Positions 1 through 54,187 of a stretch of 54,187 nt of DNA are shown here, piece after piece. The DNA is taken from assembly GCA_050178385.1 (NCBI GenBank), contig JBFXGD010000004.1, positions 1 to 54,187 on the forward strand, in the 5' to 3' direction. Positions within the stretch are counted from its first letter, which is position 1; every line of letters starts with the position of its first letter. The notes below the pieces were generated by a model, which searched no databases, was not told the origin of the DNA, and saw only the letters and a program-made list of their open reading frames with translations. A program made the translations under genes and the position numbers. This DNA is from Calditrichaceae bacterium. GTDB lineage: Bacteria > Calditrichota > Calditrichia > Calditrichales > JBFXGD01.

Positions 1-42
1 AATAGTTGGATATTAGAATAAATTCACCCGCCGGAAAAAAAT

Positions 43-618
43 ATGACAGGACAGATTGATCAGATCTATAAACAATTTTATTCGCAACTTCTTGTTTATA
101 TAAAAAAACGCATCCCGGATTCAAACGATGCAGAGGATATCCTTCAAAGTGTTTATGTAAAACTGTTGATGAGCGCGGATAAATTAAGAGACAAAGATAA
201 ACTTGCCGGCTGGATTTATGCTATCGCTCATAATGCCGTGATGGATTATTATCGAAATAAACGTATCTCTGTTGAAAAAATTGAATTGGATGAGTTGCCT
301 GAAATTGATGAGTCTGATGACCATGACAATACAAATGAAATCTATCAATGCGTACTTCCATTTATTAATCAGTTGAATGAAAAATACAGGAAACCGCTTT
401 TGCTGGCTGATGTGGAAAACAAATCAATGTATGAGATTTCCCTGGCGACAGGGATATCGGTAACGGCTGTGAAATCAAGGGTGCAGAGAGCCAGAATGAT
501 GGTGCGGGAATTGTTTCTCGAATGCTGCAGAATCACTTATGATTCAAAGGGAAAGTTTATTGATTACACCCCGCATGGTAGTAAAGAGGAAGACTGTAAT
601 AATTGCCGAAATCAATAG
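43..618 (+). CDS. sigZ: ECF-type RNA polymerase sigma-70 factor (SigZ-like)
   Basis: Region 2 (DAEDILQSVYVK...WIYAIAHNAVMDYYR) and region 4 (ISVTAVKSRVQRARMM); C-terminal ECC...D.KG motif typical of the SigZ group. Confidence 0.8.
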   Translation: MTGQIDQIYKQFYSQLLVYIKKRIPDSNDAEDILQSVYVKLLMSADKLRDKDKLAGWIYAIAHNAVMDYYRNKRISVEKIELDELPEIDESDDHDNTNEIYQCVLPFINQLNEKYRKPLLLADVENKSMYEISLATGISVTAVKSRVQRARMMVRELFLECCRITYDSKGKFIDYTPHGSKEEDCNNCRNQ

Positions 619-645
619 AATAAATTCAGGAAATAAAGAGATATT

Positions 646-1104
646 ATGAGTAGCTCACCGATTAATGGCGGTTTTAGATTTGATGTTCCTGAAAGTTTTG
701 CAAAGCAAGTATACTACAGAGTGCTTTATGTTCGGCAGGGATATGCAGGGGCGCTGGAGATTCAGAGCCGCTGTTACAATGGTCGGCCGGATTTAAGCGA
801 CATTTTAAAACTCAGGGAAACAGATATTGCCGAAACTAAATTACAATTGTGGCGGGATATAAAGACATCGTATGCTGATTATATTGTTGTACACACGGCA
901 GAGCAAATTGGATTGTCTGAAATCCGTGAGATAAGACGTGGCCTGAATACAAATGGTACGGTCATCCTTACGGAAACGCCGCCAGGAATAGAAAATTTGG
1001 ATAAGATGTTTATTTCCAATGGTTTTCAGCATGTTAAGCAGAACCATAAAAATATTATTGTTTTTAAACTGATACAAATCGCATGCTGTGGTAATATGCG
1101 TTAA
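646..1104 (+). CDS. Hypothetical protein, possibly a degenerate class I SAM-methyltransferase-like fold with a C-terminal CC
   Basis: 152 aa ORF just after sigZ; EIRRGLNTNGTVILTE resembles the 'EIxRVLKPGG' MTase motif; ends in IACCGNMR. Confidence 0.45.
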   Translation: MSSSPINGGFRFDVPESFAKQVYYRVLYVRQGYAGALEIQSRCYNGRPDLSDILKLRETDIAETKLQLWRDIKTSYADYIVVHTAEQIGLSEIREIRRGLNTNGTVILTETPPGIENLDKMFISNGFQHVKQNHKNIIVFKLIQIACCGNMR

Positions 1105-1354
1105 TTTATCGATCACCGCGTTTAGAAAAGCAGAGAAATGATCATTCGGGAAACAGACAGGCGGGCAAATTGAGATCGGCTTGATTTTAATCCTTAAAGA
1201 AATTAAATTACGTTGCTAGAGCAAAACGTTGAAAGTTAGTATTTCATGTAACTTTTGGCAAAAATGGACATCAAAAAAAGCGCTGAATCAGAAAAATCTA
1301 ATGTTAAAATTGAGAAGATTCGGGTGCTAAATTTTAGAGGGAGGTTTTAGAGAT

Positions 1355-1600
1355 ATGTCCACTCAGCCAAAAGTCATTGTTTTTTCTACGCCGACATGTT
1401 CATTTTGTACCTCGGCCAAAAGGTACTTCAGAGAAAAAAATATTAAATTCAGAGACATTGATGTATCAAAAGATACCCGGGCGGCGGCCGATATGCAGCG
1501 CAGGACCGGACAGACCGGTGTACCGGTGATCTTAATTAATAACCGACCAATTGTTGGATTTGATAAACAAAAAATTAATCAAATGTTAGGTATAAAGTAA
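1355..1600 (+). CDS. Glutaredoxin-like protein (NrdH/YruB family)
   Basis: CSFC active site, GQTGVPVI cis-Pro motif, IVGFD; RBS ggagg upstream. Confidence 0.9.
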
Positions 1601-1610
1601 GGAGATTAAC

Positions 1611-1880
1611 GTGAATATTAAACCATTGGATGATCGTATTCTGATCGAACAGGTAGATGAAGAAGTTCAAAAAGTAGGTTCAATTATCATACCTGACTCT
1701 GCGAAAGAAAAGCCCCGCATGGGCAAAGTTGTTGCTGTCGGTACTGATGAAGATTTAAAGGAACTTGTAAAAGTCGGTGATACCGTTCTTTACTCAAAAT
1801 ATTCCGGTGATGAAATAAAGGTAGATAACAGAGAGTATTTAATTGTACAACGTAGTGATGTTTTAGCTATCGTCGGATAA
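1611..1880 (+). CDS. groES: Co-chaperonin GroES
   Basis: [23 protein letters not shown] mobile loop, [14 protein letters not shown]; GTG start with aaggag RBS. Confidence 0.95.
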
Positions 1881-1885
1881 AAATT

Positions 1886-1908
1886 AGGGCTTTTACAGCC
1901 CTTTTTTT
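1886..1908 (+). terminator. Rho-independent terminator after groES
   Basis: AGGGCT-5 nt loop-AGCCCT followed by a T run. Confidence 0.7.
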
Positions 1909-2048
1909 ATTTCTTTTTTTACATCCCTTAAGATATTTTTGTATAACCCCCGCGTATATAAGGAACACACTCCCTGTAATTGGTTTTATAAAAAAAATAG
2001 ATTATATTTAAGGCTAAAATTAATAAAAATCAAAACTAGAGATGATAA

Positions 2049-3803
2049 GTGGATTCAAAAAAATCAGAGAAGAATCTAATTCTGGATGGTATTTCTGTGT
2101 CGAATGGCATTGGTATTGGTGAAATAAATATTTACCATACTGATTTTGACGATATCTCTGAATATACGCTGGAGACAACCAAAATTGTCGATGAACTGGA
2201 ACGTTATCTGGCGGCTGTCAATGAAGTAGATCTTATATTTCTAAGCAATCAGCAACGTGTGGCCAGAGATTTAGGCACAAAACATGCTGAAATCTATGAC
2301 ACGTACCATATGATCATCGAGGATCCCTTTTTTCAGGAAGAAATACCGGATACAATAAAGTCGGAATGTAAAAACGCGGAAGCGGTCATACGCAAAAAAT
2401 TGTCTTTGTATGAAAAACATTTCGCGAATGTAAAAGATGAATATCTGCGTGAACGTATTTTTGATATCCGCGGTGTTAGCCGGCGGCTGATCTTTCATTT
2501 GCTGCAGCATGGTGTTGCCGATGAACTTAACAATAATAATAAGTCAAACCTGATATTTGCAAAAGAACTGACTCCCGCTGACTCAATTCATTTTCATCAC
2601 CGGATGCTTAAGGGCATTGTCACCGAGTTCGGCGGAAAAACAAGTCATGCAGCGATCCTTGCCCGGTCAATTGAAGTGCCCGCGATCGTCGGGGTTTCAA
2701 ATCTCCTGAAACAGGTTAACAACGGAGATACGGCCATTGTTGACGCCACAGCCGGGAAATTGATCATCAGACCTGATAAAGCAGTGCTTTCTGAGTACAA
2801 TGATAAACGCAAGCAGTATCTCACCCGCCGTAACAAGTTAAAAAAGTTTGTCAAACAACCCCTGACGATGCTCGGGGACAGAAAAATTCAGCTTCAGGCA
2901 AATATAAACGAAACTTCGGAAATAGATCTTGCCCATAAATACAATGCGGGCGGTGTCGGTTTATTCAGAACGGAATTAAGCTTCATCGCGAAGGAAGCAT
3001 TTTTAAGTGAGAACGAACAATTCAGAATATACAGGAATGTACTTGAAAAATTTCCGGGGCAGGAAGTTGTTATCCGCGTCCTTGATCTCGGGGGCGATAA
3101 GTTTTTACCATTCACTGAGCTGCATCGTGAGTTAAACCCATTTCTGGGCTGGCGATCTATTCGGATTCTTTTAAGCGAAGTGGAAATTTTCAAAACACAG
3201 TTAAGAGCAATTATAAAAGCTTCCCATTATGGTAATGCTAAAATCATGATCCCCATGATTTCCAGTCTGGAAGAAATAATCGCCGCAAAAAAGATCATCA
3301 ATGGCGTCAAAAATGATTTGCGCAGGGAAAATGTTCCTTTTAATGAAAACATTCCCGTGGGAATAATGGTTGAAATTCCGTCGGCCGCGCTTTTAATTGA
3401 GATGTTAATCAATGAAATTGACTTCGTCAGCATCGGCACGAATGACCTGATTCAATATACACTGGCGGTTGACCGCAACAATGAAAAAGTGGCGGAATTT
3501 TATCAACCCTTAAATCCGGCCATTCTGTATCTCATTCATTTCGTGGCAAAAGCAGGCGCGCGCTTTAATAAACCGGTTTCCGTGTGCGGGGAAATGGCAG
3601 GGGATCCGCTCTATACTCAGCTATTGCTAAGTCTGGGGATTAATACTTTAAGTATGCAGCCCTCATCCATTCCAATGATAAAAAATATTCTGCTCCATAC
3701 CAAGCCGGAATTGCTTGCTGAAATTGCTGAACGTGTATTTACTTTCAACGAAGTAATAAATTTACGTGAATATTTGTACTCGCATATAGAGAGTATGCTT
3801 TAA
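2049..3803 (+). CDS. ptsI: Phosphoenolpyruvate-protein phosphotransferase (PTS enzyme I)
   Basis: GGKTSHAAILAR phospho-His, GVGLFRTE, NPFLGWRSIR, DFVSIGTNDL, VCGEMAG. Confidence 0.95.
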   Translation: MDSKKSEKNLILDGISVSNGIGIGEINIYHTDFDDISEYTLETTKIVDELERYLAAVNEVDLIFLSNQQRVARDLGTKHAEIYDTYHMIIEDPFFQEEIPDTIKSECKNAEAVIRKKLSLYEKHFANVKDEYLRERIFDIRGVSRRLIFHLLQHGVADELNNNNKSNLIFAKELTPADSIHFHHRMLKGIVTEFGGKTSHAAILARSIEVPAIVGVSNLLKQVNNGDTAIVDATAGKLIIRPDKAVLSEYNDKRKQYLTRRNKLKKFVKQPLTMLGDRKIQLQANINETSEIDLAHKYNAGGVGLFRTELSFIAKEAFLSENEQFRIYRNVLEKFPGQEVVIRVLDLGGDKFLPFTELHRELNPFLGWRSIRILLSEVEIFKTQLRAIIKASHYGNAKIMIPMISSLEEIIAAKKIINGVKNDLRRENVPFNENIPVGIMVEIPSAALLIEMLINEIDFVSIGTNDLIQYTLAVDRNNEKVAEFYQPLNPAILYLIHFVAKAGARFNKPVSVCGEMAGDPLYTQLLLSLGINTLSMQPSSIPMIKNILLHTKPELLAEIAERVFTFNEVINLREYLYSHIESML

Positions 3804-3832
3804 AGAGAACAGCTTCAAAATAGAGAGGGACT

Positions 3833-4186
3833 ATGTTACGAAATGCGGTCATTCGCTGGCTCATTAATTCCGCGGCTCTTTGGGTGGTTGATATTATGTT
3901 CGACGGGATCTGGTTTGACAGCACGGGTTCACTGCTTATCGCGGCTCTTGTTTTTGGTTTGTTAAACACTTTACTCAAACCAATACTGATTATATTCACT
4001 CTGCCGATAAATTTTCTGACACTGGGACTTTTCACCATTGTTATCAATGCAATAATTTTAGAATTAACCAACTTCTGGCTCGATAGTTTTCATATTTCAG
4101 GTTTCGGAGTGGCTATATTAGCGGCGATCCTCATCAGCATTGTCAGTATTCTTCTACAGAACCTGCTTAAGGACGATCGTTCCTAA
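3833..4186 (+). CDS. YvlD-like 4-TM membrane protein (phage holin 4 family)
   Basis: LLNTLLKPILIIFTLPINFLTLGLFTIVINA signature. Confidence 0.85.
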   Translation: MLRNAVIRWLINSAALWVVDIMFDGIWFDSTGSLLIAALVFGLLNTLLKPILIIFTLPINFLTLGLFTIVINAIILELTNFWLDSFHISGFGVAILAAILISIVSILLQNLLKDDRS

Positions 4187-4202
4187 TATCACAGAATATG
4201 GT

Positions 4203-5429
4203 CTATCTCGTCAGAGCCGGATTGTGAAGGATATAACCGTTTGAGTCCATCCGGTATTTTCTTTTTAGTTCCAGCGTATCTGCGGGAAGAAGCGCCATAA
4301 ATCCGAACCGTTCCCTGATATCGTCAATAGCCGTATTAAGAGCCTCCATACGCGTCTTTTCATCAAACAGATAAGACTGGAAGCCTCTGGGTTCAACATG
4401 TCCCGCGGTGACCCCCACATGGCGTATGCGAATTCGGCGAAAGCTGATTTCTTCAAAAATACGGCTGACAGCGATGAACAGGTCTTTCCCGTCGTCGGAA
4501 GGATGAAGCAGGCTCAGGCTTCGGGCATGGCGGGTGAAATCAGAATAGCCGATTTTTACGGACAGCGTTCGGCAAACCAGATCCTGTTCCCTTAATTTTT
4601 TCGCGATCCGTTCTGTAAGATATTGAAGAGTTCCTTTTACAATTGTCATATCGGATGTGTCTTCTTCAAAACTTGTTTCCCTGCTTAATTGCCGGGGGAT
4701 TATACGAATTTTTACTTCCCGGTCATCGATGTTGTTCGCGAGCTCCCAAATTTTGATGCCGTTTTTTCCGAACAGCTGCTCAAGGATTAGTTTTGACAAA
4801 CGGGCCAGATTGCCAACGGTAAAAATGTGTAAATCGGTCAGTTTCTCTTTAGCCGTCCTGCCGATCCCGGGTAAAACATCAACGGGAAGACCGCTTAGAA
4901 ATTCTTTCTCCTTGTCAAATGGAATTTGCACGATCCCCCGCGGCTTTTTTAGGCCGGATGCAATGCGCGCAATGGCTTTTGTGCTGCCGATACCCACAGA
5001 CAGGCCCACTCCGACTTTATGCCAGACTTCTTCGGTGATGTTTTTTGCGATTTGTACCGGGGCCGGGTGTAGATGCAATGTGCCGGTTAAGTCAAGATAC
5101 GCGTCATCCAGAGATGTAAATTCAACTAAAGGGGTGTATTTTAGATAGACATCATGAAAAATTTCTGAAACTGCGCGGTAGTGATCATAGTTGCCTTTTA
5201 GGAAAACGGCATTTGGACAGATTCCCTTTGCGCGCATAAGGGGCATACCGGTGCGGATGCCGCGAGCGCGGGCCTCGTAGCTGGCAGTATGAACGACACC
5301 GCGTTGATCGGCCGTTCCACCGACAATAACAGGTCTGCCGCGTAAAAGGGGATTAAATCCCTGTTCGACCGACGCGAAAAACGCGTCCGCGTCAATATGC
5401 ATTATAGTGCGATGCTGTTTTTTTGTCAT
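4203..5429 (-). CDS. dinB: Y-family DNA polymerase (DinB/Pol IV-like) with clamp-binding and RecA-NT-like C-terminal motifs
   Basis: HIDADAFFASVE, ASYEAR..G, SLDDAYLD, LPGIG; QSYLF clamp motif; LNTAIDDIRERFG. Confidence 0.9.
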   Translation of the reverse strand: MTKKQHRTIMHIDADAFFASVEQGFNPLLRGRPVIVGGTADQRGVVHTASYEARARGIRTGMPLMRAKGICPNAVFLKGNYDHYRAVSEIFHDVYLKYTPLVEFTSLDDAYLDLTGTLHLHPAPVQIAKNITEEVWHKVGVGLSVGIGSTKAIARIASGLKKPRGIVQIPFDKEKEFLSGLPVDVLPGIGRTAKEKLTDLHIFTVGNLARLSKLILEQLFGKNGIKIWELANNIDDREVKIRIIPRQLSRETSFEEDTSDMTIVKGTLQYLTERIAKKLREQDLVCRTLSVKIGYSDFTRHARSLSLLHPSDDGKDLFIAVSRIFEEISFRRIRIRHVGVTAGHVEPRGFQSYLFDEKTRMEALNTAIDDIRERFGFMALLPADTLELKRKYRMDSNGYILHNPALTR

Positions 5430-5453
5430 AATAAAAATAACACGATATTAAAT

Positions 5454-5708
5454 TTACCCCTGTAAACAGACGCGGGCAATTTGCCATTCAAGGCTGGAAT
5501 CTTCAAAAAGTAATTCAAAATAGTCGGAACTGTCGGCGATAATGGAAAAATGGTATTGTTTGTTTTGCCCCTGGTGACTGACCCAATGACTGTTGAGCTG
5601 ATTGATTTTATAAACCCGGCCATTCCATTTGAAGCGCAATGGTTTCATTTGTCCTTCTTTAAAATAGCCTATTACCTCAATGGGTTCGAAAATATCCTCA
5701 AAAATCAT
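5454..5708 (-). CDS. Small beta-rich protein, DUF6504-like, co-transcribed with dinB
   Basis: 84 aa with PLRFKWNGRVYKI...W...FELLF...W pattern; 24 bp upstream of dinB. Confidence 0.6.
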   Translation of the reverse strand: MIFEDIFEPIEVIGYFKEGQMKPLRFKWNGRVYKINQLNSHWVSHQGQNKQYHFSIIADSSDYFELLFEDSSLEWQIARVCLQG

Positions 5709-5743
5709 CTTTGTCCCGCGGTTAAATTTATGTTTGTTTTAAA

Positions 5744-5790
5744 TGTACAAACGTACACCTGAATATATAAAGTCGTTTTTAAAAAAGCAA
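5744..5790 (-). promoter_or_regulatory. Sigma70 promoter plus candidate LexA operator for the DUF6504-dinB unit
   Basis: Minus strand TTGCTT (5785-5790), 17 nt, TATATT (5762-5767); palindrome TGTAC-AAAC-GTACA at 5744-5757. Confidence 0.75.
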
Positions 5791-5910
5791 TCAAAAAACA
5801 AATAAATGAAGATTTCCGGGATGATAAATATCAGATCTTAAAAAATATAAAGGGCGGTAAAGATGCTTTGAAAACCGGAAGAATGACAGATCAGAAAATG
5901 TTGCGGCGGT

Positions 5911-6366
5911 TTAAAGTTCTCTTATGACGGTGACAACCTTACCGATAAGTTCAAAGTCAGGAGTCCGCGGATCGACAATTAGAGGAGAGACTGATGCATC
6001 GGCGGTTTCAAGCCGGATAAGATGTTTGTCAAAATAAATTTTCCGGACATAAATGCGGTGTCCAAGCTTAATAACACTGATGTCACCATTACGAAGGTGA
6101 GGGGTCAGGTTGACCGTAAGAAAATCACCTGAGAGAATGCCGGTATTGGAAAGACCGTTGTCAATGGCTTTAAGTGTGATAGATCTCGTATCATCTTTTT
6201 TAAAATTACTGATTATTTCACCAATATTATAATTTCCGCTTGTATGAAAGTTATTCTCCATGCGTACTTCGCCGAGAAGCGGAATATTATAAAATTCAGA
6301 ATTGAGATCGGAGTTTTCTGCCCGTTGTGCACCTCTCACGGTAAATCCCTTTTGTTTCAATATCAT
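5911..6366 (-). CDS. LexA/UmuD-like S24 domain protein lacking an HTH and the catalytic residues
   Basis: IPLLGEV, GILSGDFLTV, GDISVIK, LIGKVVTVIRE align with the adjacent LexA C-terminal domain. Confidence 0.75.
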   Translation of the reverse strand: MILKQKGFTVRGAQRAENSDLNSEFYNIPLLGEVRMENNFHTSGNYNIGEIISNFKKDDTRSITLKAIDNGLSNTGILSGDFLTVNLTPHLRNGDISVIKLGHRIYVRKIYFDKHLIRLETADASVSPLIVDPRTPDFELIGKVVTVIREL

Positions 6367-6390
6367 TAAAATTTAAAATACAAACTATTG

Positions 6391-7008
6391 TTAATGAACC
6401 ATTTCCCGAATCAGACCGATGACCCGACCCTGAATTGACCAATCACTCTGTGGGTAGATATCGCTATAACCGGGATTTTCAGCTTTCAGAAATGGTTTCC
6501 CCGCATCTGTGATCAGCCGTTTAACCGTGACTTCATCTTCAATCAGGGCGACTACAATATCTTTGTTGGCGGCGGTATTGCAGGACTGCACAACAACCAG
6601 ATCATCTTCCAGAATTCCCGCGTTAACCATACTGTCACCGCGTACTTTTAGTGCAAAATACCGGCCTTCCAGTTTGATCATCGCTCTTGGGATCGGTATA
6701 TAACGCTCCACGTTTTCCTGAGCAAGAATTGGGAATCCCGCGGCAACACGGCCAATCAGCGGTACATCAATATCACTGCCGGAAGACGGAGCGTATTCCG
6801 GATCGATAATTTTCAAAGTACGGGCGGAAGAATCCTTTTCCAGGTAACCTTTGCCGATGAGCGCGTCAATATGTTTTAAAATTGCGTATTTTGATTTAAT
6901 CTTTAAGGTATCCGCCAGTTCCTGATAAGTGGGCGCGTAGCCTTTTTCTTCAATGTAGCTGGCAATTAACCGTAGAATTTCTTTCTGCCTGTCCGTAAGT
7001 CCTTTCAT
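6391..7008 (-). CDS. lexA: SOS transcriptional repressor LexA
   Basis: LTDRQKEIL...GYAPTYQELA winged HTH, GRVAAG cleavage site, GDSM catalytic Ser, VTVKRL catalytic Lys; start moved to ATG 7008. Confidence 0.97.
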   Translation of the reverse strand: MKGLTDRQKEILRLIASYIEEKGYAPTYQELADTLKIKSKYAILKHIDALIGKGYLEKDSSARTLKIIDPEYAPSSGSDIDVPLIGRVAAGFPILAQENVERYIPIPRAMIKLEGRYFALKVRGDSMVNAGILEDDLVVVQSCNTAANKDIVVALIEDEVTVKRLITDAGKPFLKAENPGYSDIYPQSDWSIQGRVIGLIREMVH

Positions 7009-7026
7009 GGAAACCCCCATGTTAAA

Positions 7027-7072
7027 TGTACTAAAGTACACCAAATATAAATATTAACACAAAGGAAATCAA
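7027..7072 (-). promoter_or_regulatory. lexA sigma70 promoter plus candidate LexA operator
   Basis: Minus strand TTGATT (7067-7072), 17 nt, TATATT (7044-7049); palindrome TGTAC-TAAA-GTACA at 7027-7040. Confidence 0.8.
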
Positions 7073-7111
7073 GGAAAAAATTAATAATACCAAATTAAGT
7101 AAAAATTAAAA

Positions 7112-7825
7112 TCATCCGGATACCAATTGGACAAAATACGACTCAAAAGATTGACTCTGTTCAATTTCAGTAATCTCCGAAGCGCTTAAAATCTTCATGA
7201 CCCGGCCATCCTTTAAAATAATTACAGGATCGCACCATTGCCGGATGAGAGGAAGGATATGTGAAGATATAATCACAGTTTTGTCCCTGGCCGCCTGTTC
7301 GGTAAGGTAATTTTTTAGATTATACAGTGAAACCGGATCCAGACCGTTCAGCGCCTCGTCAAGGATTAGAAAGTCAGGTTTTCCGATCAGCGCGGCGGCG
7401 ATGGATAACTTTTGTTTCATCCCATGTGAATAATTGATAACAAGCTCATCGGCCTTGTCTTTGATGCAATGCAGATTAATTAAAAATTCTATCTCTTTTT
7501 GTATATCAGGCGTTTTTCTGATTTTTCCGATGAGTTCCAAAAACTCCCTACCGGTAAGATATGGAAGTAGTTCTGCGTCTTCGGGAGCATAACCGCAGAT
7601 TTGTTTAATCCGGAACCGATTCTCGTTCAACTCCATTCCGTTAAACCCGATGGTGCCGACAAATCCGCTGATCAGTCCGACAGCGGCTTTCAGAAGCGAA
7701 CTTTTTCCCGCGCCGTTTTGACCGATGAGTCCTGTCAGTTTACCGGGCCGGAAAGACAGGGTGACATCTTTTACAGCTTCTTGCCCGTCATAAGTGATGG
7801 ATAAGTTTTTAATCGATAACATCAT
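7112..7825 (-). CDS. ABC transporter ATP-binding protein
   Basis: Walker A GQNGAGKS, signature YSHGMKQK, Walker B LILDE, SSH switch; start ATG 7825 with gagg RBS. Confidence 0.93.
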   Translation of the reverse strand: MMLSIKNLSITYDGQEAVKDVTLSFRPGKLTGLIGQNGAGKSSLLKAAVGLISGFVGTIGFNGMELNENRFRIKQICGYAPEDAELLPYLTGREFLELIGKIRKTPDIQKEIEFLINLHCIKDKADELVINYSHGMKQKLSIAAALIGKPDFLILDEALNGLDPVSLYNLKNYLTEQAARDKTVIISSHILPLIRQWCDPVIILKDGRVMKILSASEITEIEQSQSFESYFVQLVSG

Positions 7826-7829
7826 TGCC

Positions 7830-9164
7830 TCACGAGTTAAAAAAGCGCCGGCTTTTATAAAAATAGAATAGTAGAAGCCCCACGCCGATAACCGGTCCAA
7901 TAAGCCGGTCATTAAGGAATAAAATTACAATAAAAATGACGGTAAAATGATACGCAAAACCCGCCAGCCTTGGTTCATCATAAAACATTATTTGAAAATT
8001 GAGCATGGCCGATAAGATCATTATGGAAAATATCAACAATACACCGATCAGGTTCAGCTGACCGGCGAAGGGTGTTTTAATGATGAGTAAAAATATCCAG
8101 TATGTGGCGGTTATAACAATTATATAAATAAATTCCACCATAAATTTTGCCAGCCAGATTTGATAAAACCTGAAAGGGAGGGTATGGAAGTACCAATCAG
8201 GGTCGGGAAGAACATATTTATCGTTAAAACTGTTGCTGTAATGCAGCCAGACAATGGTCAACGCCCATAAGGTCATCCACATATCGGCGTTTTTCATATC
8301 CAGAGTGTACATAAAAATCAATCCGGCGGTGTAACCGAAATATGTAAAAAATTTAAGCCTGCGGTATTTTGGGTTTCGCCAGAGGCCGAGTAATTCTTTG
8401 TTAAAAAGTGTCTGAATCAGAGCAGGGAAAATTCCTGGAATATTCCTAAAAGTCAATGATCCGGCTTCTTTTTGACTAAATGAAAGGGCCGTTGCCGGGA
8501 AGATTAATTCGAGATTGACTGATTTGTTTGCCGGGTGAAACCTAAATATCATTATAAGGATCAAAAACAGTAAAAGTACGTCGCTGATTATGGTATAAAA
8601 GCCCAAATAAAATGTCACCATATAAAGACCCGAATAGCCAGCCGTTAGGAGAGTTGTCGTTGTCAGGTACATTTTTTGCGTCTTTATTCTGAAAAGCAGT
8701 TCAAGAGTAAAAATAAAAAAGAGCGAATAGAAAATAACAAACAACACGAGCGCATAGGCTGTAATTATCAAGCCGGCGGAAAAAATCAACGCTGTTATCA
8801 CGGGTAAGAATAGGATTGCCAAAATTATCTGATATTTTTGTGAAAAATAGATAATTACCGCTGAAAGTTCATTAGGGGAAAGCGGTTGCCCATAAAACGG
8901 TTTCAAACCTTTTTGTCTTGGTACCAGGTACATAAATATAAACGGGCCGCTTACAATGGCTGCAAAAATAAACAGATGAGTCATAAGATCAGTCAGCCCA
9001 AAGGGTGACATTGCCCCGTACTGGATCATGGACTCGAAATATTGACGAAGCCGGTCGGATAAATAAATATATACAAGGCCTGAAAGTAAGATTACCTCAA
9101 TCTTTTGACGTCGTCCAAGTATTCGCCATATATGGATGGGTTGTTTTAATAAAAGTTGAAGCAT
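7830..9164 (-). CDS. Putative ABC exporter permease (multi-TM)
   Basis: Many hydrophobic helices, 'LFNKELLGLWRN' ABC-2-like motif, adjacent to the ATPase gene. Confidence 0.7.
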   Translation of the reverse strand: MLQLLLKQPIHIWRILGRRQKIEVILLSGLVYIYLSDRLRQYFESMIQYGAMSPFGLTDLMTHLFIFAAIVSGPFIFMYLVPRQKGLKPFYGQPLSPNELSAVIIYFSQKYQIILAILFLPVITALIFSAGLIITAYALVLFVIFYSLFFIFTLELLFRIKTQKMYLTTTTLLTAGYSGLYMVTFYLGFYTIISDVLLLFLILIMIFRFHPANKSVNLELIFPATALSFSQKEAGSLTFRNIPGIFPALIQTLFNKELLGLWRNPKYRRLKFFTYFGYTAGLIFMYTLDMKNADMWMTLWALTIVWLHYSNSFNDKYVLPDPDWYFHTLPFRFYQIWLAKFMVEFIYIIVITATYWIFLLIIKTPFAGQLNLIGVLLIFSIMILSAMLNFQIMFYDEPRLAGFAYHFTVIFIVILFLNDRLIGPVIGVGLLLFYFYKSRRFFNS

Positions 9165-9340
9165 GATTGAAAATTACTCAATTTAAGAATATCACGTAAC
9201 CATTATTTTTAAAAGATTGCAAGAAAATTAGACTGTTCCTATTTTATGCCTGTTAACCAGTTTATTTGAACATAAAAGATACCGCTAATATATGGACAGC
9301 GGAATATTCCAATCAAATTTCTTTCAGGAAAAGAGCTGAA

Positions 9341-9840
9341 ATGAATCTATTGAGAAAAATGAATGATGCCGTTGCCAGAGTTGAATTATGGTTATTGATA
9401 TTTATTGTCTTGACCATGGTTATCCTGGCTTTTATACAGGTTCTTTTAAGGAACGTCTTTGATCAGGGGATTCTGTGGGGAGATACTTTTCTGAGGCATC
9501 TTGTTCTCTGGGTAGGTTTTATCGGGCGTCTCTGGCAACCAAAGACGAAAAACATATCAACATAGACATACTGACGCGATTTCTGCACGGCAGAGCTAAC
9601 TCTGCTGTCCAAATTCTTACAAATCTGTTTGCAGCAATGATCTGTTTTGTACTGAGCGGTGCCGGATGGACCTTTGTAATGCAGGAAATAGAGTTCGGCA
9701 CCATATTATTCAATGATATTCCCGCATGGTATTTTGAAATTATCATTCCGGCGGGTTTTGCGCTGATGGGTATCCGTTTTATTCTCCTTTCCATTGAGTT
9801 GTCAATTAAATGGGTCCAGCCTGAGGGAGGGAAGAAATGA
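9341..9840 (+). pseudogene. dctQ: TRAP transporter small permease DctQ, split by a 1-nt frameshift (or sequencing error)
   Basis: First frame QVLLRNVF..GILWGDTFLRHLVLWVGFIG continues in another frame as ASLATKDEKHINIDIL; junction at GGG 9524-9526. Confidence 0.8.
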
Positions 9841-11120
9841 CAGGCATATTCATCGGTTTAGGGCTGCTTCTGCTGGCCCTGTTTGGAACGTCCCTATTTG
9901 TGATCATCTCGGCTATTGCATTGATCGCTTTTTACTTTGCGGGTATTGATTCGACGGCAGTAATAATAGAATTGTATCGTCTTGCCAGTCAACCGGTTTT
10001 ACTGGCAATTCCTTTGTTTACCTTCGCCGGGTATCTGCTGGCCGAAAGCAATACACCAAAGCGTCTTTTTAACCTGTCGCGGGCGTTATTGGGCTGGCTT
10101 CCGGGCGGACTGGCAATAGTAACCCTTGTCTCATGCGCCATATTCACCGCGTTCACGGGCGCATCGGGCGTAACAATTGTAGCGCTTGGCGGATTGCTTT
10201 ATCCGCTGCTTATTCAGGAAAATTATTCCGAAAAATTCAGTCTGGGGATCCTTACCGCATCGGGGAATCTTGGTCTGTTGTTTCCGCCCAGTCTGCCTAT
10301 TATTCTCTATGGTCTTGTTTCTGAAACAAGCATCGATAAACTTTTTCTCGCGGGAATTATTCCGGGCGCCATAATGGTTGTTCTGCTGTCGCTATATAGT
10401 GTTTTATATATCAAAAAAACATCCCAGGGTCAGATAAAAATCAAGGTTTCATTCAAAGAATTAGTCAAGTCGGGCAGGGAAGCTATCTGGGAAATTCCTC
10501 TGCCGGTAATTATCCTTGGCGGTATTTACACCGGTTTTTTTACAGCCACGGAGGCAGCGGCTGTTACCGCGTTTTATGTTCTTTTTATCGAAGTTATCAT
10601 TTACAGGGATATTTCAATTAAAAAAGATTTGCCCAGGGTCATAAGGGAAAGCATGGTGATGGTCGGCGGGATACTTGTCATTCTGTCTGCGGCGCTGGGA
10701 CTGGCGAATTATCTGATCGACGCCGAAATCCCTATGCAAATTTTAGAAGGAATGAAGGGGGTTGTCAGTACAAAAATCGAATTTTTACTGGTCCTTAATA
10801 TATTTTTACTGATTGTTGGGGCGATGATGGATATTTTTTCCGCTATTATGGTTGTGGCGCCGTTAGTTATACCTATTGCCAGTAATTTTGGAGTGGATCC
10901 GGTTCACCTGGGAATCATATTTCTCGCCAACCTTGGGATCGGATATTCGACTCCTCCGGTTGGGATGAATCTTTTTATCGCATCTTTCCGGTTCGATCAA
11001 CCCATAATAAAACTTTACCGCGCGACGATTCCATTTTTAGTAATATTACTGATCGCCCTGATTCTCATTACGTATATTCCGGAGCTAAGTTTATGGCTTG
11101 TGGGTGTTTTTGGGGTATAA
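9837..11120 (+). CDS. dctM: TRAP transporter large permease DctM
   Basis: LLAIPLFTFAG, GLLFPPS, GGIYTGFFTATEAAA, GVDPVHLG, TPPVGMNLF. Confidence 0.95.
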   Translation: MTGIFIGLGLLLLALFGTSLFVIISAIALIAFYFAGIDSTAVIIELYRLASQPVLLAIPLFTFAGYLLAESNTPKRLFNLSRALLGWLPGGLAIVTLVSCAIFTAFTGASGVTIVALGGLLYPLLIQENYSEKFSLGILTASGNLGLLFPPSLPIILYGLVSETSIDKLFLAGIIPGAIMVVLLSLYSVLYIKKTSQGQIKIKVSFKELVKSGREAIWEIPLPVIILGGIYTGFFTATEAAAVTAFYVLFIEVIIYRDISIKKDLPRVIRESMVMVGGILVILSAALGLANYLIDAEIPMQILEGMKGVVSTKIEFLLVLNIFLLIVGAMMDIFSAIMVVAPLVIPIASNFGVDPVHLGIIFLANLGIGYSTPPVGMNLFIASFRFDQPIIKLYRATIPFLVILLIALILITYIPELSLWLVGVFGV

Positions 11121-11150
11121 AAAAGGCGCGGATTCAATAAAGTCCGCGCC
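11119..11150. terminator. Hairpin terminator between convergent dctM and proline dehydrogenase
   Basis: GGCGCGGA (11125-11132) / TCCGCGCC (11143-11150) with an A run on the left giving a U tail on the minus strand. Confidence 0.7.
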
Positions 11151-11157
11151 ATAATTA

Positions 11158-12060
11158 TCAGGACAGGTGAAATATTTTCTTTATGACATATCCGGCCATT
11201 TTCGGGTTTTCCTTTAACCGTCGGGTTGAATATGCGTACCAGTCTTTTCCGTAAGGAACGTATACGCGCAATCGGTGACCGGCATTTACAATAATGTCAC
11301 GCATTTGTTCATCGACTCCCAGAAGCATTTGAAATTCGTACTCATCTTTTTTCAATTTCAGATCTTCAATGGTTTTAATCCCATGCCAAACAAGCTTTTC
11401 GTCATGAGTAGCTATTCCGACGTAGCACTTGTTTTTTAAAAGCTGTTCTAAATTATATTTATAACTTTCATTGATAATGGCCATATCTTTGTAAGCGTCC
11501 TCTCTGGGCTCTACATAAATCCCCTTGCAAAGACGCAGATTGGCCTTATATGAAATAAGTTTCCTCACATCATCAGCCGTTCGTCGTAAATAGGCCTGAA
11601 TGACAAGACCCACATGGCCTTCAAATTCTTCCTTGAGACGTAAAAACAAATCGATTGTGCTACTGGTAGTGTGGCGGTCCTCCATATCGATGCGGACAAA
11701 ATTATTATATTTCTTTGCCACTTCAATGATACCGCGAATATTAGTATAACAGAATTCCGGATCGAGATTAAGCCCCATGTGTGTTGGTTTCACGGAAATA
11801 TTGGAATTTAGTTTCTGAAGATCGATAGCTTTCAAAATCTCCTTGTATTCATCCGCCGCGGCTGATGCCTGATCCTTATTTGTGACTTCCTCGCCAAGCA
11901 AATCCATCGTGGCCATGATCCCTTTGGAATTTAACGCCCTTACTACCGAAATGGCCTCGTTTAAGGTTGATCCGGCGATATAAGTCCGGGAAAAATATCT
12001 GACAATCGGTTTTGGAACAACAGGAAGTGTTAAAACGATTAATTTATCCAGTAAGCTCAT
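11158..12060 (-). CDS. Monofunctional proline dehydrogenase
   Basis: YIAG, DLLGE, VRIDMED, LRLCKGIY, IATHD, EFQMLLG, RVYVPYG..WYAYSTRRLKE. Confidence 0.93.
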   Translation of the reverse strand: MSLLDKLIVLTLPVVPKPIVRYFSRTYIAGSTLNEAISVVRALNSKGIMATMDLLGEEVTNKDQASAAADEYKEILKAIDLQKLNSNISVKPTHMGLNLDPEFCYTNIRGIIEVAKKYNNFVRIDMEDRHTTSSTIDLFLRLKEEFEGHVGLVIQAYLRRTADDVRKLISYKANLRLCKGIYVEPREDAYKDMAIINESYKYNLEQLLKNKCYVGIATHDEKLVWHGIKTIEDLKLKKDEYEFQMLLGVDEQMRDIIVNAGHRLRVYVPYGKDWYAYSTRRLKENPKMAGYVIKKIFHLS

Positions 12061-12329
12061 ACCTACTCCATGTTTCGTACAATATTCTGCCAAAATGCGG
12101 CTATATAATCTATTAAATATTAAATTCTTAATTAGTGAATAATTTATCAGAATGAAATTTTCTAATCAATACATTTTTTAGTTTTTTGACATGAGGGAAA
12201 ATGAAAATTGGAGATTTTTTAAATCTCTAAACAGGCAAAAGGCTGATAAATTTGTCTTCTGATTTATCACTTTGCGGGGATCATGAATTTATAAATAATT
12301 ATTGATGCCAACAAAATTACCGATAGGAC

Positions 12330-12548
12330 TCAGATGGACTTGTTACTATGATCGAATTTGATAGATTTCTCAAATTTGCCATTATGATCGTAAATCTTAA
12401 TTATAGCATCCGGTTCTTCTTTGATCATCTGATTTGCCGCGCTAAGCGCGTTGCCTTTTGAGAAATACAAACTCAGCCCGAACTCGTCGTTTTCAATGGC
12501 CCAATGAACACCGAAAGGCGCGATACGATAGACATTTTTGTGCGGCAT
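12330..12548 (-). CDS. DUF2188-like small protein
   Basis: YRIAP...WAI.....F.K.AL..A...IKIYDHNGKF pattern. Confidence 0.6.
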   Translation of the reverse strand: MPHKNVYRIAPFGVHWAIENDEFGLSLYFSKGNALSAANQMIKEEPDAIIKIYDHNGKFEKSIKFDHSNKSI

Positions 12549-12714
12549 ACCAATATCCTTGTGTTATAAATTTTTCTGATAGATAGATATTGGGGATTCA
12601 TTTGTAACGAGATTCTGCAGCTATAAATACATGCAGAATATAATTGATGCGAAAAAGAAGAAAGAGGTCTATTAAAGGCTGAATCCCATTTTGCTATATT
12701 ATAACGTAGTTACT

Positions 12715-13779
12715 CTACGATTTATTCTTTTTTATTTTAAATTCAGGTATAAAGCTCCCAAATCCCTGATTGCAATTTCGACACATATCAATACTTTTGC
12801 GGTCTTTGATTAATAGATCGCGAAATTCAGAAAATTGCCCGCTCAGCCAGATTTCGTCGAATCGTCCGGTAAGATTGATATTTCCCATATTGAAATGTCC
12901 GTTTTTATCGAAACAGCATGGCACCACTGAACCGTCCCAGTTTATCAGTGTTGACATCCAGGGCCGCGGACATGATTTTTTATGATTATTTTTTACGTTA
13001 AATGTATCACCGCTAAAATCATATCGTCTGAATTTCTCATTTTCCGGCAGCCAGGTTTTTGCTTCATTCAAAGAACGCACTTCGATGTTTTTGATCAGGA
13101 TCCGGTCCACACCAATCTCTTTGCCCAGGTTTTTAATTGCTGTGAGTTCATGTTCATTGTGTTTCATTACAAGAAACTGAAGCGCGATCAGCGGTGTTTT
13201 ACTTTTCCGCTGACGCTTTATCTCCATAAATCGGCGTAATCCCGTTATTACTTTAGAAACATCACCTTTTACCCGGTATGTTTCGTATGTTTCCTGTGTT
13301 ATTCCATCGAGAGAAACAATCATGCTGTCAAGCCCCGAATCAATAGTAGCATTGATTGATTCATCGGTGAAATAATGGGCATTAGTGCTGGTAGTGCAAT
13401 AAATGTTTTTTTCTTTTGCCAGATTTACAAATTCAAGGAAATGTTTATTGATGTACGGTTCACCCTGATGATAGAGAAGCAGAAAAAAAACATCATCTCC
13501 TAACTGATTAAGAATGGATCGAAAAGTGTGAAGAGACATTTTTCCTACCGTTCTTTCCATCTCTCCGGCACCGGTTGTACAAAGGGGACATTTAAGATTA
13601 CAGACATTTGTCGGTTCGATGGTGAGAATCGGGGGGGTGCCCCAAAGGATGTTCCTGTTCATAGCAGCGGACAGAACAAACGAGATACCTGTTTTCATAA
13701 GATTTATAAATCGGCGTACTGTCAGTGACCGGATCAGGTTAAGGAGTATAAGTTCATTCAAGCGAATTCTCTCAATCAT
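12715..13779 (-). CDS. Radical SAM protein with SPASM/twitch domain
   Basis: TIEPTNVCNLKCPLC, QGEP, C-terminal CPRPW...VVPCCFD...CRNC. Confidence 0.9.
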   Translation of the reverse strand: MIERIRLNELILLNLIRSLTVRRFINLMKTGISFVLSAAMNRNILWGTPPILTIEPTNVCNLKCPLCTTGAGEMERTVGKMSLHTFRSILNQLGDDVFFLLLYHQGEPYINKHFLEFVNLAKEKNIYCTTSTNAHYFTDESINATIDSGLDSMIVSLDGITQETYETYRVKGDVSKVITGLRRFMEIKRQRKSKTPLIALQFLVMKHNEHELTAIKNLGKEIGVDRILIKNIEVRSLNEAKTWLPENEKFRRYDFSGDTFNVKNNHKKSCPRPWMSTLINWDGSVVPCCFDKNGHFNMGNINLTGRFDEIWLSGQFSEFRDLLIKDRKSIDMCRNCNQGFGSFIPEFKIKKNKS

Positions 13780-13964
13780 GGATTTTTCTGTTTTAACTGC
13801 CAAAAAAGTTAAATGATTTCATGACCGATTGCAAAAAGCATTATAGAAATCATTAATTTTATGAAGGATGTGTACTGTCCCGATTGAAAAATGAGTGACA
13901 GGTTGTAATTATGGTTTAAACCTGCTAAATTTCTTAGGCATTTATTTAGAACGGATTTATTCAG

Positions 13965-15062
13965 ATGGACTTGATCTACTGGTTTTTTCTTATATCAAAT
14001 GGCTTTTATCTTTGTTTGCTGCTGCTTGTCTTTGCCGGGCTGAGGATGTTGAAAATAAAGAACAAGACAAATTACCCGAAAATTTCGATCGTTATCGCGG
14101 CTCGAAATGAAGAGATGAGGATAGCTCCGGCCATTCATTCCATATTGAATTTAAACTATCCGGTTGACAAATTTGAAGTTATATGGGTAGATGACGCATC
14201 GACCGACAATACGGCTAAGATAATAGAACGGCACGTGAAGGAACAAAAAAACTGGAAACTGATATTGCTTGACGAAAAGAGTACCAGTCTGCGCGGGAAA
14301 AAGAAAGCGTTAAAGTCAGGAATAGATCAGGCTAAGGGTGAACTGATATTTACTACAGATGCGGATTGTGAGGTTCCGCCGGACTGGCTGATGATAATGA
14401 GTTCATATTTTGATGACCATACAAGTATGGTACTGGGACATTCACCTTTAACAGGGCTAAAAGGCTTTTTGGGGCGTATCTTAGAATTTGATAACCTGTT
14501 TTCCGCTGTGGTTACAGCAGCGCCCACAAAATTAGGTTTTCCCATGAGCAGTATTGGACGCAATCTGTCATACAGAAAAAGCGTCTATGCGGATATTGGC
14601 GGATATGATGCCCTGAAAAAATTCAGAAGCGGTGATGATGTGCATTTGACAGAACGCTTCCGCAGAAAAGATGGTGGAAAAATTGATTACTGCGCACATC
14701 CGGCAACTTTTGTATCCACAAAACCACCGATTACACGTAAGGAGATATTTCATCAGCAGGTAAGGAAAAACAGTAAAACGCTGAAAAAATCATTGCCATC
14801 GGTCCTGCTTTCAACGGTGTTGTTCTTTTACTTCATCATTCTCATTATATTTCCTTTTTTAAATTCAAACTGGCTGGTACTTTGGCTGGCCTTACTGGCA
14901 ATTAAATTCGGCGCGGAACTGGTTACCCTGATTAAAGCCTGTTTTATATTCAGGAAAAAAGAATTAATACCGTATCTGCCTCTGATGCAGATTGTTTACC
15001 CGGGCTATGTTATTATCTTTAGCCTTTTGGGAGCCCTGCAAATTTATGAATGGAAAAAGTAG
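13965..15062 (+). CDS. Glycosyltransferase family 2 (membrane-bound)
   Basis: SIVIAARNEE, VDDASTD, TTDADC (DxD), SGDD, TM helices at both ends. Confidence 0.92.
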   Translation: MDLIYWFFLISNGFYLCLLLLVFAGLRMLKIKNKTNYPKISIVIAARNEEMRIAPAIHSILNLNYPVDKFEVIWVDDASTDNTAKIIERHVKEQKNWKLILLDEKSTSLRGKKKALKSGIDQAKGELIFTTDADCEVPPDWLMIMSSYFDDHTSMVLGHSPLTGLKGFLGRILEFDNLFSAVVTAAPTKLGFPMSSIGRNLSYRKSVYADIGGYDALKKFRSGDDVHLTERFRRKDGGKIDYCAHPATFVSTKPPITRKEIFHQQVRKNSKTLKKSLPSVLLSTVLFFYFIILIIFPFLNSNWLVLWLALLAIKFGAELVTLIKACFIFRKKELIPYLPLMQIVYPGYVIIFSLLGALQIYEWKK

Positions 15063-15133
15063 GCCGGCTTAGCTAAATTGACACACTTTTAAGACATCCG
15101 GAATAAAAGATTTATTAAAAGATTAAACAGCAT

Positions 15134-16102
15134 ATGAAAGAAATATTAACACAGCGGATCCTATTCACGTTAAAGTACCTTGTGGGATTTTTTCTTCTCG
15201 CCTGGATATTGGCATATGTTGACCGCAAGCAGATGCTTGCAACAATAATGAACTTAGAGCTTTCAATAATTGTCTTTGTCATTATTCTTGCTTTTGTCAG
15301 CCTGGCTGCTCAATTTTACCGCTGGAAATATCTTGTTGAGAGCAATTCCACCCATTTCAGGTCCGCGGATTTAATGCCCTCATTTTTCGCCGGGTTTGCA
15401 TTTCGCATGATGCTACCCGGCGGGCATGCGGAAATTACGAAAGTATTCCTGCTTCCGGGGAAAAAGGGAGGCAAAGTGGTAGCGTTTGGAATCGAAAAAT
15501 TTTTTCAGACTTATATAAAAATTTTCCTGGTATCCTTAGCGTTTCCTATAATATTTCCTGAGTATCGTTTGATTTTATGGGGAGTAAGCGGTGTATTGCT
15601 GGTGGCTTATTTTTTTCTCCCGCGCATGATGCAAAGGGCTTTTCTTAAAAAGTACCAGGAAAGAGAAGTAAATTACCACAGCTTATTTTTTAGAACACTT
15701 ATTTATTCGATGGCAATTTTCAGCGGACTGATTTTGCAGTATTACTATTTGCTCAATTCGGTTCACGATATTGGTTTTTATGAAACTTCACTATCGGTAA
15801 TTTTCATCTGGGGAGCGGGCTTACTGCCGATTTCCGTTTCAGGACTGGGGGTCAGGGAAGCGCTGTCAGTTTTTTTCTTTGGTAAGTATGGTATTCCGGG
15901 CTCATCTGCGGTCGGGCTTTCGCTGTTTCTGTTTTTTATAAACGCGATTCTGCCGGCTTTTGCGGGTGTTTACTATATAATAAAAAGAAGAAGCGATCTT
16001 CGGGATGCGGGCGGGGTTTTCAAATCGGCAACAAAAATAGTCATTGGAACGGGTAAAAATAGATTTATTTTCAAAAAAAAACAGACAGACTTAGATAAAT
16101 AG
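15134..16102 (+). CDS. Lysylphosphatidylglycerol-synthase TM-domain / UPF0104 flippase-like protein
   Basis: RWKYL, MLPGG, IEK, LPISVSGLGVREA motifs; about 8 TM helices. Confidence 0.85.
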   Translation: MKEILTQRILFTLKYLVGFFLLAWILAYVDRKQMLATIMNLELSIIVFVIILAFVSLAAQFYRWKYLVESNSTHFRSADLMPSFFAGFAFRMMLPGGHAEITKVFLLPGKKGGKVVAFGIEKFFQTYIKIFLVSLAFPIIFPEYRLILWGVSGVLLVAYFFLPRMMQRAFLKKYQEREVNYHSLFFRTLIYSMAIFSGLILQYYYLLNSVHDIGFYETSLSVIFIWGAGLLPISVSGLGVREALSVFFFGKYGIPGSSAVGLSLFLFFINAILPAFAGVYYIIKRRSDLRDAGGVFKSATKIVIGTGKNRFIFKKKQTDLDK

Positions 16103-16236
16103 AAGGTATAACTTTTATCATGCAGGACAAAAATAAATAAACAGAATTACCGGATAAGTTAAATTCGTTGTCACTTAAAATCAGAAACTCGGTGAAAAGC
16201 ATATCGCCGGTCCGTGGAACTAATTATGAGAATCAG

Positions 16237-17334
16237 ATGTCAGTTTTAGATAAATTAACACTCTCCTTTTTGCCTTTTAAATCAGCAATACGCCTTCTGC
16301 GGGTATCTAAAATCAGATATACCCCGCGCCGGCTTTTAAATTTTTTCAAAATCTGGCTGTCAATGAATATTTCAAAGATGATACGTAAGTCTGTTGTCTG
16401 GGGATACGCGCCGGTTCTGATGGTGGAGCCGACAAATATATGTAATCTTAAATGTCCCATGTGTCCTTCGGGAAACGGTGATATGGCGCGCCCGAAAGGT
16501 AAACTTGATCTGGATAATTTCAGGCGGTTAATGGATGACGTGGGAGATTATATATTTCTGGTACAATTCTGGAATCAGGGCGAGCCCTTCATTAATAAAT
16601 CTTTTATCGATTTTGTAAAATACGCTAAAGCAAAGGGTGTAATGACGCAGACATCGACCAATGGTCATTTTGTCCGGGACGATGAGGCGGCAGACGAAGT
16701 TATTCTTTCAGGGCTTGATCAGATTATTTTTTCAATGGATGGAACGAATCAGGAAACTTATGAACGATACAGGGTCGGAGGTAACTATCATCTGGTGCTT
16801 GAAACTCTCGCCCGGTTGTCGTTTGCAAAACAACGGCATAACAGTAAAACGCCTTTTATTGAATTGCAGTTTATCGTTTTTAAACATAATCAAAATGAGA
16901 TTGATGAGATCATACAACTTGCGAAGCGGTATAAAGTCGATCATCTGTCTTTTAAAACGGCGCAGGTATATTCCGCTGATCAGGCGGAAGAATTTTTACC
17001 CGATGATGCTGATATGAGGCGTTATTCATTCGACGGCAATAATTTACATCTTAAGGATGAAGTTCCGAACTGGTGTAAGAGGTTATGGATGAATTCAACT
17101 GTAAATTGGGATGGGTCCGTAAGTCCATGCTGCTTTGACAAAGACGCGGATCATGCCTTTGCCAATATATTTACGGATGACGTTTCCTTTAGAGAAACCT
17201 GGAAGAATAAAAAATACATGAACTTCCGCGGCAGGGTTTTAAACAATCGGAAGGCGATTGATATGTGCAGGAACTGTACTGAAGGATTAAAAGAGCCTTA
17301 CGCGCGGGTTGTTAATCTTGATGAAGTTTCATAG
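16237..17334 (+). CDS. Radical SAM protein with SPASM/twitch domain (paralog of 12715..13779)
   Basis: MVEPTNICNLKCPMC, QGEP, CKRLW...VSPCCFD...CRNC. Confidence 0.9.
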   Translation: MSVLDKLTLSFLPFKSAIRLLRVSKIRYTPRRLLNFFKIWLSMNISKMIRKSVVWGYAPVLMVEPTNICNLKCPMCPSGNGDMARPKGKLDLDNFRRLMDDVGDYIFLVQFWNQGEPFINKSFIDFVKYAKAKGVMTQTSTNGHFVRDDEAADEVILSGLDQIIFSMDGTNQETYERYRVGGNYHLVLETLARLSFAKQRHNSKTPFIELQFIVFKHNQNEIDEIIQLAKRYKVDHLSFKTAQVYSADQAEEFLPDDADMRRYSFDGNNLHLKDEVPNWCKRLWMNSTVNWDGSVSPCCFDKDADHAFANIFTDDVSFRETWKNKKYMNFRGRVLNNRKAIDMCRNCTEGLKEPYARVVNLDEVS

Positions 17335-17338
17335 TCCG

Positions 17339-17974
17339 TTAGACCTCATACCATTTCAGATAATCTTCCGCATAAATTTGAATATCATCAAACCAGACTT
17401 TCCCTCCGTCATTGCCAATGGCATCAAGACCGGTTTTTAAGAGAATACGCCGGGTCCCGGGCGGAATTGTGAAAATCAGGATGATCTCCTTCCAGTCACT
17501 TGTACCGGTTAATTGTGATGATTCTGCAGTGCTGGCGCTAAGGACAAAACTGTGGTGAAATTTGTCGGGGAACATGATTTTTATCCAGGCGCTGCGATTG
17601 AGATTTTTTGTTTTTACCCAGGCTCTTAGTTTATAGGTGTGCCCCGGTTGGAAATTATTTAACGTTTGTGACCAGTAATAAGATGCCGGGATTTCTTGAT
17701 GAGTCACCGGGATTTCTATGGAAACGGAGCGATCACCGGTGTGAAATATTTGGTTATCCCAATGGTAAATCGCATGATCCTGAACAGTATTGGAATGAGG
17801 TTTGAACCACCGGGAGGGTATTTGTTTCATCAGGCTGTGGTCTTCAAAACCCCCATTATAGACCAATTGAAACGGGTGAAAATCGTCCGACGCATTTCTG
17901 TTTATGTTTTCCTCGCTACAGGTAAACAGCAGAGACGCGGCATACAGCAAGATTAAAAATATCGGGAGTTTCAT
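17339..17974 (-). CDS. Putative lipoprotein with a CBM4/9-like jelly-roll domain
   Basis: Lipobox-like LFTC; LVYNGGFE, PGHTYKLRAWVKT, GTSDWKE, GKVWFDDI. Confidence 0.7.
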   Translation of the reverse strand: MKLPIFLILLYAASLLFTCSEENINRNASDDFHPFQLVYNGGFEDHSLMKQIPSRWFKPHSNTVQDHAIYHWDNQIFHTGDRSVSIEIPVTHQEIPASYYWSQTLNNFQPGHTYKLRAWVKTKNLNRSAWIKIMFPDKFHHSFVLSASTAESSQLTGTSDWKEIILIFTIPPGTRRILLKTGLDAIGNDGGKVWFDDIQIYAEDYLKWYEV

Positions 17975-18054
17975 AAGAATCCCTCTTAGTCAGATTACTA
18001 TCTATCTATCATAACTAAAAGAGAAAGAAAAATATTTTCGAAGTCATGAAATAA

Positions 18055-18079
18055 ACAGCGGCAGAAAATCTGCCGCTGT
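18055..18079. terminator. Hairpin downstream of acs (probable terminator)
   Basis: Perfect 11-bp stem ACAGCGGCAGA-AAA-TCTGCCGCTGT, 8 bp past the acs stop. Confidence 0.75.
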
Positions 18080-18087
18080 CATTATAT

Positions 18088-20001
18088 CTATTGTTCAAGT
18101 GTACTCAAATCACCTTCATCCTGACCAAGGGCGCGGGCTTTCAGAACCCTGCGCATAATTTTGCCGCTTCTGGTTTTTGGGAGTGTCTCAACAAAATGAA
18201 CCGTTTCCGGTTTTGCGATCGGCCCGATTTCACGACTAACATGTTCTTTTAGTTCATTTTCCAGCGCCTTACTTCCTGTAAGCCCGGCTCTCAGGATCAC
18301 AAATGTATGAATCGCGTTACCTTTAAGTTCGTGAGGCAGAGCAATTGCGGCTGCTTCAGAAACGGCGGAATGGCTAACCAGCGCGCTTTCAATCTCGGCT
18401 GTGCCAAGCCTGTATCCGCTCACTTTTATGACATCGTCGATGCGGCCGATAATCCATAGATATCCGTCTTTGTCAATTCTGGCCGAGTCCCCGGCTTTAT
18501 ACCAGCCCTGTTTTTTATAATCCTTCCAGTAGGTTTCAACATAACGCTCGGGATCGCGGTAGATCGTCCTTGCCATACCCGGCCACGGGGATTTGATCAC
18601 AAGCTTTCCTTCCTCACCGGGTTTAACTTCTTTTCCTTTTTCATCCACGACTCCCACTTCATTTCCGAAAAAAGGACGTGTGGCCGAGCCCGGCTTCAGC
18701 GGCATTACCGGAATAGGAGTAATCATAAAGCCGCCAGTTTCGGTTTGCCACCAGGTATCCATAATCGGACATTTTTCCCGGCCGATTACGCGGTGATACC
18801 ATAGCCATGCTTCGGGGTTTATGGGTTCGCCAACCGAACCGAGAAGTCTCAGTGTGGATAAATCGTGCCTTTCCGGCCAGGCGTCACCAAAACGCATGAG
18901 TCCCCTGATAGCTGTGGGCGAAGTGTACAAAATTGTGATCCCGTATTTTTCAACCATCTGCCACCACCGGTTTGGATAGGGATGATTTGGAGCACCTTCG
19001 TACATCATGATTGTGGCGCCATTTATCAGCGGCCCGTAAACAATATAGCTATGACCTGTGATCCAGCCGGGATCGGCAGCGCACCACCAACGGTCATCAT
19101 CCTTAATGTCAAACACATAATGAAGAGTTGAAGCAGTGTAAACGCTGTAACCTCCATGTGTATGGACAACTCCTTTTGGTCTGCCTGTGGTCCCGGATGT
19201 ATACAGAATAAACAGCATATCTTCAGAATCCATGACTTCTGTTTCACATTTCGGGCTTGCAATCGGAAGCGTCATCAGGTCATGCCACCAGAAGTCGCGG
19301 TCATTTTCCATATAAACATCTTCACCGGTTCGTTTTACAGTGATACATACTTCAATAGTCGGAGATCTTTTAATCGCTTCATTCGCGATTTCCTTTAACT
19401 TGGTTGGCTGCCCTCTGCGGTAGCCCCCGTCTGCGGTAACCAGGACGCGGCTTCGGGCGTCTTCGATACGTTCGGCTAGCGCTTCCACGCTAAACCCGCC
19501 GTAAACGACACTATGAGCGGCACCGATCTTAGCGCAGGCCAGCATGGCGAAGGCCAGTTCGGGTATCTGAGGCATATATATGGTCACGATGTCGCCTTTT
19601 CTGACACCCATACTTTTCAGTACATTGGCAAATTTCGAAACTTCCCTGTTCAGCGCGTGATAAGAATACGTGTGAACGTCACCCGGTTCTCCTTCCCAAA
19701 TAAGCGCCAGTTTATTTCTTCGCCAATTTTTTAGATGGCGATCAATCGCGTTATGAATAATGTTTGTCTTGCCACCTGTAAACCATTTATAGAACGGCTT
19801 TTCGGAATCATCCAGCACCTTATTCCATTTTTCATACCAGCCGAGCTTTTCGGCTTCTTCAGCCCAAAAACCTTCCCGGTCTTCTATGGAACGTTTGTAA
19901 ATGGATTCATAGTCTTTGATGTGTGCTTGTTCTATTACTTCCGAAGAGGGGTGAAAAAATCCATCGTTTGAGTTGTTTTTACTTTTCTGGTCATTGCTCA
20001 T
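18088..20001 (-). CDS. acs: Acetate--CoA ligase (AMP-forming acetyl-CoA synthetase)
   Basis: YTSGTTGRPKG, GSVGEPINP, DTWWQTETG, LPKTRSGKIMRR. Confidence 0.97.
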   Translation of the reverse strand: MSNDQKSKNNSNDGFFHPSSEVIEQAHIKDYESIYKRSIEDREGFWAEEAEKLGWYEKWNKVLDDSEKPFYKWFTGGKTNIIHNAIDRHLKNWRRNKLALIWEGEPGDVHTYSYHALNREVSKFANVLKSMGVRKGDIVTIYMPQIPELAFAMLACAKIGAAHSVVYGGFSVEALAERIEDARSRVLVTADGGYRRGQPTKLKEIANEAIKRSPTIEVCITVKRTGEDVYMENDRDFWWHDLMTLPIASPKCETEVMDSEDMLFILYTSGTTGRPKGVVHTHGGYSVYTASTLHYVFDIKDDDRWWCAADPGWITGHSYIVYGPLINGATIMMYEGAPNHPYPNRWWQMVEKYGITILYTSPTAIRGLMRFGDAWPERHDLSTLRLLGSVGEPINPEAWLWYHRVIGREKCPIMDTWWQTETGGFMITPIPVMPLKPGSATRPFFGNEVGVVDEKGKEVKPGEEGKLVIKSPWPGMARTIYRDPERYVETYWKDYKKQGWYKAGDSARIDKDGYLWIIGRIDDVIKVSGYRLGTAEIESALVSHSAVSEAAAIALPHELKGNAIHTFVILRAGLTGSKALENELKEHVSREIGPIAKPETVHFVETLPKTRSGKIMRRVLKARALGQDEGDLSTLEQ

Positions 20002-20329
20002 ACAGACATCCTCCTTAATATAGTATATATGATCTTAGGCATGATATCTAAAAACAAAATCTTTGGAATTGCGGGATGTTCAATACAATCGAGTCAAGGC
20101 AGAAAAACATCTATATTTAGAATGAGATAGACAATGGAATATCGTCTGTCCTGCCCCACGAATCCTGTAATGATAAATTAGTATCATAACAAACAATTTG
20201 AGCGGTATGAATATTCCAGGCCAATCAGTGTGTCGTGTGAATGTAATACTAATGCATTTGTATATATAAGATACCGCTATCCATGTTTTCAATATGCACA
20301 AATGACAACAAGTTCTTTTTCTGGCATTA

Positions 20330-21754
20330 TCAATAAAAGATAAATTTCAATATGTAGAAGAATAAAATTGCTCCAAACGCTCCGATGGGAATTGTGATTA
20401 TCCAGGAAAGAATAATATCACGGATAGATCTCATGTTCAGCGCACCGATGCCGCGCGCCAGGCCGACTCCCAGAATAGCGCCCACGAGAGCGTGTGTGGT
20501 TGATATGGGTAAACCTAATTTTGATGCGAATACAATAGTGATTGCAGCGCCGAATTCGGCTGAAAATCCTCTTGTCGGAGTTAGTTCAGTAATTTTTTTA
20601 CCGATGGTTTCTATTACACGCCACCCCCAGGTGGCCAAACCAACAACTATACCAACACCGCCAAGCAATAGCACCCATGTAGGTACAGCAGACTGGGCAC
20701 CTATTGATCCTTGCATTAGCACATTGATTACAGCGCTTAGGGGACCGACAGCATTGGCCACATCGTTCGCGCCATGCGCAAACGCGACAAAGGCCGCGCT
20801 CATGATCTGCAGATAAACAAAGATTTTTTCGACTGTCCGGTATTCTGCGCTTCCCCGCTCAATGGTTACACCTGTTTTAACCCGGTTTCTAACCACTCTT
20901 AAATCTGAGAGCAATTTTGCAAGCATCTCACTTATATCACCGCTTGAATCCAGTTTTGCCGCCTGCAGAAACTTTGATGCTTTTTTTACATTTTCGGCAA
21001 CGGAAACGGGTTGAAATAGGCGGACACGATCCGGTTCAGGTGTTTGCTGAATACGTTTTACAAGAAGCAGACTTATAATAGACGCGACTAATCCCACTGC
21101 TGTGGCGATTAATAATGCCGAGCCAAGAGGAAGATCAAGGTTTAAATTTTTAAGGCCTTTAAAAACCAGGACAAGTGTCATAACAAATAAAACTAAAAAA
21201 ACGAGATATGGGGTAATTCTTTTTGCCGCTGCTACAGGATCGGCGTTATAATATATTTGTTTTCGAAGAATGCTAAAAATTATAAATGCGATTGTTCCGC
21301 TCAATACCGGAGATATTATCCAACTGCCGACAATCGACCCGACTTTCTGCCAGTGGATGGCCTCAACCCCACCGATCAAAATTCCAAAACCGATTATTGA
21401 TCCGACAATGGAATGTGTCGTTGAGACCGGCCAGCCGAAGTAGGATGCTACCTGAAGCCAGATGGCAGCGGACAGGAGGGCGGCCAGCATACCATAAACA
21501 AAGAATACCGGATTTGAAGAAAAAATTTCCGGTGAAACAATTCCTTTCTGTACCGTTTCTGAGACATGGGAACCAACAAAAAAAGCCCCCGAAAATTCCA
21601 TGATAGCAGCAAGAATGACAGCTCTTTTTATTGTCAGAGCCTTGGAGCCAACAGAGGTACCCATTGCATTGGCAACATCATTGGCACCGATTGACCAGGC
21701 CATGTAAAAACCAAAAATAATCGCAAGTACAAAAAGTATTGAACCAAATTCCAT
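20330..21754 (-). CDS. Inorganic phosphate transporter, PiT family
   Basis: Two GANDVANA motifs, PVSTTH and PISTTH. Confidence 0.95.
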   Translation of the reverse strand: MEFGSILFVLAIIFGFYMAWSIGANDVANAMGTSVGSKALTIKRAVILAAIMEFSGAFFVGSHVSETVQKGIVSPEIFSSNPVFFVYGMLAALLSAAIWLQVASYFGWPVSTTHSIVGSIIGFGILIGGVEAIHWQKVGSIVGSWIISPVLSGTIAFIIFSILRKQIYYNADPVAAAKRITPYLVFLVLFVMTLVLVFKGLKNLNLDLPLGSALLIATAVGLVASIISLLLVKRIQQTPEPDRVRLFQPVSVAENVKKASKFLQAAKLDSSGDISEMLAKLLSDLRVVRNRVKTGVTIERGSAEYRTVEKIFVYLQIMSAAFVAFAHGANDVANAVGPLSAVINVLMQGSIGAQSAVPTWVLLLGGVGIVVGLATWGWRVIETIGKKITELTPTRGFSAEFGAAITIVFASKLGLPISTTHALVGAILGVGLARGIGALNMRSIRDIILSWIITIPIGAFGAILFFYILKFIFY

Positions 21755-21790
21755 TTATTCTCCAGGGGGCGTTCGCATACAATTAAAGAT

Positions 21791-22465
21791 TTACTTTATT
21801 TCCAGAATCATTCGCACTCTGTTTGCCAGTTTTTCCGCCGAATTTGACAGGCGGGCCAGTGTCCTGAGAATACCCATCCATAAAATAAATTCACCATGAG
21901 TAAACTCGTGCTCGTTTGCGAATAGGGACTGCAGTAATTTTTGCTGAACCAAATCCGCTTCATGTTCCGCATAAGCTACCTGCTCGACAAGCTGCATAAC
22001 CCGTTCCGCTTCTTTACCTCCAAATGATGATTGAATGAGTTCATCCATTTCCTGCATGACTTTGGATGCTTTGTCAATCGTCTCAAGATTCTTGTCCAGG
22101 AATGCCCAAAAGTGCTTATCCATAAACTTCGGGATTTTGCATTCCTTGTATGTCAGGAGCATACCGATATCTTCACACGTATCGGCAAGTGAATCCTGAA
22201 TACCCAGCATTTCCAGGATATCATTCCTGTCAACCGGCATAAAAAGTCCCTGTCGCAAGCTATTTCTGATGTCATTCTTTATTAAATCGGCAGAATGCTC
22301 GAGTCGCGAGATTTCTTTTGCAAGAGGCTGAATTTTTTCCTGTTCACCTTTTTTGACGGCCTCAAAAAGTTCAGGTACTTTAACGACACATTCCATTACT
22401 GTTGACATGTGAGCTTGTAAAGGTCCAAACGGGGAAGCTGCAAAAATTTTTGAAAATACACCCAT
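21791..22465 (-). CDS. DUF47/TIGR00153 PhoU-like phosphate transport regulator
   Basis: SPFGPLQAHM, LEHSADLIK, FMPVDR.D, EHEAD; directly upstream of PiT. Confidence 0.9.
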   Translation of the reverse strand: MGVFSKIFAASPFGPLQAHMSTVMECVVKVPELFEAVKKGEQEKIQPLAKEISRLEHSADLIKNDIRNSLRQGLFMPVDRNDILEMLGIQDSLADTCEDIGMLLTYKECKIPKFMDKHFWAFLDKNLETIDKASKVMQEMDELIQSSFGGKEAERVMQLVEQVAYAEHEADLVQQKLLQSLFANEHEFTHGEFILWMGILRTLARLSNSAEKLANRVRMILEIK

Positions 22466-22666
22466 TGATAGTCTCTCAGTTCTTTTATAATCCAAACAAA
22501 ATCATGACCATAATGATATTTTAATATTAATTGTAATCATACAAAATTCTGTCTTTTACATCAACAATTTTGATTCAAAAAATTTAGTGATACTTAAGAG
22601 TAGTTAATCACAGTAAAAACAATCTATTATATCTTATATTTTTTAAATTTTCTGATAATTAATGCT

Positions 22667-22696
22667 AAAAAAAAGGATCTCCGGGTGGAGATCCTT
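22667..22696 (-). terminator. Rho-independent terminator of the subtilase gene
   Basis: AAGGATCTCC-GGGT-GGAGATCCTT stem with an A run on the left (U tail on minus strand). Confidence 0.85.
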
Positions 22697-22715
22697 CTAA
22701 GGTTGAGGTTAAAGA

Positions 22716-23912
22716 CTATTTATGGGCAATAGGATCGGCATTGCCGTCCGGGTCACCGGTAACATAGCCGTCGGTTTTAAGATTGCCGTTTGTTACGAGA
22801 AGAAGCCCTGCAACATGAGGTGTAGCCATCGAAGTACCGCTTATGGTATTTGTACCGCCGTCTTTCCACAATGAGAGGATGCTTACTCCGGGGGCGGAAT
22901 AATCCACAGGTGGATTACCATAGTTTGAAAAATATGCGAATACATCGTTAATATCGAATGCAGAAACAGTATAAATATAAGGGCCATTGACCCGGGCAGG
23001 CGAATGATTGTTGGCATCCTCCGACTCGTTGCCTGCCGCCAGAGCAAAATAAATCCCGTTGTTGGAAGCATTAAGTACAGCCAGATCCAGGGCATCGGAA
23101 ATTCCTCCGCCAAGACTCATATTTGCAACATCACCGGCCGCGCCGGTTGCGGCAACATAATCAACACCGGCAATTACCCCAGTGGTGCTTCCGCTGCCTC
23201 TGCGGTCAAGTACTTTAACAGCCACAACGGTCGCTCCGGCCGCGACACCAACAACACCTTCTGTGTTGTCAATTGCTGCAATCGTTCCGGCAACGTGTGA
23301 GCCATGACCATTGTCGTCATCACCCGTTTCGGTTCTTGCTATAAAGGTAACACTTCTTGCTATATCAACATTTAAGTCCGGGTGTTCAAAATCCACACCG
23401 GTATCGATGATCCATGCCACTTTACCTGCTGAAGCAGTTGCTCCCCCAACACGGGTAATTCCCCATGGTATGGTTTGCGCTACCGGCGGTGCGGGTGGTT
23501 TTTTCTGAAAAATCGAGGGACCCAGAGTGATTACCCGGTCCTGTTCAATAAATGATACACGATTGTCATTTTTTAATTTTTCAATTTCTTCTTTTGATGC
23601 TTTGACTGAAAATCCGGTTATTGCCCGGCTGTAAATCGAGCCGATGGATGATTCATTAATTTTTGAATCATGCAAAATCGATTTTGCCGTTGTCTGTACC
23701 GCGGCGGTTGTTTTACCTAAACTTACCTGCTGCTGATCCAGCACAACAATGTAGCTCCCCTCAATCGGAGTACCGCTAACAGGTACATCCTGCGCCTGCA
23801 TCATTTCGGTTGAGGCCGAATCGGTTGGTGATGTGGAGCGTTCGCAACTAAACATCAGGGCGGTAACCAGAATGGAAACAATTAACCCGGTAAAAAGTAA
23901 TCCTTTTCTCAT
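22716..23912 (-). CDS. Subtilisin-like S8 serine peptidase with I9 propeptide, lipoprotein
   Basis: IIDTG (Asp), HGSHVAGTI (His), SGTSMATPHVAG (Ser); LMFSC lipobox. Confidence 0.95.
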   Translation of the reverse strand: MRKGLLFTGLIVSILVTALMFSCERSTSPTDSASTEMMQAQDVPVSGTPIEGSYIVVLDQQQVSLGKTTAAVQTTAKSILHDSKINESSIGSIYSRAITGFSVKASKEEIEKLKNDNRVSFIEQDRVITLGPSIFQKKPPAPPVAQTIPWGITRVGGATASAGKVAWIIDTGVDFEHPDLNVDIARSVTFIARTETGDDDNGHGSHVAGTIAAIDNTEGVVGVAAGATVVAVKVLDRRGSGSTTGVIAGVDYVAATGAAGDVANMSLGGGISDALDLAVLNASNNGIYFALAAGNESEDANNHSPARVNGPYIYTVSAFDINDVFAYFSNYGNPPVDYSAPGVSILSLWKDGGTNTISGTSMATPHVAGLLLVTNGNLKTDGYVTGDPDGNADPIAHK

Positions 23913-24205
23913 CCGTCATCTCTCCTTGCAAATTAGTTGGACATAATAATTGTTTTGCGGAAAGGACTCCGCATTAATTAAAATCCAGATGGCCTGGATA
24001 TGTAGAATGAATATGCAAATATATTAGATAATATGCAGAATGCAAGTGCTTTTACGCACAAAAATCGCAGTAAGGAATGATATTTATTCAACAATGTATA
24101 TTTTTTAAGAAATTATATTCATTTTTTTGTAGGTAAGTAATTGTAATTGCTGAACCTTTCCCGATTACCCCGTTTTGCCTCTTCGAATAAAAAAAAATTA
24201 AAAAA

Positions 24206-25780
24206 TTATTTGGGATATCCGGTAATCTCACGAATGCGTTCATACAAAGGCTTAAGGTTACCGTACATTTTTTTATAAACATCCTTATAAAGGTCATCGT
24301 AAAGCTTATGTGTTTTCAGATTTGGCTCAAAGACATCGCCAACTCGTGTCATTGCCTTAACCGCGTCATCAAAATTATTATGCAGACCCAGACCAACAGC
24401 GACTTCTATGGCCGCTCCCAGACCGGATGTCTCATACAAATGGGGTCGTGCTGTAGGAAGTCCGAAAATATCAGCGGTGACCTGCATCGCGTTTCTGCTT
24501 TGTGACCCTCCTCCCGAAACACGCAGCGATTCGATGGGGATATGCGTACGATTTTCGATTCTTTCTTTTCCTTCACGCAGCGCGTAGGCTAATCCTTCCA
24601 GGATAGCTTTGAATAAATGAGCGCGGGTATGAATGTCGCCAAATCCAATGACAGCACCCTTTGCTTCGGGTCCGGGAAGTTTAATGCCAGGCGTCCAGTA
24701 AGGTTGAAGGATCAAGCCCATGGAGCCGGCCGGAATGTCGTCGATGAGTTTGTCAAACAGCGCTTCGGCTTCGATTCCCCGTATCTCCGCTTCCTGTTTT
24801 TCAGGATAACCAAATTCTTCCTTAAACCAGCTGACCATCCAAAAGCCTCTGTAAATTTGAACTTCAATGGAATGAAAATCTCTGACCGCGGAAGGGTAGG
24901 GAGGAAGAAGAGGAATAGCCTCAATATATTTTTTATGGGTAACATTAATAGTAGCAGTTGTTCCGTAACTCAGACAGCCGATGGATGGTTCCAGGCTACC
25001 GGAACCGATGACTTCACAAGCCTTATCAGCCGCCGCGGCAATAAGGGGCAGACCGGCCGGAATACCTGTTTCCGTTGATGCCTCAGTCGTAATTTCCCCC
25101 AGTATTTTACCGGGCTCAATAAGATCGGGTAGCTGATTCCGCTCAACTGGAATTCCTTTCCATTTCCAGTCCCAGCTCGAAGCCCAGCGCAAATTTTTAT
25201 AATCGAATGGGATGTAACCGACCTGGCAGCCTATGGAGTCCACAAATTTACCGATCAACCGGTGGGTAAGGTAGCCGGACAACAGCAGGTATTTATCTGT
25301 TTGTTTCCAGATATCAGGCTGCTCCAGTCGAATCCAGTTTGCCTCAGCTTCTTCCTGAAAATATGAAATTGTTCCACTGAGCCGGAGCAGCTTAAACAAA
25401 GCGCCCCACCATCCTCCGAGCGGAGGCTGTCCGTATGCTTTTCTCTGATCAAGCCAAAGAATCGCCGGCCGCAGCGGTTTTCCGGTTTTATCAAGATTGA
25501 TAACCGTTCCCCGCTGAGTGGTAAGCGCCACGCCCGCGAGCCGTTCTTTATAGGCGTGATTTGTTTCCCAGAGACCCTGGCAAGCTTGACACAGAGTTTT
25601 CCAAAAGACTTCAGGATCCTGCTCCGCCCAGCCCGGGTTGGCTGAAAAATATGGTTTGAATGGAACCTGATTGATGGCGAGCAAATCACCTTTTAAATCG
25701 AAAATCATGGCTTTGAGGCTCTGTGTGCCGTTATCGATGGAAAGCAAAAGGTCTTTTGTAGGCATAATTTTTCCGCTCAT
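24206..25780 (-). CDS. FGGY-family carbohydrate kinase
   Basis: [37 protein letters not shown]; start uncertain (25804/25780/25765). Confidence 0.92.
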
Positions 25781-25871
25781 TTGTGGAGTATGGTCTGATT
25801 GCAACTCTGAATACTATATCGGCTATCTGTAAATTACGCGGATGCTTGAGCTGAATCAAGCGGTTGCGATT

Positions 25872-27428
25872 CTATTTTACCGGAACTTTGTGTTTTAAAT
25901 TCCAATGCTCAAGATAATGATTTTTTTCGTCTTCCCATCTGCTGCCGTCCCAAGACAATACAGGTTGACAGATTTTCTGAATCTGACTGAGATATGCTTT
26001 ACCACCCTCCGGCAATAGCAGGCCGATTCGTGTCCGACGCAGCAGAAGATCTGTAAGGTGCCGAATGTGTTCATATCTCGCCGCATAGGGCAGTTCTGCC
26101 CATATCGTATTGGTGCCGGGGATGACTTTAAGATCTCTTTTGTCTGAATTTTCGATGAGCGCCTCAGCCTTCAATCCGTATCTTCCATAAAGCCGGCGGA
26201 TGATGTTTGCGTCCAGATTGCCGACAATATCTTTTTTAACCGGGGCCGGTTGAAATACAGGTTCGTTTTTAACAGGTGCGGTTCCTTGCGGTAGATATGG
26301 AAGTGCTGCTTTCAACGCGTCCCAGGCAAGCCGGTGGAAAGTCGTGAGTTTGCCTCCGGTTACCGTAATAAGTCCTTTATTTACCCACACCACATGTTCA
26401 CGGGTCTCTTTAGATGGCGGTAAATTCCCTTCGCTCAGAACCGGGCGAACACCGGCGTATGATGAGAGACAATCTTTCAACGAAACATCAAGAGCAGGGA
26501 ACAGATACGTCAGGCCTTCCATCAGATATTCTACCTCTTCCGTGGTGATCACCGGCTCAAATGACAAGGGTTCCTTAAAATCAACATCCGTTGTGCCGAT
26601 AAAAACGGCGCCTTCCCACGGGATTACAAACAAAGGTCTCTTATCGGCAGGATGGAAAAAGCTGATGGCCTGAGGGAGCGGAAGCGCCCATGCCGGAAAT
26701 ATGAGATGGCTTCCGCGCAGCGGTCGCAAATGAAGCCCTTTTACCGGTGAGGGATGAAAAGTTTCAGCCCAGCTTCCGGTCGCGTTAATAACCAGGTGTG
26801 ATGAGAAATTTCGAATTTCATCTGTTTCACTGTCTTTAACAGCGACTCCGGTTACTTCATTTCTTTTGTTTTTAAGAATTTTGGAAACCTTGCTGTAGTT
26901 TCTCGCGACCCCGCCTGATTCCATACCTTCGTTGATTAGCCGGAGTACCAGCCGCGCGTCATCCACCTGCGCGTCAAGAAAACGGAATCCCCCTTTCAGT
27001 CCTTTTTTACTGACATGAGGCGCTATCAGCGAAAATTCAGCCCGGCCGAAGTACTCATGTTGTTTCTCCTTTGCCAGAATATCATAGATGGAAAGTCCGG
27101 TTTCAAGCATAATTTTATCCGCCGGATGATCATTATAAACCGGGAGCAAAAAGGGAAGTGACTCAACAAGCCCCGGCGCTTCATGAAGAAGACGCTGACG
27201 TTCTCTGACAGATGTCCGGGTGAGTAGAAAACGTCCCTGCTTAAGATACCGCAGACCTCCGTGAATCAGTTTTGACGATCTGCTGGATGTTCCCCAGGCG
27301 AAATCTTGCTGTTCAAAAAGCAGAACACGGAGACCCATCCGTACCGCTTCCCTGAATATTCCGGCTCCGGTGATGCCCCCGCCGATAACAATCAGATCCC
27401 AATTTTCGGGAAGATCATTTAATTTCAT
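25872..27428 (-). CDS. FAD-dependent glycerol-3-phosphate dehydrogenase/oxidase (GlpD-like)
   Basis: IGGGITG, GTSSRSSKLIHGGLRYL, DDARL, AGVRP, GGKLTT. Confidence 0.93.
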   Translation of the reverse strand: MKLNDLPENWDLIVIGGGITGAGIFREAVRMGLRVLLFEQQDFAWGTSSRSSKLIHGGLRYLKQGRFLLTRTSVRERQRLLHEAPGLVESLPFLLPVYNDHPADKIMLETGLSIYDILAKEKQHEYFGRAEFSLIAPHVSKKGLKGGFRFLDAQVDDARLVLRLINEGMESGGVARNYSKVSKILKNKRNEVTGVAVKDSETDEIRNFSSHLVINATGSWAETFHPSPVKGLHLRPLRGSHLIFPAWALPLPQAISFFHPADKRPLFVIPWEGAVFIGTTDVDFKEPLSFEPVITTEEVEYLMEGLTYLFPALDVSLKDCLSSYAGVRPVLSEGNLPPSKETREHVVWVNKGLITVTGGKLTTFHRLAWDALKAALPYLPQGTAPVKNEPVFQPAPVKKDIVGNLDANIIRRLYGRYGLKAEALIENSDKRDLKVIPGTNTIWAELPYAARYEHIRHLTDLLLRRTRIGLLLPEGGKAYLSQIQKICQPVLSWDGSRWEDEKNHYLEHWNLKHKVPVK

Positions 27429-29041
27429 TTGTCTCCAGCCTTATTGATAATATTTCCGGGACTCATCCTGTTTTCCGGATCGATTTCTTCGAAAATATGC
27501 TTAATCATTCCCAGCCCTAACACCCCTTTTTCCGCTTTGATGTATGGGGCATGATCCTTGCCGACGCCATGTTGATGACTGATGGTTCCACCGGCTTCAA
27601 TAATGGCATTGCTGGCCGCTTCTTTTATTGCTTTCCAGCGATTAAGATTCTCCCGGGGGGAATCAGTGATTCTGAAAACAAACTGAGTGTAAATGCTCGT
27701 TCCTGTGGGATAAACATGCGACAAATGGCTAAAAACGTGGATTTTTTCATCCATCGGTAGCAGTGCGGATTTGATAGCGAATTCGATGGATTCCATGGCC
27801 GGATTTACCTTATCCCATGTCACAGCTGTTTCGAGAGTATCGACCGCATAACCCTCATCCCAGAGCGTATTCCTAAGATATGGAGTTCTGAAGCGGTTTT
27901 TTTTCCATGAATTACCCATGGAACGGCCCACAGATATTCCTCCGTGGCTTCGAATAATTCCAAATGCCTCTTTTTTTGCGGATTTTACAATCCGGTCCGT
28001 TCCGGTAAAGCCAATGAGACACATGCATGCTTTATCAATTTTTAATCCGCGAATTCTTAGATATTTCTTCAGTAAAGATATCTCTGTCTCATGACCGGAG
28101 ATGAGCGCAAGGCTTGTCATTGTTTCGGCAGCCGTGCTTAAACGAAGCATGGAATAGGGGATTTTGGAGTTGGAGATATTGCGCGCGGCCTCAGTCGCCT
28201 GATCCCAAGAGGAAAAAAACACCCCGTAAACGATGTCATTTTCCGGTATCGGCGAGATCCGTAAAATGGCTTTACTGATGACGCCGAGCCTGCCTTCAGA
28301 GCCCATAATCATTTCCCTGAGATCCGGTCCGGCCGCGGAAGCGGGGAAAGGCGGGAGATACAGTTTCCCTTTAGGGGTAATGATTTCGCCGCCGGCGAAC
28401 AGTTGTTCGATGCGGCCAAAATGGCGCGATTGCTGCCCGCTGGAACGTGTCGCGATCCAGCCTCCAAGTGAAGAGTACTCAAATGACTGCGGATAGTGTC
28501 CGAGCGTAAAACCCTGCGCCCTTAATTGGGCTTCGATGTCGGGACCGGTTACACCCGCTTCAAACACCGCGAGATGACTCTGCTTATCAATGGAGATCAA
28601 CCGGTTCAGGCGCTTCATGGAGATACTCAAAACAGGACGGTTTTCCTGAGGTATCTGCAAATGTCCTACAACACTGGTTCCGCCTCCATAGGGAATGATG
28701 ACAATTCCGTTATCTGAAGCGAAGTCGATAATTTTTTCAAGTTCTTCTAATGATGAAGGATGCGCCACGCCATCAGGGAAGAGATGTAAAGTACCGCCGC
28801 GCAGAGAAATCCAGTCAGGCAGGCTTTGTCCGTGAGCATGCAGCAGTCGGTCCGCGGTATCAACTGAAATCAGCGGATGTTTTGGAAGCCGCGATTCAGG
28901 AACTTTATCCAGAAGATGCTCCATCGGTACATCCGGCACAGGCATGGAAGCACCGATCAATTCTGTTAGCATTTCCCGCGCTTTTTTTGAGATTTCCATA
29001 GTAATTGAGGGGTCACCCCAGCCGTTCCAACGCTGCATCAT
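27425..29041 (-). CDS. FAD-binding oxidoreductase, alkyl-dihydroxyacetone phosphate synthase-like
   Basis: RWNGWG, PYGGGTSV, GHYPQSFEYSSLGGWIATRSSGQ, HLSHVY, TISHQHGVG. Confidence 0.88.
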   Translation of the reverse strand: MMQRWNGWGDPSITMEISKKAREMLTELIGASMPVPDVPMEHLLDKVPESRLPKHPLISVDTADRLLHAHGQSLPDWISLRGGTLHLFPDGVAHPSSLEELEKIIDFASDNGIVIIPYGGGTSVVGHLQIPQENRPVLSISMKRLNRLISIDKQSHLAVFEAGVTGPDIEAQLRAQGFTLGHYPQSFEYSSLGGWIATRSSGQQSRHFGRIEQLFAGGEIITPKGKLYLPPFPASAAGPDLREMIMGSEGRLGVISKAILRISPIPENDIVYGVFFSSWDQATEAARNISNSKIPYSMLRLSTAAETMTSLALISGHETEISLLKKYLRIRGLKIDKACMCLIGFTGTDRIVKSAKKEAFGIIRSHGGISVGRSMGNSWKKNRFRTPYLRNTLWDEGYAVDTLETAVTWDKVNPAMESIEFAIKSALLPMDEKIHVFSHLSHVYPTGTSIYTQFVFRITDSPRENLNRWKAIKEAASNAIIEAGGTISHQHGVGKDHAPYIKAEKGVLGLGMIKHIFEEIDPENRMSPGNIINKAGDK

Positions 29042-29745
29042 TCACCTCCGTTTTCGGGATAAAGTGATTCCCATAGTTCAAGACTCATCTCCATCGCCTC
29101 ACGTACCAGCGGCTCAATTCGTGCATCGCCGCTTGAAATAGCATTAGTAAGGAGAGAGTAATATGTTAGTGAAGCCTGTCTGGTTTCCGGATGATTGAAA
29201 TATTTTACCGCCAGGACCTTAAATATATATGAGAAATCATTTAAAATAAGCATGTTGACAGGATTTTTTGAATGCTTTGTCATGAGTACCTGAAGGCCCC
29301 AGTCAAATTCGGCGAAAGTTTCAGGGTTTTCTATACTGCGGTCAAATGAGTTAAGATACTCTAAGAGCGCGTCGGGAGCATATAACGCGGCTCTCGCGGC
29401 GACAGCCGGCATCAGATTAGCTCTGACATCCAGAAGGTGAATAATGAGTTCTTCAGGCAGATCTTCACCGTATTTGGCAAGAGTGCCGAGAAGCGACAGC
29501 CCTCCCTTTTCCCAATAATCATTAACCAGTGTTGGTTTGCCTTGCTGAATAGTGATCCAGCCTTCACCGGATAATCTTTTCATCGTTTCACGCAGAGTGG
29601 GACGGGTTATGCCGATTTCTTTCGCTAATGCTCTTTCGGCAGGAAGAGCCGATCCGGGCGGATACGTCCCATCCAAAATAGCAGTCATAAGTTTGTGTTC
29701 CGCAAAAGATGCGGGTCTGAGCGGCTGATCGGTCTTCATAATCAT
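29038..29745 (-). CDS. fadR: FadR-type GntR transcriptional regulator
   Basis: LPAERALA..IGITRPTLRE, GWITIQQGKPTLVNDYW..GGLSLL and N....LILN match the acyl-CoA-responsive FadR family. Confidence 0.8.
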   Translation of the reverse strand: MIMKTDQPLRPASFAEHKLMTAILDGTYPPGSALPAERALAKEIGITRPTLRETMKRLSGEGWITIQQGKPTLVNDYWEKGGLSLLGTLAKYGEDLPEELIIHLLDVRANLMPAVAARAALYAPDALLEYLNSFDRSIENPETFAEFDWGLQVLMTKHSKNPVNMLILNDFSYIFKVLAVKYFNHPETRQASLTYYSLLTNAISSGDARIEPLVREAMEMSLELWESLYPENGGE

Positions 29746-29802
29746 TCTTTCTATACTGGTAAGTGGTCATACCAGTATAGAAAGAATAAATTCAACTGTC
29801 AA
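29744..29802 (-). promoter_or_regulatory. Sigma70 promoter and FadR-type operator embedded in an 18-bp perfect inverted repeat
   Basis: Minus strand TTGACA (29797-29802), 17 nt, TATACT (29774-29779); TGGTCATACCA at 29764-29774; IR arms 29744-29761 and 29770-29787. Confidence 0.85.
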
Positions 29803-29851
29803 GAAAAAAATGACAATTGAATTTATATTGGTTTATATCTGACCGGTTGAT

Positions 29852-31321
29852 TTAGAAAGTATAGCGGATAACGGATGGTGTCATGAGTTTGAAGTCAGGC
29901 ATCGTCATTCCCGCGTCAGCATTTATATATGTCGGATCACAAATCACGTAGGTTTTATTGTCGTATTCCAGTTTATCGCCTGAAACGTTGCCTTCAAAAT
30001 GGACAGCAGTGCTGATATGTCCGGGATAATTCAATAAAATGACGTCTAAGTTTAACAGATGGTGTACCAGATACGAAAATAAAATGGATCTGTCTTCGCA
30101 ATCAGATGATGGGTAGAAAATAGTTTCTTCGGGCACTAAATATTTTTCGCGGCCAAATTGCTGGTCATCCGTTTTATAATCAAAAGCAGTCTGTACAAAT
30201 CTCAACAAGAAATTAACCGCCTGAAGTTCGGTTTTGCCTTCCAAATACGGTCTTAATGAATTGGTAACGGATCGGTTAAAATTATCCGAAGTTCCTGCCG
30301 ATAGATAGACCGTCAATTCAGTTTGAGGATACTCTTTAAAAAACAGGACCACATCATCTGCAAATTCCACATCCAGGGAGATGTCTTCGTGATCGTAATT
30401 AAAATTTAGAGATCTGGTTTCCGGGGAACTGTTAAATTTCGGAACTTGAGTAACTGCCAGATTCACGAGGTTTTCAGCGTCTTTATATACACCGGTATAT
30501 GTAAAGATCTGCTGATTCAAATCCAAAACCTGATTCCAGTCGATGAAATAGTGTCTGATCTCATCAATCATCGTAAACTGAACTTCAAACATCTGGTTTT
30601 TTACAGGCAGCAATAACAAAACATTGTTATTCTGGTAAGCGACGCGCGCGGACATACCCGACTTGTTAAGCAAAAACCATTCATAAAGAATTTGTTTGTT
30701 TGTGTTTCCCTGATAGACGCTTCCGGCGAAGCGGTGTATCAGTAAAACATAACCCCAATCGTTAAGGGAAATTTCGGTTCGCAGTTTCTCCAATTGACTT
30801 ATCAGGCCTGATTTGTGATCGACAGCCATCTTTTCCCATGCCTTACTGATTGATTTATTAGAAACGGGGGAAATGAATTCCCAGGTGGAATTAACGGAAC
30901 ATTCAACCCTGTATGATGATCCAAAAAAATCAAATTCAACTGCCGGTTTAGCAAGGTCATGTTCAGGAGAAATGATATCAGGATTCTTAACCGGTTCCGG
31001 AATTGGTTTGGGATCATCGATTATTTTTATTATTTCCGTCAGATCAGATTCCGGCTCAGTGGGTTTGTCTTTTTCTTCTGCAATGGGAATCGTGACCGGT
31101 TTTGGCCGTTCAGCAGCCTTCATTCCTTTCTTAGCGTCAAATCGCTTCCAGTCCTGTTCAAGAAAATTCAAAAAAGCGCGGTCAGTCTCATCAAGGTATT
31201 GGTTATACTGTTTTTGATCATTTTTTAACCATTCCCGGAAGTCATCCTGAGCATAAAGATTGGTCAAGGTGAAAAGCAGGGTTAATATGAGGTTAAAAAA
31301 CAGGTACTTATATGTACGCAT
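29852..31321 (-). CDS. Exported protein with a C-terminal transglutaminase-like (Cys-His-Asp) domain
   Basis: Signal peptide (LYA-QD); SDCEDRSILF, NYPGHISTAV, YVICDPT. Confidence 0.7.
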   Translation of the reverse strand: MRTYKYLFFNLILTLLFTLTNLYAQDDFREWLKNDQKQYNQYLDETDRAFLNFLEQDWKRFDAKKGMKAAERPKPVTIPIAEEKDKPTEPESDLTEIIKIIDDPKPIPEPVKNPDIISPEHDLAKPAVEFDFFGSSYRVECSVNSTWEFISPVSNKSISKAWEKMAVDHKSGLISQLEKLRTEISLNDWGYVLLIHRFAGSVYQGNTNKQILYEWFLLNKSGMSARVAYQNNNVLLLLPVKNQMFEVQFTMIDEIRHYFIDWNQVLDLNQQIFTYTGVYKDAENLVNLAVTQVPKFNSSPETRSLNFNYDHEDISLDVEFADDVVLFFKEYPQTELTVYLSAGTSDNFNRSVTNSLRPYLEGKTELQAVNFLLRFVQTAFDYKTDDQQFGREKYLVPEETIFYPSSDCEDRSILFSYLVHHLLNLDVILLNYPGHISTAVHFEGNVSGDKLEYDNKTYVICDPTYINADAGMTMPDFKLMTPSVIRYTF

Positions 31322-31353
31322 TTCAGTTACTCCATTGGCTATTAAGTCTCTCA

Positions 31354-32529
31354 CTATTGAATAACATCGGAACTTTCACGCTCATCATAGAGCTGATTTA
31401 CAGGAATTATTCTTTGAAACTCATCAATTTCAAAAACATTCCACACATTTCCCCGACTTTGATGCGGTATGTCAAACCCGGCTTTCAGCGCGCCATCCGC
31501 ATAAACATCAACATGGGCATGGCTGTAAGATAAGTCGAAGCTGTTTTTGTGGTGCCGGCCGCTAAAATTATGAACAACATACCTGTAAGTTCCATGCATT
31601 GGTTTATAAATGGTGATTGTTTCCGGTCCATAGGAATGCTGATCATCAATATCTAGAAAATCCCTGCCCTCGATGAGCGTTCTGTTGCGCCACCAGATAT
31701 GAAATTGCTCATTCGCTCCGGAGGGCCCGGATAGATGGGCGTCTAAATCACGAGGATGAGAGCCCCAGGTCAACACGATACGAATTTTATCGATTTTCGG
31801 GGTGAGCGCGAAATTCATACTTACAGGTAGTTCAGTGAGATCCATCTCAAAATCGTGCCGGGAAGAAATAAAGCCATCTTTTGTAAGAGTTGCTTCATAC
31901 TGCCCGTAATCCAATTTATGCGAATATACACCGTTTTCATCTGTTTTTCCGGCGCAGACGGTTTCGTGGGTACTTCTGTTTTTTACAAAGACGTTTACTC
32001 CGGGAAGGACTTTACCCGTGACCGCGTGAACCATCGATACTTTATATAAACGTTGCGTGTCATACATTTCGGTAATCTGAACGAATTGGCCGTCAATAAT
32101 GGCTCCGCCGTGAAAAACCAAACCGGGTTGATTTTCAGGAACCTTTATCTCGTATGTCTGATGATTGACATTGTCTTCAACCCAAACTGACGCATCTGAG
32201 CGGCTGAGCATCAATAAATCTTCATCTGTTGAAAGATCTTCGTCAATCAGAGGATTGGCGATCCAAATATTAAGGATACAATCTTTGGAATCGTTAATGA
32301 TAAATTCCTGAGAATCACCGTTAAAAGTCCTGTTAACAAGAATATTTCCATCACTTGACGGTTTTTGTAAATTCCCCCTGATGGCTTCGACTTTTCCCGA
32401 GTGGTAGTATTGTAAAATTCCATCGGCTTCACCCATATCAGCCATTTCATCCCAACGGACAGTAATTTTGAAGTCATAGGCGGACAGAGGTAGCGCGAAC
32501 AATAGGATCAGGTAGAGAAATTTTTTCAT
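31354..32529 (-). CDS. Exported protein with carboxypeptidase-regulatory-like and YfaP/DUF2135 domains
   Basis: Signal peptide; GKTDENGVY...GQYEATLTKDGF; IVLTWG...DLDAH, LDIDD..YGPETITI, GTYRYVVHNF. Confidence 0.7.
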   Translation of the reverse strand: MKKFLYLILLFALPLSAYDFKITVRWDEMADMGEADGILQYYHSGKVEAIRGNLQKPSSDGNILVNRTFNGDSQEFIINDSKDCILNIWIANPLIDEDLSTDEDLLMLSRSDASVWVEDNVNHQTYEIKVPENQPGLVFHGGAIIDGQFVQITEMYDTQRLYKVSMVHAVTGKVLPGVNVFVKNRSTHETVCAGKTDENGVYSHKLDYGQYEATLTKDGFISSRHDFEMDLTELPVSMNFALTPKIDKIRIVLTWGSHPRDLDAHLSGPSGANEQFHIWWRNRTLIEGRDFLDIDDQHSYGPETITIYKPMHGTYRYVVHNFSGRHHKNSFDLSYSHAHVDVYADGALKAGFDIPHQSRGNVWNVFEIDEFQRIIPVNQLYDERESSDVIQ

Positions 32530-32551
32530 GTATCATATTCTTTCATAAAAG

Positions 32552-33361
32552 TTACTGCGAATGAGTTCTATTTAACATTGGACTATATATGTCGGTTTTA
32601 AAAATTCTTGCCAAAACAAAAAACAATTGATTGTTAAAATCGGGATATCGTTGGACGATGGATATATTCCGGACGCGAAACATCAATTTCAATATGGTAA
32701 TTCCTTCGATTTCGTCTAAATGACCGGAGGTATCGGAACCTGGGCTATAGTAGTTAACGTTGTGCACTTCAACCGCGACATTTGTCAGGATGTTGAATAC
32801 AGCCTGCTCTTCAGCGGTTTTCCATCCGTCATTTTCATTTCCTGTGGTGGTAAATTTACCGACGCCGTAATAGTACAGGTCATCTTCAAAAAATGTATAT
32901 TTTTCCCAATCCGGTTTTGTTATGCCATTGGCATCAATAACCGGAAATGAAATATTCGCGAATATAGCAGATGAGTCAATCCCAAATGCGGTAATATAGT
33001 CACCGGAAATCAGATTAATATCAAAATGGTCGGCTTCGATTAATCGCGACATAGTTTTGTCTGATGAATCCGGTGAAAAATAATAGAAATAATCACTATT
33101 TTGAAGTAGCTCTTTCTCTGACGAAGAATCGAAAACTTCGTACGTTCCTTTGACAATACATTCTCTATAAATATTGTAAACTGCGGCCGCGTCTTCTTTT
33201 GCCGATAGTCCCCGGTAGCTGTACCCTGTAATAATATTTGAATACTTTTGCGGGTAAAGAAACCACTCCCGATAAGAATTTGCCGCCATTGCGGTGTTCA
33301 TGGATATCACAATCAAAAAAACAATAACTGAACGCGTCAACAAATTAAGAAATACTGTCAT
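32552..33361 (-). CDS. Exported protein with an LPP20-like domain
   Basis: Signal peptide; KPDW...YYYGVG...AEEQA pattern of LPP20-type domains. Confidence 0.55.
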   Translation of the reverse strand: MTVFLNLLTRSVIVFLIVISMNTAMAANSYREWFLYPQKYSNIITGYSYRGLSAKEDAAAVYNIYRECIVKGTYEVFDSSSEKELLQNSDYFYYFSPDSSDKTMSRLIEADHFDINLISGDYITAFGIDSSAIFANISFPVIDANGITKPDWEKYTFFEDDLYYYGVGKFTTTGNENDGWKTAEEQAVFNILTNVAVEVHNVNYYSPGSDTSGHLDEIEGITILKLMFRVRNISIVQRYPDFNNQLFFVLARIFKTDIYSPMLNRTHSQ

Positions 33362-33386
33362 CGGAGTACTTTATCCTAAAAAGAAG

Positions 33387-33417
33387 ATAGCGGAATAGCG
33401 ATTGACTATTCCGCTAT
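33387..33417. terminator. Intra-cluster hairpin (terminator/attenuator or mRNA-stabilising stem)
   Basis: Perfect 12-bp stem ATAGCGGAATAG-7 nt-CTATTCCGCTAT just after the 33428 stop. Confidence 0.65.
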
Positions 33418-33427
33418 GAGTGAAGTG

Positions 33428-34024
33428 CTACTGATTTTGCTGATTCTCGTATTCGTCCATTTCATTTTTTAATTCTTCGTATGCCTGCGAAGCGCGAAAT
33501 CTCTCATAAAGTTTATTATCATTTTTCTTTAATTCGTCGAGGATAGAAAGATTCACATTATTAGGCTCGATGGCAACCACTGCCGCGCATGTGATGACTT
33601 CTGAATCCTTTTTCTTCAGATACTTTACTTTTTTGGTAACGGCTCCTCTTAACACCTGGCTCGATCTTGTTTTGATTACAGAAGTAAATGCTTCATTAAT
33701 TTCAGTGTCGTCGTTGCTGCCGATTTCTTCCTGAAATTTCTTATTTAGCTGCTGTACCTGCTCTTCAAAAATAGAAGCAAGCTGTGCTTTTGCTTCTGTT
33801 ACGGCTTTCTTTTCTGCTAAATCTCGCCGTTCGGATATTCCCTGAGCCAGTGCAGCCACTCCGCCCGCCTGAATAATGTCATTAGACAGAGTTCTTAAAT
33901 CCTGAAACGGATCTTCAAGGACTTCATATCCTTCAGATACAGCCGCCATTTTTTTCCCGCCGCCGCATGAAGCTAAAAATCCAAGCGTCAAAAGACTAAG
34001 AAGAACAAAAATTAATTTCCTCAT
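33428..34024 (-). CDS. LPP20-like lipoprotein
   Basis: LASC lipobox; G.S...LA.KKA..EA.AQLA, QVLRGA; C-terminal RASQAYEEL helix. Confidence 0.65.
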   Translation of the reverse strand: MRKLIFVLLSLLTLGFLASCGGGKKMAAVSEGYEVLEDPFQDLRTLSNDIIQAGGVAALAQGISERRDLAEKKAVTEAKAQLASIFEEQVQQLNKKFQEEIGSNDDTEINEAFTSVIKTRSSQVLRGAVTKKVKYLKKKDSEVITCAAVVAIEPNNVNLSILDELKKNDNKLYERFRASQAYEELKNEMDEYENQQNQ

Positions 34025-34126
34025 GATACTTCTCCTGTGTTTGTTTGAACAATATTGGGATTACTAAAATCTAAACTCTTTATATTTATTGCTTTCATCT
34101 TAACTGCATTTGTTCATCAATAATTT

Positions 34127-35167
34127 TTAGATTGAACGGATATATTCGATAAATTGCTTATAAAAACTCTGATCAAGTTCTTTTTTCAGGGCAGTCATCA
34201 TTTTTTCGTAGGCCTGATCTTCGGAAATACCCATGGTACGATTAGCGAAAGTGAATGTTTTTAGTGTGAACTGATTAATATTGTCCTTAATATCCAACGC
34301 CAGTTGCCAGTTGTTTCCGCTCACATCATTTCTTCCCAGGCTGGCCGGAGCGAAAGTGAAACGGTAATTAATATCAAAATCAGCGCGTTGATCTTCAACA
34401 ATTTTAAAGCCTATCTTTCCGATAACTTGCTTAAGATAAGCGGCAGCATTTTCGCTTTGCCCGCCATCCGGATTTAACCGGACGGTTATCATTGACAATA
34501 GTTTTACTTTTTCATTCATTATTTGACTCACAGGAACGGGAGCCTCGATGGTTTCACCTGTAACGGAGATGATCTTGAACTGTGATAATAATAGCTCATT
34601 AACATCCATGAGATCCGATGCTCTCATCAGATACGCAAACTTAACAAGTTTATTTTCACTTGTCTTATATTCGTAATAGTAGTCACTTACCAGTTTATAA
34701 TTCTCTTCTATTTCCTGCTGATATATATCCTCCGTATCCAGCCGGTTCAGGTAGGCCAGAACGTAATAAAGACCTTCGGATGATGAATAATAGGATTTAT
34801 CTATTGTAATGTTCTTCAAAGCCTGGCCGCTTTTGATATTTGTTTTGTTGATGATCTCCGAATTTGCCGTGACCCCCTGTTTGTTCTCATAGTAATTTTG
34901 AAGCACGGTTTCGTCAACCGAAACTTTTGATTGAAAAACCTTGGAAATACTTCCTATGGCATTGTTTTCAGCATTCGCCCGCGTGTCACCGCTCCCGACA
35001 CCAACTATATATCTGGAAGCAGGATATGAATCATAAGGATGATCAATCCAGCCGGGAACTTTGCCATCCGTTGATAAATTTTTACCCACTTTCGGAGCCG
35101 CGCAGGAAGATAAAATTAAGAAACCGAGAAGTGTTGTCAGTATCCATGAGCGTTTGAAACTAAGCAT
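34127..35167 (-). CDS. LPP20 family lipoprotein
   Basis: LSSC lipobox; PGWI, YIVGVGSG...AENNA..ISKVF..KV, YYVLAYL.R. Confidence 0.75.
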   Translation of the reverse strand: MLSFKRSWILTTLLGFLILSSCAAPKVGKNLSTDGKVPGWIDHPYDSYPASRYIVGVGSGDTRANAENNAIGSISKVFQSKVSVDETVLQNYYENKQGVTANSEIINKTNIKSGQALKNITIDKSYYSSSEGLYYVLAYLNRLDTEDIYQQEIEENYKLVSDYYYEYKTSENKLVKFAYLMRASDLMDVNELLLSQFKIISVTGETIEAPVPVSQIMNEKVKLLSMITVRLNPDGGQSENAAAYLKQVIGKIGFKIVEDQRADFDINYRFTFAPASLGRNDVSGNNWQLALDIKDNINQFTLKTFTFANRTMGISEDQAYEKMMTALKKELDQSFYKQFIEYIRSI

Positions 35168-35178
35168 CTTCTTGCCCT

Positions 35179-36603
35179 TTAGTTTAATGAAACCGCGTCA
35201 ATCAGGTTAAAGCCATTATGAACGACCGTGTATTGTTCTATGGATTTTGATTGAATGACTGATCCATAGCTGTTTAAAAAATTAATGGTGATATTATAAA
35301 TTCCGGGATCGATTTCAAATTCGCCTATATAGCATTGATTTGGCATTGTTCTCCAACAACGCAAATCCGCGTTTTCCGTGGCATCCACTCCCACGTCCAC
35401 CGCGGCATTGAGCAAAGTAGTGAAAAATCCGTTGGAACCCGTTTCCTTTTTGATTTTTTCTTTTGCCTTAGCGGCAGCCAGACCTTTTGTAACGGTCCTT
35501 AGAATGGTTTTAAAATAAATAATATCCTTTTTTTGCTCGAAGGTATGAATGGCAATTTTGCCCATATCTTCCAGCAGGTCCAGTTCACCTAAATATACTC
35601 CGTCCGCCATGATCTCAATACGAGTGATAGTGGACCCTGCGGGTTTTAGTACTGGTAAAGAAAATTTAAAATGGAATCCCGGTTTCATCCCCGGAAAAGC
35701 GATATTCGGAAGGGGAACCGGTACATCCAGTTCACTTACTCCAATGGCGTCATCGTATGTGGTAATCAATCCTCCAACCGGTTCTTTCCTTGGCGCGAGT
35801 CCCGCGAACGCGATAATATTCAGGGTAGCTCTGTCATTCGTAGGAACACGTAATTCAATGCCGGATGTTTCAAGATAAAATTTGTTCCGGACGGCGTCCG
35901 GGAGATTATAGTCGTAAATATAAATATTTTCATCCCAAGCGTTTTTTAATTTTTGCAGTGAAATGCGGCTGTTGTCATATTCACCTTCAGCGTTGAATAT
36001 CAGAAAGCTGAGATAGTGAGTTAGGACGTCATCATAAAACGTATTTTTACTTGTCTGGATATCGATTTTTGATTTTCCGGACTTATTCATATTGTTGACA
36101 AGCTTGTCATATTTATCGGTGAGCGCGCGCAATTTATCATTAACGCGCTGAGTCTCAACATAAGCATCGTCAAATTTACCCAAATGCAGGTAATTCAGTG
36201 ATTTAAAGATATTGACATAAATATTTTCGTAAACTTCGCCTGAATAGTCCAATATATTATCATTCAGAAGAAGAGATCCTGCGGCTTTTGAAATGCTTTT
36301 TGTAAAGAGTTCCTCCATGGCAAGTTCAGCTTTTTCAAAGGCGTCGTTACTTTTTTCATACTCGCCGTTAAAGTACAGTACCGCTCCCTTATCAAGATAA
36401 TAAAGTACACGATCCTTTTTTGCATATTTACCGGATTTTTTGGCGTTTTCGATTTTCCTGACAGCGTTATCAAAATTGCCGGTATGCATATCCATCATGA
36501 TCGGTTCATAATGTTCCAACTGAGTCATGGTACTCGCGCAACCAACAATTAACAAAAATGTAATAATATACTGAAACCACTTCCTGCTGATCATGTACAC
36601 CAT
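35179..36603 (-). CDS. COG3014-family TPR-like lipoprotein
   Basis: IVGC lipobox; LYYLDKG, YEKSN..FEKAE, Y.GE.YE, TENADLRCWRTMP. Confidence 0.8.
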   Translation of the reverse strand: MVYMISRKWFQYIITFLLIVGCASTMTQLEHYEPIMMDMHTGNFDNAVRKIENAKKSGKYAKKDRVLYYLDKGAVLYFNGEYEKSNDAFEKAELAMEELFTKSISKAAGSLLLNDNILDYSGEVYENIYVNIFKSLNYLHLGKFDDAYVETQRVNDKLRALTDKYDKLVNNMNKSGKSKIDIQTSKNTFYDDVLTHYLSFLIFNAEGEYDNSRISLQKLKNAWDENIYIYDYNLPDAVRNKFYLETSGIELRVPTNDRATLNIIAFAGLAPRKEPVGGLITTYDDAIGVSELDVPVPLPNIAFPGMKPGFHFKFSLPVLKPAGSTITRIEIMADGVYLGELDLLEDMGKIAIHTFEQKKDIIYFKTILRTVTKGLAAAKAKEKIKKETGSNGFFTTLLNAAVDVGVDATENADLRCWRTMPNQCYIGEFEIDPGIYNITINFLNSYGSVIQSKSIEQYTVVHNGFNLIDAVSLN

Positions 36604-36680
36604 TCCTAATCTATCGCAACTTTACCGGATTCCGTCATACAATAAACAAATTCACGCGCGTTAACGCTGTCTGCTGTTAA

Positions 36681-37307
36681 TTACCACTTATAGCGGTTTT
36701 GTTCGATCATTTTTTTGATCTTCTTATCGCCGATCCATACTTTCAGATTCTTCTCGAGGTGAATCAACTCAAGGTTAACCTGATAATAAACGGCTTTCTG
36801 TCCTTCGTAAGAATCCACAATGGTATTAATGCTGCCCTGAAGCATATAATCGGCGCCTGTCTCATTGGCCAGCTGTTTTGCTGTTTCAAGAGATGAAAAA
36901 CTTTGCTGGTCGAGCCGTTCCTTCCGAATTTCTTCACGTTCTTTTTCGGAAGCGACAAAATTGATCTGGCCGGAATTGATTAATTCTTTTTCAATATCTT
37001 TTATGAATAAATCCACCGGAATATGTTCACTGCTTTTATTACGAATGGTTCCTACGATGACCACGGGTTTTTCATCATTCAAATCCACATATTCGAGTAA
37101 CCACGGTTTTGAAAGAACATCACGTATCATAGCTTCCGCTGTAAGACGGGAATCGGTATCATTCCATCGTCCGCTCAGATCCGAAGTTTGATCCGCGGAC
37201 ACACGTGTGACTTTTCGTGAACTCTGGCATTGAATAAGTACCGATGAAAATAAAACCAACATACCGATAATCAGCATTCTAGAGAAAAAACTTCCTGTCT
37301 TTAACAT
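36681..37307 (-). CDS. LpoB-like lipoprotein (CsgG/LpoB fold)
   Basis: LIQC lipobox-like; DLSGRWNDTD, IRNKSSEHI, GADYMLQGSI, YYQVNLEL, KVWIG.K.IKK. Confidence 0.85.
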   Translation of the reverse strand: MLKTGSFFSRMLIIGMLVLFSSVLIQCQSSRKVTRVSADQTSDLSGRWNDTDSRLTAEAMIRDVLSKPWLLEYVDLNDEKPVVIVGTIRNKSSEHIPVDLFIKDIEKELINSGQINFVASEKEREEIRKERLDQQSFSSLETAKQLANETGADYMLQGSINTIVDSYEGQKAVYYQVNLELIHLEKNLKVWIGDKKIKKMIEQNRYKW

Positions 37308-37442
37308 AGTGACCACCTTATAGTTATAATTAGTAAATATTTTCCTGATCTGTATGAAGTTTCATGCTTTTACTCTACAAAAATATCTAAACAAATCCAA
37401 TGAAAATAATTTTATAAGAACGGACTAAGGCAAAAATAGTTT

Positions 37443-39257
37443 CTATTTATATATTTTAAAATTTGCTGTTTTGATCAAAGAGTCTTCATCCCACTCGTTG
37501 GGCTGCCAGGCCCTCACATAAATAAGAGGGTCCTTTTCGGTGAAATCTATCAATAGAAACAGGTATCCTTCATCGGAGTAAGTGGTGGATGAATAGCTTT
37601 GGCGCATTTCCACGCCATAAACCCCCTCGGTACTGTTCTTTTTTATAATGTCAAATGATCCAAAGTTAATAAATATATCCTTTTGAAGATTAAAAATTTG
37701 TTCCTGTCTTTCAAGATAATTCTTTTTTGTCAGTCGTAAATATTCAAAATCAGGCTGATTTGAAAATTTTTGATAATTAACCATATTATCAGGCAACTTC
37801 ACTGAGGCTATTTTACGTCCTACGAGGATAAGCGCTTCATCGGCAAACATTAAATCCACAGTTTCTATCTCACGGGTCTGATAAGCCGTACGATACTTTT
37901 CCACAAATTTAATAATATCCTGTCTGTTTGCCCAATCGTTGCCGTATTCGGCCTGCTCCGAGAAATGCCGGTAGAGATTTTCGGAAATACTAAGATTAAA
38001 ATCGGTTAAATTGCCCGCGTCTGAAAAATCAAGAACTAAATATTCGGTGGATTGCTTTTTAATGGACGGATAACGATGAAGCATACGGATTCTGCGTAAT
38101 TCATAACCGGAAGATGTTTTGAAAATTCCGCCGTCGATATTTTGAGAAGCTGGTTCCGCCGAATTGTATTTAAGGTAGTTGATAATTTTGTTCTTCAGAA
38201 ATGGGTCGTCAGCATATTTTTCACTTATTATTGTTTTATCTTTCATTGAAAGCAGATCTAAAAATTCAGAAGCGGACTTTAAAATAGTCTTGGAGACAGG
38301 AATTTCTTTTTCAAGCGTAAGATTCATATTCCATTTTTTTGATGCGCGGGAAGTCTGAATTTGTCCGGAATTGCCATTCTTTTTTAGATTGACGGTCTTT
38401 GCGGCATTAAATGTCGGCAGATTTACAACATTCCATAGTTCACCGACCACATTATATTCGTTACGTGATTCATAATAAGCATATTTGATGAATAGTTTTA
38501 AGGATTCAAAATTGGTGCTGGCTCCAAGCAGGCGGAAGGTCGCGATTCCGTCTCTTCCTTCCACAGCAACCTGACCTGTCCCATCCCAAAAGGTGAAATC
38601 AATAAGGGATACGTCCACTTCGTTCGAAGTGATACGGAGTGTGATTTCACGCTCCATGTCAGAGATTTTTTTATCACCGGCAAAATTAAATTTTAAATTA
38701 AGAATAATCCTGTTAATACGCGCGGGTAATTCTGTTGTATAATTGATATCCTGATATATAACGCTTTCATCCGGTAATGACTGGACAAGTAAAAGAGCAT
38801 AATAATTCAGTTTTAGCGCGAACGCTGTATTATGATTTAATTCATTTAATTCAGCTTTACGCGCTATATCTGCAATCAGTTTTTTACGTTCATCAAAAAT
38901 TTGGAAAACTTCTTTCTTGTCCAGATAACAAAACGTTTCGATTTCTCCGTTAGGCAGGGCTTTCTTTACGGTGTTGACGTTTTGGAGTGTCGCGGCGCTG
39001 TGAGTGCGTATAATAGATTTCACAGACTCATCGAGTCCGGCGGCGCTCTCCATGATTTTGCTTTCAAATGATTTTGCTACCCGAACGGCGATTTGCTCGG
39101 TCAGCTCTTCCAAAGCGCGATCACGAGATTCCCGGGCGTCACGGGCAGTGCCGGAACCGTAATAATAATTTCCACTCTGCATAATGGATTTTTTGTCAAT
39201 CTGCTGGGCAAAAAGTAATACTGACAACAAAAATGTACTGATGAAAATGATACGCAC
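37443..39257 (-). CDS. Exported protein with an N-terminal LPP20-like domain and a C-terminal NTF2-like region
   Basis: Signal peptide; YYYGSG...RALEELTEQIAVRV; C-terminal FVEKYRTAY...MFADEA...YSDEGYLFLLIDF...IYVRAWQP. Confidence 0.55.
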   Translation of the reverse strand: MRIIFISTFLLSVLLFAQQIDKKSIMQSGNYYYGSGTARDARESRDRALEELTEQIAVRVAKSFESKIMESAAGLDESVKSIIRTHSAATLQNVNTVKKALPNGEIETFCYLDKKEVFQIFDERKKLIADIARKAELNELNHNTAFALKLNYYALLLVQSLPDESVIYQDINYTTELPARINRIILNLKFNFAGDKKISDMEREITLRITSNEVDVSLIDFTFWDGTGQVAVEGRDGIATFRLLGASTNFESLKLFIKYAYYESRNEYNVVGELWNVVNLPTFNAAKTVNLKKNGNSGQIQTSRASKKWNMNLTLEKEIPVSKTILKSASEFLDLLSMKDKTIISEKYADDPFLKNKIINYLKYNSAEPASQNIDGGIFKTSSGYELRRIRMLHRYPSIKKQSTEYLVLDFSDAGNLTDFNLSISENLYRHFSEQAEYGNDWANRQDIIKFVEKYRTAYQTREIETVDLMFADEALILVGRKIASVKLPDNMVNYQKFSNQPDFEYLRLTKKNYLERQEQIFNLQKDIFINFGSFDIIKKNSTEGVYGVEMRQSYSSTTYSDEGYLFLLIDFTEKDPLIYVRAWQPNEWDEDSLIKTANFKIYK

Positions 39258-39550
39258 GCTCTGACTCCATGTTTGAACGCATTAACCTTAAAAGAAAGAA
39301 CCGGTATCTGCTAATTAGTGAAAATTTCTGAATAAATCATTATGAATTTAAACTTTATCAATTTGACTATCCATAGACTTTGATACGGTGTGCAAGAGAA
39401 TATACCATTGAAATATAATCGATTGTGAAATATGAATCAATATTGATTCTATTGCCTTTTGACCTAAGGTAAATATTCTTACAAACCCTAAATGTAAATA
39501 GAAATTAGGCATGCATTTATTCTCTCATCAGATTGGCTGTCTGTCATCGA

Positions 39551-41368
39551 TTACTTTTTATCAGTTGCTTTTTTAGAAGGACCCCCGCCAAACAATATTC
39601 CAAATTGAATATTCGCGCTTTCATTTATATTATGATCATCACGGTATTGTTGATACACAGCCTTCAGAAAAAAATGATAGTCTAACTGAATTCTGAGATC
39701 CGCGTAGTACCCGTAGGTTGTTTGTTTAACTTTATCCACCTGGTCACCATCTATCTCATTATAAAAATAGTTTTCTCCGATAAAAGCACCGGCTGATGGA
39801 TAGAGCGTTTCCCACAAGACAAATGGAGTAAATCCAAGATAGCCGGTCCAGCTATAGGTGGCCAAACTGTCTTTTTCAACCGAAGATGTGTTCAAATCTG
39901 TGGTTTTAAATCTAAAGCTGCCTCCGATCGTAAGGGGATTCAGATAAATGGAAATATCCCCGATGTAGCCGTAGTCATCAAGCGGATCAGATATTTCATT
40001 TGATTGTGTGATTTCGTTCAGCATCTCAGGGGGCAATTGCCAGTAATATCCGCCAAAAGAGATAAGTAACCCGTTGGAAATGTCGGAAATCCGACCATTA
40101 CCAAATGCGGTTAGACGGAAGAAGCGATTTCTTGTTTTGACAAGTTCATACTCGCGTTCCTTTCCTCGTGAATCAATAGAAAAGGATTTGTTTTTTGTAT
40201 CATAACCGTCCTTTTCTATGCGGATTGAATATTTACCGGGATCAAGTTCCATTTCATACATAGGAATAGATCCCCTGTACCGGTCATTGATAAAAATACT
40301 GGCTCCCGAGGTTCCTTTAACTGTGAAGAGACCATTAGGTGAAGGCGCTACACGCAGATTCAGGTCACGATCCCCGGTTACGTCAATATGGAGCGAATCG
40401 GAACGATGGCGACGCTTGCGGGCTTCAAGTTTGTACTGTCCGGCCGGGACTGTCCGCGAAATAGGGGTCGAGCCGATGTAATTGTTATCCAGATAAATCT
40501 CCGTTTCAGGGACTTTGCTGTCAATAATTAAGTTGCCCTCTTTACGAATAAGATTGGCCTGAATCGGTATGGATTTTACCGGATCATCATTCGGTACTAT
40601 TTCCATGGCATAAGTAAAAGGATGATAGTATGGTTTTTCCAGACGCAGAAGAATCCTCCCCTCGGGGACCGCGACCGGCAAATCAGGACTAAACGTGATT
40701 TCTTTATCATTGATAAATAAAAGCGCATCATCATGAGAAAGAGAAATGGTGATATAGCCAAACGTCGGGGTAAGCGTTAGTTCCTGGCTGACAGTTTTAC
40801 CATCCTGAACTTTGATGAACATTTCATGGGTGACATATCCTGCTTTGGTGATAATAAATTTCCATGTCTGAGCGCTCAGATTTTCAAAACGATATGGGCT
40901 AATTCTGTTGAAACCGGGAATTCCGTCGATCTGAATGTTGGCACCTGCGGGATTGGTCGTTAAAAGTAGATGACCTTTTCGAGAATTATACTTTGAATCA
41001 GCGGAAATTTTTATCACGAATACAGCGCGGGGGGCGAGCTGAATGCCCTCTTCCGATAATATAATTTGCTTGGGTTGAAAGCCATTATGGAATACTTCCA
41101 GCACACGTTCATCGGGAGACAAATAAATGATGTCGCGTCCGGGTTGATCATCCACTTTGACTACACCATTATACGCGTCATAACTGAATCCATCCATGTC
41201 GGATATAATACAGATAGCGGCGCAAAACCGGCCGTTTTCGTCTTTTACGCCTGTCATTTCATCTGAAGACTTTTCCGCTTTGCCAACAATTTGAAGTTGA
41301 GAGAGATTTTGAGCCTGAAGATACGCTGAAAATAATATAACAACCAATAACGTCCTTGTCATGAGCAT
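39551..41368 (-). CDS. PEGA domain-containing exported protein
   Basis: Signal peptide; repeated PEGA motifs (TNPAGANIQIDG, ETEIYLDNNYIGSTP...PAGQY, GASIFIND...PGKYSIRIEKDGY); beta-strand-rich C-terminus. Confidence 0.85.
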   Translation of the reverse strand: MLMTRTLLVVILFSAYLQAQNLSQLQIVGKAEKSSDEMTGVKDENGRFCAAICIISDMDGFSYDAYNGVVKVDDQPGRDIIYLSPDERVLEVFHNGFQPKQIILSEEGIQLAPRAVFVIKISADSKYNSRKGHLLLTTNPAGANIQIDGIPGFNRISPYRFENLSAQTWKFIITKAGYVTHEMFIKVQDGKTVSQELTLTPTFGYITISLSHDDALLFINDKEITFSPDLPVAVPEGRILLRLEKPYYHPFTYAMEIVPNDDPVKSIPIQANLIRKEGNLIIDSKVPETEIYLDNNYIGSTPISRTVPAGQYKLEARKRRHRSDSLHIDVTGDRDLNLRVAPSPNGLFTVKGTSGASIFINDRYRGSIPMYEMELDPGKYSIRIEKDGYDTKNKSFSIDSRGKEREYELVKTRNRFFRLTAFGNGRISDISNGLLISFGGYYWQLPPEMLNEITQSNEISDPLDDYGYIGDISIYLNPLTIGGSFRFKTTDLNTSSVEKDSLATYSWTGYLGFTPFVLWETLYPSAGAFIGENYFYNEIDGDQVDKVKQTTYGYYADLRIQLDYHFFLKAVYQQYRDDHNINESANIQFGILFGGGPSKKATDKK

Positions 41369-41789
41369 CTTTCCTTAAAACATAATCGGGAGGTAGTGTA
41401 TAGATCAAAAGTAAAGTTTGATTTCTTAGAATCGTCAATAAATATATCCTTGCAGGAAAATATCGGCATGAAAAATAAAAACTTCACAAAAAAACAAATG
41501 TTAACGGAATTTAGTTCAGCTTGTTAATTAAATTAATTGATTTCTACTGACATGGTGTAATGTAAGCCTTTAGCAGGAAATGGACTTTCATGCACGCTGC
41601 GTCAAAGATTAAGCGGATTCCTGCCGGCGGTTGGCAAAACCCGCGTTAAAATCATTTGAATGAAGAATTTGATACCGAGTCTGATATTTTTTCTAACTCG
41701 GTCATATCGTTGATTTGAATGATAATCAGAGATCTTTCTCACGTTCTTAAATATTTGTTTTTGCAATCGCCGGCTAGTGCAATGCCTTT

Positions 41790-42350
41790 TTACATGGTCT
41801 CGGCGCTCATGGTATCCGGAACCATGGACTCACAGGTTTGTTTCAGATTTTTCAGTCCCTTTTCAAAATCAGGCCCCATCATTTGATCCAGAAAAAGCCC
41901 GAAATAACGTCCGACGGGATAATCCAGTTCACCGACATTGGCCCAGACGACCTGGGTACCGTTCCCCGATGGTCTAAATTCCCATACATCAAATGATTTC
42001 ATCGCCTGAGGCTCAAGAAAGATTAAATCAGATTTAATGGATTTGTTTTCTTCCGCTTCCAGAATGTTCAGATATCCGGTGCCAAGAACTTTTCCTTCCC
42101 ATGCCCATTTAGAGCCTACCCCTTTTCCGGGTCCTGAAATAACGGAATTGGCATCAGGATCCATCGCTGTCCAGGGATTCCAATTTTCCCAGTTTCTAAG
42201 ATCAATAACCTGATTGTAAACAGTGCTTACAGGTTTTTCAATTGAAATGGTCCGTTCAACCCGGTAATCGGAAGGCAGAAAAAGAGCCACAACCAAAAAC
42301 AAAGCGATTATTCCCGCCAGCACATAGAGCGTTAGTTTTAAAATTTTCAT
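41790..42350 (-). CDS. SRPBCC (polyketide cyclase-like) family protein
   Basis: LPSDYRVERTISI, W..WNPW, GVGSKWAW, MGPDFEKGLKNLK; start ATG 42350. Confidence 0.9.
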   Translation of the reverse strand: MKILKLTLYVLAGIIALFLVVALFLPSDYRVERTISIEKPVSTVYNQVIDLRNWENWNPWTAMDPDANSVISGPGKGVGSKWAWEGKVLGTGYLNILEAEENKSIKSDLIFLEPQAMKSFDVWEFRPSGNGTQVVWANVGELDYPVGRYFGLFLDQMMGPDFEKGLKNLKQTCESMVPDTMSAETM

Positions 42351-42504
42351 GATCCCCCCAAAATAAGTTTGAATGACTGACTTATTAACGAACGATGCGC
42401 TAATATTTATTTCGATTATTATTATGTAAATGAGATATGACAGATTGTGAAACACGCATCCGGAAGAAATCGGGGATATGAAATGACATTTTTCCCGTCT
42501 ACAA

Positions 42505-42599
42505 TTCTTACTTCCTACTTCTTACTTAAGGCTAAGGCACTAATTTACTGTTCTTACTCTTTTATCTTTTATCTTTTGTCTTTTTTCTTAATTTCCTAC
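42505..42599. repeat. Degenerate heptamer tandem repeats
   Basis: TTCTTAC-TTCCTAC-TTCTTAC (42505-42525), then TTCTTAC-TCTTTTA-TCTTTTA-TCTTTTG-TCTTTTT-TCTTAAT-TTCCTAC (42551-42599). Confidence 0.6.
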
Positions 42600-43891
42600 T
42601 TCCCTCCGTACCGCTTCATCTCATGACAGCCCGAAAAGCATGTTTTTCCATCTTCGGTTTCAACAAGTCGTACAGGCATTGTCCATTTGCCAAAGGATAC
42701 CTTTCCGGCGATGATATGTTCCTGATCGGAGCCATGCATATCGTGACAAAGCATACAGTTCCGTCCCTTATCCCGATTGACGTGCAGATAATGGAGATTT
42801 TGTTTTTCATCGCTGAAACCGGACGCTTCACTTCCCGTGTCTTCAATAAGCGAGGTCTCATGACAATTGAAACAGACCGCGAAGGATTCCGAATCTCCTG
42901 AAGTATAAGCGCTGTTTGGGAAGTTAGCGTTCAGCAGGGAGGTAAATTCGGATGAATGGGGAAGATGGCAGGCATCACATCCTCCATCCATAGCCGGGGG
43001 ATGGATATATTCTTTTTCTTGCAAACGATTCTTGATTTTTCCAGATCTCGAATACTCAACCGGTAGAGAAGTGTCGTGACATGTAAGACAAAGCTCCTCC
43101 CTCTGCTGATTCAACAATCCATCCACATCGGATGCATGAGCTTTATGACAACTGAGACAGGATCGCTCATCAGCAATTGCTTTATGGATTGAAATATTTT
43201 CAGATTGGTCTTCGTGGCATTCATAGCACTGTCCGGGAACCGGTGTTTTCAGCAGCGACGCGTATTGGGATGTGTGAGTATGATGACAATCAGAACATTC
43301 ACCTTCGTAAGCAGGGTGTACATTACTCAGTGTCAGCTCATCTTTCTGATCATCATGGCAATCGAAGCAAAGCTGCGGTGATTCCTTTCTCAGAAACGCC
43401 GCGAAATCGGATTGATGCGGATTGTGGCAATCTGTGCACTGATTGTTTTCCGCAGGGGGATGATTTACCGCCTTCGGATTATTATACAGATCATGGCATT
43501 TACCGCAAATCTCACCCTGGTCTGCGGCAATCAACAGCGCGGGGTTATTAGAACTGTGAACATCATGACAGGCGGTACATTCACCCGCGACAACCGGCGC
43601 ATGAACATCATCTTTTTCATGTTTTGAGTCATGACAATCATAACATAGGTACGGCATCTCGTTTAAAAGTGAAAATTCTTCGCCCTCCGAACCGGGATGA
43701 ATAAACCCGTTTGATTCGTGACAGGAAGCGCAGTCATCTTCGATGGGTGGATGAATATGTGATCGAACCAGATAGGACCCGTGACAGCCTGACGAGGTGC
43801 AGGATGGCTCCTCTTCCGCCTCCTGAGCAAAAAGAAGAGATTGATGAAAGAATAGTATAACTGTGGTATAAAATATGATCCGAACTGTCAT
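42596..43891 (-). CDS. Periplasmic multiheme c-type cytochrome (about 15 hemes)
   Basis: Signal peptide; 13 CxxCH plus CTSSGCH (Cx4CH) and CFSGCH (Cx3CH); paired HxP..CxxCHxxH / LCxxCH repeats. Confidence 0.92.
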   Translation of the reverse strand: MTVRIIFYTTVILFFHQSLLFAQEAEEEPSCTSSGCHGSYLVRSHIHPPIEDDCASCHESNGFIHPGSEGEEFSLLNEMPYLCYDCHDSKHEKDDVHAPVVAGECTACHDVHSSNNPALLIAADQGEICGKCHDLYNNPKAVNHPPAENNQCTDCHNPHQSDFAAFLRKESPQLCFDCHDDQKDELTLSNVHPAYEGECSDCHHTHTSQYASLLKTPVPGQCYECHEDQSENISIHKAIADERSCLSCHKAHASDVDGLLNQQREELCLTCHDTSLPVEYSRSGKIKNRLQEKEYIHPPAMDGGCDACHLPHSSEFTSLLNANFPNSAYTSGDSESFAVCFNCHETSLIEDTGSEASGFSDEKQNLHYLHVNRDKGRNCMLCHDMHGSDQEHIIAGKVSFGKWTMPVRLVETEDGKTCFSGCHEMKRYGGK

Positions 43892-43901
43892 GAGTTCATC
43901 C

Positions 43902-45869
43902 TTAGAATTTTCTTTCAACGCGCAAAAATCCGGCGTTATATGTTATCTCTTCCCCTGAAAAATCACGCCTGTAGGTTTCCAGCCCCACGGTCAGATACAT
44001 TTGCCTGAAGCGTGTCGTAAATTCACTCCGGAGAGTGGCAAGATTGAGATCAATGCCTCTTCCATCCTGAAAACGGTAGCTTGTTTCCAAACTGATTTTT
44101 GAGATACGGGAAAGACGGTATAAGAACCGGCCGGTGAGATCCCTGAATTTCTGATCTTCTTCATTTTCCGTTAATGAATAATTCCGGATATTTCCTGAGA
44201 GAGAAACATTCAGCCTGTTAAACAAATATCTGTTAAAGGAGATATAATACCGCACTGAATGATACGGAACGATGTTGCTGTTGTAGTCGTCAAGCTCAAC
44301 TCCGCCGGAAACCGGACCTTTGGACAATCGCGTGCCGAAGACTCTCTCAGAAACCGTTTTGAGTACCGCGGAATCCGAGCCCTCAGAATTATGTATATCC
44401 TGTTCGTATGAACGAAAATAGAATTCGGCAATCTGGTTAAAAACGGTTATTCTTACACCGAATGCATTACTGAATATATCGTATTGATATGATGTCTGAA
44501 GTGTCACTGTGTAATCCACCAGAACTTTTGTTCCATCTGCTATCTGACCACCCGGCAGGCGCTGAATTTCCAGAAAATCTCCGCGTATGATTATGATATA
44601 ATCGAGATTTTCCTGATAAGGGACCAATCCGGTTTCATCTGTGACTACTATACTCGCCGGATCTGCATAAGGATTCTCCAGCAATATCGTCTGTCCGTCA
44701 AAAAGCGTAATCGCTTCATTGATGATTCTCGACGCGCTTGGCATGCTGTTGCGATTTTCATTGCGATTTCTGAGCTCGTAGTCGATGGAAAGATTGCCGG
44801 TCGGTATTTTTTTTAAATAATTGAACCCGATGGTGCCGGTATTGGTAAACTGATTGAATCCGCTCTGATTAAGATCGATATACTCATAATGAGCAAAGCT
44901 TCTGAGACTTTGGTACAACTGGTGTTCAATTCTTCCGGAGATATTATGCTGGTCGGAGCTGAAAGCTTTCTGGTCAAATGAAGCAAACCGGTAATCGCCT
45001 GAAAAATCCAGATTATACGGTAAAACAAGTCTGACATTCTCACTGGCTGTCAGCCGGTCAAAGTCTTCGCTTCCGGTCTGATTATAATACCATATCAGCG
45101 AATTGAGATTATAATTCCGGTCTTCATCCAGGAATAAATTATCCCGCAGATTGACGCTTGATATTTTATTGTGTACGGATGAGTTTTGAGCGTATTCACG
45201 TGAATAATCTTCATACGAATAGGTTAAGCGGTGGTCGTCGTAACGGCTGAATGATTTACTGAATTCGGTTCTGAAATTATCCCTGGTATTCACAAAATCA
45301 CGCCCGGTCTGTAATTCCTTCTGTTCCCAGTTCTCATGAGAATAATTAATGCTAACCGGGACTATGTCATTGCGGTACGAGGCACCTCCGCCTATATCTG
45401 TTCTGTAGTTCTCAACATTGGTAAGGTATTCGCGGTTCACATAGCTGTGGCTGAAATTTGTAAATAGGTTAAATGTAAAGGGGCGTTTATTAAAAAATGA
45501 TGTATGGATATTTATTTTTTCACCTGTTTTGGTTTCCGTGCGGTTCGGAACAACCAAAAACTGATCCCGCCGGATCCCGGGATTGAAATCCATATCGGCG
45601 TTTATCACCACAAAATTGGGGTGCCAGACATAGCTTTTTGATCTTAACAGTATCTCTCCGGAAAAAATTGTGGATTCGGGTCTGTCTGATAATCCGGAAG
45701 GATAAACCGTTTCCTGCGAACGGAACTCACTTTCCATAACAACAGAACCGTTTACAGATTGCAGATGCCATTCCCCGATCGAATAAAGATCACCGTCCTG
45801 TCCCGTAGAAGGAGACAGCATCATCAAAATAAGAACCGGCACTAAACCAATTATTTTCCGTGACATCAT
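43902..45869 (-). CDS. Outer-membrane beta-barrel protein (putative cytochrome-conduit porin)
   Basis: Signal peptide, alternating amphipathic beta-strands rich in Y/F/S/N/R, C-terminal Phe (FLRVERKF), flanked by multiheme cytochromes. Confidence 0.8.
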   Translation of the reverse strand: MMSRKIIGLVPVLILMMLSPSTGQDGDLYSIGEWHLQSVNGSVVMESEFRSQETVYPSGLSDRPESTIFSGEILLRSKSYVWHPNFVVINADMDFNPGIRRDQFLVVPNRTETKTGEKINIHTSFFNKRPFTFNLFTNFSHSYVNREYLTNVENYRTDIGGGASYRNDIVPVSINYSHENWEQKELQTGRDFVNTRDNFRTEFSKSFSRYDDHRLTYSYEDYSREYAQNSSVHNKISSVNLRDNLFLDEDRNYNLNSLIWYYNQTGSEDFDRLTASENVRLVLPYNLDFSGDYRFASFDQKAFSSDQHNISGRIEHQLYQSLRSFAHYEYIDLNQSGFNQFTNTGTIGFNYLKKIPTGNLSIDYELRNRNENRNSMPSASRIINEAITLFDGQTILLENPYADPASIVVTDETGLVPYQENLDYIIIIRGDFLEIQRLPGGQIADGTKVLVDYTVTLQTSYQYDIFSNAFGVRITVFNQIAEFYFRSYEQDIHNSEGSDSAVLKTVSERVFGTRLSKGPVSGGVELDDYNSNIVPYHSVRYYISFNRYLFNRLNVSLSGNIRNYSLTENEEDQKFRDLTGRFLYRLSRISKISLETSYRFQDGRGIDLNLATLRSEFTTRFRQMYLTVGLETYRRDFSGEEITYNAGFLRVERKF

Positions 45870-45905
45870 TTTTTACCTTAAAAATGATAAAACTAATCCG
45901 TAAAA

Positions 45906-46466
45906 TTACCTGAATAAATAGGCATCTTCTCCGCCGTGCGGATTATGGCAATCCAGGCAATTTGTGTCGCCCAGATCCTGATGCGCTTCATTTTTGAAAA
46001 CATCCTCGCTCTGATGGCAGAAAAGACATAACTCTTGTCCGGTCCGAACCAGAAGATGCTCATTTTTTGACAAATGCGGATTATGACATTCCGTACAAAA
46101 TCCGGCGCCCACCGGTCCATGTAGCGCCTCGTAATTCCCGCTGAAGTCTTCATGGCACTGATAGCAAAGTCCCGGCTGTTCATCGATCAGGGCGTTTCCT
46201 TTTTCGGGAACATGGCAGGCATCACATGATTTTTCGGCATAAACCGGGTGGATTGTCATTTTCGGGCGATCGGATTTTGGAGAAACAGGAATACCTGAAT
46301 CATTGACGGTTACCGAGACCGTATCCATGGTCACCGATTGTTTCGCTTCAGGATCCGGCACTCCGTCAAAAAATGTCGAGAGTACTTTATGACGGCTTTC
46401 AGGATGACAAGCAACCAAAAGCGCGATGGCCGCCAGCAGAAAGATGAAAGTAATATGAGTTCGCAA
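45906..46466 (-). CDS. Pentaheme c-type cytochrome lipoprotein
   Basis: LVAC lipobox, FFDGVP motif, 5 CxxCH (CDACH, CYQCH, CTECH, CLFCH, CLDCH); TTG start. Confidence 0.88.
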   Translation of the reverse strand: MRTHITFIFLLAAIALLVACHPESRHKVLSTFFDGVPDPEAKQSVTMDTVSVTVNDSGIPVSPKSDRPKMTIHPVYAEKSCDACHVPEKGNALIDEQPGLCYQCHEDFSGNYEALHGPVGAGFCTECHNPHLSKNEHLLVRTGQELCLFCHQSEDVFKNEAHQDLGDTNCLDCHNPHGGEDAYLFR

Positions 46467-46540
46467 GGCTGTTCCCTGAAATTTGGTTTAGGAACAATTA
46501 TTCAGACAATACATTGTTCTCGGTTATAAGCCGTTAAATG

Positions 46541-47614
46541 TTATTCCTTCACGTCAACAAATCCGTAAACGTTGATCTTATCCGGCCCGTACTGATTGGT
46601 CACAAAAATCAGATATTGTAATTCAAATCCGGGATGAACATATTTTCGAAAATACTCAAGATTATCATAATCTATTACTACTTTGGCGGGCAGCCACATA
46701 TCACCGGGGCCTTTGTAACTGCCACCGAAAAACATCAGTAATTGATCTTCTTCATTAAAAAGCTGGACATTTTCAAAACCGGCGTCAACTACGAATAAAT
46801 TGGATTGTTTATCCACCGATATTCCTTTTGGACGTACAAATTGCCCCGCGTTTTTTCCGTAGCTGCCTATCGAACGCAGAAATTCACCTTCAGTTGAAAA
46901 TACCTTTATCCGGAAATCACCGAAATCACTCACATAAACCTGATTGTTTTTTACAAAAAGATTTGTCGGGGAGTAGAGGTTGCTCTCTCCGGTATTTTCA
47001 TCATCGGCAGGGATCGACCGTATCAGTTTGTGGTCTTCTTTTGAAAACGCCAGAATCTTATGGCTTTTTATATCGCTGATCCAAATTAGCTCATCGGTTA
47101 CAAAAACATCAGTTGGCCTCTCGATGTCACTACTGCCGAAACTGTTAACAAATTTGCCGTTTTCATCAAAAATGACGATATCGCCTCTTTCCGAATCAGC
47201 CACATAAACCAGTCCGTCAACATCCACAAAACAGTTGATCGGTTTCTTGAGCTGACCCTTTCCGGCCGGTTTCAGATAATCAAATGAACGGGTGTTCAGA
47301 TCGATGATTTCGAGACCGCCAAGCATCGTGTCACAGACATAAATTCTGCCGCGATATATAGCCAGTCCGTAGGGTTTGACGATTGACCGGCTTTCATCTT
47401 CACCCAGCACATACCGGGCAAACGCGGATCGCCGCCCGGTGATGTCGCTTGAGCTGCTGATACGGGTTAAAAACTGAATTCTCGTCGTTGCCGGAGGTGC
47501 GGGGTAGATGACGACATTATCATCATTGACAGGCTTATTGAATGACCTGCTGCATGAAATAGTCATCATTACCATAAGAAAAGACACTACACTTAACTGA
47601 AATAATTTCTTCAT
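46541..47614 (-). CDS. NHL-repeat beta-propeller lipoprotein
   Basis: TISC lipobox; YPAPPATTRIQF; NHL repeats (GQFVRPKGISVD..NLFVVD, PGDMWLPA). Confidence 0.88.
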   Translation of the reverse strand: MKKLFQLSVVSFLMVMMTISCSRSFNKPVNDDNVVIYPAPPATTRIQFLTRISSSSDITGRRSAFARYVLGEDESRSIVKPYGLAIYRGRIYVCDTMLGGLEIIDLNTRSFDYLKPAGKGQLKKPINCFVDVDGLVYVADSERGDIVIFDENGKFVNSFGSSDIERPTDVFVTDELIWISDIKSHKILAFSKEDHKLIRSIPADDENTGESNLYSPTNLFVKNNQVYVSDFGDFRIKVFSTEGEFLRSIGSYGKNAGQFVRPKGISVDKQSNLFVVDAGFENVQLFNEEDQLLMFFGGSYKGPGDMWLPAKVVIDYDNLEYFRKYVHPGFELQYLIFVTNQYGPDKINVYGFVDVKE

Positions 47615-47703
47615 CGAATTACACTCATATTCAGTATATTGAATTCACAATCCGTCTGGATTAACCGTTTAGCTCCGCCGCGGCGAATGTTATCATCCTT
47701 GAT

Positions 47704-48327
47704 TTATTTATTATGACAAGTCAGGCACAGGGCGCTCGATGAATTAGAGATTACGAGAAGTTTGCTGAAACCCTGGCTGTTATGAACATCATGACAGGAA
47801 GCGCACTGCACTTTGCCGCCGATTAACAGATCGTTGCTGATGGTTCCGCCCATGCCTGAATTCGCGGTGGAAGGATCATACAATCCACCGTCTGAATTTG
47901 CCAGCGCGGCGTCGTATGTGAATGAAACCGGATGATCATCACTAAGATCGGTACCTACAAGGCTGTTTCCTGTGATAAAATGGCTTCCACCTGTCTGCCC
48001 GCCGTAATTGTCAACGGCTATTGTACCGTCGTGACAGCTCATACAAAGTTTTGATGAGGCATCCGGCTGACCCACAGTGGCGTTCATGGACGCGCTGCTG
48101 TATGGAGTGAATGTGGCGGAGGTCATCTCATGATTCCATAGCGGGGCGTCACTGACAGATACATCGGCATTGTGAGTGGTGTGGCAGACGATGCAGATCT
48201 GGTCACTTGTATTCCAGGCGGCGGATGAAAAATCGTGTGCAGACCCAACAATGGACTGAGCGAACGCGCTACCGCCGATCATAAAGAATAAAATCACGGC
48301 CAGGTTAAAAATTGATAATCGTTTCAT
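47704..48327 (-). CDS. Tetraheme c-type cytochrome, OmcE-like (putative nanowire subunit)
   Basis: Signal peptide AFA-QS; SI..S.HDFS, QICIVCHTTHNA, PLWN, LCMSCHDG, GTDLSDDHPVSF, VQCASCHDVH, LCLTCHNK terminus. Confidence 0.85.
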   Translation of the reverse strand: MKRLSIFNLAVILFFMIGGSAFAQSIVGSAHDFSSAAWNTSDQICIVCHTTHNADVSVSDAPLWNHEMTSATFTPYSSASMNATVGQPDASSKLCMSCHDGTIAVDNYGGQTGGSHFITGNSLVGTDLSDDHPVSFTYDAALANSDGGLYDPSTANSGMGGTISNDLLIGGKVQCASCHDVHNSQGFSKLLVISNSSSALCLTCHNK

Positions 48328-48375
48328 GACTGTTCCTTTCAATTGTTTGTTTTTACAATATGAAAAAAATTCCTG

Positions 48376-50070
48376 CTAATAAGTTTTTGGGTTATGATCT
48401 TCACCATGACATACAAGGTAACACGTGCCTCTGGTAGTCCCCTGATCAATAAATTCCAACCGCGTACCGGAGGGAAAAACAACGGATATATCAAAATTAA
48501 TAAGATGTGTATTGTTGGTCGTGTTCCCCTGTAAACTACTGATACCGTGAGGATCATGGCAGACATTGCAGGGGGTATCTTCTGCAACAATATGTCTCCA
48601 GTGGACTTTTCTTGCGAAACTTCCTGAGCTGTTTATAATTGTGTTACGGTCATGGCATTCATAACATAACCTGTAGTTGTCATAGGATTCCGTTGTATAA
48701 TCCGCTGTGACATACTGAAATTTCAATATCTGTGGATATATGGATCCGTGAGGTCCTGCCGGAGCATCCGTGCCGTCACTGGCATGGCAATTTGTACAGT
48801 AAATGATGCTGGAGGCGGTATAGGGTGATATCATTGAATTAACGTTTGGATTTTTTCCGGCCGCTTCGATCGGGTGATAAGAGGGATTCCCCGGATCATA
48901 CTCGAGACGTACATTAGATTGTTCAATCAATCTGATGGTCGGGCTGCCGGGTTTATCAGGACTGTCGGCATGGCATTTATAGCAAAGTTCGTATTGATAT
49001 TGTACCGGATCGACCGCTGTTCCGTTTGTGTTTAATCCGCTTGTGCCGGCAATGAATCCGTTGGCGTTTGGCGCGCTGGCAGCAGCGCTTCTGCTGGCAT
49101 GGGGGTTGTGACAGTCTTCGCACTCCACATGCCTGTTTTGAACAGGAATATTTTCTCCCGGATCGTGAACGCCGGCATAGTTATAAACATCATGAATATA
49201 TGGTTTGGTGGCAACAATTGTCTGAATGTTTTTAGCGGCGACATTCCCGTTATGACAGTCGAGACAGTTGTTCTCTTCAGTGAGTGAATTCAACAGACGG
49301 TCATGACTCTCTGAGTTGTGTGGATTATGACAGTTTTCACAGCCGTTTTCCGCCACATTCGTGTAGGGTGTATGAAACCATGGATCGTTGCCGGAACCGT
49401 TCCACGTCGCGATCGAATTTTTGTGTGATGAATTGGTCCAGTCAGTTTTCTGATGACAATAGAGACAAAGATCAGAATTTTGATTAGTAGCAACCAGAAA
49501 TTGTCCGTATAAATCAATATGCGGGTCATGGCAGGAAGTGCACTGAACGCGCTCGTTTGCCAGTTTAACCGGTCCGGTAAGAACGGCGGGATCGCTTAGT
49601 TCACCGTCCGCGGCGGATAAAGCGGAATTATACAAAAATGATACCGGGTGATCATCCGATAAATCAGTGGATAAATTTTTATTTCCCGATGGCATCATGG
49701 TAATTCCGCCGGTGAATTCAATGGGAGCCGGCCTACTTAAAACATTACCAAGAGCGATGGTTCCGTCATGACAGGAAAGACACAACAGGGAAGCGCCGTC
49801 CGGCTGACCGGGTGACGCCTGAGCGGTGGAACTGCCGTAAATTGTATAGGTTAATCCGGGATCTTCACGATTCCATAAGGGTTGCCGTGGGCTGCTTTTA
49901 TGCGGAGTATGACAAAAAACACAGATTTCAGATTCACTGCTGGCTTTAACCGTTCCTGGCCCGGTGGCGGATAAATTATGAACCGAATTCACAATTGATT
50001 GTGATAACGTGAAACAGGGAATCATCAACAGAAAGGTAAAAGTAATCAGTAACTTATTTTTCATCGTCAT
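48376..50070 (-). CDS. Multiheme c-type cytochrome (about 12 hemes) with an N-terminal OmcE-like module
   Basis: Signal peptide; 11 CxxCH plus CYLVCH; the first four hemes sit in a module collinear with the downstream tetraheme protein. Confidence 0.9.
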   Translation of the reverse strand: MTMKNKLLITFTFLLMIPCFTLSQSIVNSVHNLSATGPGTVKASSESEICVFCHTPHKSSPRQPLWNREDPGLTYTIYGSSTAQASPGQPDGASLLCLSCHDGTIALGNVLSRPAPIEFTGGITMMPSGNKNLSTDLSDDHPVSFLYNSALSAADGELSDPAVLTGPVKLANERVQCTSCHDPHIDLYGQFLVATNQNSDLCLYCHQKTDWTNSSHKNSIATWNGSGNDPWFHTPYTNVAENGCENCHNPHNSESHDRLLNSLTEENNCLDCHNGNVAAKNIQTIVATKPYIHDVYNYAGVHDPGENIPVQNRHVECEDCHNPHASRSAAASAPNANGFIAGTSGLNTNGTAVDPVQYQYELCYKCHADSPDKPGSPTIRLIEQSNVRLEYDPGNPSYHPIEAAGKNPNVNSMISPYTASSIIYCTNCHASDGTDAPAGPHGSIYPQILKFQYVTADYTTESYDNYRLCYECHDRNTIINSSGSFARKVHWRHIVAEDTPCNVCHDPHGISSLQGNTTNNTHLINFDISVVFPSGTRLEFIDQGTTRGTCYLVCHGEDHNPKTY

Positions 50071-51073
50071 CCTTGTTTGTCAGTTCAAACATCTGTATTC
50101 TCGCGTTATAGCTGTCTGCTACATAGATGCGGTCATGGTGATCAATAAAAATTCCGGAGGGAAGCCAGAATTCACCATGCCCCCGGCCCTGTTTCCCGAA
50201 ATAGGAGAGAAAATTTCCTTCTTTATCGAAAATCTGGACTGTATGAAATAGCCCGTCAACCACATAAATATGTCCGCGCGAGTCAGTAGCGATACCTTTC
50301 GGGGATGAAAAATACCCGCTGGCGTCTCCTGCTTCGCCAAAAATATTAACGAGCTCACCGGTTTTATTAAAAACCTGAATCCTGAAATTCATTGAGTCAA
50401 CGATATACACATTACCAATATCATCGATCGTGAGAAAAGTGGGAAAATTGAATTCACCGGCTCCGGTGCCCCGGTGTCCGATGGTCCTCAGCAAATTGCC
50501 CTCTTTGTCCAATACCTGAATTCGGTGCTTCCCGGTTTCCGCCACCCAGATTTCATTAGTTAAATCGGAAAAACCGATTCCCGTCGGCCTGTCAATTTTT
50601 AATGATGGATTTAATAATCCTGATTTTCCCGATGTAATATTTTGTATGTAAATTTGATTGATTTTTGAATCGGTAAGAAGCAGTGAATATGAATTAAACC
50701 TGCACATGCAGATAAGTGACGGAAAACCGGATTGATTATTCTGATAGTAATTTTTGATCTGACCTGAATTTTGATCAATAAATATCAGCGTCTTTGACCC
50801 CTGATCCAGCACCCAGATGGAATCAGGATTCTCCGTGAAAACAGAAACCGGTCTTATTAACGGGCGGAAATCATTTCCAAAAATAAAATTGAACATTAAT
50901 TTGGCGAAACCGGGTTTAGCCTTCAAATCTTCGGATGATGAAAACTGTCCCGTCCATTTAACGGTGCGGTAATCGGAGTCAGATGTAACGGACTGATTCT
51001 CGGCCGCCATGTTCAGCACCGGTAATAAAATCAGAATGGTAAGTGATACGATCCAAAAATTCCGTTTTATCAA
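50054..51073 (-). CDS. NHL-repeat beta-propeller exported protein
   Basis: NHL repeats (GEFNFPT, VYIVDSMNFRIQVF, FSSPKGIATDSRGHIYVVD, GEFWLPSGIFID); probable TTG start at 51073 with aggga RBS. Confidence 0.9.
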   Translation of the reverse strand: MIKRNFWIVSLTILILLPVLNMAAENQSVTSDSDYRTVKWTGQFSSSEDLKAKPGFAKLMFNFIFGNDFRPLIRPVSVFTENPDSIWVLDQGSKTLIFIDQNSGQIKNYYQNNQSGFPSLICMCRFNSYSLLLTDSKINQIYIQNITSGKSGLLNPSLKIDRPTGIGFSDLTNEIWVAETGKHRIQVLDKEGNLLRTIGHRGTGAGEFNFPTFLTIDDIGNVYIVDSMNFRIQVFNKTGELVNIFGEAGDASGYFSSPKGIATDSRGHIYVVDGLFHTVQIFDKEGNFLSYFGKQGRGHGEFWLPSGIFIDHHDRIYVADSYNARIQMFELTNKDDDEK

Positions 51074-51333
51074 AACCAATTCCCTATAATTACAGTGAAT
51101 CCAGCCATGTGAAAAAATATACATATTTGGTCCGAAAATCAACTTAATCATCAAAAAGCAAATAACCAATGTAAGATAATGGCTTTGTTCAGCCCTTGTA
51201 TGTGCTCTATATCAATTTCTGATTTTATATCTGTGTATCAAAAATATTCAGTGACATTGAAGATATAAAAATATTTTGCGGTAGAAAATGATTATTTAAA
51301 AAAGTTGTACGGGTAGGGAAAAAGAGAAAATCA

Positions 51334-51414
51334 TAACCCGCGCGGGGAGTTGACCGAACAAAAACAGGTATTTGTTTAAGAAAACGGTCCGGTCAATGCT
51401 CCCGCGTCAGGTTA
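51334..51414. repeat. Imperfect GC-rich inverted repeat upstream of the cytochrome operon
   Basis: Arms TAACCCGCGCGGGGAGTTGACCGAAC (51334-51359) and GTCCGGTCAATGCTCCCGCGTCAGGTTA (51387-51414). Confidence 0.55.
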
Positions 51415-51464
51415 ATGGGATTTATTGACGGGTCTATATGTTCCGACATGTCAATGAAATGAAA

Positions 51465-51890
51465 TTATTTCATCATTGCCTTCTTGAGCATGCTGAGATT
51501 TTCACGTTCCTGAGCCGCCCTGCCCGCAAAGCTTTCCAGAGCCGTAACTTTCCATTTTAACACACCCCACGCGGGGATACTTCGTATGATCTTATCCACT
51601 TCGCTGTTGGAAGAAGCCTCCACTATAAACATGAATGCCCGGTCTCCTACCGCAAGGCCTCCGGAGATGATCTTCTTTTCGGCCTCAAGTTTCATTAAAA
51701 CGTTAAACGTGGGCAGGATACCTTTTTCCAGAACCTGTATGCCTTCTTCCGGCGATGTGTAGCCAGGCCCATCCGATCCAACAACAAGGTATAAATTACT
51801 ACCGGTAGCCGGCATTTTCGGCTGAGCAAATGCGGATAGGCTGAATCCAAATACAACTAATGCGAATATCACCATGATTTGCTTCTTCAT
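51465..51890 (-). CDS. Exported small protein, muconolactone-isomerase/dimeric alpha-beta barrel-like
   Basis: Signal peptide AFA-QP; FIVEASSNSEVDKIIRSIPAW..KWKVTAL pattern. Confidence 0.55.
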   Translation of the reverse strand: MKKQIMVIFALVVFGFSLSAFAQPKMPATGSNLYLVVGSDGPGYTSPEEGIQVLEKGILPTFNVLMKLEAEKKIISGGLAVGDRAFMFIVEASSNSEVDKIIRSIPAWGVLKWKVTALESFAGRAAQERENLSMLKKAMMK

Positions 51891-52247
51891 GATTTTTCCC
51901 CCCTCATGAATGAATGGTTAAATGAATTAATTAGATGAAAAGAACGATGTACAATTTTTGAACTTCGCACTCGAATATGGCGGCTTATAAATTGGTCTGA
52001 AATAGACTGATTTGATCGAATCAAATATATCAACTGTATTATACAACCAATATTTTCTTGTTTTCATACCGACTAATTATATTTTTCCAGGAATCCGAAG
52101 ACGCGGAAAATAATTGTGAGACTAACGCTGTAAAAACGGACAGTTGAATTTACTATGCAAAATGTAATAGCGCCGATCAAGAAAAGTAACAAGATTTAAA
52201 CAAGGCAGGAGAATAATTCTGTGGAATGATATCTAATTATGAAATCA

Positions 52248-54185
52248 TCAGTCCCTGCGCAACCGGTTAATCTGATCGACGTCTCCGAGCACCAGAAGAC
52301 GATCTCCGGGCTTAATCACATAATCCGGAGTCGGTATGGTGCCCGGACGACCGGGAATGCCGGCTCCCGATGTGGTTGGTTTGCGGATAAGGATCACCTC
52401 AAGTCCGTAATGGGAGCGGATATTGATTTCACGAATGGTGCGTCCTATAAAGCTGTATGGAGGTTCCACCTCCGCCAGCCGGTATCCATCAGTTAGTTCC
52501 ACTTCGCGTTCATCCTGCACGGCAGTCACCACGCTGTGCATACCTCCGGCCAGATCCCATTTGAATATTTCCCTATTGTAGGCGTCAATAATATCTTTTC
52601 GCTGGACTGACCCGATCAGTTTTTTTGATTCCCTGCTCTCAATGACGGGCAGTTCATCCACATTATAACGGCCAAACGAATGCATCACTAAATCCAGATT
52701 ATCATCAGGATACAAGCATGTCGGGGGTGGATGGGCAATATCAGAAGCGATAACCAGTTCGGCGAGGTATGATTCATCCTTTAAAAACTCTTTTAATTCA
52801 AGGATGGAAATCGTCCCTACCAGTTCTTCCTTTTTGTTTATCACAAAGTATTCCTGGTGCATGCTCCGCATCATACAGCGGATCAGCTCGTTGAATGAAT
52901 CATTAGCAGGAACCGTTTCTATATCTTGCTTCAAAACATCCCTGACGGCTAACCCGCGCAGGATGTTGATATCCCGGCCTTCGAAGATATTAATTCCCCG
53001 CCGCGCCAGTTTCATGGTGTAAATGGATTCTCGTTTTAGATAGGTGGCAATAAGAACCGAGATAATACATGAGACCATTAGAGGGGGAATGATATGATAA
53101 TCGTTTGTCAGTTCAAAAATAATCAGGATGGCGGTGATGGGTGCGTGGGTTGTACCGGCCACCAGGGCGCCCATTCCTACAAGAGCATAAGCGCCCGCAT
53201 CCGCTGTGATTGCCGGATACATAAGATGCACTTCTTTTCCGATCAGACTGCCCAGCATGGCTCCGATAAAGAGCGACGGCGCGAAAATACCGCCTGAACC
53301 GCCGGAGCCGAGCGTGGCCGATGTGGCGGCAATCTTTAAAAATATCAACCCTCCGAGCAGCAGGCGTACATCCCGGCCCCAGAGAGCGTCATTTATCGAT
53401 TCGTATCCGACACCGTAAACCTGCGGAAAGCCAAGGGCAATGACACCAACTATCAGACCGCCGACAGCGGGTTTCAGATATCCGGGGATGTTTAGTTTTT
53501 CAAAAATATCCTGACTTTTATAAAGCGAATGAATAAACAAAACAGCAATCAATCCCGCCAATATTCCAAGTATGGTATAGGGTATAAATTCATACGAACT
53601 GACGATGTTGTAGGACGGAACCCGGAATGCGGGAAAGTCTCCTATATAATGTCGTGAAATAACGGTGGCGACCACGGATGAAATGACGATCGGGCTGAAG
53701 GCCGGCACCGCAAAGTCACCAAGAATAATTTCAACGGCGAACAGCGCTCCGGCGATAGGCGCGTTAAAAGTCGCGGCGATCCCGGCCGCCGCGCCGCAGG
53801 CCACAAAAGTGCGGAGACGCCGGGCGGAAACAGCAAGAAACTGTCCAAAAGCCGAACCGATGGCTGAACCAATATGAACTATCGGTCCTTCACGTCCTGC
53901 CGATCCACCGGAACCGATGGTAATTGCGGCTGCAAGGGCTTTAGCTATCACGACCCGAGGTCGAATGCTGCCGCCGTGAATGGCAACCGATTCCATTACT
54001 TCCGGGATGCCGCTGCCTTTCACCTCGCGGGCGATAAAATGAACAATGGGACCGACAATAAGCCCGCCGAGAACCGGAATGCCCAGTTTTTGCCACCAGC
54101 TAAGCCCGCTTACCCAGTCAAGAGAATAGATATCCGTCTGAAAAAAGGCGTGATGGGTAATTTTAATAAGATAGCGGAAGAAAAT
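52248..54185 (-). CDS. ClC chloride channel/antiporter with CBS pair and TrkA-C domain (5' end outside the window)
   Basis: GSGIP, GREGP, GIFAP, SIY motifs; CBS pair; C-terminal IGRTIRE...PTPDYVIKPGDRLLVLG; frame stays open to the window edge. Confidence 0.93.
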   Translation of the reverse strand: MFFRYLIKITHHAFFQTDIYSLDWVSGLSWWQKLGIPVLGGLIVGPIVHFIAREVKGSGIPEVMESVAIHGGSIRPRVVIAKALAAAITIGSGGSAGREGPIVHIGSAIGSAFGQFLAVSARRLRTFVACGAAAGIAATFNAPIAGALFAVEIILGDFAVPAFSPIVISSVVATVISRHYIGDFPAFRVPSYNIVSSYEFIPYTILGILAGLIAVLFIHSLYKSQDIFEKLNIPGYLKPAVGGLIVGVIALGFPQVYGVGYESINDALWGRDVRLLLGGLIFLKIAATSATLGSGGSGGIFAPSLFIGAMLGSLIGKEVHLMYPAITADAGAYALVGMGALVAGTTHAPITAILIIFELTNDYHIIPPLMVSCIISVLIATYLKRESIYTMKLARRGINIFEGRDINILRGLAVRDVLKQDIETVPANDSFNELIRCMMRSMHQEYFVINKKEELVGTISILELKEFLKDESYLAELVIASDIAHPPPTCLYPDDNLDLVMHSFGRYNVDELPVIESRESKKLIGSVQRKDIIDAYNREIFKWDLAGGMHSVVTAVQDEREVELTDGYRLAEVEPPYSFIGRTIREINIRSHYGLEVILIRKPTTSGAGIPGRPGTIPTPDYVIKPGDRLLVLGDVDQINRLRRD

Positions 54186-54187
54186 CG

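What the first reader, a model, noticed from the sequence alone, without database searches (positions are those of the whole stretch)
42596..51073. Seven-gene porin-cytochrome plus OmcE-type nanowire operon: candidate extracellular electron transfer conduit
Seen: co-oriented, tightly spaced NHL propeller, 12-heme, 4-heme, NHL lipoprotein, 5-heme lipoprotein, beta-barrel and 15-heme genes (36 heme-binding motifs in total), all with export signals. Established: porin-cytochrome modules (MtrCAB, Pcc) cross the outer membrane, and Geobacter OmcE polymerises into tetraheme filaments. Inference: one operon encodes the periplasmic wire, OM channel, anchor, assembly factors and filament, in a genomic context that does not look like a model metal reducer. 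No quinol oxidase or cytochrome maturation genes are in the window, so the direction of electron flow is unknown.
Basis: partly seen in the sequence, partly recalled or inferred. Interest (0 to 1): 0.9.

Follow-up and report, generated by a model that had tools for sequence, protein, structure and literature searches.

The report
Calditrichota OmcE/Uet-type cytochrome conduit cluster
A Calditrichota bacterium carries seven adjacent genes for haem proteins, two propeller proteins and a very large outer-membrane barrel; they match a widespread, recently described type of "electron wiring" cluster related to Geobacter's OmcE nanowires, so the system is real but not new.

Summary

The 212-aa tetrahaem g3 is a full-length OmcE-family protein (PDB 7TFS, E 8.6e-28). 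The 12-haem g2 starts with a second OmcE-like module (E 4.8e-32). g7 and g5 are MtrA-like. g6 folds as a barrel of about 28-30 strands.

The same gene set recurs across about a dozen phyla, so this is a member of a known kind. It resembles the uet cluster of Tenderiales and is a sister to the canonical Desulfuromonadia omcE cluster, not its orthologue. That cluster lacks a g2-like gene and has an unrelated barrel sequence, and its OmcE groups with the g2 module rather than with g3.

Nothing here shows filament formation, the barrel-cytochrome complex or the direction of electron flow. The complex prediction gave no verdict.

This scan has already noted this kind of cluster 92 times in at least 80 genomes.

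The least-explored point is g2 as a possible connector between barrel and wire.

The parts
50054..51073 (-). g1: secreted six-bladed NHL beta-propeller (339 aa from the TTG at 51073). Its stop overlaps the g2 start by 17 nt.
   Evidence: Pfam NHL 1.1e-22 and DUF5128 1.4e-17. Alternative starts and overlap. A g1-like gene sits directly upstream of a g2-like gene in the related loci.
48376..50070 (-). g2: 564-aa cytochrome with 12 haem sites (11 CxxCH + 1 CxxxCH). It is an OmcE-like N-terminal module followed by an 8-haem tail.
   Evidence: Motifs. 7103 hits among the 8000 candidates scored; the 120 listed are 61-93% identical and mostly about 560 aa (548-604). Exactly 24 invariant His in 40 sequences. 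AF2 model pLDDT 72.8.
49447..50070 (-). g2 residues 1-208: signal peptide plus OmcE-like tetrahaem module.
   Evidence: phmmer to 7TFS: E 4.8e-32, 114.7 bits, residues 6-208. Foldseek to 7tfs: E 9.9e-7, TMt 0.62, 40% identity over 204 columns. All 8 Cys and 8 candidate axial His conserved in 37 of 37 g2-like modules.
48376..49446 (-). g2 residues 209-564: 8-haem C-terminal tail, weakly MtrA-like.
   Evidence: Pfam Cytochrome_C7, MtrC-MtrF_II-IV and NrfB-like hits. Foldseek to 6r2q_A: E 0.13, TMt 0.45 over 321 columns, which is weak. 16 invariant His for 8 sites.
47704..48342 (-). g3: OmcE-family tetrahaem cytochrome (212 aa; probable start ATG 48327; signal peptide ..AFA|QSIV). Candidate extracellular or filament subunit.
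   Evidence: 7TFS E 8.6e-28 and 9YUQ E 1.3e-23, both full length. Four CxxCH and four further His conserved. 5152 cluster representatives at E<=1e-3.
46541..47614 (-). g4: NHL beta-propeller lipoprotein (lipobox ..TISC). It always follows the tetrahaem gene in relatives.
   Evidence: Pfam NHL 1.3e-12 and DUF5128 1.1e-12. N-terminus. The order 3-4 is seen in nearly all loci.
45906..46466 (-). g5: 5-haem lipoprotein cytochrome (lipobox ..LVAC), MtrA/DmsE-like haem packing.
   Evidence: Motifs. 6r2q_A E 1.5e-14. TIGR03508 2.2e-14, below cut-off. Present in 32 of 45 long loci, directly before the barrel.
43902..45869 (-). g6: 655-aa outer-membrane beta-barrel of about 28-30 strands. No Pfam family.
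   Evidence: AF2 pLDDT 90.0, pTM 0.69, strand list. Foldseek finds only generic large barrels; MtrB has the best TMq at 0.42. VIA: MtrB Z 17.0, not separated from other barrels. No PDB sequence hit. Found in 33 of 86 genomes of the phylum.
44484..44720 (-). g6 residues 384-462: the most conserved segment of the barrel protein. A small inserted domain between long strands, of unknown role.
   Evidence: Five of the eight invariant columns of A1 (D423, Y424, R437, I443, Y453) lie here. Only short strands fall in residues 390-446. Weak sub-threshold NCBIfam hit, 27.5 bits against a cut-off of 60.
42596..43918 (-). g7: MtrA/DmsE-like periplasmic cytochrome with 15 haem sites (probable start ATG 43891). 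Its start overlaps the barrel stop by 17 nt.
   Evidence: 6r2q_A E 8.3e-17. TIGR03508 8.9e-42, 143 bits, below the 192 cut-off. Variant motifs conserved. Present in 22 of 45 long loci.

Best explanation
The seven genes form one conserved cluster, probably an operon. It most likely builds a cytochrome pathway across the outer membrane that ends in OmcE-family proteins on the cell surface.

Proposed working, with the status of each step:
1. All products are exported by Sec, and the cytochromes receive haem in the periplasm from the Ccm system encoded elsewhere in the genome. The genes are shown; the step is inferred.
2. The MtrA-like 15-haem g7 collects electrons from periplasmic or inner-membrane carriers, for example the NrfD-linked 13-haem module on contig C2. 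Inferred.
3. The g6 barrel of about 28-30 strands lets a haem wire cross the outer membrane, either by sheathing g7, g5 or the tail of g2 as MtrB sheathes MtrA, or by serving as the exit pore for folded OmcE-type subunits, or both. Inferred by analogy.
4. The lipoprotein g5 sits at the barrel. Inferred from its lipobox and its constant position before the barrel gene.
5. g3, and the OmcE-like module of g2, lie outside the cell and join through the His-haem cross-coordination known for OmcE. g3 may polymerise. Inferred from the conserved ligands only.
6. The two NHL propellers act as assembly or scaffold factors. Inferred from conserved gene pairing only.

The cluster belongs to the widespread tetrahaem / NHL / large barrel / NHL / 'undecahaem' type, which is uet-like and a sister of the canonical omcE nanowire cluster. 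Electron flow is probably outward in this heterotroph-like genome, but that was not tested.
For: Gene structure and haem sites.

Homology and fold:
- g3 and g2 residues 6-208 match the OmcE filament subunit 7TFS (8.6e-28 and 4.8e-32) and the D. soudanensis OmcE 9YUQ.
- The g2 model matches 7tfs with TMt 0.62.
- All 8 Cys and 8 candidate axial His are conserved in 37 of 37 g3-like and 37 of 37 g2-like modules.
- g7 and g5 match MtrA of 6R2Q (8.3e-17 and 1.5e-14).
- g6 folds confidently as a very large barrel. MtrB has the best TM-score and the top Z, though the margin is small.

Synteny. The loci were found with an OmcE-family query, so g3 or g2 is present by construction. Of 45 loci of at least 14 kb:
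- 38 have the barrel;
- 31 have the core five (g1, g2, g3, g4, barrel);
- 16 have all seven.
Record titles name Calditrichota, Ignavibacteria, Bacteroidota, Gemmatimonadota, Proteobacteria, Desulfobacterota-type taxa, Verrucomicrobiota, Planctomycetota, Nitrospirota, Acidobacteriota, Myxococcota and Spirochaetota.

Genome context:
- 27 frames with at least 3 CxxCH.
- CcmF/CcmC-type genes.
- Four NrfD-family genes, one next to a 13-haem gene.

Literature (passages and sections read):
- The omcE clusters of Desulfuromonadia hold two multihaem cytochromes, two propeller lipoproteins, OmcE and a large barrel, 'putatively a secretion pore or anchor' (PMC13712944).
- The uet cluster has a tetrahaem, a 28-strand barrel of about 5 nm, two NHL proteins and an 11-CXXCH cytochrome (10.1101/2022.05.06.490989).
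Against: - No experiment or RNA data exist for this organism.
- g3 is not an orthologue of a proven filament former. A true OmcE orthologue (L114) scores 185.8 bits to 7TFS, against 100.9 for g3. In the module tree the canonical OmcE clade sits with the g2-module clade (SH-aLRT 86), apart from the g3-like sequences.
- g3-like proteins carry a ninth conserved His (WNH; 97% of 37). This His is Arg in 7TFS, in 9YUQ and in the eight canonical-type OmcE loci listed (L090, L095-L098, L100, L102, L103). Its meaning for polymerisation is unknown.
- The barrel has no detectable sequence relation to MtrB, nor to the barrel of the canonical omcE cluster (the A1 HMM found no hit at 1e-3; hhalign probability 1.35%).
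- g7 is absent next to the barrel in the closest relatives L003, L005, L016, L019 and L022, so the MtrA-like partner is not fixed.
- The promoter and terminator scans were no better than shuffles, so the single-operon reading rests on spacing alone.
Confidence: 0.7

Rival explanations
1. A porin-cytochrome conduit without a nanowire. The barrel, g7 and g5 form an Mtr/Pcc-like complex. g3 and g2 are surface-bound terminal reductases, monomers or short oligomers, and do not form a micrometre-long polymer.
For: g3 lies outside the clade of the two experimentally shown filament formers and scores only 100.9 bits to 7TFS. g3-like proteins have a ninth conserved His that could satisfy the otherwise shared haem within the chain. 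This is the '9 His, 4 haems' property that PMC13712944 proposes for a non-propagating anchor. OmcE-family sequences are very numerous (5152 cluster representatives), and PMC13712944 cautions that similarity alone does not show a wire.
Against: The N-terminal His and all other ligands of the OmcE fold are fully conserved. The gene neighbourhood (propeller lipoprotein plus very large barrel) is the criterion used in PMC13712944 to pick likely wire formers. I do not know from any call where the ninth His sits in the fold.
Confidence: 0.3
2. The system works inward. It takes electrons up from a solid donor (Fe(II) minerals, a cathode or a partner cell), as proposed for the uet cluster of 'Ca. Tenderia electrophaga'.
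For: The uet cluster has the same kinds of parts and is proposed to carry electrons from a cathode to cbb3 oxidases (10.1101/2022.05.06.490989, passages). Multihaem wires are reversible in principle (general knowledge).
Against: The window encodes heterotroph-type functions: acetyl-CoA synthetase, glycerol kinase, glycerol-3-phosphate and proline dehydrogenases, and a TRAP transporter. I did not look for carbon-fixation genes or terminal oxidases in the genome, so this is weak.
Confidence: 0.15
3. The barrel is only a secretion pore or usher for folded OmcE-family subunits, analogous to chaperone-usher pili. It carries no electrons itself. The NHL lipoproteins act as periplasmic chaperones.
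For: PMC13712944 discusses this porin/usher model for OmcE and OmcS. Among structural matches the ushers FimD and PapC score Z 12.8 and 12.5. A barrel of about 28-30 strands is wider than the 26-strand MtrB; that strand count is quoted from the uet preprint.
Against: The MtrA-like g7 overlaps the barrel gene by 17 nt, and a lipoprotein cytochrome precedes the barrel in 32 of 45 loci. That is the classic layout of a conduit. The two roles do not exclude each other.
Confidence: 0.2
4. A purely periplasmic or outer-membrane redox network for a soluble substrate, with no extracellular electron transfer.
For: No localisation data exist. All cytochromes mature in the periplasm (general knowledge).
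Against: Homology to the extracellular OmcE; the dedicated giant barrel; and conserved linkage across about a dozen phyla with lipoprotein cytochromes.
Confidence: 0.05

Closest known systems
uet (undecahaem electron transfer) cluster uetABCDEFGHIJ of 'Candidatus Tenderia electrophaga' and Tenderiales (bioRxiv 10.1101/2022.05.06.490989; passages read)
   Same: Same kinds of parts: a tetrahaem cytochrome predicted to be extracellular (UetA ~ g3); a 28-strand barrel with a pore of about 5 nm (UetC ~ g6); two NHL propellers (UetH/I ~ g4/g1); and a cytochrome with eleven CXXCH motifs (UetJ ~ g2, which has 11 CxxCH plus one CxxxCH). The authors also suggest that UetA and UetJ interact and that one may polymerise.
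   Different: uet also has a prolyl isomerase, three trihaem c7 proteins and a cupredoxin, none of which is in the window. The window has a 5-haem lipoprotein and an MtrA-like 15-haem protein that the passages read do not list for uet. uet is proposed to take electrons up. I could not fetch Uet sequences, so homology is matched by description only.
Canonical omcE nanowire gene cluster of Desulfuromonadia (OmcE filament PDB 7TFS; D. soudanensis OmcE bundles, PDB 9YUQ; PMC13712944, sections 8, 9 and passages read)
   Same: An OmcE-family tetrahaem flanked by NHL propeller genes, an MtrA-like multihaem cytochrome (g7-like, about 200-230 bits), and a large outer-membrane protein. All four CxxCH and four distal His are shared.
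   Different: In 6 of 6 canonical loci examined (L114-L119) there is no g2-like fusion protein. The second cytochrome is an 8-haem protein with only weak g5 similarity. The protein of about 760 aa at the barrel position is not detectably related to g6 (no A1 HMM hit; hhalign probability 1.35%). The clusters sit beside purD/resB and glycosyltransferases. The same bacterial family also carries the window-type cluster separately (6 of 6 regions, L108-L113), so the two are paralogous systems.
MtrCAB of Shewanella (PDB 6R2Q)
   Same: A periplasmic MtrA-like multihaem cytochrome gene coupled to a large barrel gene, plus a lipoprotein cytochrome. MtrB is the nominally best structural match of g6 (TMq 0.42; Z 17.0).
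   Different: No sequence similarity between g6 and MtrB. About 28-30 strands against 26 for MtrB (the MtrB figure is quoted). No MtrC-type decahaem. The two propellers and the OmcE-family proteins have no Mtr counterpart.
Geobacter porin-cytochrome (OmaB-OmbB-OmcB) and Ext conduits (PMC4282303 abstract in search listing; Ext details recalled)
   Same: The layout of lipoprotein cytochrome, barrel and periplasmic multihaem cytochrome. A 5-haem lipoprotein next to the barrel recalls ExtF/ExtC/ExtK (recalled, not tested).
   Different: Those clusters are not described with OmcE-family genes or paired NHL propellers.
OmcS companion (osc) cluster of G. sulfurreducens (Shen et al. 2025, not held; described in PMC13194489 and PMC12977616, passages)
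   Same: The same logic: a filament subunit, a conserved paralogue of that subunit (GSU2501) always kept with the machinery, and proteins proposed for folding and secretion through the outer membrane.
   Different: An unrelated hexahaem family. The components were not compared by sequence here.

Membership tests
OmcE family of tetrahaem cytochromes (7TFS type) | A protein of about 200-230 aa with four CxxCH motifs that aligns with OmcE over its full length | tested here: met
   g3 vs 7tfs_A: E 8.6e-28, residues 15-212 against 10-232. vs 9yuq_N: E 1.3e-23.
OmcE family of tetrahaem cytochromes (7TFS type) | The four additional His that PMC13712944 reports as conserved haem ligands | tested here: met
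   H36, H57, H137 and H187 of g3 align with His in 7TFS and are conserved in 37 of 37 g3-like and 37 of 37 g2-like modules. That these are the axial ligands is inferred from the paper's statement, not from coordinates.
OmcE family of tetrahaem cytochromes (7TFS type) | Orthology with an experimentally shown filament former | tested here: not met
   The canonical OmcE clade (6 rows, support 99) groups with the g2-module clade (86), not with g3-like rows. g3 scores 100.9 bits to 7TFS, against 185.8 for L114.
OmcE family of tetrahaem cytochromes (7TFS type) | Polymerisation with inter-subunit His-haem coordination | not testable with these tools
   Needs a structure with haems or an experiment. 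No oligomer prediction was run.
Canonical omcE gene cluster (PMC13712944) | OmcE subunit plus two beta-propeller lipoproteins plus large barrel plus two multihaem cytochromes | tested here: inconclusive
   All classes are present in the window. However, g1 has no lipobox, there are three further cytochromes rather than two, and the barrel is not detectably homologous to the canonical one.
uet cluster (Tenderiales) | Tetrahaem, 28-strand barrel, two NHL proteins, cytochrome with 11 CXXCH | tested here: met
   Matched by description only: g3 has 4 motifs, g2 has 11 CxxCH, g1 and g4 are NHL proteins, and g6 has about 28-30 strands. Compared.
uet cluster (Tenderiales) | Sequence homology to UetA, UetC and UetJ; presence of UetB (PPIase), UetD/E/G (trihaems) and UetF (cupredoxin) | not tested
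   Uet sequences could not be fetched. No PPIase, c7 trihaem or cupredoxin gene lies in 41.8-51.9 kb.
MtrCAB / porin-cytochrome conduits | Periplasmic MtrA/DmsE-type multihaem cytochrome | tested here: met
   g7 vs 6r2q_A: 8.3e-17. TIGR03508: 8.9e-42, but 143 bits is below the curated 192, so g7 is a relative and not a family member by NCBI's cut-off.
MtrCAB / porin-cytochrome conduits | MtrB/OmbB-type barrel that sheathes the cytochrome | tested here: inconclusive
   The barrel fold is confident. MtrB is the best match but is tied with unrelated barrels. There is no sequence match. Whether it sheathes a cytochrome was not established.
MtrCAB / porin-cytochrome conduits | Surface-exposed lipoprotein cytochrome | not testable with these tools
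   g5 has a canonical lipobox. Which face of the outer membrane it occupies cannot be told from sequence here.

The most novel reading that the evidence does not exclude
g2 and its family (the 'undecahaem' of uet-type clusters) is the missing connector of OmcE-type wires.

Its N-terminal module is a bona fide OmcE unit with the same open 'donate one His, accept one His' valence, so it can start or cap a g3 polymer. Its self-contained 8-haem, weakly MtrA-like tail reaches into or through the giant barrel. Together these would give the filament both its membrane anchor and its electron entry point.

The canonical OmcE would then be a tail-less descendant or sibling of this module.

Supporting pieces:
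- The N-module matches 7TFS better than g3 does.
- There are exactly 24 invariant His for 12 haem sites, split 8 + 16.
- The g2-module clade is sister to the canonical OmcE clade.
- g2 is kept in 36 of 45 long loci, where g1 lies directly upstream.
- PMC13712944 states that no anchor or tip candidate is encoded in the canonical OmcE operons.

Probability: 0.25. Interest if true: 0.7.

Novelty: new member of a known kind. Interest (0 to 1): 0.35.

Why it matters
Calditrichota and their FCB-group relatives are common in sediments and engineered anoxic systems. A conserved outer-membrane cytochrome system in 33 of 86 species genomes of the phylum suggests that many of them can exchange electrons with minerals, humics, electrodes or partner cells. 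That would change how their role in iron and carbon cycling is modelled.

For the nanowire field, reviews list membrane anchoring and the electron entry and exit points of cytochrome wires as open questions (PMC12307469). The widespread cluster type seen here carries a built-in candidate for that role, g2, which the canonical Geobacter omcE cluster lacks. It could therefore be a better system in which to address the question.

The comparison also warns against annotating every such cluster as 'the omcE nanowire cluster'. The two types are paralogous and coexist in one bacterial family.

Tried and rejected
1. Complex prediction: barrel residues 28-655 with g7 residues 73-440, using alignments A1 and A4. 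The score was 0.00 in both runs and controls were not run: no verdict. g7 had to be cut to fit the 1000-residue limit. Barrel with g5, with the g2 tail or with g4 was not tried, because the cap is one job.

2. Co-evolution of the g2 N-module with its cognate g3. Cognate identity was 0.426 against 0.423 for non-cognate pairs, and 267 of 2000 permutations were as high: no signal.

3. Promoter and terminator scan of 41.5-52 kb. It found 27 promoter-like sites against 22.4 +/- 4.7 in shuffles, and 13 terminator-like sites against 9.5 +/- 3.3: uninformative.

4. Expression: no RNA holder was listed among the public runs.

5. Barrel homology to the canonical omcE-cluster barrel. The A1 HMM found none at 1e-3, and hhalign gave probability 1.35%. 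This does not exclude a common origin, because barrels diverge fast.

6. Sequence search of g6 against PDB: no hit at E<=10. Foldseek and VIA give only generic barrel matches.

The taxonomy therefore rests on named relatives and on earlier scan notes.

8. Papers not held: Shen et al. 2025 (PMC11845295) and Wang et al. 2022 (PMC9357133). What I say about the osc machinery and the OmcE structure therefore comes second-hand from PMC13194489, PMC12977616, PMC12954529 and PMC12307469.

9. I considered that L041 or L108 might hold the true Geobacter OmcE. They do not (61.7 and 46.9 bits to 7TFS). This led to the finding that there are two cluster types.

10. Searches for prior descriptions of an OmcE-like module fused to a longer cytochrome. 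The terms 'OmcE-like', 'OmcE homolog' and 'OmcE domain' returned only PMC13712944 (with its preprint) and the peat preprint. Neither, in the passages I read, describes the fusion. Supplements were not read.

11. The G. sulfurreducens OmcO/OmcP region may be the window-type cluster (recalled idea). I ran a literature search but did not pursue it.

Full report
**What is there.** Seven ORFs lie head to tail on the minus strand between 42596 and 51073. The spacings are -17, 33, 89, 74, 36 and -17 nt. The nearest neighbours are 140 nt downstream and 295 nt upstream.

The four cytochrome genes hold 33 CxxCH motifs. They also hold two CxxxCH motifs and one CxxxxCH motif. Of the 38 CxxCH words in all six frames of the 54-kb window, 34 fall inside this 8.5-kb span.

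g1 and g4 are NHL propellers. g4 and g5 have lipoboxes. g2, g3, g6 and g7 have ordinary signal-peptide-like N-termini. g1 has a hydrophobic N-terminus without a Cys (read by eye, with no predictor).

**What the parts are.**
- **g3** (212 aa) aligns over its whole length with the subunit of the Geobacter OmcE filament (7TFS, E 8.6e-28). It also aligns with the Desulfuromonas soudanensis OmcE of the bundled filaments (9YUQ, 1.3e-23).
- **g2.** Residues 6-208 match the same two structures slightly better (4.8e-32 and 5.9e-25). g2 is therefore an OmcE-like module fused to an 8-haem tail, not a plain periplasmic wire. An AlphaFold2 model of g2 (pLDDT 72.8) has 7tfs as its only significant Foldseek match (E 9.9e-7, TMt 0.62, 40% identity over 204 columns). 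MtrA comes weakly second (E 0.13, TMt 0.45 over 321 columns).
- **g7 and g5** match chain A of the Mtr complex 6R2Q (8.3e-17 and 1.5e-14). That chain A is MtrA is recalled, not from a call. g7 also matches the DmsE/MtrA family model, but below its cut-off.
- **g6** has no Pfam or PDB sequence match. With a 59-sequence alignment it folds confidently (pLDDT 90.0, pTM 0.69) into a barrel of about 28-30 long strands. A small, highly conserved inserted domain sits around residues 384-462. Structure searches return only generic large barrels. MtrB has the best TM-score (0.42) and the top Z (17.0, 427 residues aligned, rmsd 9.5), but it is not separated from unrelated barrels such as CymA (16.6) and Cir (15.6).

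**Whose genome.**
- The closest named relatives of g2 and g3 are Calditrichaeota, Calditrichia and Calditrichaceae MAGs, up to 71% identity for g3. Earlier notes of this scan on the same genome also call it Calditrichota.
- The assembly is 3.89 Mb in 320 contigs and 94% complete.
- It has CcmF/CcmC-type maturation genes and no ResB.
- It has four NrfD-family genes, one beside a 13-haem gene on contig C2.

**Is the set co-conserved?** I scanned one genome per species with an OmcE-family alignment (A2). I kept 75 loci. I called ORFs in them and scored these against the seven window proteins and a barrel HMM. Because the anchor was an OmcE-family hit, the presence of g3 or g2 is partly by construction.

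Among the 45 loci of at least 14 kb:

| Gene family | Loci with it (of 45) |
|---|---|
| g1-like | 38 |
| g2-like | 36 |
| g3-like | 42 |
| g4-like | 37 |
| g5-like | 32 |
| barrel | 38 |
| g7-like | 22 |
| core five (g1, g2, g3, g4, barrel) | 31 |
| all seven | 16 |

Several of the remaining loci are cut by contig ends.

Two blocks recur together in most of these loci: g1 then g2, and g3 then g4 then (g5) then barrel. The window's order, 1-2-3-4-5-B-7, is shared by Calditrichales, Melioribacteraceae, Chitinophagaceae and Chlorobiota-titled loci. Elsewhere the order is 3-4-(5)-B-1-2 with g7 before or after. That second group includes Proteobacteria, Desulfobacterota-type, Nitrospirota, Acidobacteriota, Myxococcota, Planctomycetota and Verrucomicrobiota loci.

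Within the window's own phylum the barrel is found in 33 of 86 species genomes (23 of 53 high-quality ones). This is a patchy, accessory distribution.

**How it relates to what is known.**
- PMC13712944 (sections 8 and 9 and passages read) describes the omcE clusters of Desulfuromonadia. The smallest always contain two multihaem cytochromes, two propeller lipoproteins, OmcE and a large barrel. The paper reports OmcE homologues with such neighbours in five phyla.
- The Tenderiales preprint (passages read) describes the uet cluster. It has a tetrahaem (UetA), a 28-strand barrel of about 5 nm (UetC), two NHL proteins (UetH/I) and a cytochrome with eleven CXXCH motifs (UetJ). It also has a PPIase, three trihaems and a cupredoxin. 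The authors propose electron uptake.
- A 2026 peat preprint (section 9 read) describes syntenic porin-'scaffold'-cytochrome clusters with OmcE-like cytochromes in Acidobacteriota and Verrucomicrobiota.
- PMC6137239 (passages) had already noted a pcc-like system in Caldithrix.
- This scan itself holds 92 notes on such clusters in at least 80 genomes.

The kind is therefore known.

**A distinction worth making.** I recovered both cluster types from genomes of the family around a MAG titled 'uncultured Geobacter sp.'.

*Canonical type.* Six of six regions, chosen for an OmcE with a 7TFS-like N-terminus, showed PurD, ResB, a 9-haem g7-like gene, an 8-haem gene, NHL, OmcE, NHL, a protein of about 760 aa without a Pfam family, and then a glycosyltransferase. 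The OmcE of L114 scores 185.8 bits (E 8e-54) to 7TFS. These clusters have no g2-like gene. Their 760-aa protein is not hit by the g6 HMM, and hhalign gives probability 1.35%.

*Window type.* Six of six other regions, chosen for paired hits about 6 kb apart, showed 7-3-4-5-B-1-2, the window's type. One of them has g2 split over two frames. Their tetrahaems score only 46.9-61.7 bits to 7TFS.

*Tree.* I built a quick maximum-likelihood tree of 91 OmcE modules.
- The g2 modules form one clade (SH-aLRT 96).
- The six canonical OmcE form another (99). It sits next to the g2 clade (86).
- The g3-like sequences form an unresolved grade on the other side.

The window's cluster is thus a paralogous sister of the canonical omcE cluster, and by description it is closer to uet. 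g3 is an OmcE-family protein but not an orthologue of a proven wire.

**Details of the OmcE modules.**
- In 37 paired loci, all 8 Cys and 8 His that align with the haem-binding and distal His of OmcE are conserved in 37 of 37 g3-like and 37 of 37 g2-like modules.
- g3-like proteins carry a ninth His (WNH, g3 H70) in 97% of cases. g2 modules have it in 3%. 7TFS, 9YUQ and the eight canonical-type OmcE loci listed (L090, L095-L098, L100, L102, L103) have Arg at this position. I cannot say what it does. It matters because PMC13712944 argues that a 4-haem, 9-His OmcE-like protein would act as a non-propagating anchor.
- g2 has exactly 24 invariant His for 12 haem sites. Eight lie in the OmcE-like module and 16 in the tail. 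The tail is therefore self-contained, and the module keeps the same ligand set as a wire subunit.
- I found no sign that the g2 module co-evolves with its cognate g3.

**Most likely working.** A Sec- and Ccm-dependent set of cytochromes carries electrons from periplasmic donors across the outer membrane at the giant barrel. They then pass to OmcE-family proteins outside the cell. The two propellers serve as assembly or scaffold factors.
- Shown: the genes, their motifs, their homologies, the barrel fold and the conservation of the set.
- Inferred: every localisation, every contact, polymerisation of g3 and the direction of flow.

The one complex prediction I could run (barrel with a trimmed g7) gave no verdict. 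No RNA data were found.

**Verdict.** This is a real, well-conserved cluster of a known kind in a phylum where it has been little discussed. It scores low on novelty. Its one interesting loose end is the role of the g2/'undecahaem' family as a possible anchor and electron entry of OmcE-type wires.

Noticed in passing
window 44484-44720 (g6 residues 384-462): This is the most conserved stretch of the barrel protein. It is a small domain inserted between long strands, and it holds five of the eight invariant columns of the 59-sequence alignment. It gives a weak, sub-threshold hit to a phage tail-tube model (27.5 bits against a cut-off of 60). It could be a plug or a docking domain.
   Followed up: partly
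window 48133-48135 (g3 His70, 'WNH'): A ninth His is conserved in 97% of 37 g3-like proteins. It is Arg in g2 modules, in 7TFS and 9YUQ, and in the canonical OmcE orthologues. Its significance for polymerisation is unknown.
   Followed up: partly
P0186 (1400 aa), P0187 (965 aa), P0188, P0190: Some proteins in the representative library contain two to four tandem OmcE-like modules in one chain. These look like covalently linked 'pre-polymerised' versions of the unit.
   Followed up: no
L006, L010, L012 (FCB-group loci): These clusters carry extra OmcE-like paralogues, some with five CxxCH. There is also an unexamined gap of about 3 kb between the g2-like and g3-like genes. The five-haem forms recall the 5-haem OmcE-like proteins discussed in PMC13712944.
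   Followed up: no
window 29852-41368, minus strand: Downstream of the cluster lies a co-oriented run of envelope-type genes: two LPP20-like lipoproteins, an LpoB-like protein, a 605-aa PEGA-domain protein, a CarboxypepD_reg-domain protein and several ORFs without a Pfam family. Whether this run is linked to the cytochrome cluster was not examined.
   Followed up: no
window 12715-17334: Two radical-SAM/SPASM genes flank a GT2 glycosyltransferase and a gene for an LPG-synthase-TM-like membrane protein. This is unrelated to the finding.
   Followed up: no
genome contigs C7:13339-22017 and C84:7412-10815: Further dense multihaem clusters lie elsewhere in the genome. One has frames with 19, 12, 11, 9 and 3 CxxCH; another is a pair of frames with 22 and 20.
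   Followed up: no
window 42596-51073 in public runs: Near-identical DNA is held by coded runs X2 (0.34 of sampled words; labelled landfill metagenome) and X3 (0.24). These come from two studies other than that of the best holder X1 (0.94), which may be the source sample.
   Followed up: partly

Follow-up and report, generated by a model that had tools for sequence, protein, structure and literature searches.

Filaments built from OmcE-type cytochromes have been solved experimentally from only two bacterial genera, as the Geobacter sulfurreducens OmcE filament (7TFS) and the OmcE bundle model of Desulfuromonas soudanensis WTL (9YUQ; PMC13712944). Both proteins polymerize, and in both one heme is completed by a His of the adjacent subunit (PMC9473688, PMC12307469, PMC12954529, PMC13712944), this being heme 2 in G. 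sulfurreducens OmcE (PMC12203936). The hexaheme nanowire OmcS of G. sulfurreducens (6EF8) is alike in that its insulated bis-His heme chain also has one heme completed by the neighbor's His (PMC9473688, PMC12307469, PMC12954529). In the excerpts of PMC13712944 used here, conserved histidines outside the heme motifs are named as an OmcE feature (section 7), a minimal omcE cluster of propellers, multiheme cytochromes, and a large secreted protein is described (section 8), and OmcE-like proteins with five hemes are reported (section 9). Glycosylation genes accompany omcE in many Geobacter, and D. soudanensis has the minimal pattern without them. Neighboring genes for a propeller and a large outer-membrane protein serve that paper as the criterion for nanowire-capable homologs. 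The same excerpts place likely OmcE homologs in five phyla (Thermodesulfobacteriota, Pseudomonadota, Aquificota, Campylobacterota, and Nitrospirota) and mention PSI-BLAST matches in "diverse phyla", with >500 predicted OmcE-like proteins; a wide distribution of OmcE is therefore already recognized.

The second system that we compared is the uetABCDEFGHIJ cluster of Ca. Tenderia electrophaga. Geobacter and Desulfuromonas use OmcE to reduce external acceptors, and the Uet cluster is proposed for electron uptake (PMC10734462, bioRxiv 10.1101/2022.05.06.490989). According to the portions of these sources drawn on here, Uet comprises a tetraheme cytochrome (UetA), an undecaheme cytochrome with 11 CxxCH (UetJ), two NHL proteins (UetH/I), and a large 28-strand barrel (UetC), together with the triheme c7 proteins UetD/E/G, the cupredoxin UetF, and the prolyl isomerase UetB. 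The word OmcE is absent from the Uet preprint (bioRxiv 10.1101/2022.05.06.490989), and the literature found to name both OmcE and an undecaheme draws no link between the two.

A tetraheme cytochrome of the OmcE family

The DNA analyzed here (the window) is a stretch of 54,187 nucleotides, contig JBFXGD010000004.1 of the Calditrichaceae bacterium assembly GCA_050178385.1. One of its genes encodes a 207-aa precursor (Table 1), which we consider, with moderate confidence, to be an OmcE-family tetraheme c-type cytochrome that is exported by Sec and, as a small repeated subunit, builds a heme wire outside the cell. A sequence-only reading had located the gene without giving its strand; the ORF is real and lies on the minus strand. 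A longer version with a TTG start exists (47704..48342), and the ATG start is the likelier one because a GGA-rich purine ribosome-binding stretch was seen by eye about 6 nt upstream of the ATG. An N-terminal helix (residues 3–17 of the precursor) is present in the AlphaFold2 (AF2) model, and cleavage at the site predicted by eye would leave a mature protein of about 184 aa. The C-terminus lies 2 residues past the last CxxCH, in line with the earlier description of a mature protein of about 185 aa with four CxxCH motifs that ends right after the last one. Ten His residues are found in the protein. Besides the four in the heme motifs, these are H31, H52, H132, and H182, which had been put forward as distal ligands and are all present and conserved in the family, and two more that had gone unlisted, H66 (WNHE) and H116 (GSHF).

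Table 1. Positions of the genes of the module and of the main features of the OmcE-like protein, in order of transcription
Feature	Position	Strand	Basis
NHL-repeat beta-propeller, maximal ORF 371 aa	50054..51169	(-)	Pfam NHL E 1.1e-22; 6-bladed propeller DUF5128 E 1.4e-17
564-aa cytochrome with 12 heme motifs	48376..50070	(-)	11 CxxCH and an invariant CxxxCH
H216 of the 564-aa cytochrome, invariant, 9 residues past the last CxxCH of its N-module	49423-49425	(-)	alignment
OmcE-family tetraheme c-type cytochrome precursor gene	47704..48327, including stop codon	(-)	ORF; 207 aa
Predicted signal peptide, residues 1-23, cleavage SAFA|QSIV	48259..48327	(-)	-3/-1 rule, by eye
H31 codon (AHDF; mature His8), candidate donated ligand	48235..48237	(-)	conservation; aligned with His in 7tfs and 9yuq
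Heme motif 1, CIVCH, aa 45-49	48181..48195	(-)	base-by-base check; invariant in alignment of relatives
H52 (TTHN), distal-His candidate after motif 1	48172-48174	(-)	sequence
Heme motif 2, CMSCH, aa 95-99	48031..48045	(-)	base-by-base check; invariant
H132 codon (DDHP), conserved distal histidine	47932..47934	(-)	conservation
Paired heme motifs 3 and 4 with H182 (DVHN) between	47713..47805	(-)	Pfam Paired_CXXCH_1 E 2.9e-11
Heme motif 3, CASCH, aa 175-179	47791-47805	(-)	base-by-base check
Heme motif 4, CLTCH, aa 201-205	47713-47727	(-)	base-by-base check
NHL-repeat beta-propeller, 357 aa, probable lipoprotein (MTISC lipobox, by eye)	46541..47614	(-)	Pfam NHL E 1.3e-12; DUF5128 E 1.1e-12
Pentaheme cytochrome, 186 aa, probable lipoprotein (LLVAC, by eye)	45906..46466	(-)	five CxxCH; Paired_CXXCH_1 E 2.4e-23
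655-aa secreted protein ending in Phe, putative large outer-membrane beta-barrel	43902..45869	(-)	position in related loci
440-aa multiheme cytochrome, 13 CxxCH, one CX4CH and one CX3CH (last two by eye)	42596..43918	(-)	last gene of module

A phmmer search of the 207-aa protein against 177,635 PDB sequences gave three matches at E <= 10. The G. sulfurreducens OmcE filament chain 7tfs_A matched residues 10–207 over chain positions 10–232 (E 8.6e-28, 100.9 bits), and chain 9yuq_N matched residues 17–207 (E 1.3e-23); the third match, an NrfB, was not significant (E 1.2 over 35 residues). The similarity to OmcE is thus significant and full-length rather than low. The HMMER alignment confirmed, residue for residue, the order of OmcE motifs that the sequence-only reading had listed; in it, 7tfs_A reads dqicvfchtphna, plwn, tftlyssssmn, cmschdg, gtdlsndhpv, cgschkvh, and lclgchkk. 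At each of the positions H31, H52, H132, and H182, both solved chains also have a His. The AF2 model, built without hemes from an input of 76 diverse relatives, reached a pLDDT of 90.8 and a pTM of 0.81. Its sole Foldseek match in the PDB at E <= 10 was 7tfs (probability 1.00, TM 0.66/0.67, 37% identity over 204 columns), through which the model matches the OmcE fold, mostly coil around a four-heme core.

The 207-aa protein is a true OmcE homolog. It shares with G. sulfurreducens OmcE the length class, the order of the four CxxCH motifs, the four additional His, the end after the last motif, and the fold; it differs in sequence (about 37% identity), in the longer loops of the Geobacter protein (232 vs. 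207 aa), and at H66, where the latter has Arg. The D. soudanensis protein, from another phylum than the window, likewise shares all ligands over the full-length match. OmcS, by contrast, shows no sequence or fold relation, its Foldseek match (E 0.56, not significant) being to the model of the 564-aa cytochrome only.

Relatives of the protein are numerous: 5113 proteins of similar length were found at E <= 1e-3 in a collection clustered at 90%, and among clusters at 50% identity 5151 reached E <= 1e-3 and 516 reached E <= 1e-30. The nearest are 93% and 92% identical and others 64–70%, with the labels Calditrichaceae, Calditrichia, or Calditrichaeota (the 92% relative carries such a label). Homologs are also present in relatives labeled Caldithrix abyssi and Ignavibacterium album. 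In the alignment of 76 sequences, no variation is seen in the four CxxCH motifs or at H132 and H182, and conservation at H31 and H52 is 90% or higher. Conservation was also counted by class on 141 OmcE-like modules from 85 loci. For stand-alone proteins, G. sulfurreducens OmcE orthologs, and modules fused to a longer cytochrome, respectively, the counts were 77/80, 5/5, and 52/53 for H31; 73/80, 5/5, and 53/53 for H52; 80/80, 5/5, and 53/53 for H132; and 79/80, 5/5, and 53/53 for H182. H66 (70/80, 0/5, and 8/53) and H116 (12/80, 0/5, and 0/53) are not family-wide, and the position of H66 is Arg in the OmcE orthologs and in 39 of the 53 fused modules.

These results support the earlier identification and place an OmcE family member in Calditrichota, a phylum not named for such wires in the literature found. 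Our literature search did not find OmcE together with Calditrichota, a phylum that the supplementary homolog lists of PMC13712944 may include; for "cytochrome nanowire" with Calditrichota, Ignavibacteri... or Bacteroidota, only a Geobacter study was apparent by title among the matches listed. The host genome (3.89 Mb, 94% complete) is a cytochrome-rich Calditrichota genome, with 25 ORFs carrying at least four CxxCH and three matches to cytochrome-assembly families. It contains only two OmcE-like modules, of which one is stand-alone.

A conserved module of seven genes

The OmcE-like gene belongs to a module of seven genes transcribed in the order NHL propeller, 564-aa cytochrome, OmcE-like protein, NHL propeller, pentaheme cytochrome, 655-aa protein, and 440-aa cytochrome. 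The first NHL gene overlaps the start of the 564-aa cytochrome gene by 17 nt, as does the 440-aa cytochrome gene the gene for the putative barrel. The boundaries were set at 42596–51169 because relatives of the 440-aa cytochrome recur in 53 to 55 of 78 related loci, depending on the length filter, and those of the genes flanking the module on either side (a ClC channel, a 141-aa ORF, an SRPBCC protein, a PEGA protein, and LpoB) in 0/78. A scan of positions 42000–52300 for promoters and terminators gave no usable signal, with 29 promoter-like hits against 23.9 +/- 4.7 in shuffled sequence and 13 terminator-like hits against 9.3 +/- 3.1. No RNA datasets carrying the module were found; the DNA datasets that carry it are landfill and other metagenomes.

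The 655-aa protein matched no Pfam family and no PDB sequence at E <= 5. A weak Atlas lead pointed to Porin_4 (0.89), and its relatives occupy the same position in 49 of the 78 loci, including Geobacteraceae clusters. With two NHL propellers and this homolog of the Geobacteraceae cluster protein, whose barrel fold is putative, the window has the neighbors by which PMC13712944 singles out nanowire-capable OmcE homologs, and its composition is that of the minimal omcE cluster. As in G. sulfurreducens, the OmcE-like gene has propeller genes on its two sides and adjoining multiheme cytochromes. The fused 12-heme cytochrome of the window is missing from G. sulfurreducens-type loci, as judged from the 18–20 kb fetched around omcE, and no glycosylation genes of the kind described for many Geobacter were seen in the seven-gene module.

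A scan of one genome per species yielded at least 497 confirmed relatives among the matches listed (600 stretches), and 78 loci were kept. The window itself holds a complete, well-conserved module in Calditrichota, and the kept loci were assigned by their titles to Calditrichota, Bacteroidota, Ignavibacteriota, Chlorobiota, Gemmatimonadota, Pseudomonadota, Verrucomicrobiota, Planctomycetota, Acidobacteriota, Spirochaetota, Sumerlaeota, Nitrospirota, Myxococcota, Thermodesulfobacteriota, and, in one case, Bacillota (Frackibacter). Many of these loci are cut by contig ends, which bears on the component counts: the C-terminal part of the 564-aa protein was found in 56/78, the 655-aa protein in 49/78, at least one NHL gene in 68/78, two NHL genes in 41/78, and the whole gene set in 31/78, and in 23 of the 38 loci that reach 16 kb in length. 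OmcE-type long-range electron transfer may accordingly be far commoner in anoxic sediments and landfills than culture work indicates.

Three cluster types, named here, were distinguished among the fetched regions. Type I loci (L039, L088, L089, and L091) contain the six core genes of the window in another order, including the fused cytochrome of the 564-aa type. In type II loci (L084, L086, L092, L094, and L095), two cytochromes are followed by a propeller, the OmcE-like gene, and a propeller, without the fused cytochrome, and in type III loci (L085 and L087) a propeller precedes a split form of the fused cytochrome. The OmcE-like gene of the type II locus L084 scored 212.7 bits against 7tfs, which assigns G. 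sulfurreducens OmcE to type II and the window to type I.

A tree of 141 rows was inferred by a quick IQ-TREE search (SH-aLRT support only, unrooted, five long branches flagged). The fused modules formed one separate clade (SH-aLRT 98; 53 fused and 2 split forms), the G. sulfurreducens OmcE orthologs formed a clade (99) nested among the stand-alone proteins, and the 207-aa protein of the window grouped with stand-alone Calditrichota proteins (96). Since the tree places the OmcE orthologs among the stand-alone proteins, it is the 207-aa protein, and not the fused module, that lies on the OmcE side.

The window can also be set beside Uet, compared by description. Apart from the periplasmic carriers, it has the same kinds of parts, with a tetraheme and an 11-CxxCH cytochrome, two NHL proteins, and a large barrel, which is putative in the window; where Uet has its triheme c7 proteins, cupredoxin, and prolyl isomerase, the window has a pentaheme lipoprotein and a 13-motif cytochrome. 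No Pfam families for triheme c7, cupredoxin, or prolyl isomerase were found among the module genes or their neighbors, and none of the 120 matches listed for a gammaproteobacterial homolog was named Tenderia. On this comparison of parts, the Uet cluster proposed for electron uptake and the omcE nanowire cluster would be one kind of module.

Proposed assembly into a wire and competing roles

Homology and gene context suggest that the 207-aa protein polymerizes and that the polymer conducts; its export to the cell surface is presumed, as is the direction in which electrons would flow. Hemes would be attached by the cytochrome-maturation system of the genome, and passage through the outer membrane would be aided by the 655-aa putative barrel and the two NHL propellers. 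Subunits would then stack head to tail, one His per subunit completing a heme of its neighbor, such that the four bis-His hemes of each join into one continuous chain. In the OmcE filament the rise is 34 Å. Electrons would enter or leave this insulated wire through the 13-motif, pentaheme, and 12-heme cytochromes of the module. The window protein has exactly four heme motifs, which marks it as the insulated type, unlike the five-heme OmcE-like proteins of the same family; five CxxCH occur in 11 of the 85 stand-alone relatives.

Junction lengths between modules (described below), together with the case of OmcS, suggest the N-terminal His, H31 in the window, as the candidate donated ligand. A version in which the donated His completes heme 4 was dropped, since the available text of PMC12203936 names heme 2 in OmcE. 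In a two-copy complex prediction of the mature protein with four hemes, run without controls, the score was 0.06 and the mark 0.42, values that weigh on neither side of the question of binding.

A second role for the protein is possible but in our judgment rather unlikely, namely that of a non-polymerizing surface cytochrome, the end-piece of a Uet-type porin-cytochrome conduit. One or a few copies would dock on the 12-heme cytochrome and the barrel and exchange electrons with minerals, and no long filament would form. Uet, with its same kinds of parts, is modeled in this way (bioRxiv 10.1101/2022.05.06.490989; PMC10734462); in the portions of the preprint drawn on here, its authors pair the tetraheme at the cell surface with a porin-cytochrome conduit and raise polymers as no more than a possibility. 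The single stand-alone copy in the window's genome fits such a role, and four conserved distal His for four hemes could be satisfied within a self-contained monomer. However, the two family members with experimentally solved structures form filaments, and the stop falls exactly 2 residues past the last CxxCH in 84 of 85 stand-alone relatives, a fixed C-terminus that, together with the conserved N-terminal His arm, is hard to explain for a free monomer. Tandem fusions also show that the modules are built for head-to-tail succession. We favor the repeat unit of a wire over the conduit end-piece.

The composition of such a wire could also be reversed, with the 564-aa cytochrome as the filament subunit, polymerizing through its OmcE-like N-module and carrying eight side-chain hemes, and the 207-aa protein as an accessory. 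The N-module does score higher against 7tfs_A (E 4.8e-32, 114.7 bits) than the 207-aa protein, and it keeps all eight ligands. We regard this arrangement as very improbable, given that the OmcE orthologs fall outside the clade of the fused modules, that both solved filaments are built of stand-alone proteins of about 200 aa, and that the extension begins exactly where stand-alone subunits must end. A periplasmic electron shuttle like cytochrome c3 or NrfB is equally hard to credit: close relatives are publicly annotated as "cytochrome c3 family protein" and the last two heme motifs give weak Pfam/NCBIfam matches to c3, c7, and NrfB models, but the c3 models stay below cut-off (PF14537, 23.3 vs. 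25; PF02085, 15.1 vs. 22.9), the NrfB models lie far below theirs, the PDB NrfB match is the insignificant one given above, no c3 or NrfB structure appears in Foldseek at E <= 10, and the gene context is an outer-membrane module.

Above cut-off, the 207-aa protein matched only generic Pfam models (paired CxxCH and c7), and NCBIfam has no specific family for it. Also counted against the wire reading were the identity to the solved subunits, only about 37%, and the difference in cluster type from the G. sulfurreducens omcE type.

The fused 12-heme cytochrome

Residues 1–208 of the 564-aa cytochrome are a paralogous OmcE-like module, 40% identical to the 207-aa protein (E 3e-44). On the strength of its higher 7tfs score, this N-module was considered as the OmcE ortholog; the candidate was rejected on the separate clade of the fused modules in the quick unrooted tree. 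In an alignment of 54 relatives of the 564-aa protein, 11 CxxCH, one CxxxCH, and 12 His outside the motifs are invariant, and 51 of 53 fused relatives have 11 CxxCH. The AF2 model (pLDDT 81.7) is of low confidence over residues 21–140. Only its N-module finds a PDB fold in Foldseek, that of 7tfs (TMt 0.61), with no significant PDB match for the C-terminal 350 residues.

The spacing at the module junction is conserved. The first His past the last CxxCH of the OmcE-like module, H216 in the window, follows after 9 residues in 50 of 53 fused relatives, after 10 in two, and after 0 in one. In natural tandem OmcE-like proteins (P0241, P0242, P0243, and P0259), a module's last CxxCH is separated from the N-terminal His of the module after it by 9, 9, 17, 8, 8, and 8 residues, i.e. 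8 or 9 in five of six junctions. The 2-residue tail and the 7-residue mature arm of the stand-alone proteins likewise add up to 9. From these lengths, we read the His arm that opens a module as probably made to sit alongside the point where the preceding module ends, with the extension of the fused cytochrome apparently supplying an arm of its own.

This makes the fused 564-aa cytochrome a candidate for the filament-end subunit. Its N-module may join the filament, with H216 replacing the missing next subunit and the eight remaining hemes leading to the barrel or to a mineral, a proposal that we advance tentatively and hold to be rather doubtful. On a simpler reading, H216 would serve the fifth heme of the 564-aa cytochrome as its distal ligand. 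The His counts in the relatives, 12 invariant for 12 hemes and three near-invariant, fit both readings of H216. According to the excerpts of the 2026 mBio paper used here (PMC13712944), no OmcE-like protein with nine histidines or extra hemes was found in omcE operons; on paper, the fused cytochrome of the type I clusters fits this missing candidate. The end-subunit reading, if true, would answer the question of how, in many phyla, a cytochrome nanowire is started, anchored, or capped, and it puts forward the 564-aa cytochrome as a specific candidate, open to testing, for the filament's anchor or tip. Matches to the 564-aa protein were also present in 28 of the 61 sampled genomes of the family to which a Geobacter MAG belongs.

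The fused cytochrome across phyla

The OmcE-like N-module of the 564-aa fused cytochrome was 40% identical to the 207-aa OmcE-family protein and kept all eight ligands, comprising the four CxxCH motif histidines and the four conserved non-motif histidines of the family. In an unrooted tree of 141 OmcE-like modules, the fused modules formed a clade of their own spanning many phyla, and in 50 of 53 fused relatives the first histidine after the module's last CxxCH was located at exactly 9 residues. The first branch in this clade of the unrooted tree was the 703-aa fused cytochrome of Candidatus Frackibacter sp. WG13 (Bacillota, Halobacteroidaceae; locus L055), which is encoded together with an OmcE-like gene; this was the sole locus beyond the classical Gram-negative phyla among the matches listed.

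Examination of the Geobacteraceae (loci L084-L095; genomes G011, G016, G018, G025, G026, G028, G037, G049, and G056) revealed three arrangements: the gene set of the window, in which the fused cytochrome is included; an omcE cluster of the G. sulfurreducens type, from which it is absent; and, at a separate locus, a split version of the fused cytochrome, consisting of an OmcE-like protein of ~300 aa and a C-part of ~380 aa.

Features on contig JBFXGD010000004.1
Feature	Position in window	Strand	Remark
Envelope gene run	31354-41368	-	Downstream of the module
440-aa cytochrome	42596-43918	-	13 CxxCH
H66 codon (PLWNH)	48130-48132		In the 207-aa OmcE-family protein
564-aa cytochrome	48376-50070	-	12 hemes; N-terminus a full OmcE-like module

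Stand-alone and tandem OmcE-like proteins

Several loci (L010, L008, L002, L058, and others) contained two to four adjoining stand-alone OmcE-like paralogues. Five CxxCH motifs were present in 11 of 85 stand-alone relatives, in agreement with the five-heme OmcE-like variants described in PMC13712944, and six in one of the 85. The residue at the H66 position was histidine in 70 of 80 stand-alone relatives. All five OmcE orthologues of the G. sulfurreducens type had arginine there, as did 39 of 53 fused modules; H66 may contact a heme propionate.

Some natural proteins consisted of tandem OmcE-like modules, two to four per protein (P0241, 1400 aa; P0242, 965 aa; P0243, 459 aa; P0259, 594 aa), joined by junctions of 8–9 residues, or 17 in one case, and P0241 also had a long C-terminal region without heme. 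These proteins look like wire pieces pre-assembled covalently.

Module end and other multiheme genes of the host

In addition to its CxxCH motifs, the 440-aa cytochrome at the module end contained, as read by eye, a CX4CH close to its N-terminus and a CX3CH close to its C-terminus. The first 17 nt of its gene overlapped the 3' end of the gene for the 655-aa protein. The run of envelope genes downstream comprises those for a PEGA-domain protein, LpoB-like and LPP20-like lipoproteins, and CarboxypepD_reg-domain proteins, together with several ORFs assigned to no family; in 78 related loci these genes were not conserved beside the module. The window's own genome contained 25 ORFs with at least four CxxCH in all, and its further multiheme gene clusters (contig C7, 13832-22008; contig C84, 7412-10788) included ORFs with 19, 20, and 22 CxxCH.

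Follow-up and report, generated by a model that had tools for sequence, protein, structure and literature searches.

What anchors an OmcE-type nanowire and what forms its tip are questions left open in the accessible part of PMC13712944, which sees no candidate tip in OmcE operons, and nanowire anchoring and secretion are called speculative in the accessible part of PMC12307469. The locus described here brings both questions to one gene. In a window of 54,187 nucleotides from a Calditrichaceae bacterium (assembly GCA_050178385.1, contig JBFXGD010000004.1), a stand-alone OmcE-like tetraheme cytochrome lies next to a longer cytochrome that opens with an OmcE-type module of its own. Could this fusion be the end-piece of a polymer built from such tetrahemes? 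In the papers searched we found no prior description of an OmcE-like module within a 12-heme protein; supplements, among them the gene lists of Fig. 4D in PMC13712944 and those of the Uet papers discussed below, may bear on this.

The fusion gene occupies positions 48376..50070 including the stop codon (reverse strand, as do all features given here) and its 564-aa product is a secreted 12-heme c-type cytochrome, assembled from parts of two known kinds with a conserved junction between them. Eleven CXXCH motifs begin at Cys residues 50, 97, 177, 202, 244, 269, 317, 363, 425, 469 and 501, and a variant motif, CYLVCH at residues 550-555, takes the form CX3CH and is kept across 117 relatives (C550 in 97%, C554 in 98%, H555 in 93%). 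Twelve heme sites are thus reached only if the variant is counted beside the 11 CXXCH motifs. A preliminary description of this DNA had spoken of 12 hemes with eight more heme motifs behind the first four; the totals stand on that count, with the extension made up of seven CXXCH and one CX3CH, and every motif that it quoted is present in the translation. Residues 1-23 (50002..50070) read as a signal peptide, probably cleaved between TLS and QS. Across the 117 relatives 27 His residues are highly conserved for 24 axial positions, so that the ligand scheme is not fixed by counting His. An AF2 model of the whole protein gives a confident single body (pLDDT 93.8, pTM 0.90), while the C-terminal part folded alone reached a pLDDT of 45.5 on a 46-row alignment and was left out of the fold search. 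Among curated families (NCBIfam) only the doubled-CXXCH domain scores above its cut-off, and relatives carry the annotations 'cytochrome c3 family protein', doubled-CXXCH or 'hypothetical' in their source records.

That the N-terminal part repeats the architecture of the neighbouring tetraheme had been claimed beforehand, and pairwise alignment bears this out: BLASTP finds 88 of 219 positions identical (40%, E 2e-44) and the alignment reaches the last residue of the neighbour (47704..48342). The module is a full OmcE-type tetraheme. It comprises residues 24-208 (49447..50001) with hemes 1-4 at C50, C97, C177 and C202, and with the first base of residue 24 at 50001 and the last of residue 208 at 49447, the range first noted, 50001-49446, is that of the mature module. 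Its four CXXCH motifs, which stand in the order of OmcE, and its non-motif, axial-type His residues 31, 57, 141 and 184 are each at least 97% conserved (117 relatives). Seven residues ahead of the first conserved His (His31) a Gln is found in 56 of 58 relatives' loci, a spacing that bears on the N-terminal arm as well as on the cleavage site of the signal peptide. Of solved structures, the OmcE filament 7tfs matches the 564-aa protein at E 4.8e-32 and the neighbouring tetraheme at 8.6e-28, and 9yuq does so at 5.9e-25 and 1.3e-23. The fold of the modelled module is likewise that of OmcE, both by VIA against PDB 7tfs_A (Z 14.7, rmsd 1.9 Å over 174 aa, 41% identity) and by Foldseek against 7tfs (E 6.3e-11, TMt 0.72). 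With OmcE of Geobacter sulfurreducens (7tfs) and Desulfuromonas soudanensis (9yuq) it therefore shares fold, four CXXCH motifs, four His, PLWNR and the His arm; PLWNR and the arm motif SI(V/I)N(S/T)xH are common to OmcE proteins that form filaments experimentally. Unlike the 564-aa protein, OmcE ends 2 residues after heme 4, which leaves its C-face free, and polymerises with itself; the fusion chain, by contrast, has another 356 residues and eight further heme sites beyond its module, and a separate PLWNH tetraheme adjoins it.

The extension consists chiefly of an eight-heme module, residues 235-558 (48397..49368), which ends in the CX3CH motif (48406-48423). Compared by hhalign with a clean 10-sequence profile of a 440-aa cytochrome from the same cluster (42596..43918; 13 CXXCH and 2 variant motifs, overlapping the end of the barrel gene by 17 bases), it aligns to residues 152-435 over 247 columns (prob 99.8, E 6e-29), collinear up to the terminal CX3CH, and BLASTP gives 24% identity at E 2e-10. 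By these comparisons, the C-terminal part of the 440-aa cytochrome is a paralogue of the fused eight-heme module. Behind the CX3CH follows a 9-residue tail, GEDHNPKTY, the last six residues of which (559-564; 48379..48396) complete the family motif CHGxxHxPxxY; the tail measures 9-11 aa in 67 of 72 relatives, and H559 is 77% conserved among the 117. The second-best structural match of the whole model was MtrA (PDB 6r2q chain A), with a middling Z of 7.6 of a kind that is common (rmsd 4.5 Å, 231 of 265 residues, model range 22-450; Foldseek E 0.21, TMt 0.50), and the extension has no significant match to the MtrA sequence (E 0.24). Like MtrA, which is a decaheme rod inside the MtrB barrel, the 564-aa protein as modelled would be an elongated single chain of close-spaced hemes.

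Between the two modules lies a junction of 26 residues (209-234; 49369..49446), which the alignment with the 440-aa cytochrome does not reach and which resembles the N-terminal arm of a tetraheme in its pattern H-x-x-S-x-x-x-W-N (His216, codon 49423-49425; W223-N224). An hhalign comparison of the junction with the tetraheme arm plus hemes 1-2 gave prob 94.4 and E 8.6e-8. His216 is 98% conserved (117 relatives) and, in 74 of 77 relatives, stands exactly 9 residues past the heme-4 His, a spacing equal to the 2-residue tail of a tetraheme plus a 7-residue arm. In OmcS, His16 ligates heme 5. By analogy, His216 would provide in cis the sixth heme ligand that in filaments comes from the next subunit.

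The neighbouring tetraheme, here tet212 (47704..48342, likely start ATG at 48327), has nine conserved His residues. The ninth of its group, H71 in PLWNH, is present in 62 of 65 members of one set and in 47/47 of another. In all 65 free tetrahemes the chain ends exactly 2 residues after the last CXXCH, as do the two solved OmcE chains, and the arm His is present in every one of them (65/65). Canonical-type OmcE loci in the class of a Geobacteraceae MAG carry PLWNR, as does the module of the 564-aa protein. Judged by these residues, tet212 is a distinct nine-histidine paralogue (PLWNH) apart from the filament-forming OmcE group (PLWNR), with which a discrete 16-heme complex or a tetraheme acting as the cap would also be compatible. 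In a tree, a single branch (SH-aLRT 99) separates 76 N-modules from 65 free tetrahemes, and on either side the sequences cluster by taxon; the three tetraheme groups form a trichotomy with their order not separated, and rooting them with internal modules gave very long branches (7.8 and 9.9) and brought no resolution. A scan for consensus terminators returned 13 sites against 9.5 expected in shuffles, none of them in the gap after 47704.

Directly upstream of the 564-aa gene is its partner gene for an NHL-repeat beta-propeller (50054..51169; Pfam NHL 1.1e-22), an adjacency kept in 66 of 70 loci and, in a second set, in 74 of 74 testable ones. The tetraheme has as its partner a second NHL-type propeller with a lipoprotein-like TISC signal (46541..47614), which follows it in 55 of 65 cases, and beyond lie a pentaheme cytochrome with a lipobox-like LVAC (45906..46466) and a 655-aa putative outer-membrane barrel (43902..45869), which lacks Cys and any Pfam match and whose position is conserved. 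A large outer-membrane barrel and one or more beta-propeller lipoproteins are given as components of OmcE clusters in the accessible part of PMC13712944, and the cluster of the 564-aa gene, with its large putative barrel and its propellers, has the same make-up. Gene order is the same in 78 loci from many phyla, and all three parts of the 564-aa protein are found in 74. Carriers range over Calditrichota, Bacteroidota, Gammaproteobacteria, Planctomycetota and Geobacter relatives, the last reached through a published 16S primer pattern; the class of a Geobacteraceae MAG has the fusion cluster as well. Doubled-CXXCH matches were absent from 14 control genomes, and in one genome, G036, a canonical-type OmcE locus has no fusion within 8 kb on either side. 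In canonical-type loci the tetraheme sits behind a gene like that of the upstream propeller (nhl371-like), which is the position of the fusion here. The tetraheme shares a locus with the fusion in 64 of 80 cases; of the 16 other loci, 15 are truncated on one flank. An independent phylogenetic distribution, which the preliminary description held would speak against its proposal, thus fails to appear: the fusion gene travels with the tetraheme/barrel cluster, and as far as gene neighbourhoods tell, it is a genuine fusion of ancient origin that has been inherited together with that cluster.

To which face of the fused module would the tetraheme bind? In a predicted complex of the 564-aa protein and the tetraheme the ipSAE was 0.75 (runs 0.76, 0.71 and 0.75) against 0.00 for the best control, a mark that 58 of 80 solved complexes attained, as did 2 of 110 mismatched pairs. 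Between runs at least 95% of contacts recur, with a partner pLDDT of at least 89, and all three runs place the tetraheme on the N-face of the 564-aa protein and not at its C-end, both ends having been available. On the tetraheme side the interface takes in residues 81, 83-86, 126, 129, 134-137, 183, 200-203, 206-207 and 210-212, and on the side of the 564-aa protein residues 25-27, 34, 36, 47-51, 54, 56-61, 63-65, 172 and 184-185. His31 is absent from the confident contacts of this model, which was built without hemes. In the model, the hetero-oligomer check that had been suggested earlier thus reproduced the proposed polarity, with the N-face of the OmcE module set against the tetraheme's C-face, although the predictor may have learned this from the homologous filaments already solved, 7tfs and 9yuq.

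Together these findings suggest a mechanism in which the N-face of the 564-aa protein, with its tetraheme-like arm, would dock head-to-tail on the C-face of a tetraheme, as subunits do in OmcE filaments, while the C-face of the fused module would be closed to a further subunit by the chain that runs on into the arm-like junction. The earlier suggestion that the extension occupies the other interface of the OmcE module agrees with this, as that face is continued covalently, through the conserved junction, into the eight-heme part. With its C-face taken up by its own chain, the 564-aa protein would be confined to one end of the tetraheme assembly, be this a polymer or a lone tetraheme, and from there it would prolong the heme chain by eight hemes. 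To our minds, the protein has close to an even chance of being a polar end-piece (adaptor) at the base or tip of an OmcE-type polymer. Between the two, we slightly prefer base or anchor over distal tip, since the far end carries a module shared with a conduit-type cytochrome, which suggests contact with the barrel or conduit. That the tetraheme polymerises, and where in the cell the fusion sits, we infer; we know of no filament seen in any organism with this type of cluster. The logic is that of the terminator, anchor and tip subunits of chaperone-usher pili, where a variant of the major subunit with one interface must sit at an end, and the accessible part of PMC13712944 draws this analogy itself. 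The proteins, however, are unrelated, and a donated beta-strand there contrasts with the histidine-heme bond and packing proposed here.

A discrete porin-cytochrome complex with no long wire, in which the tetraheme and the 12-heme protein make a fixed 16-heme rod with the barrel, as in MtrCAB, strikes us as somewhat unlikely but is the reading that the published Uet cluster brings to mind. In the accessible part of the Tenderiales preprint (10.1101/2022.05.06.490989), Uet is drawn in that way, with a tetraheme UetA, a barrel UetC, NHL proteins UetH and UetI and an undecaheme UetJ (11 CXXCH, a long bar), the last being predicted to be extracellular and bar-shaped and suggested to interact with UetA. 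The description of UetJ, a secreted 11-CXXCH protein encoded beside an NHL gene in a cluster that also has a tetraheme and a barrel, fits the 564-aa gene, and Uet of Candidatus Tenderia electrophaga, as far as that source goes, shares with our cluster the tetraheme, the barrel, two NHL proteins and the 11-CXXCH cytochrome beside an NHL gene. Uet also has, by the same partial account, triheme c7 proteins, a cupredoxin and a PPIase, none of which was seen in this window. Gallionellaceae proteins named 'potential UetJ', with 11-12 hemes, carry the doubled-CXXCH/cytochrome c3 family annotation of the relatives found here (PMC10734462, accessible part). A fixed rod would also be consistent with a nine-His tetraheme that could be self-sufficient, with a 1:1 model that passes its controls and with MtrA as the second-best fold match. 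Against it, the tetraheme keeps the hallmarks of polymerising OmcE, namely the arm His and the 2-residue C-terminal tail, in all 65 cases; and that the 564-aa family is UetJ we infer from gene content. No Tenderia record stood among the 80 named loci or the 120 listed proteins. OmcE is mentioned zero times in the Tenderiales preprint and in the Gallionellaceae paper, as is Uet in the OmcE bundle paper, so none of these three sources appears to have connected the two.

Roles could also be reversed, such that the 12-heme protein polymerises, with His31 reaching the last module of the next copy, and the nine-His tetraheme acts as cap or anchor. The PLWNR and SI(V/I)N(S/T)xH arm of the fused module, its lead over the tetraheme against 7tfs (4.8e-32 vs 8.6e-28) and the place of canonical-type tetrahemes behind the nhl371-like gene all point this way, and tet212 fits what the accessible part of PMC13712944 asks of an anchor (nine histidines, four hemes, OmcE-like, same cluster), by which it could itself be a self-satisfied cap. 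We regard this as improbable, however, for the C-terminus of the fusion is not OmcE-like, with its CX3CH, its 9-11 aa tail and a beta-hairpin in the model, and every complex run put the tetraheme on the N-face. Very improbable in our view is that the extension represents two degenerate OmcE repeats and the protein a covalent OmcE trimer. In its favor, hhalign aligns residues 209-405 with residues 24-208 (prob 98.3 and E 1.8e-14, in collinear order from position 2 to position 185 of 185) and with the tetraheme family (E 1.1e-14), and residues 395-564 with 209-405 (prob 97.1, E 6.8e-11), while reversed-profile controls stay at E 0.069 and 0.64 and His31, 216 and 399 with four heme motifs per unit can be proposed to correspond. 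Yet the family background is high: against the clean profile of the 440-aa cytochrome the OmcE module itself scores E 1.4e-10 and residues 209-405 score 7.2e-16, and the extension as a whole is much closer to that cytochrome (247 columns at E 6e-29). Moreover, the last third can be aligned in two registers half a repeat apart with like scores (6.8e-11 and 1.2e-10), and a HMMER search with a profile of the extension ranks 7tfs, at no better than E 0.58, behind 6qvm and 6i5b. An ordinary stand-alone multiheme cytochrome of the outer surface or periplasm, its OmcE-like part a heme scaffold that docks to nothing, is what the source annotations ('cytochrome c3 family protein' or 'hypothetical') and the lone doubled-CXXCH domain above curated cut-offs would suggest; this we consider scarcely credible in view of the tight synteny with tetraheme, barrel and propeller genes across phyla, the conservation of arm and junction to the residue and a complex model that passes its controls.

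If the preferred reading as a polar end-piece holds, a conserved protein that exposes one OmcE interface and covers the other with its own chain would offer a concrete and testable candidate for the end of an OmcE-type polymer, and relatives in cultured strains (Carboxylicivirga marina N1Y132, Fontivita pretiosa B-254 and Thiohalobacter sp. IOR34) make such tests practical. The distribution of the cluster extends OmcE-type systems to phyla outside the five named in PMC13712944. More tentatively, and with considerable doubt on our part, the family may be the missing anchor or tip of OmcE-type nanowires, which would cap the heme that lacks a sixth ligand and wire the filament to a barrel/conduit or to mineral. 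The electron-uptake cluster Uet, known from cathode and iron oxidisers, would thereby be tied to a nanowire family, and 'Uet' porin-cytochrome clusters and OmcE nanowire clusters would, if this is true, be one ancient and widespread machine.

The 564-aa cytochrome (hereafter the fusion), encoded at 48376-50070 on the minus strand, belongs to a seven-gene minus-strand cluster (42596-51169) together with an NHL propeller (50054-51169), a 212-aa tetraheme (47704-48342), another propeller of NHL type (46541-47614), a pentaheme whose signal is lipobox-like (45906-46466), a Cys-free protein of 655 aa without Pfam match that we take as a putative barrel (43902-45869) and a 440-aa cytochrome with 13 CXXCH motifs (42596-43918). 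The last two genes overlap by 17 bases (43902-43918), which suggests coupled translation. Directly downstream of the cluster is a gene for a 605-aa protein (39551-41368, minus strand) with three PEGA domains and a carboxypeptidase-regulatory-like domain. Within the window's own genome, 11 of 12 doubled-CXXCH matches fall inside the cluster, and the closest named locus is from a Calditrichaceae MAG (93% identity).

The preliminary description saw in the fusion an OmcE-like N-terminal module that repeats the neighbouring tetraheme and is followed by an eight-heme extension, and both parts are borne out. Residues 1-208 align with the entire tetraheme at 40% identity (E 2e-44), both proteins match the solved OmcE filaments 7tfs and 9yuq, and in a confident AlphaFold2 model (pLDDT 93.8, pTM 0.90; 117-row alignment) residues 30-207 superpose on 7tfs over 174 aa (Z 14.7, rmsd 1.9 A), with a Foldseek E of 6e-11 between model and OmcE structure. 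The OmcE-like module at the N-terminus is thus real. The fusion carries 11 CXXCH motifs and one CX3CH, the latter kept in 97-98% of 117 relatives. Its family keeps 27 histidines at 93% or more versus 24 axial positions, the surplus being H302, H314 and either H490 or H493; the tail residue H559 reaches 77%.

The extension (~235-558) is collinear with residues 152-435 of the 440-aa cytochrome and ends at a common terminal CX3CH (hhalign prob 99.8, E 6e-29 over 247 columns, using a 440-aa cytochrome profile of 10 clean rows; BLASTP 24% identity, E 2e-10). Internal hhalign comparisons also align fusion residues 209-405 with 24-208 (E 1.8e-14) and 395-564 with 209-405 (E 6.8e-11), and their reversed-profile controls were clean. 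A reading of the extension as two further degenerate OmcE repeats was nonetheless set aside, because controls with the cluster's other cytochromes revealed a high background in this heme-rich superfamily (the OmcE module itself reaches E 1.4e-10 against the clean 440-aa cytochrome profile) and the 440-aa cytochrome is the better match. Searched against the PDB as an HMMER profile, the extension shows no preference for OmcE (7tfs E 0.58). Taken together, the collinear match, the high background and the weak 7tfs score point to an OmcE module joined to an eight-heme module as the best description of the fusion, the latter being the paralogue of the large cytochrome's C-terminal portion. The C-terminal ~285 residues also end proteins of 1,235-1,764 aa (relatives P0243, P0249 and P0252) and stand alone in ~360-480 aa frames in many Geobacteraceae-MAG-class genomes, and so look like a reusable cytochrome module ending in CX3CH.

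Between the two modules, junction residues 209-234 lie outside the 440-aa cytochrome match yet are strongly conserved, with His216 kept in 115/117 relatives and placed exactly 9 residues past the heme-4 His in 74/77, and with Trp223-Asn224 almost invariant. The junction pattern, H-x-x-S-x-x-x-W-N, resembles the free tetraheme's N-terminal arm (H36...W43-N44), and profile comparison aligns fusion 213-282 with tetraheme 33-113 (prob 94.4, E 8.6e-8). The 9-residue spacing equals the 2-residue C-terminal tail of the tetraheme (65/65) plus 7 residues before the arm His, an arm length present in 17/58 loci, 6 residues being commoner (32/58). We infer that the junction would occupy the OmcE module's C-face, at the place of the next subunit's arm.

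When mature tetraheme (29-212) and mature fusion (24-564), each with its own alignment, were modelled as a complex, ipSAE was 0.75 (0.76, 0.71 and 0.75 in three runs) versus 0.00 for the best of 3 controls; the ipSAE mark lets through 58 of 80 solved complexes, along with 2 of 110 mismatched pairs. At least 95% of contacts recur between runs, with partner pLDDT of at least 89. In the modelled interface the C-face of the tetraheme (heme-4 motif, C-terminus 210-212, DDHP loop 134-137 and the heme-3 Cys183) sits on the N-face of the fusion (arm residues 25-27, 34 and 36; heme-1 motif region 47-65), which in this heme-free model gives the head-to-tail polarity of OmcE. The fusion's C-end served as docking site in none of the three runs, and the confident contacts do not include His31. 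The proposed docking of the OmcE module on the tetraheme gains a predicted interface, but the pass could reflect memory of solved homologous filaments.

As to whether fusion and tetraheme are distributed independently, they co-occur in 64 of 80 loci, mainly from Calditrichota, Ignavibacteriota and Bacteroidota, and 15 of the 16 loci without a free tetraheme are incomplete on one side. In this set an NHL gene immediately precedes the fusion gene in 66/70 testable cases, and the cluster's two halves are found in either order. In many Bacteroidales loci the halves are parted by genes for a sensor kinase and for a regulator of the sigma-54 type; in one such locus (L015:10677-13567) the kinase is a sensor histidine kinase whose outer part has a CXXCH and the regulator is a response regulator, and the fusion-to-tetraheme gap is ~3.3 kb there as in many others. 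A further 78 loci, from Gamma- and Betaproteobacteria, Omnitrophota, Planctomycetota, Verrucomicrobiota, Acidobacteriota, Nitrospirota and other phyla, show the recurrent order tetraheme, NHL, (pentaheme), barrel, NHL, fusion, (large cytochrome), with all three fusion parts in 74 and NHL upstream in 74/74. The family has many members: among 8,000 scored candidates, 7,103 match, the best 120 are all 548-604 aa, and 618 clusters form at 50% identity with E <=1e-30. Some match occurs in 121 of 201 genomes of the Geobacteraceae-MAG class (~50 full-length among the matches listed, counted from rows), and six fetched loci (L214-L218, L221) hold the whole cluster. One genome of this class, G036, has three related loci (L221, L222, L223); its canonical-type tetraheme locus lacks a fusion over 8 kb in both directions, and in each of the other two a fusion-like gene follows an NHL gene.

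In a tree from a quick search only, a single branch (SH-aLRT 99) separates 76 fused N-modules from 65 free tetrahemes, and both sides group by taxon. Free tetrahemes are of two kinds. That of the window shows PLWNH and nine conserved His and is followed by an NHL gene; the ninth His is H71, kept in 62/65 and 47/47 members of two sets (window 47704-48342 plus L003-L082), where the solved OmcE chains, like the fused module, have Arg. The canonical kind, found behind an nhl371-like gene in 12 Geobacteraceae-MAG-class loci, has PLWNR and ~8 His and agrees by motif with the solved chains; the fused module is also PLWNR. Fused module and both kinds join in one unresolved trichotomy. Some clusters (L011, L025, L031, L059, L074) hold an additional free tetraheme that has diverged further (41-48% identity to that of the window), often after the large cytochrome gene.

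The minimal OmcE cluster is set out in PMC13712944, which raises the question of what serves as anchor and as tip of the wire, states that OmcE operons encode no tip candidate, and mentions neither Uet nor an undecaheme. The Tenderiales preprint (10.1101/2022.05.06.490989) names the uet ('undecaheme electron transfer') cluster, whose gene content is the same as that of the cluster here, and describes UetJ as an 11-CXXCH, bar-shaped, extracellular protein that may correspond to the fusion; it makes no mention of OmcE. A Gallionellaceae pangenome (PMC10734462) has 'potential UetJ' with 11-12 hemes.

According to PMC13712944, an ideal wire anchor would be OmcE-like with four hemes and nine histidines. 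The neighbouring tetraheme answers to this description from inside the cluster, which keeps alive the readings of it as a cap or as a 1:1 partner of the fusion. A discrete 16-heme complex, the main rival, seems to us rather unlikely. The proposed role of the fusion as filament adaptor, base or tip is partly supported, and its place may be at either the base or the tip. The fusion is ancient and part of a very widespread cluster, and its most likely role, which we favour tentatively, would be that of a one-sided end-piece of an OmcE-type assembly.
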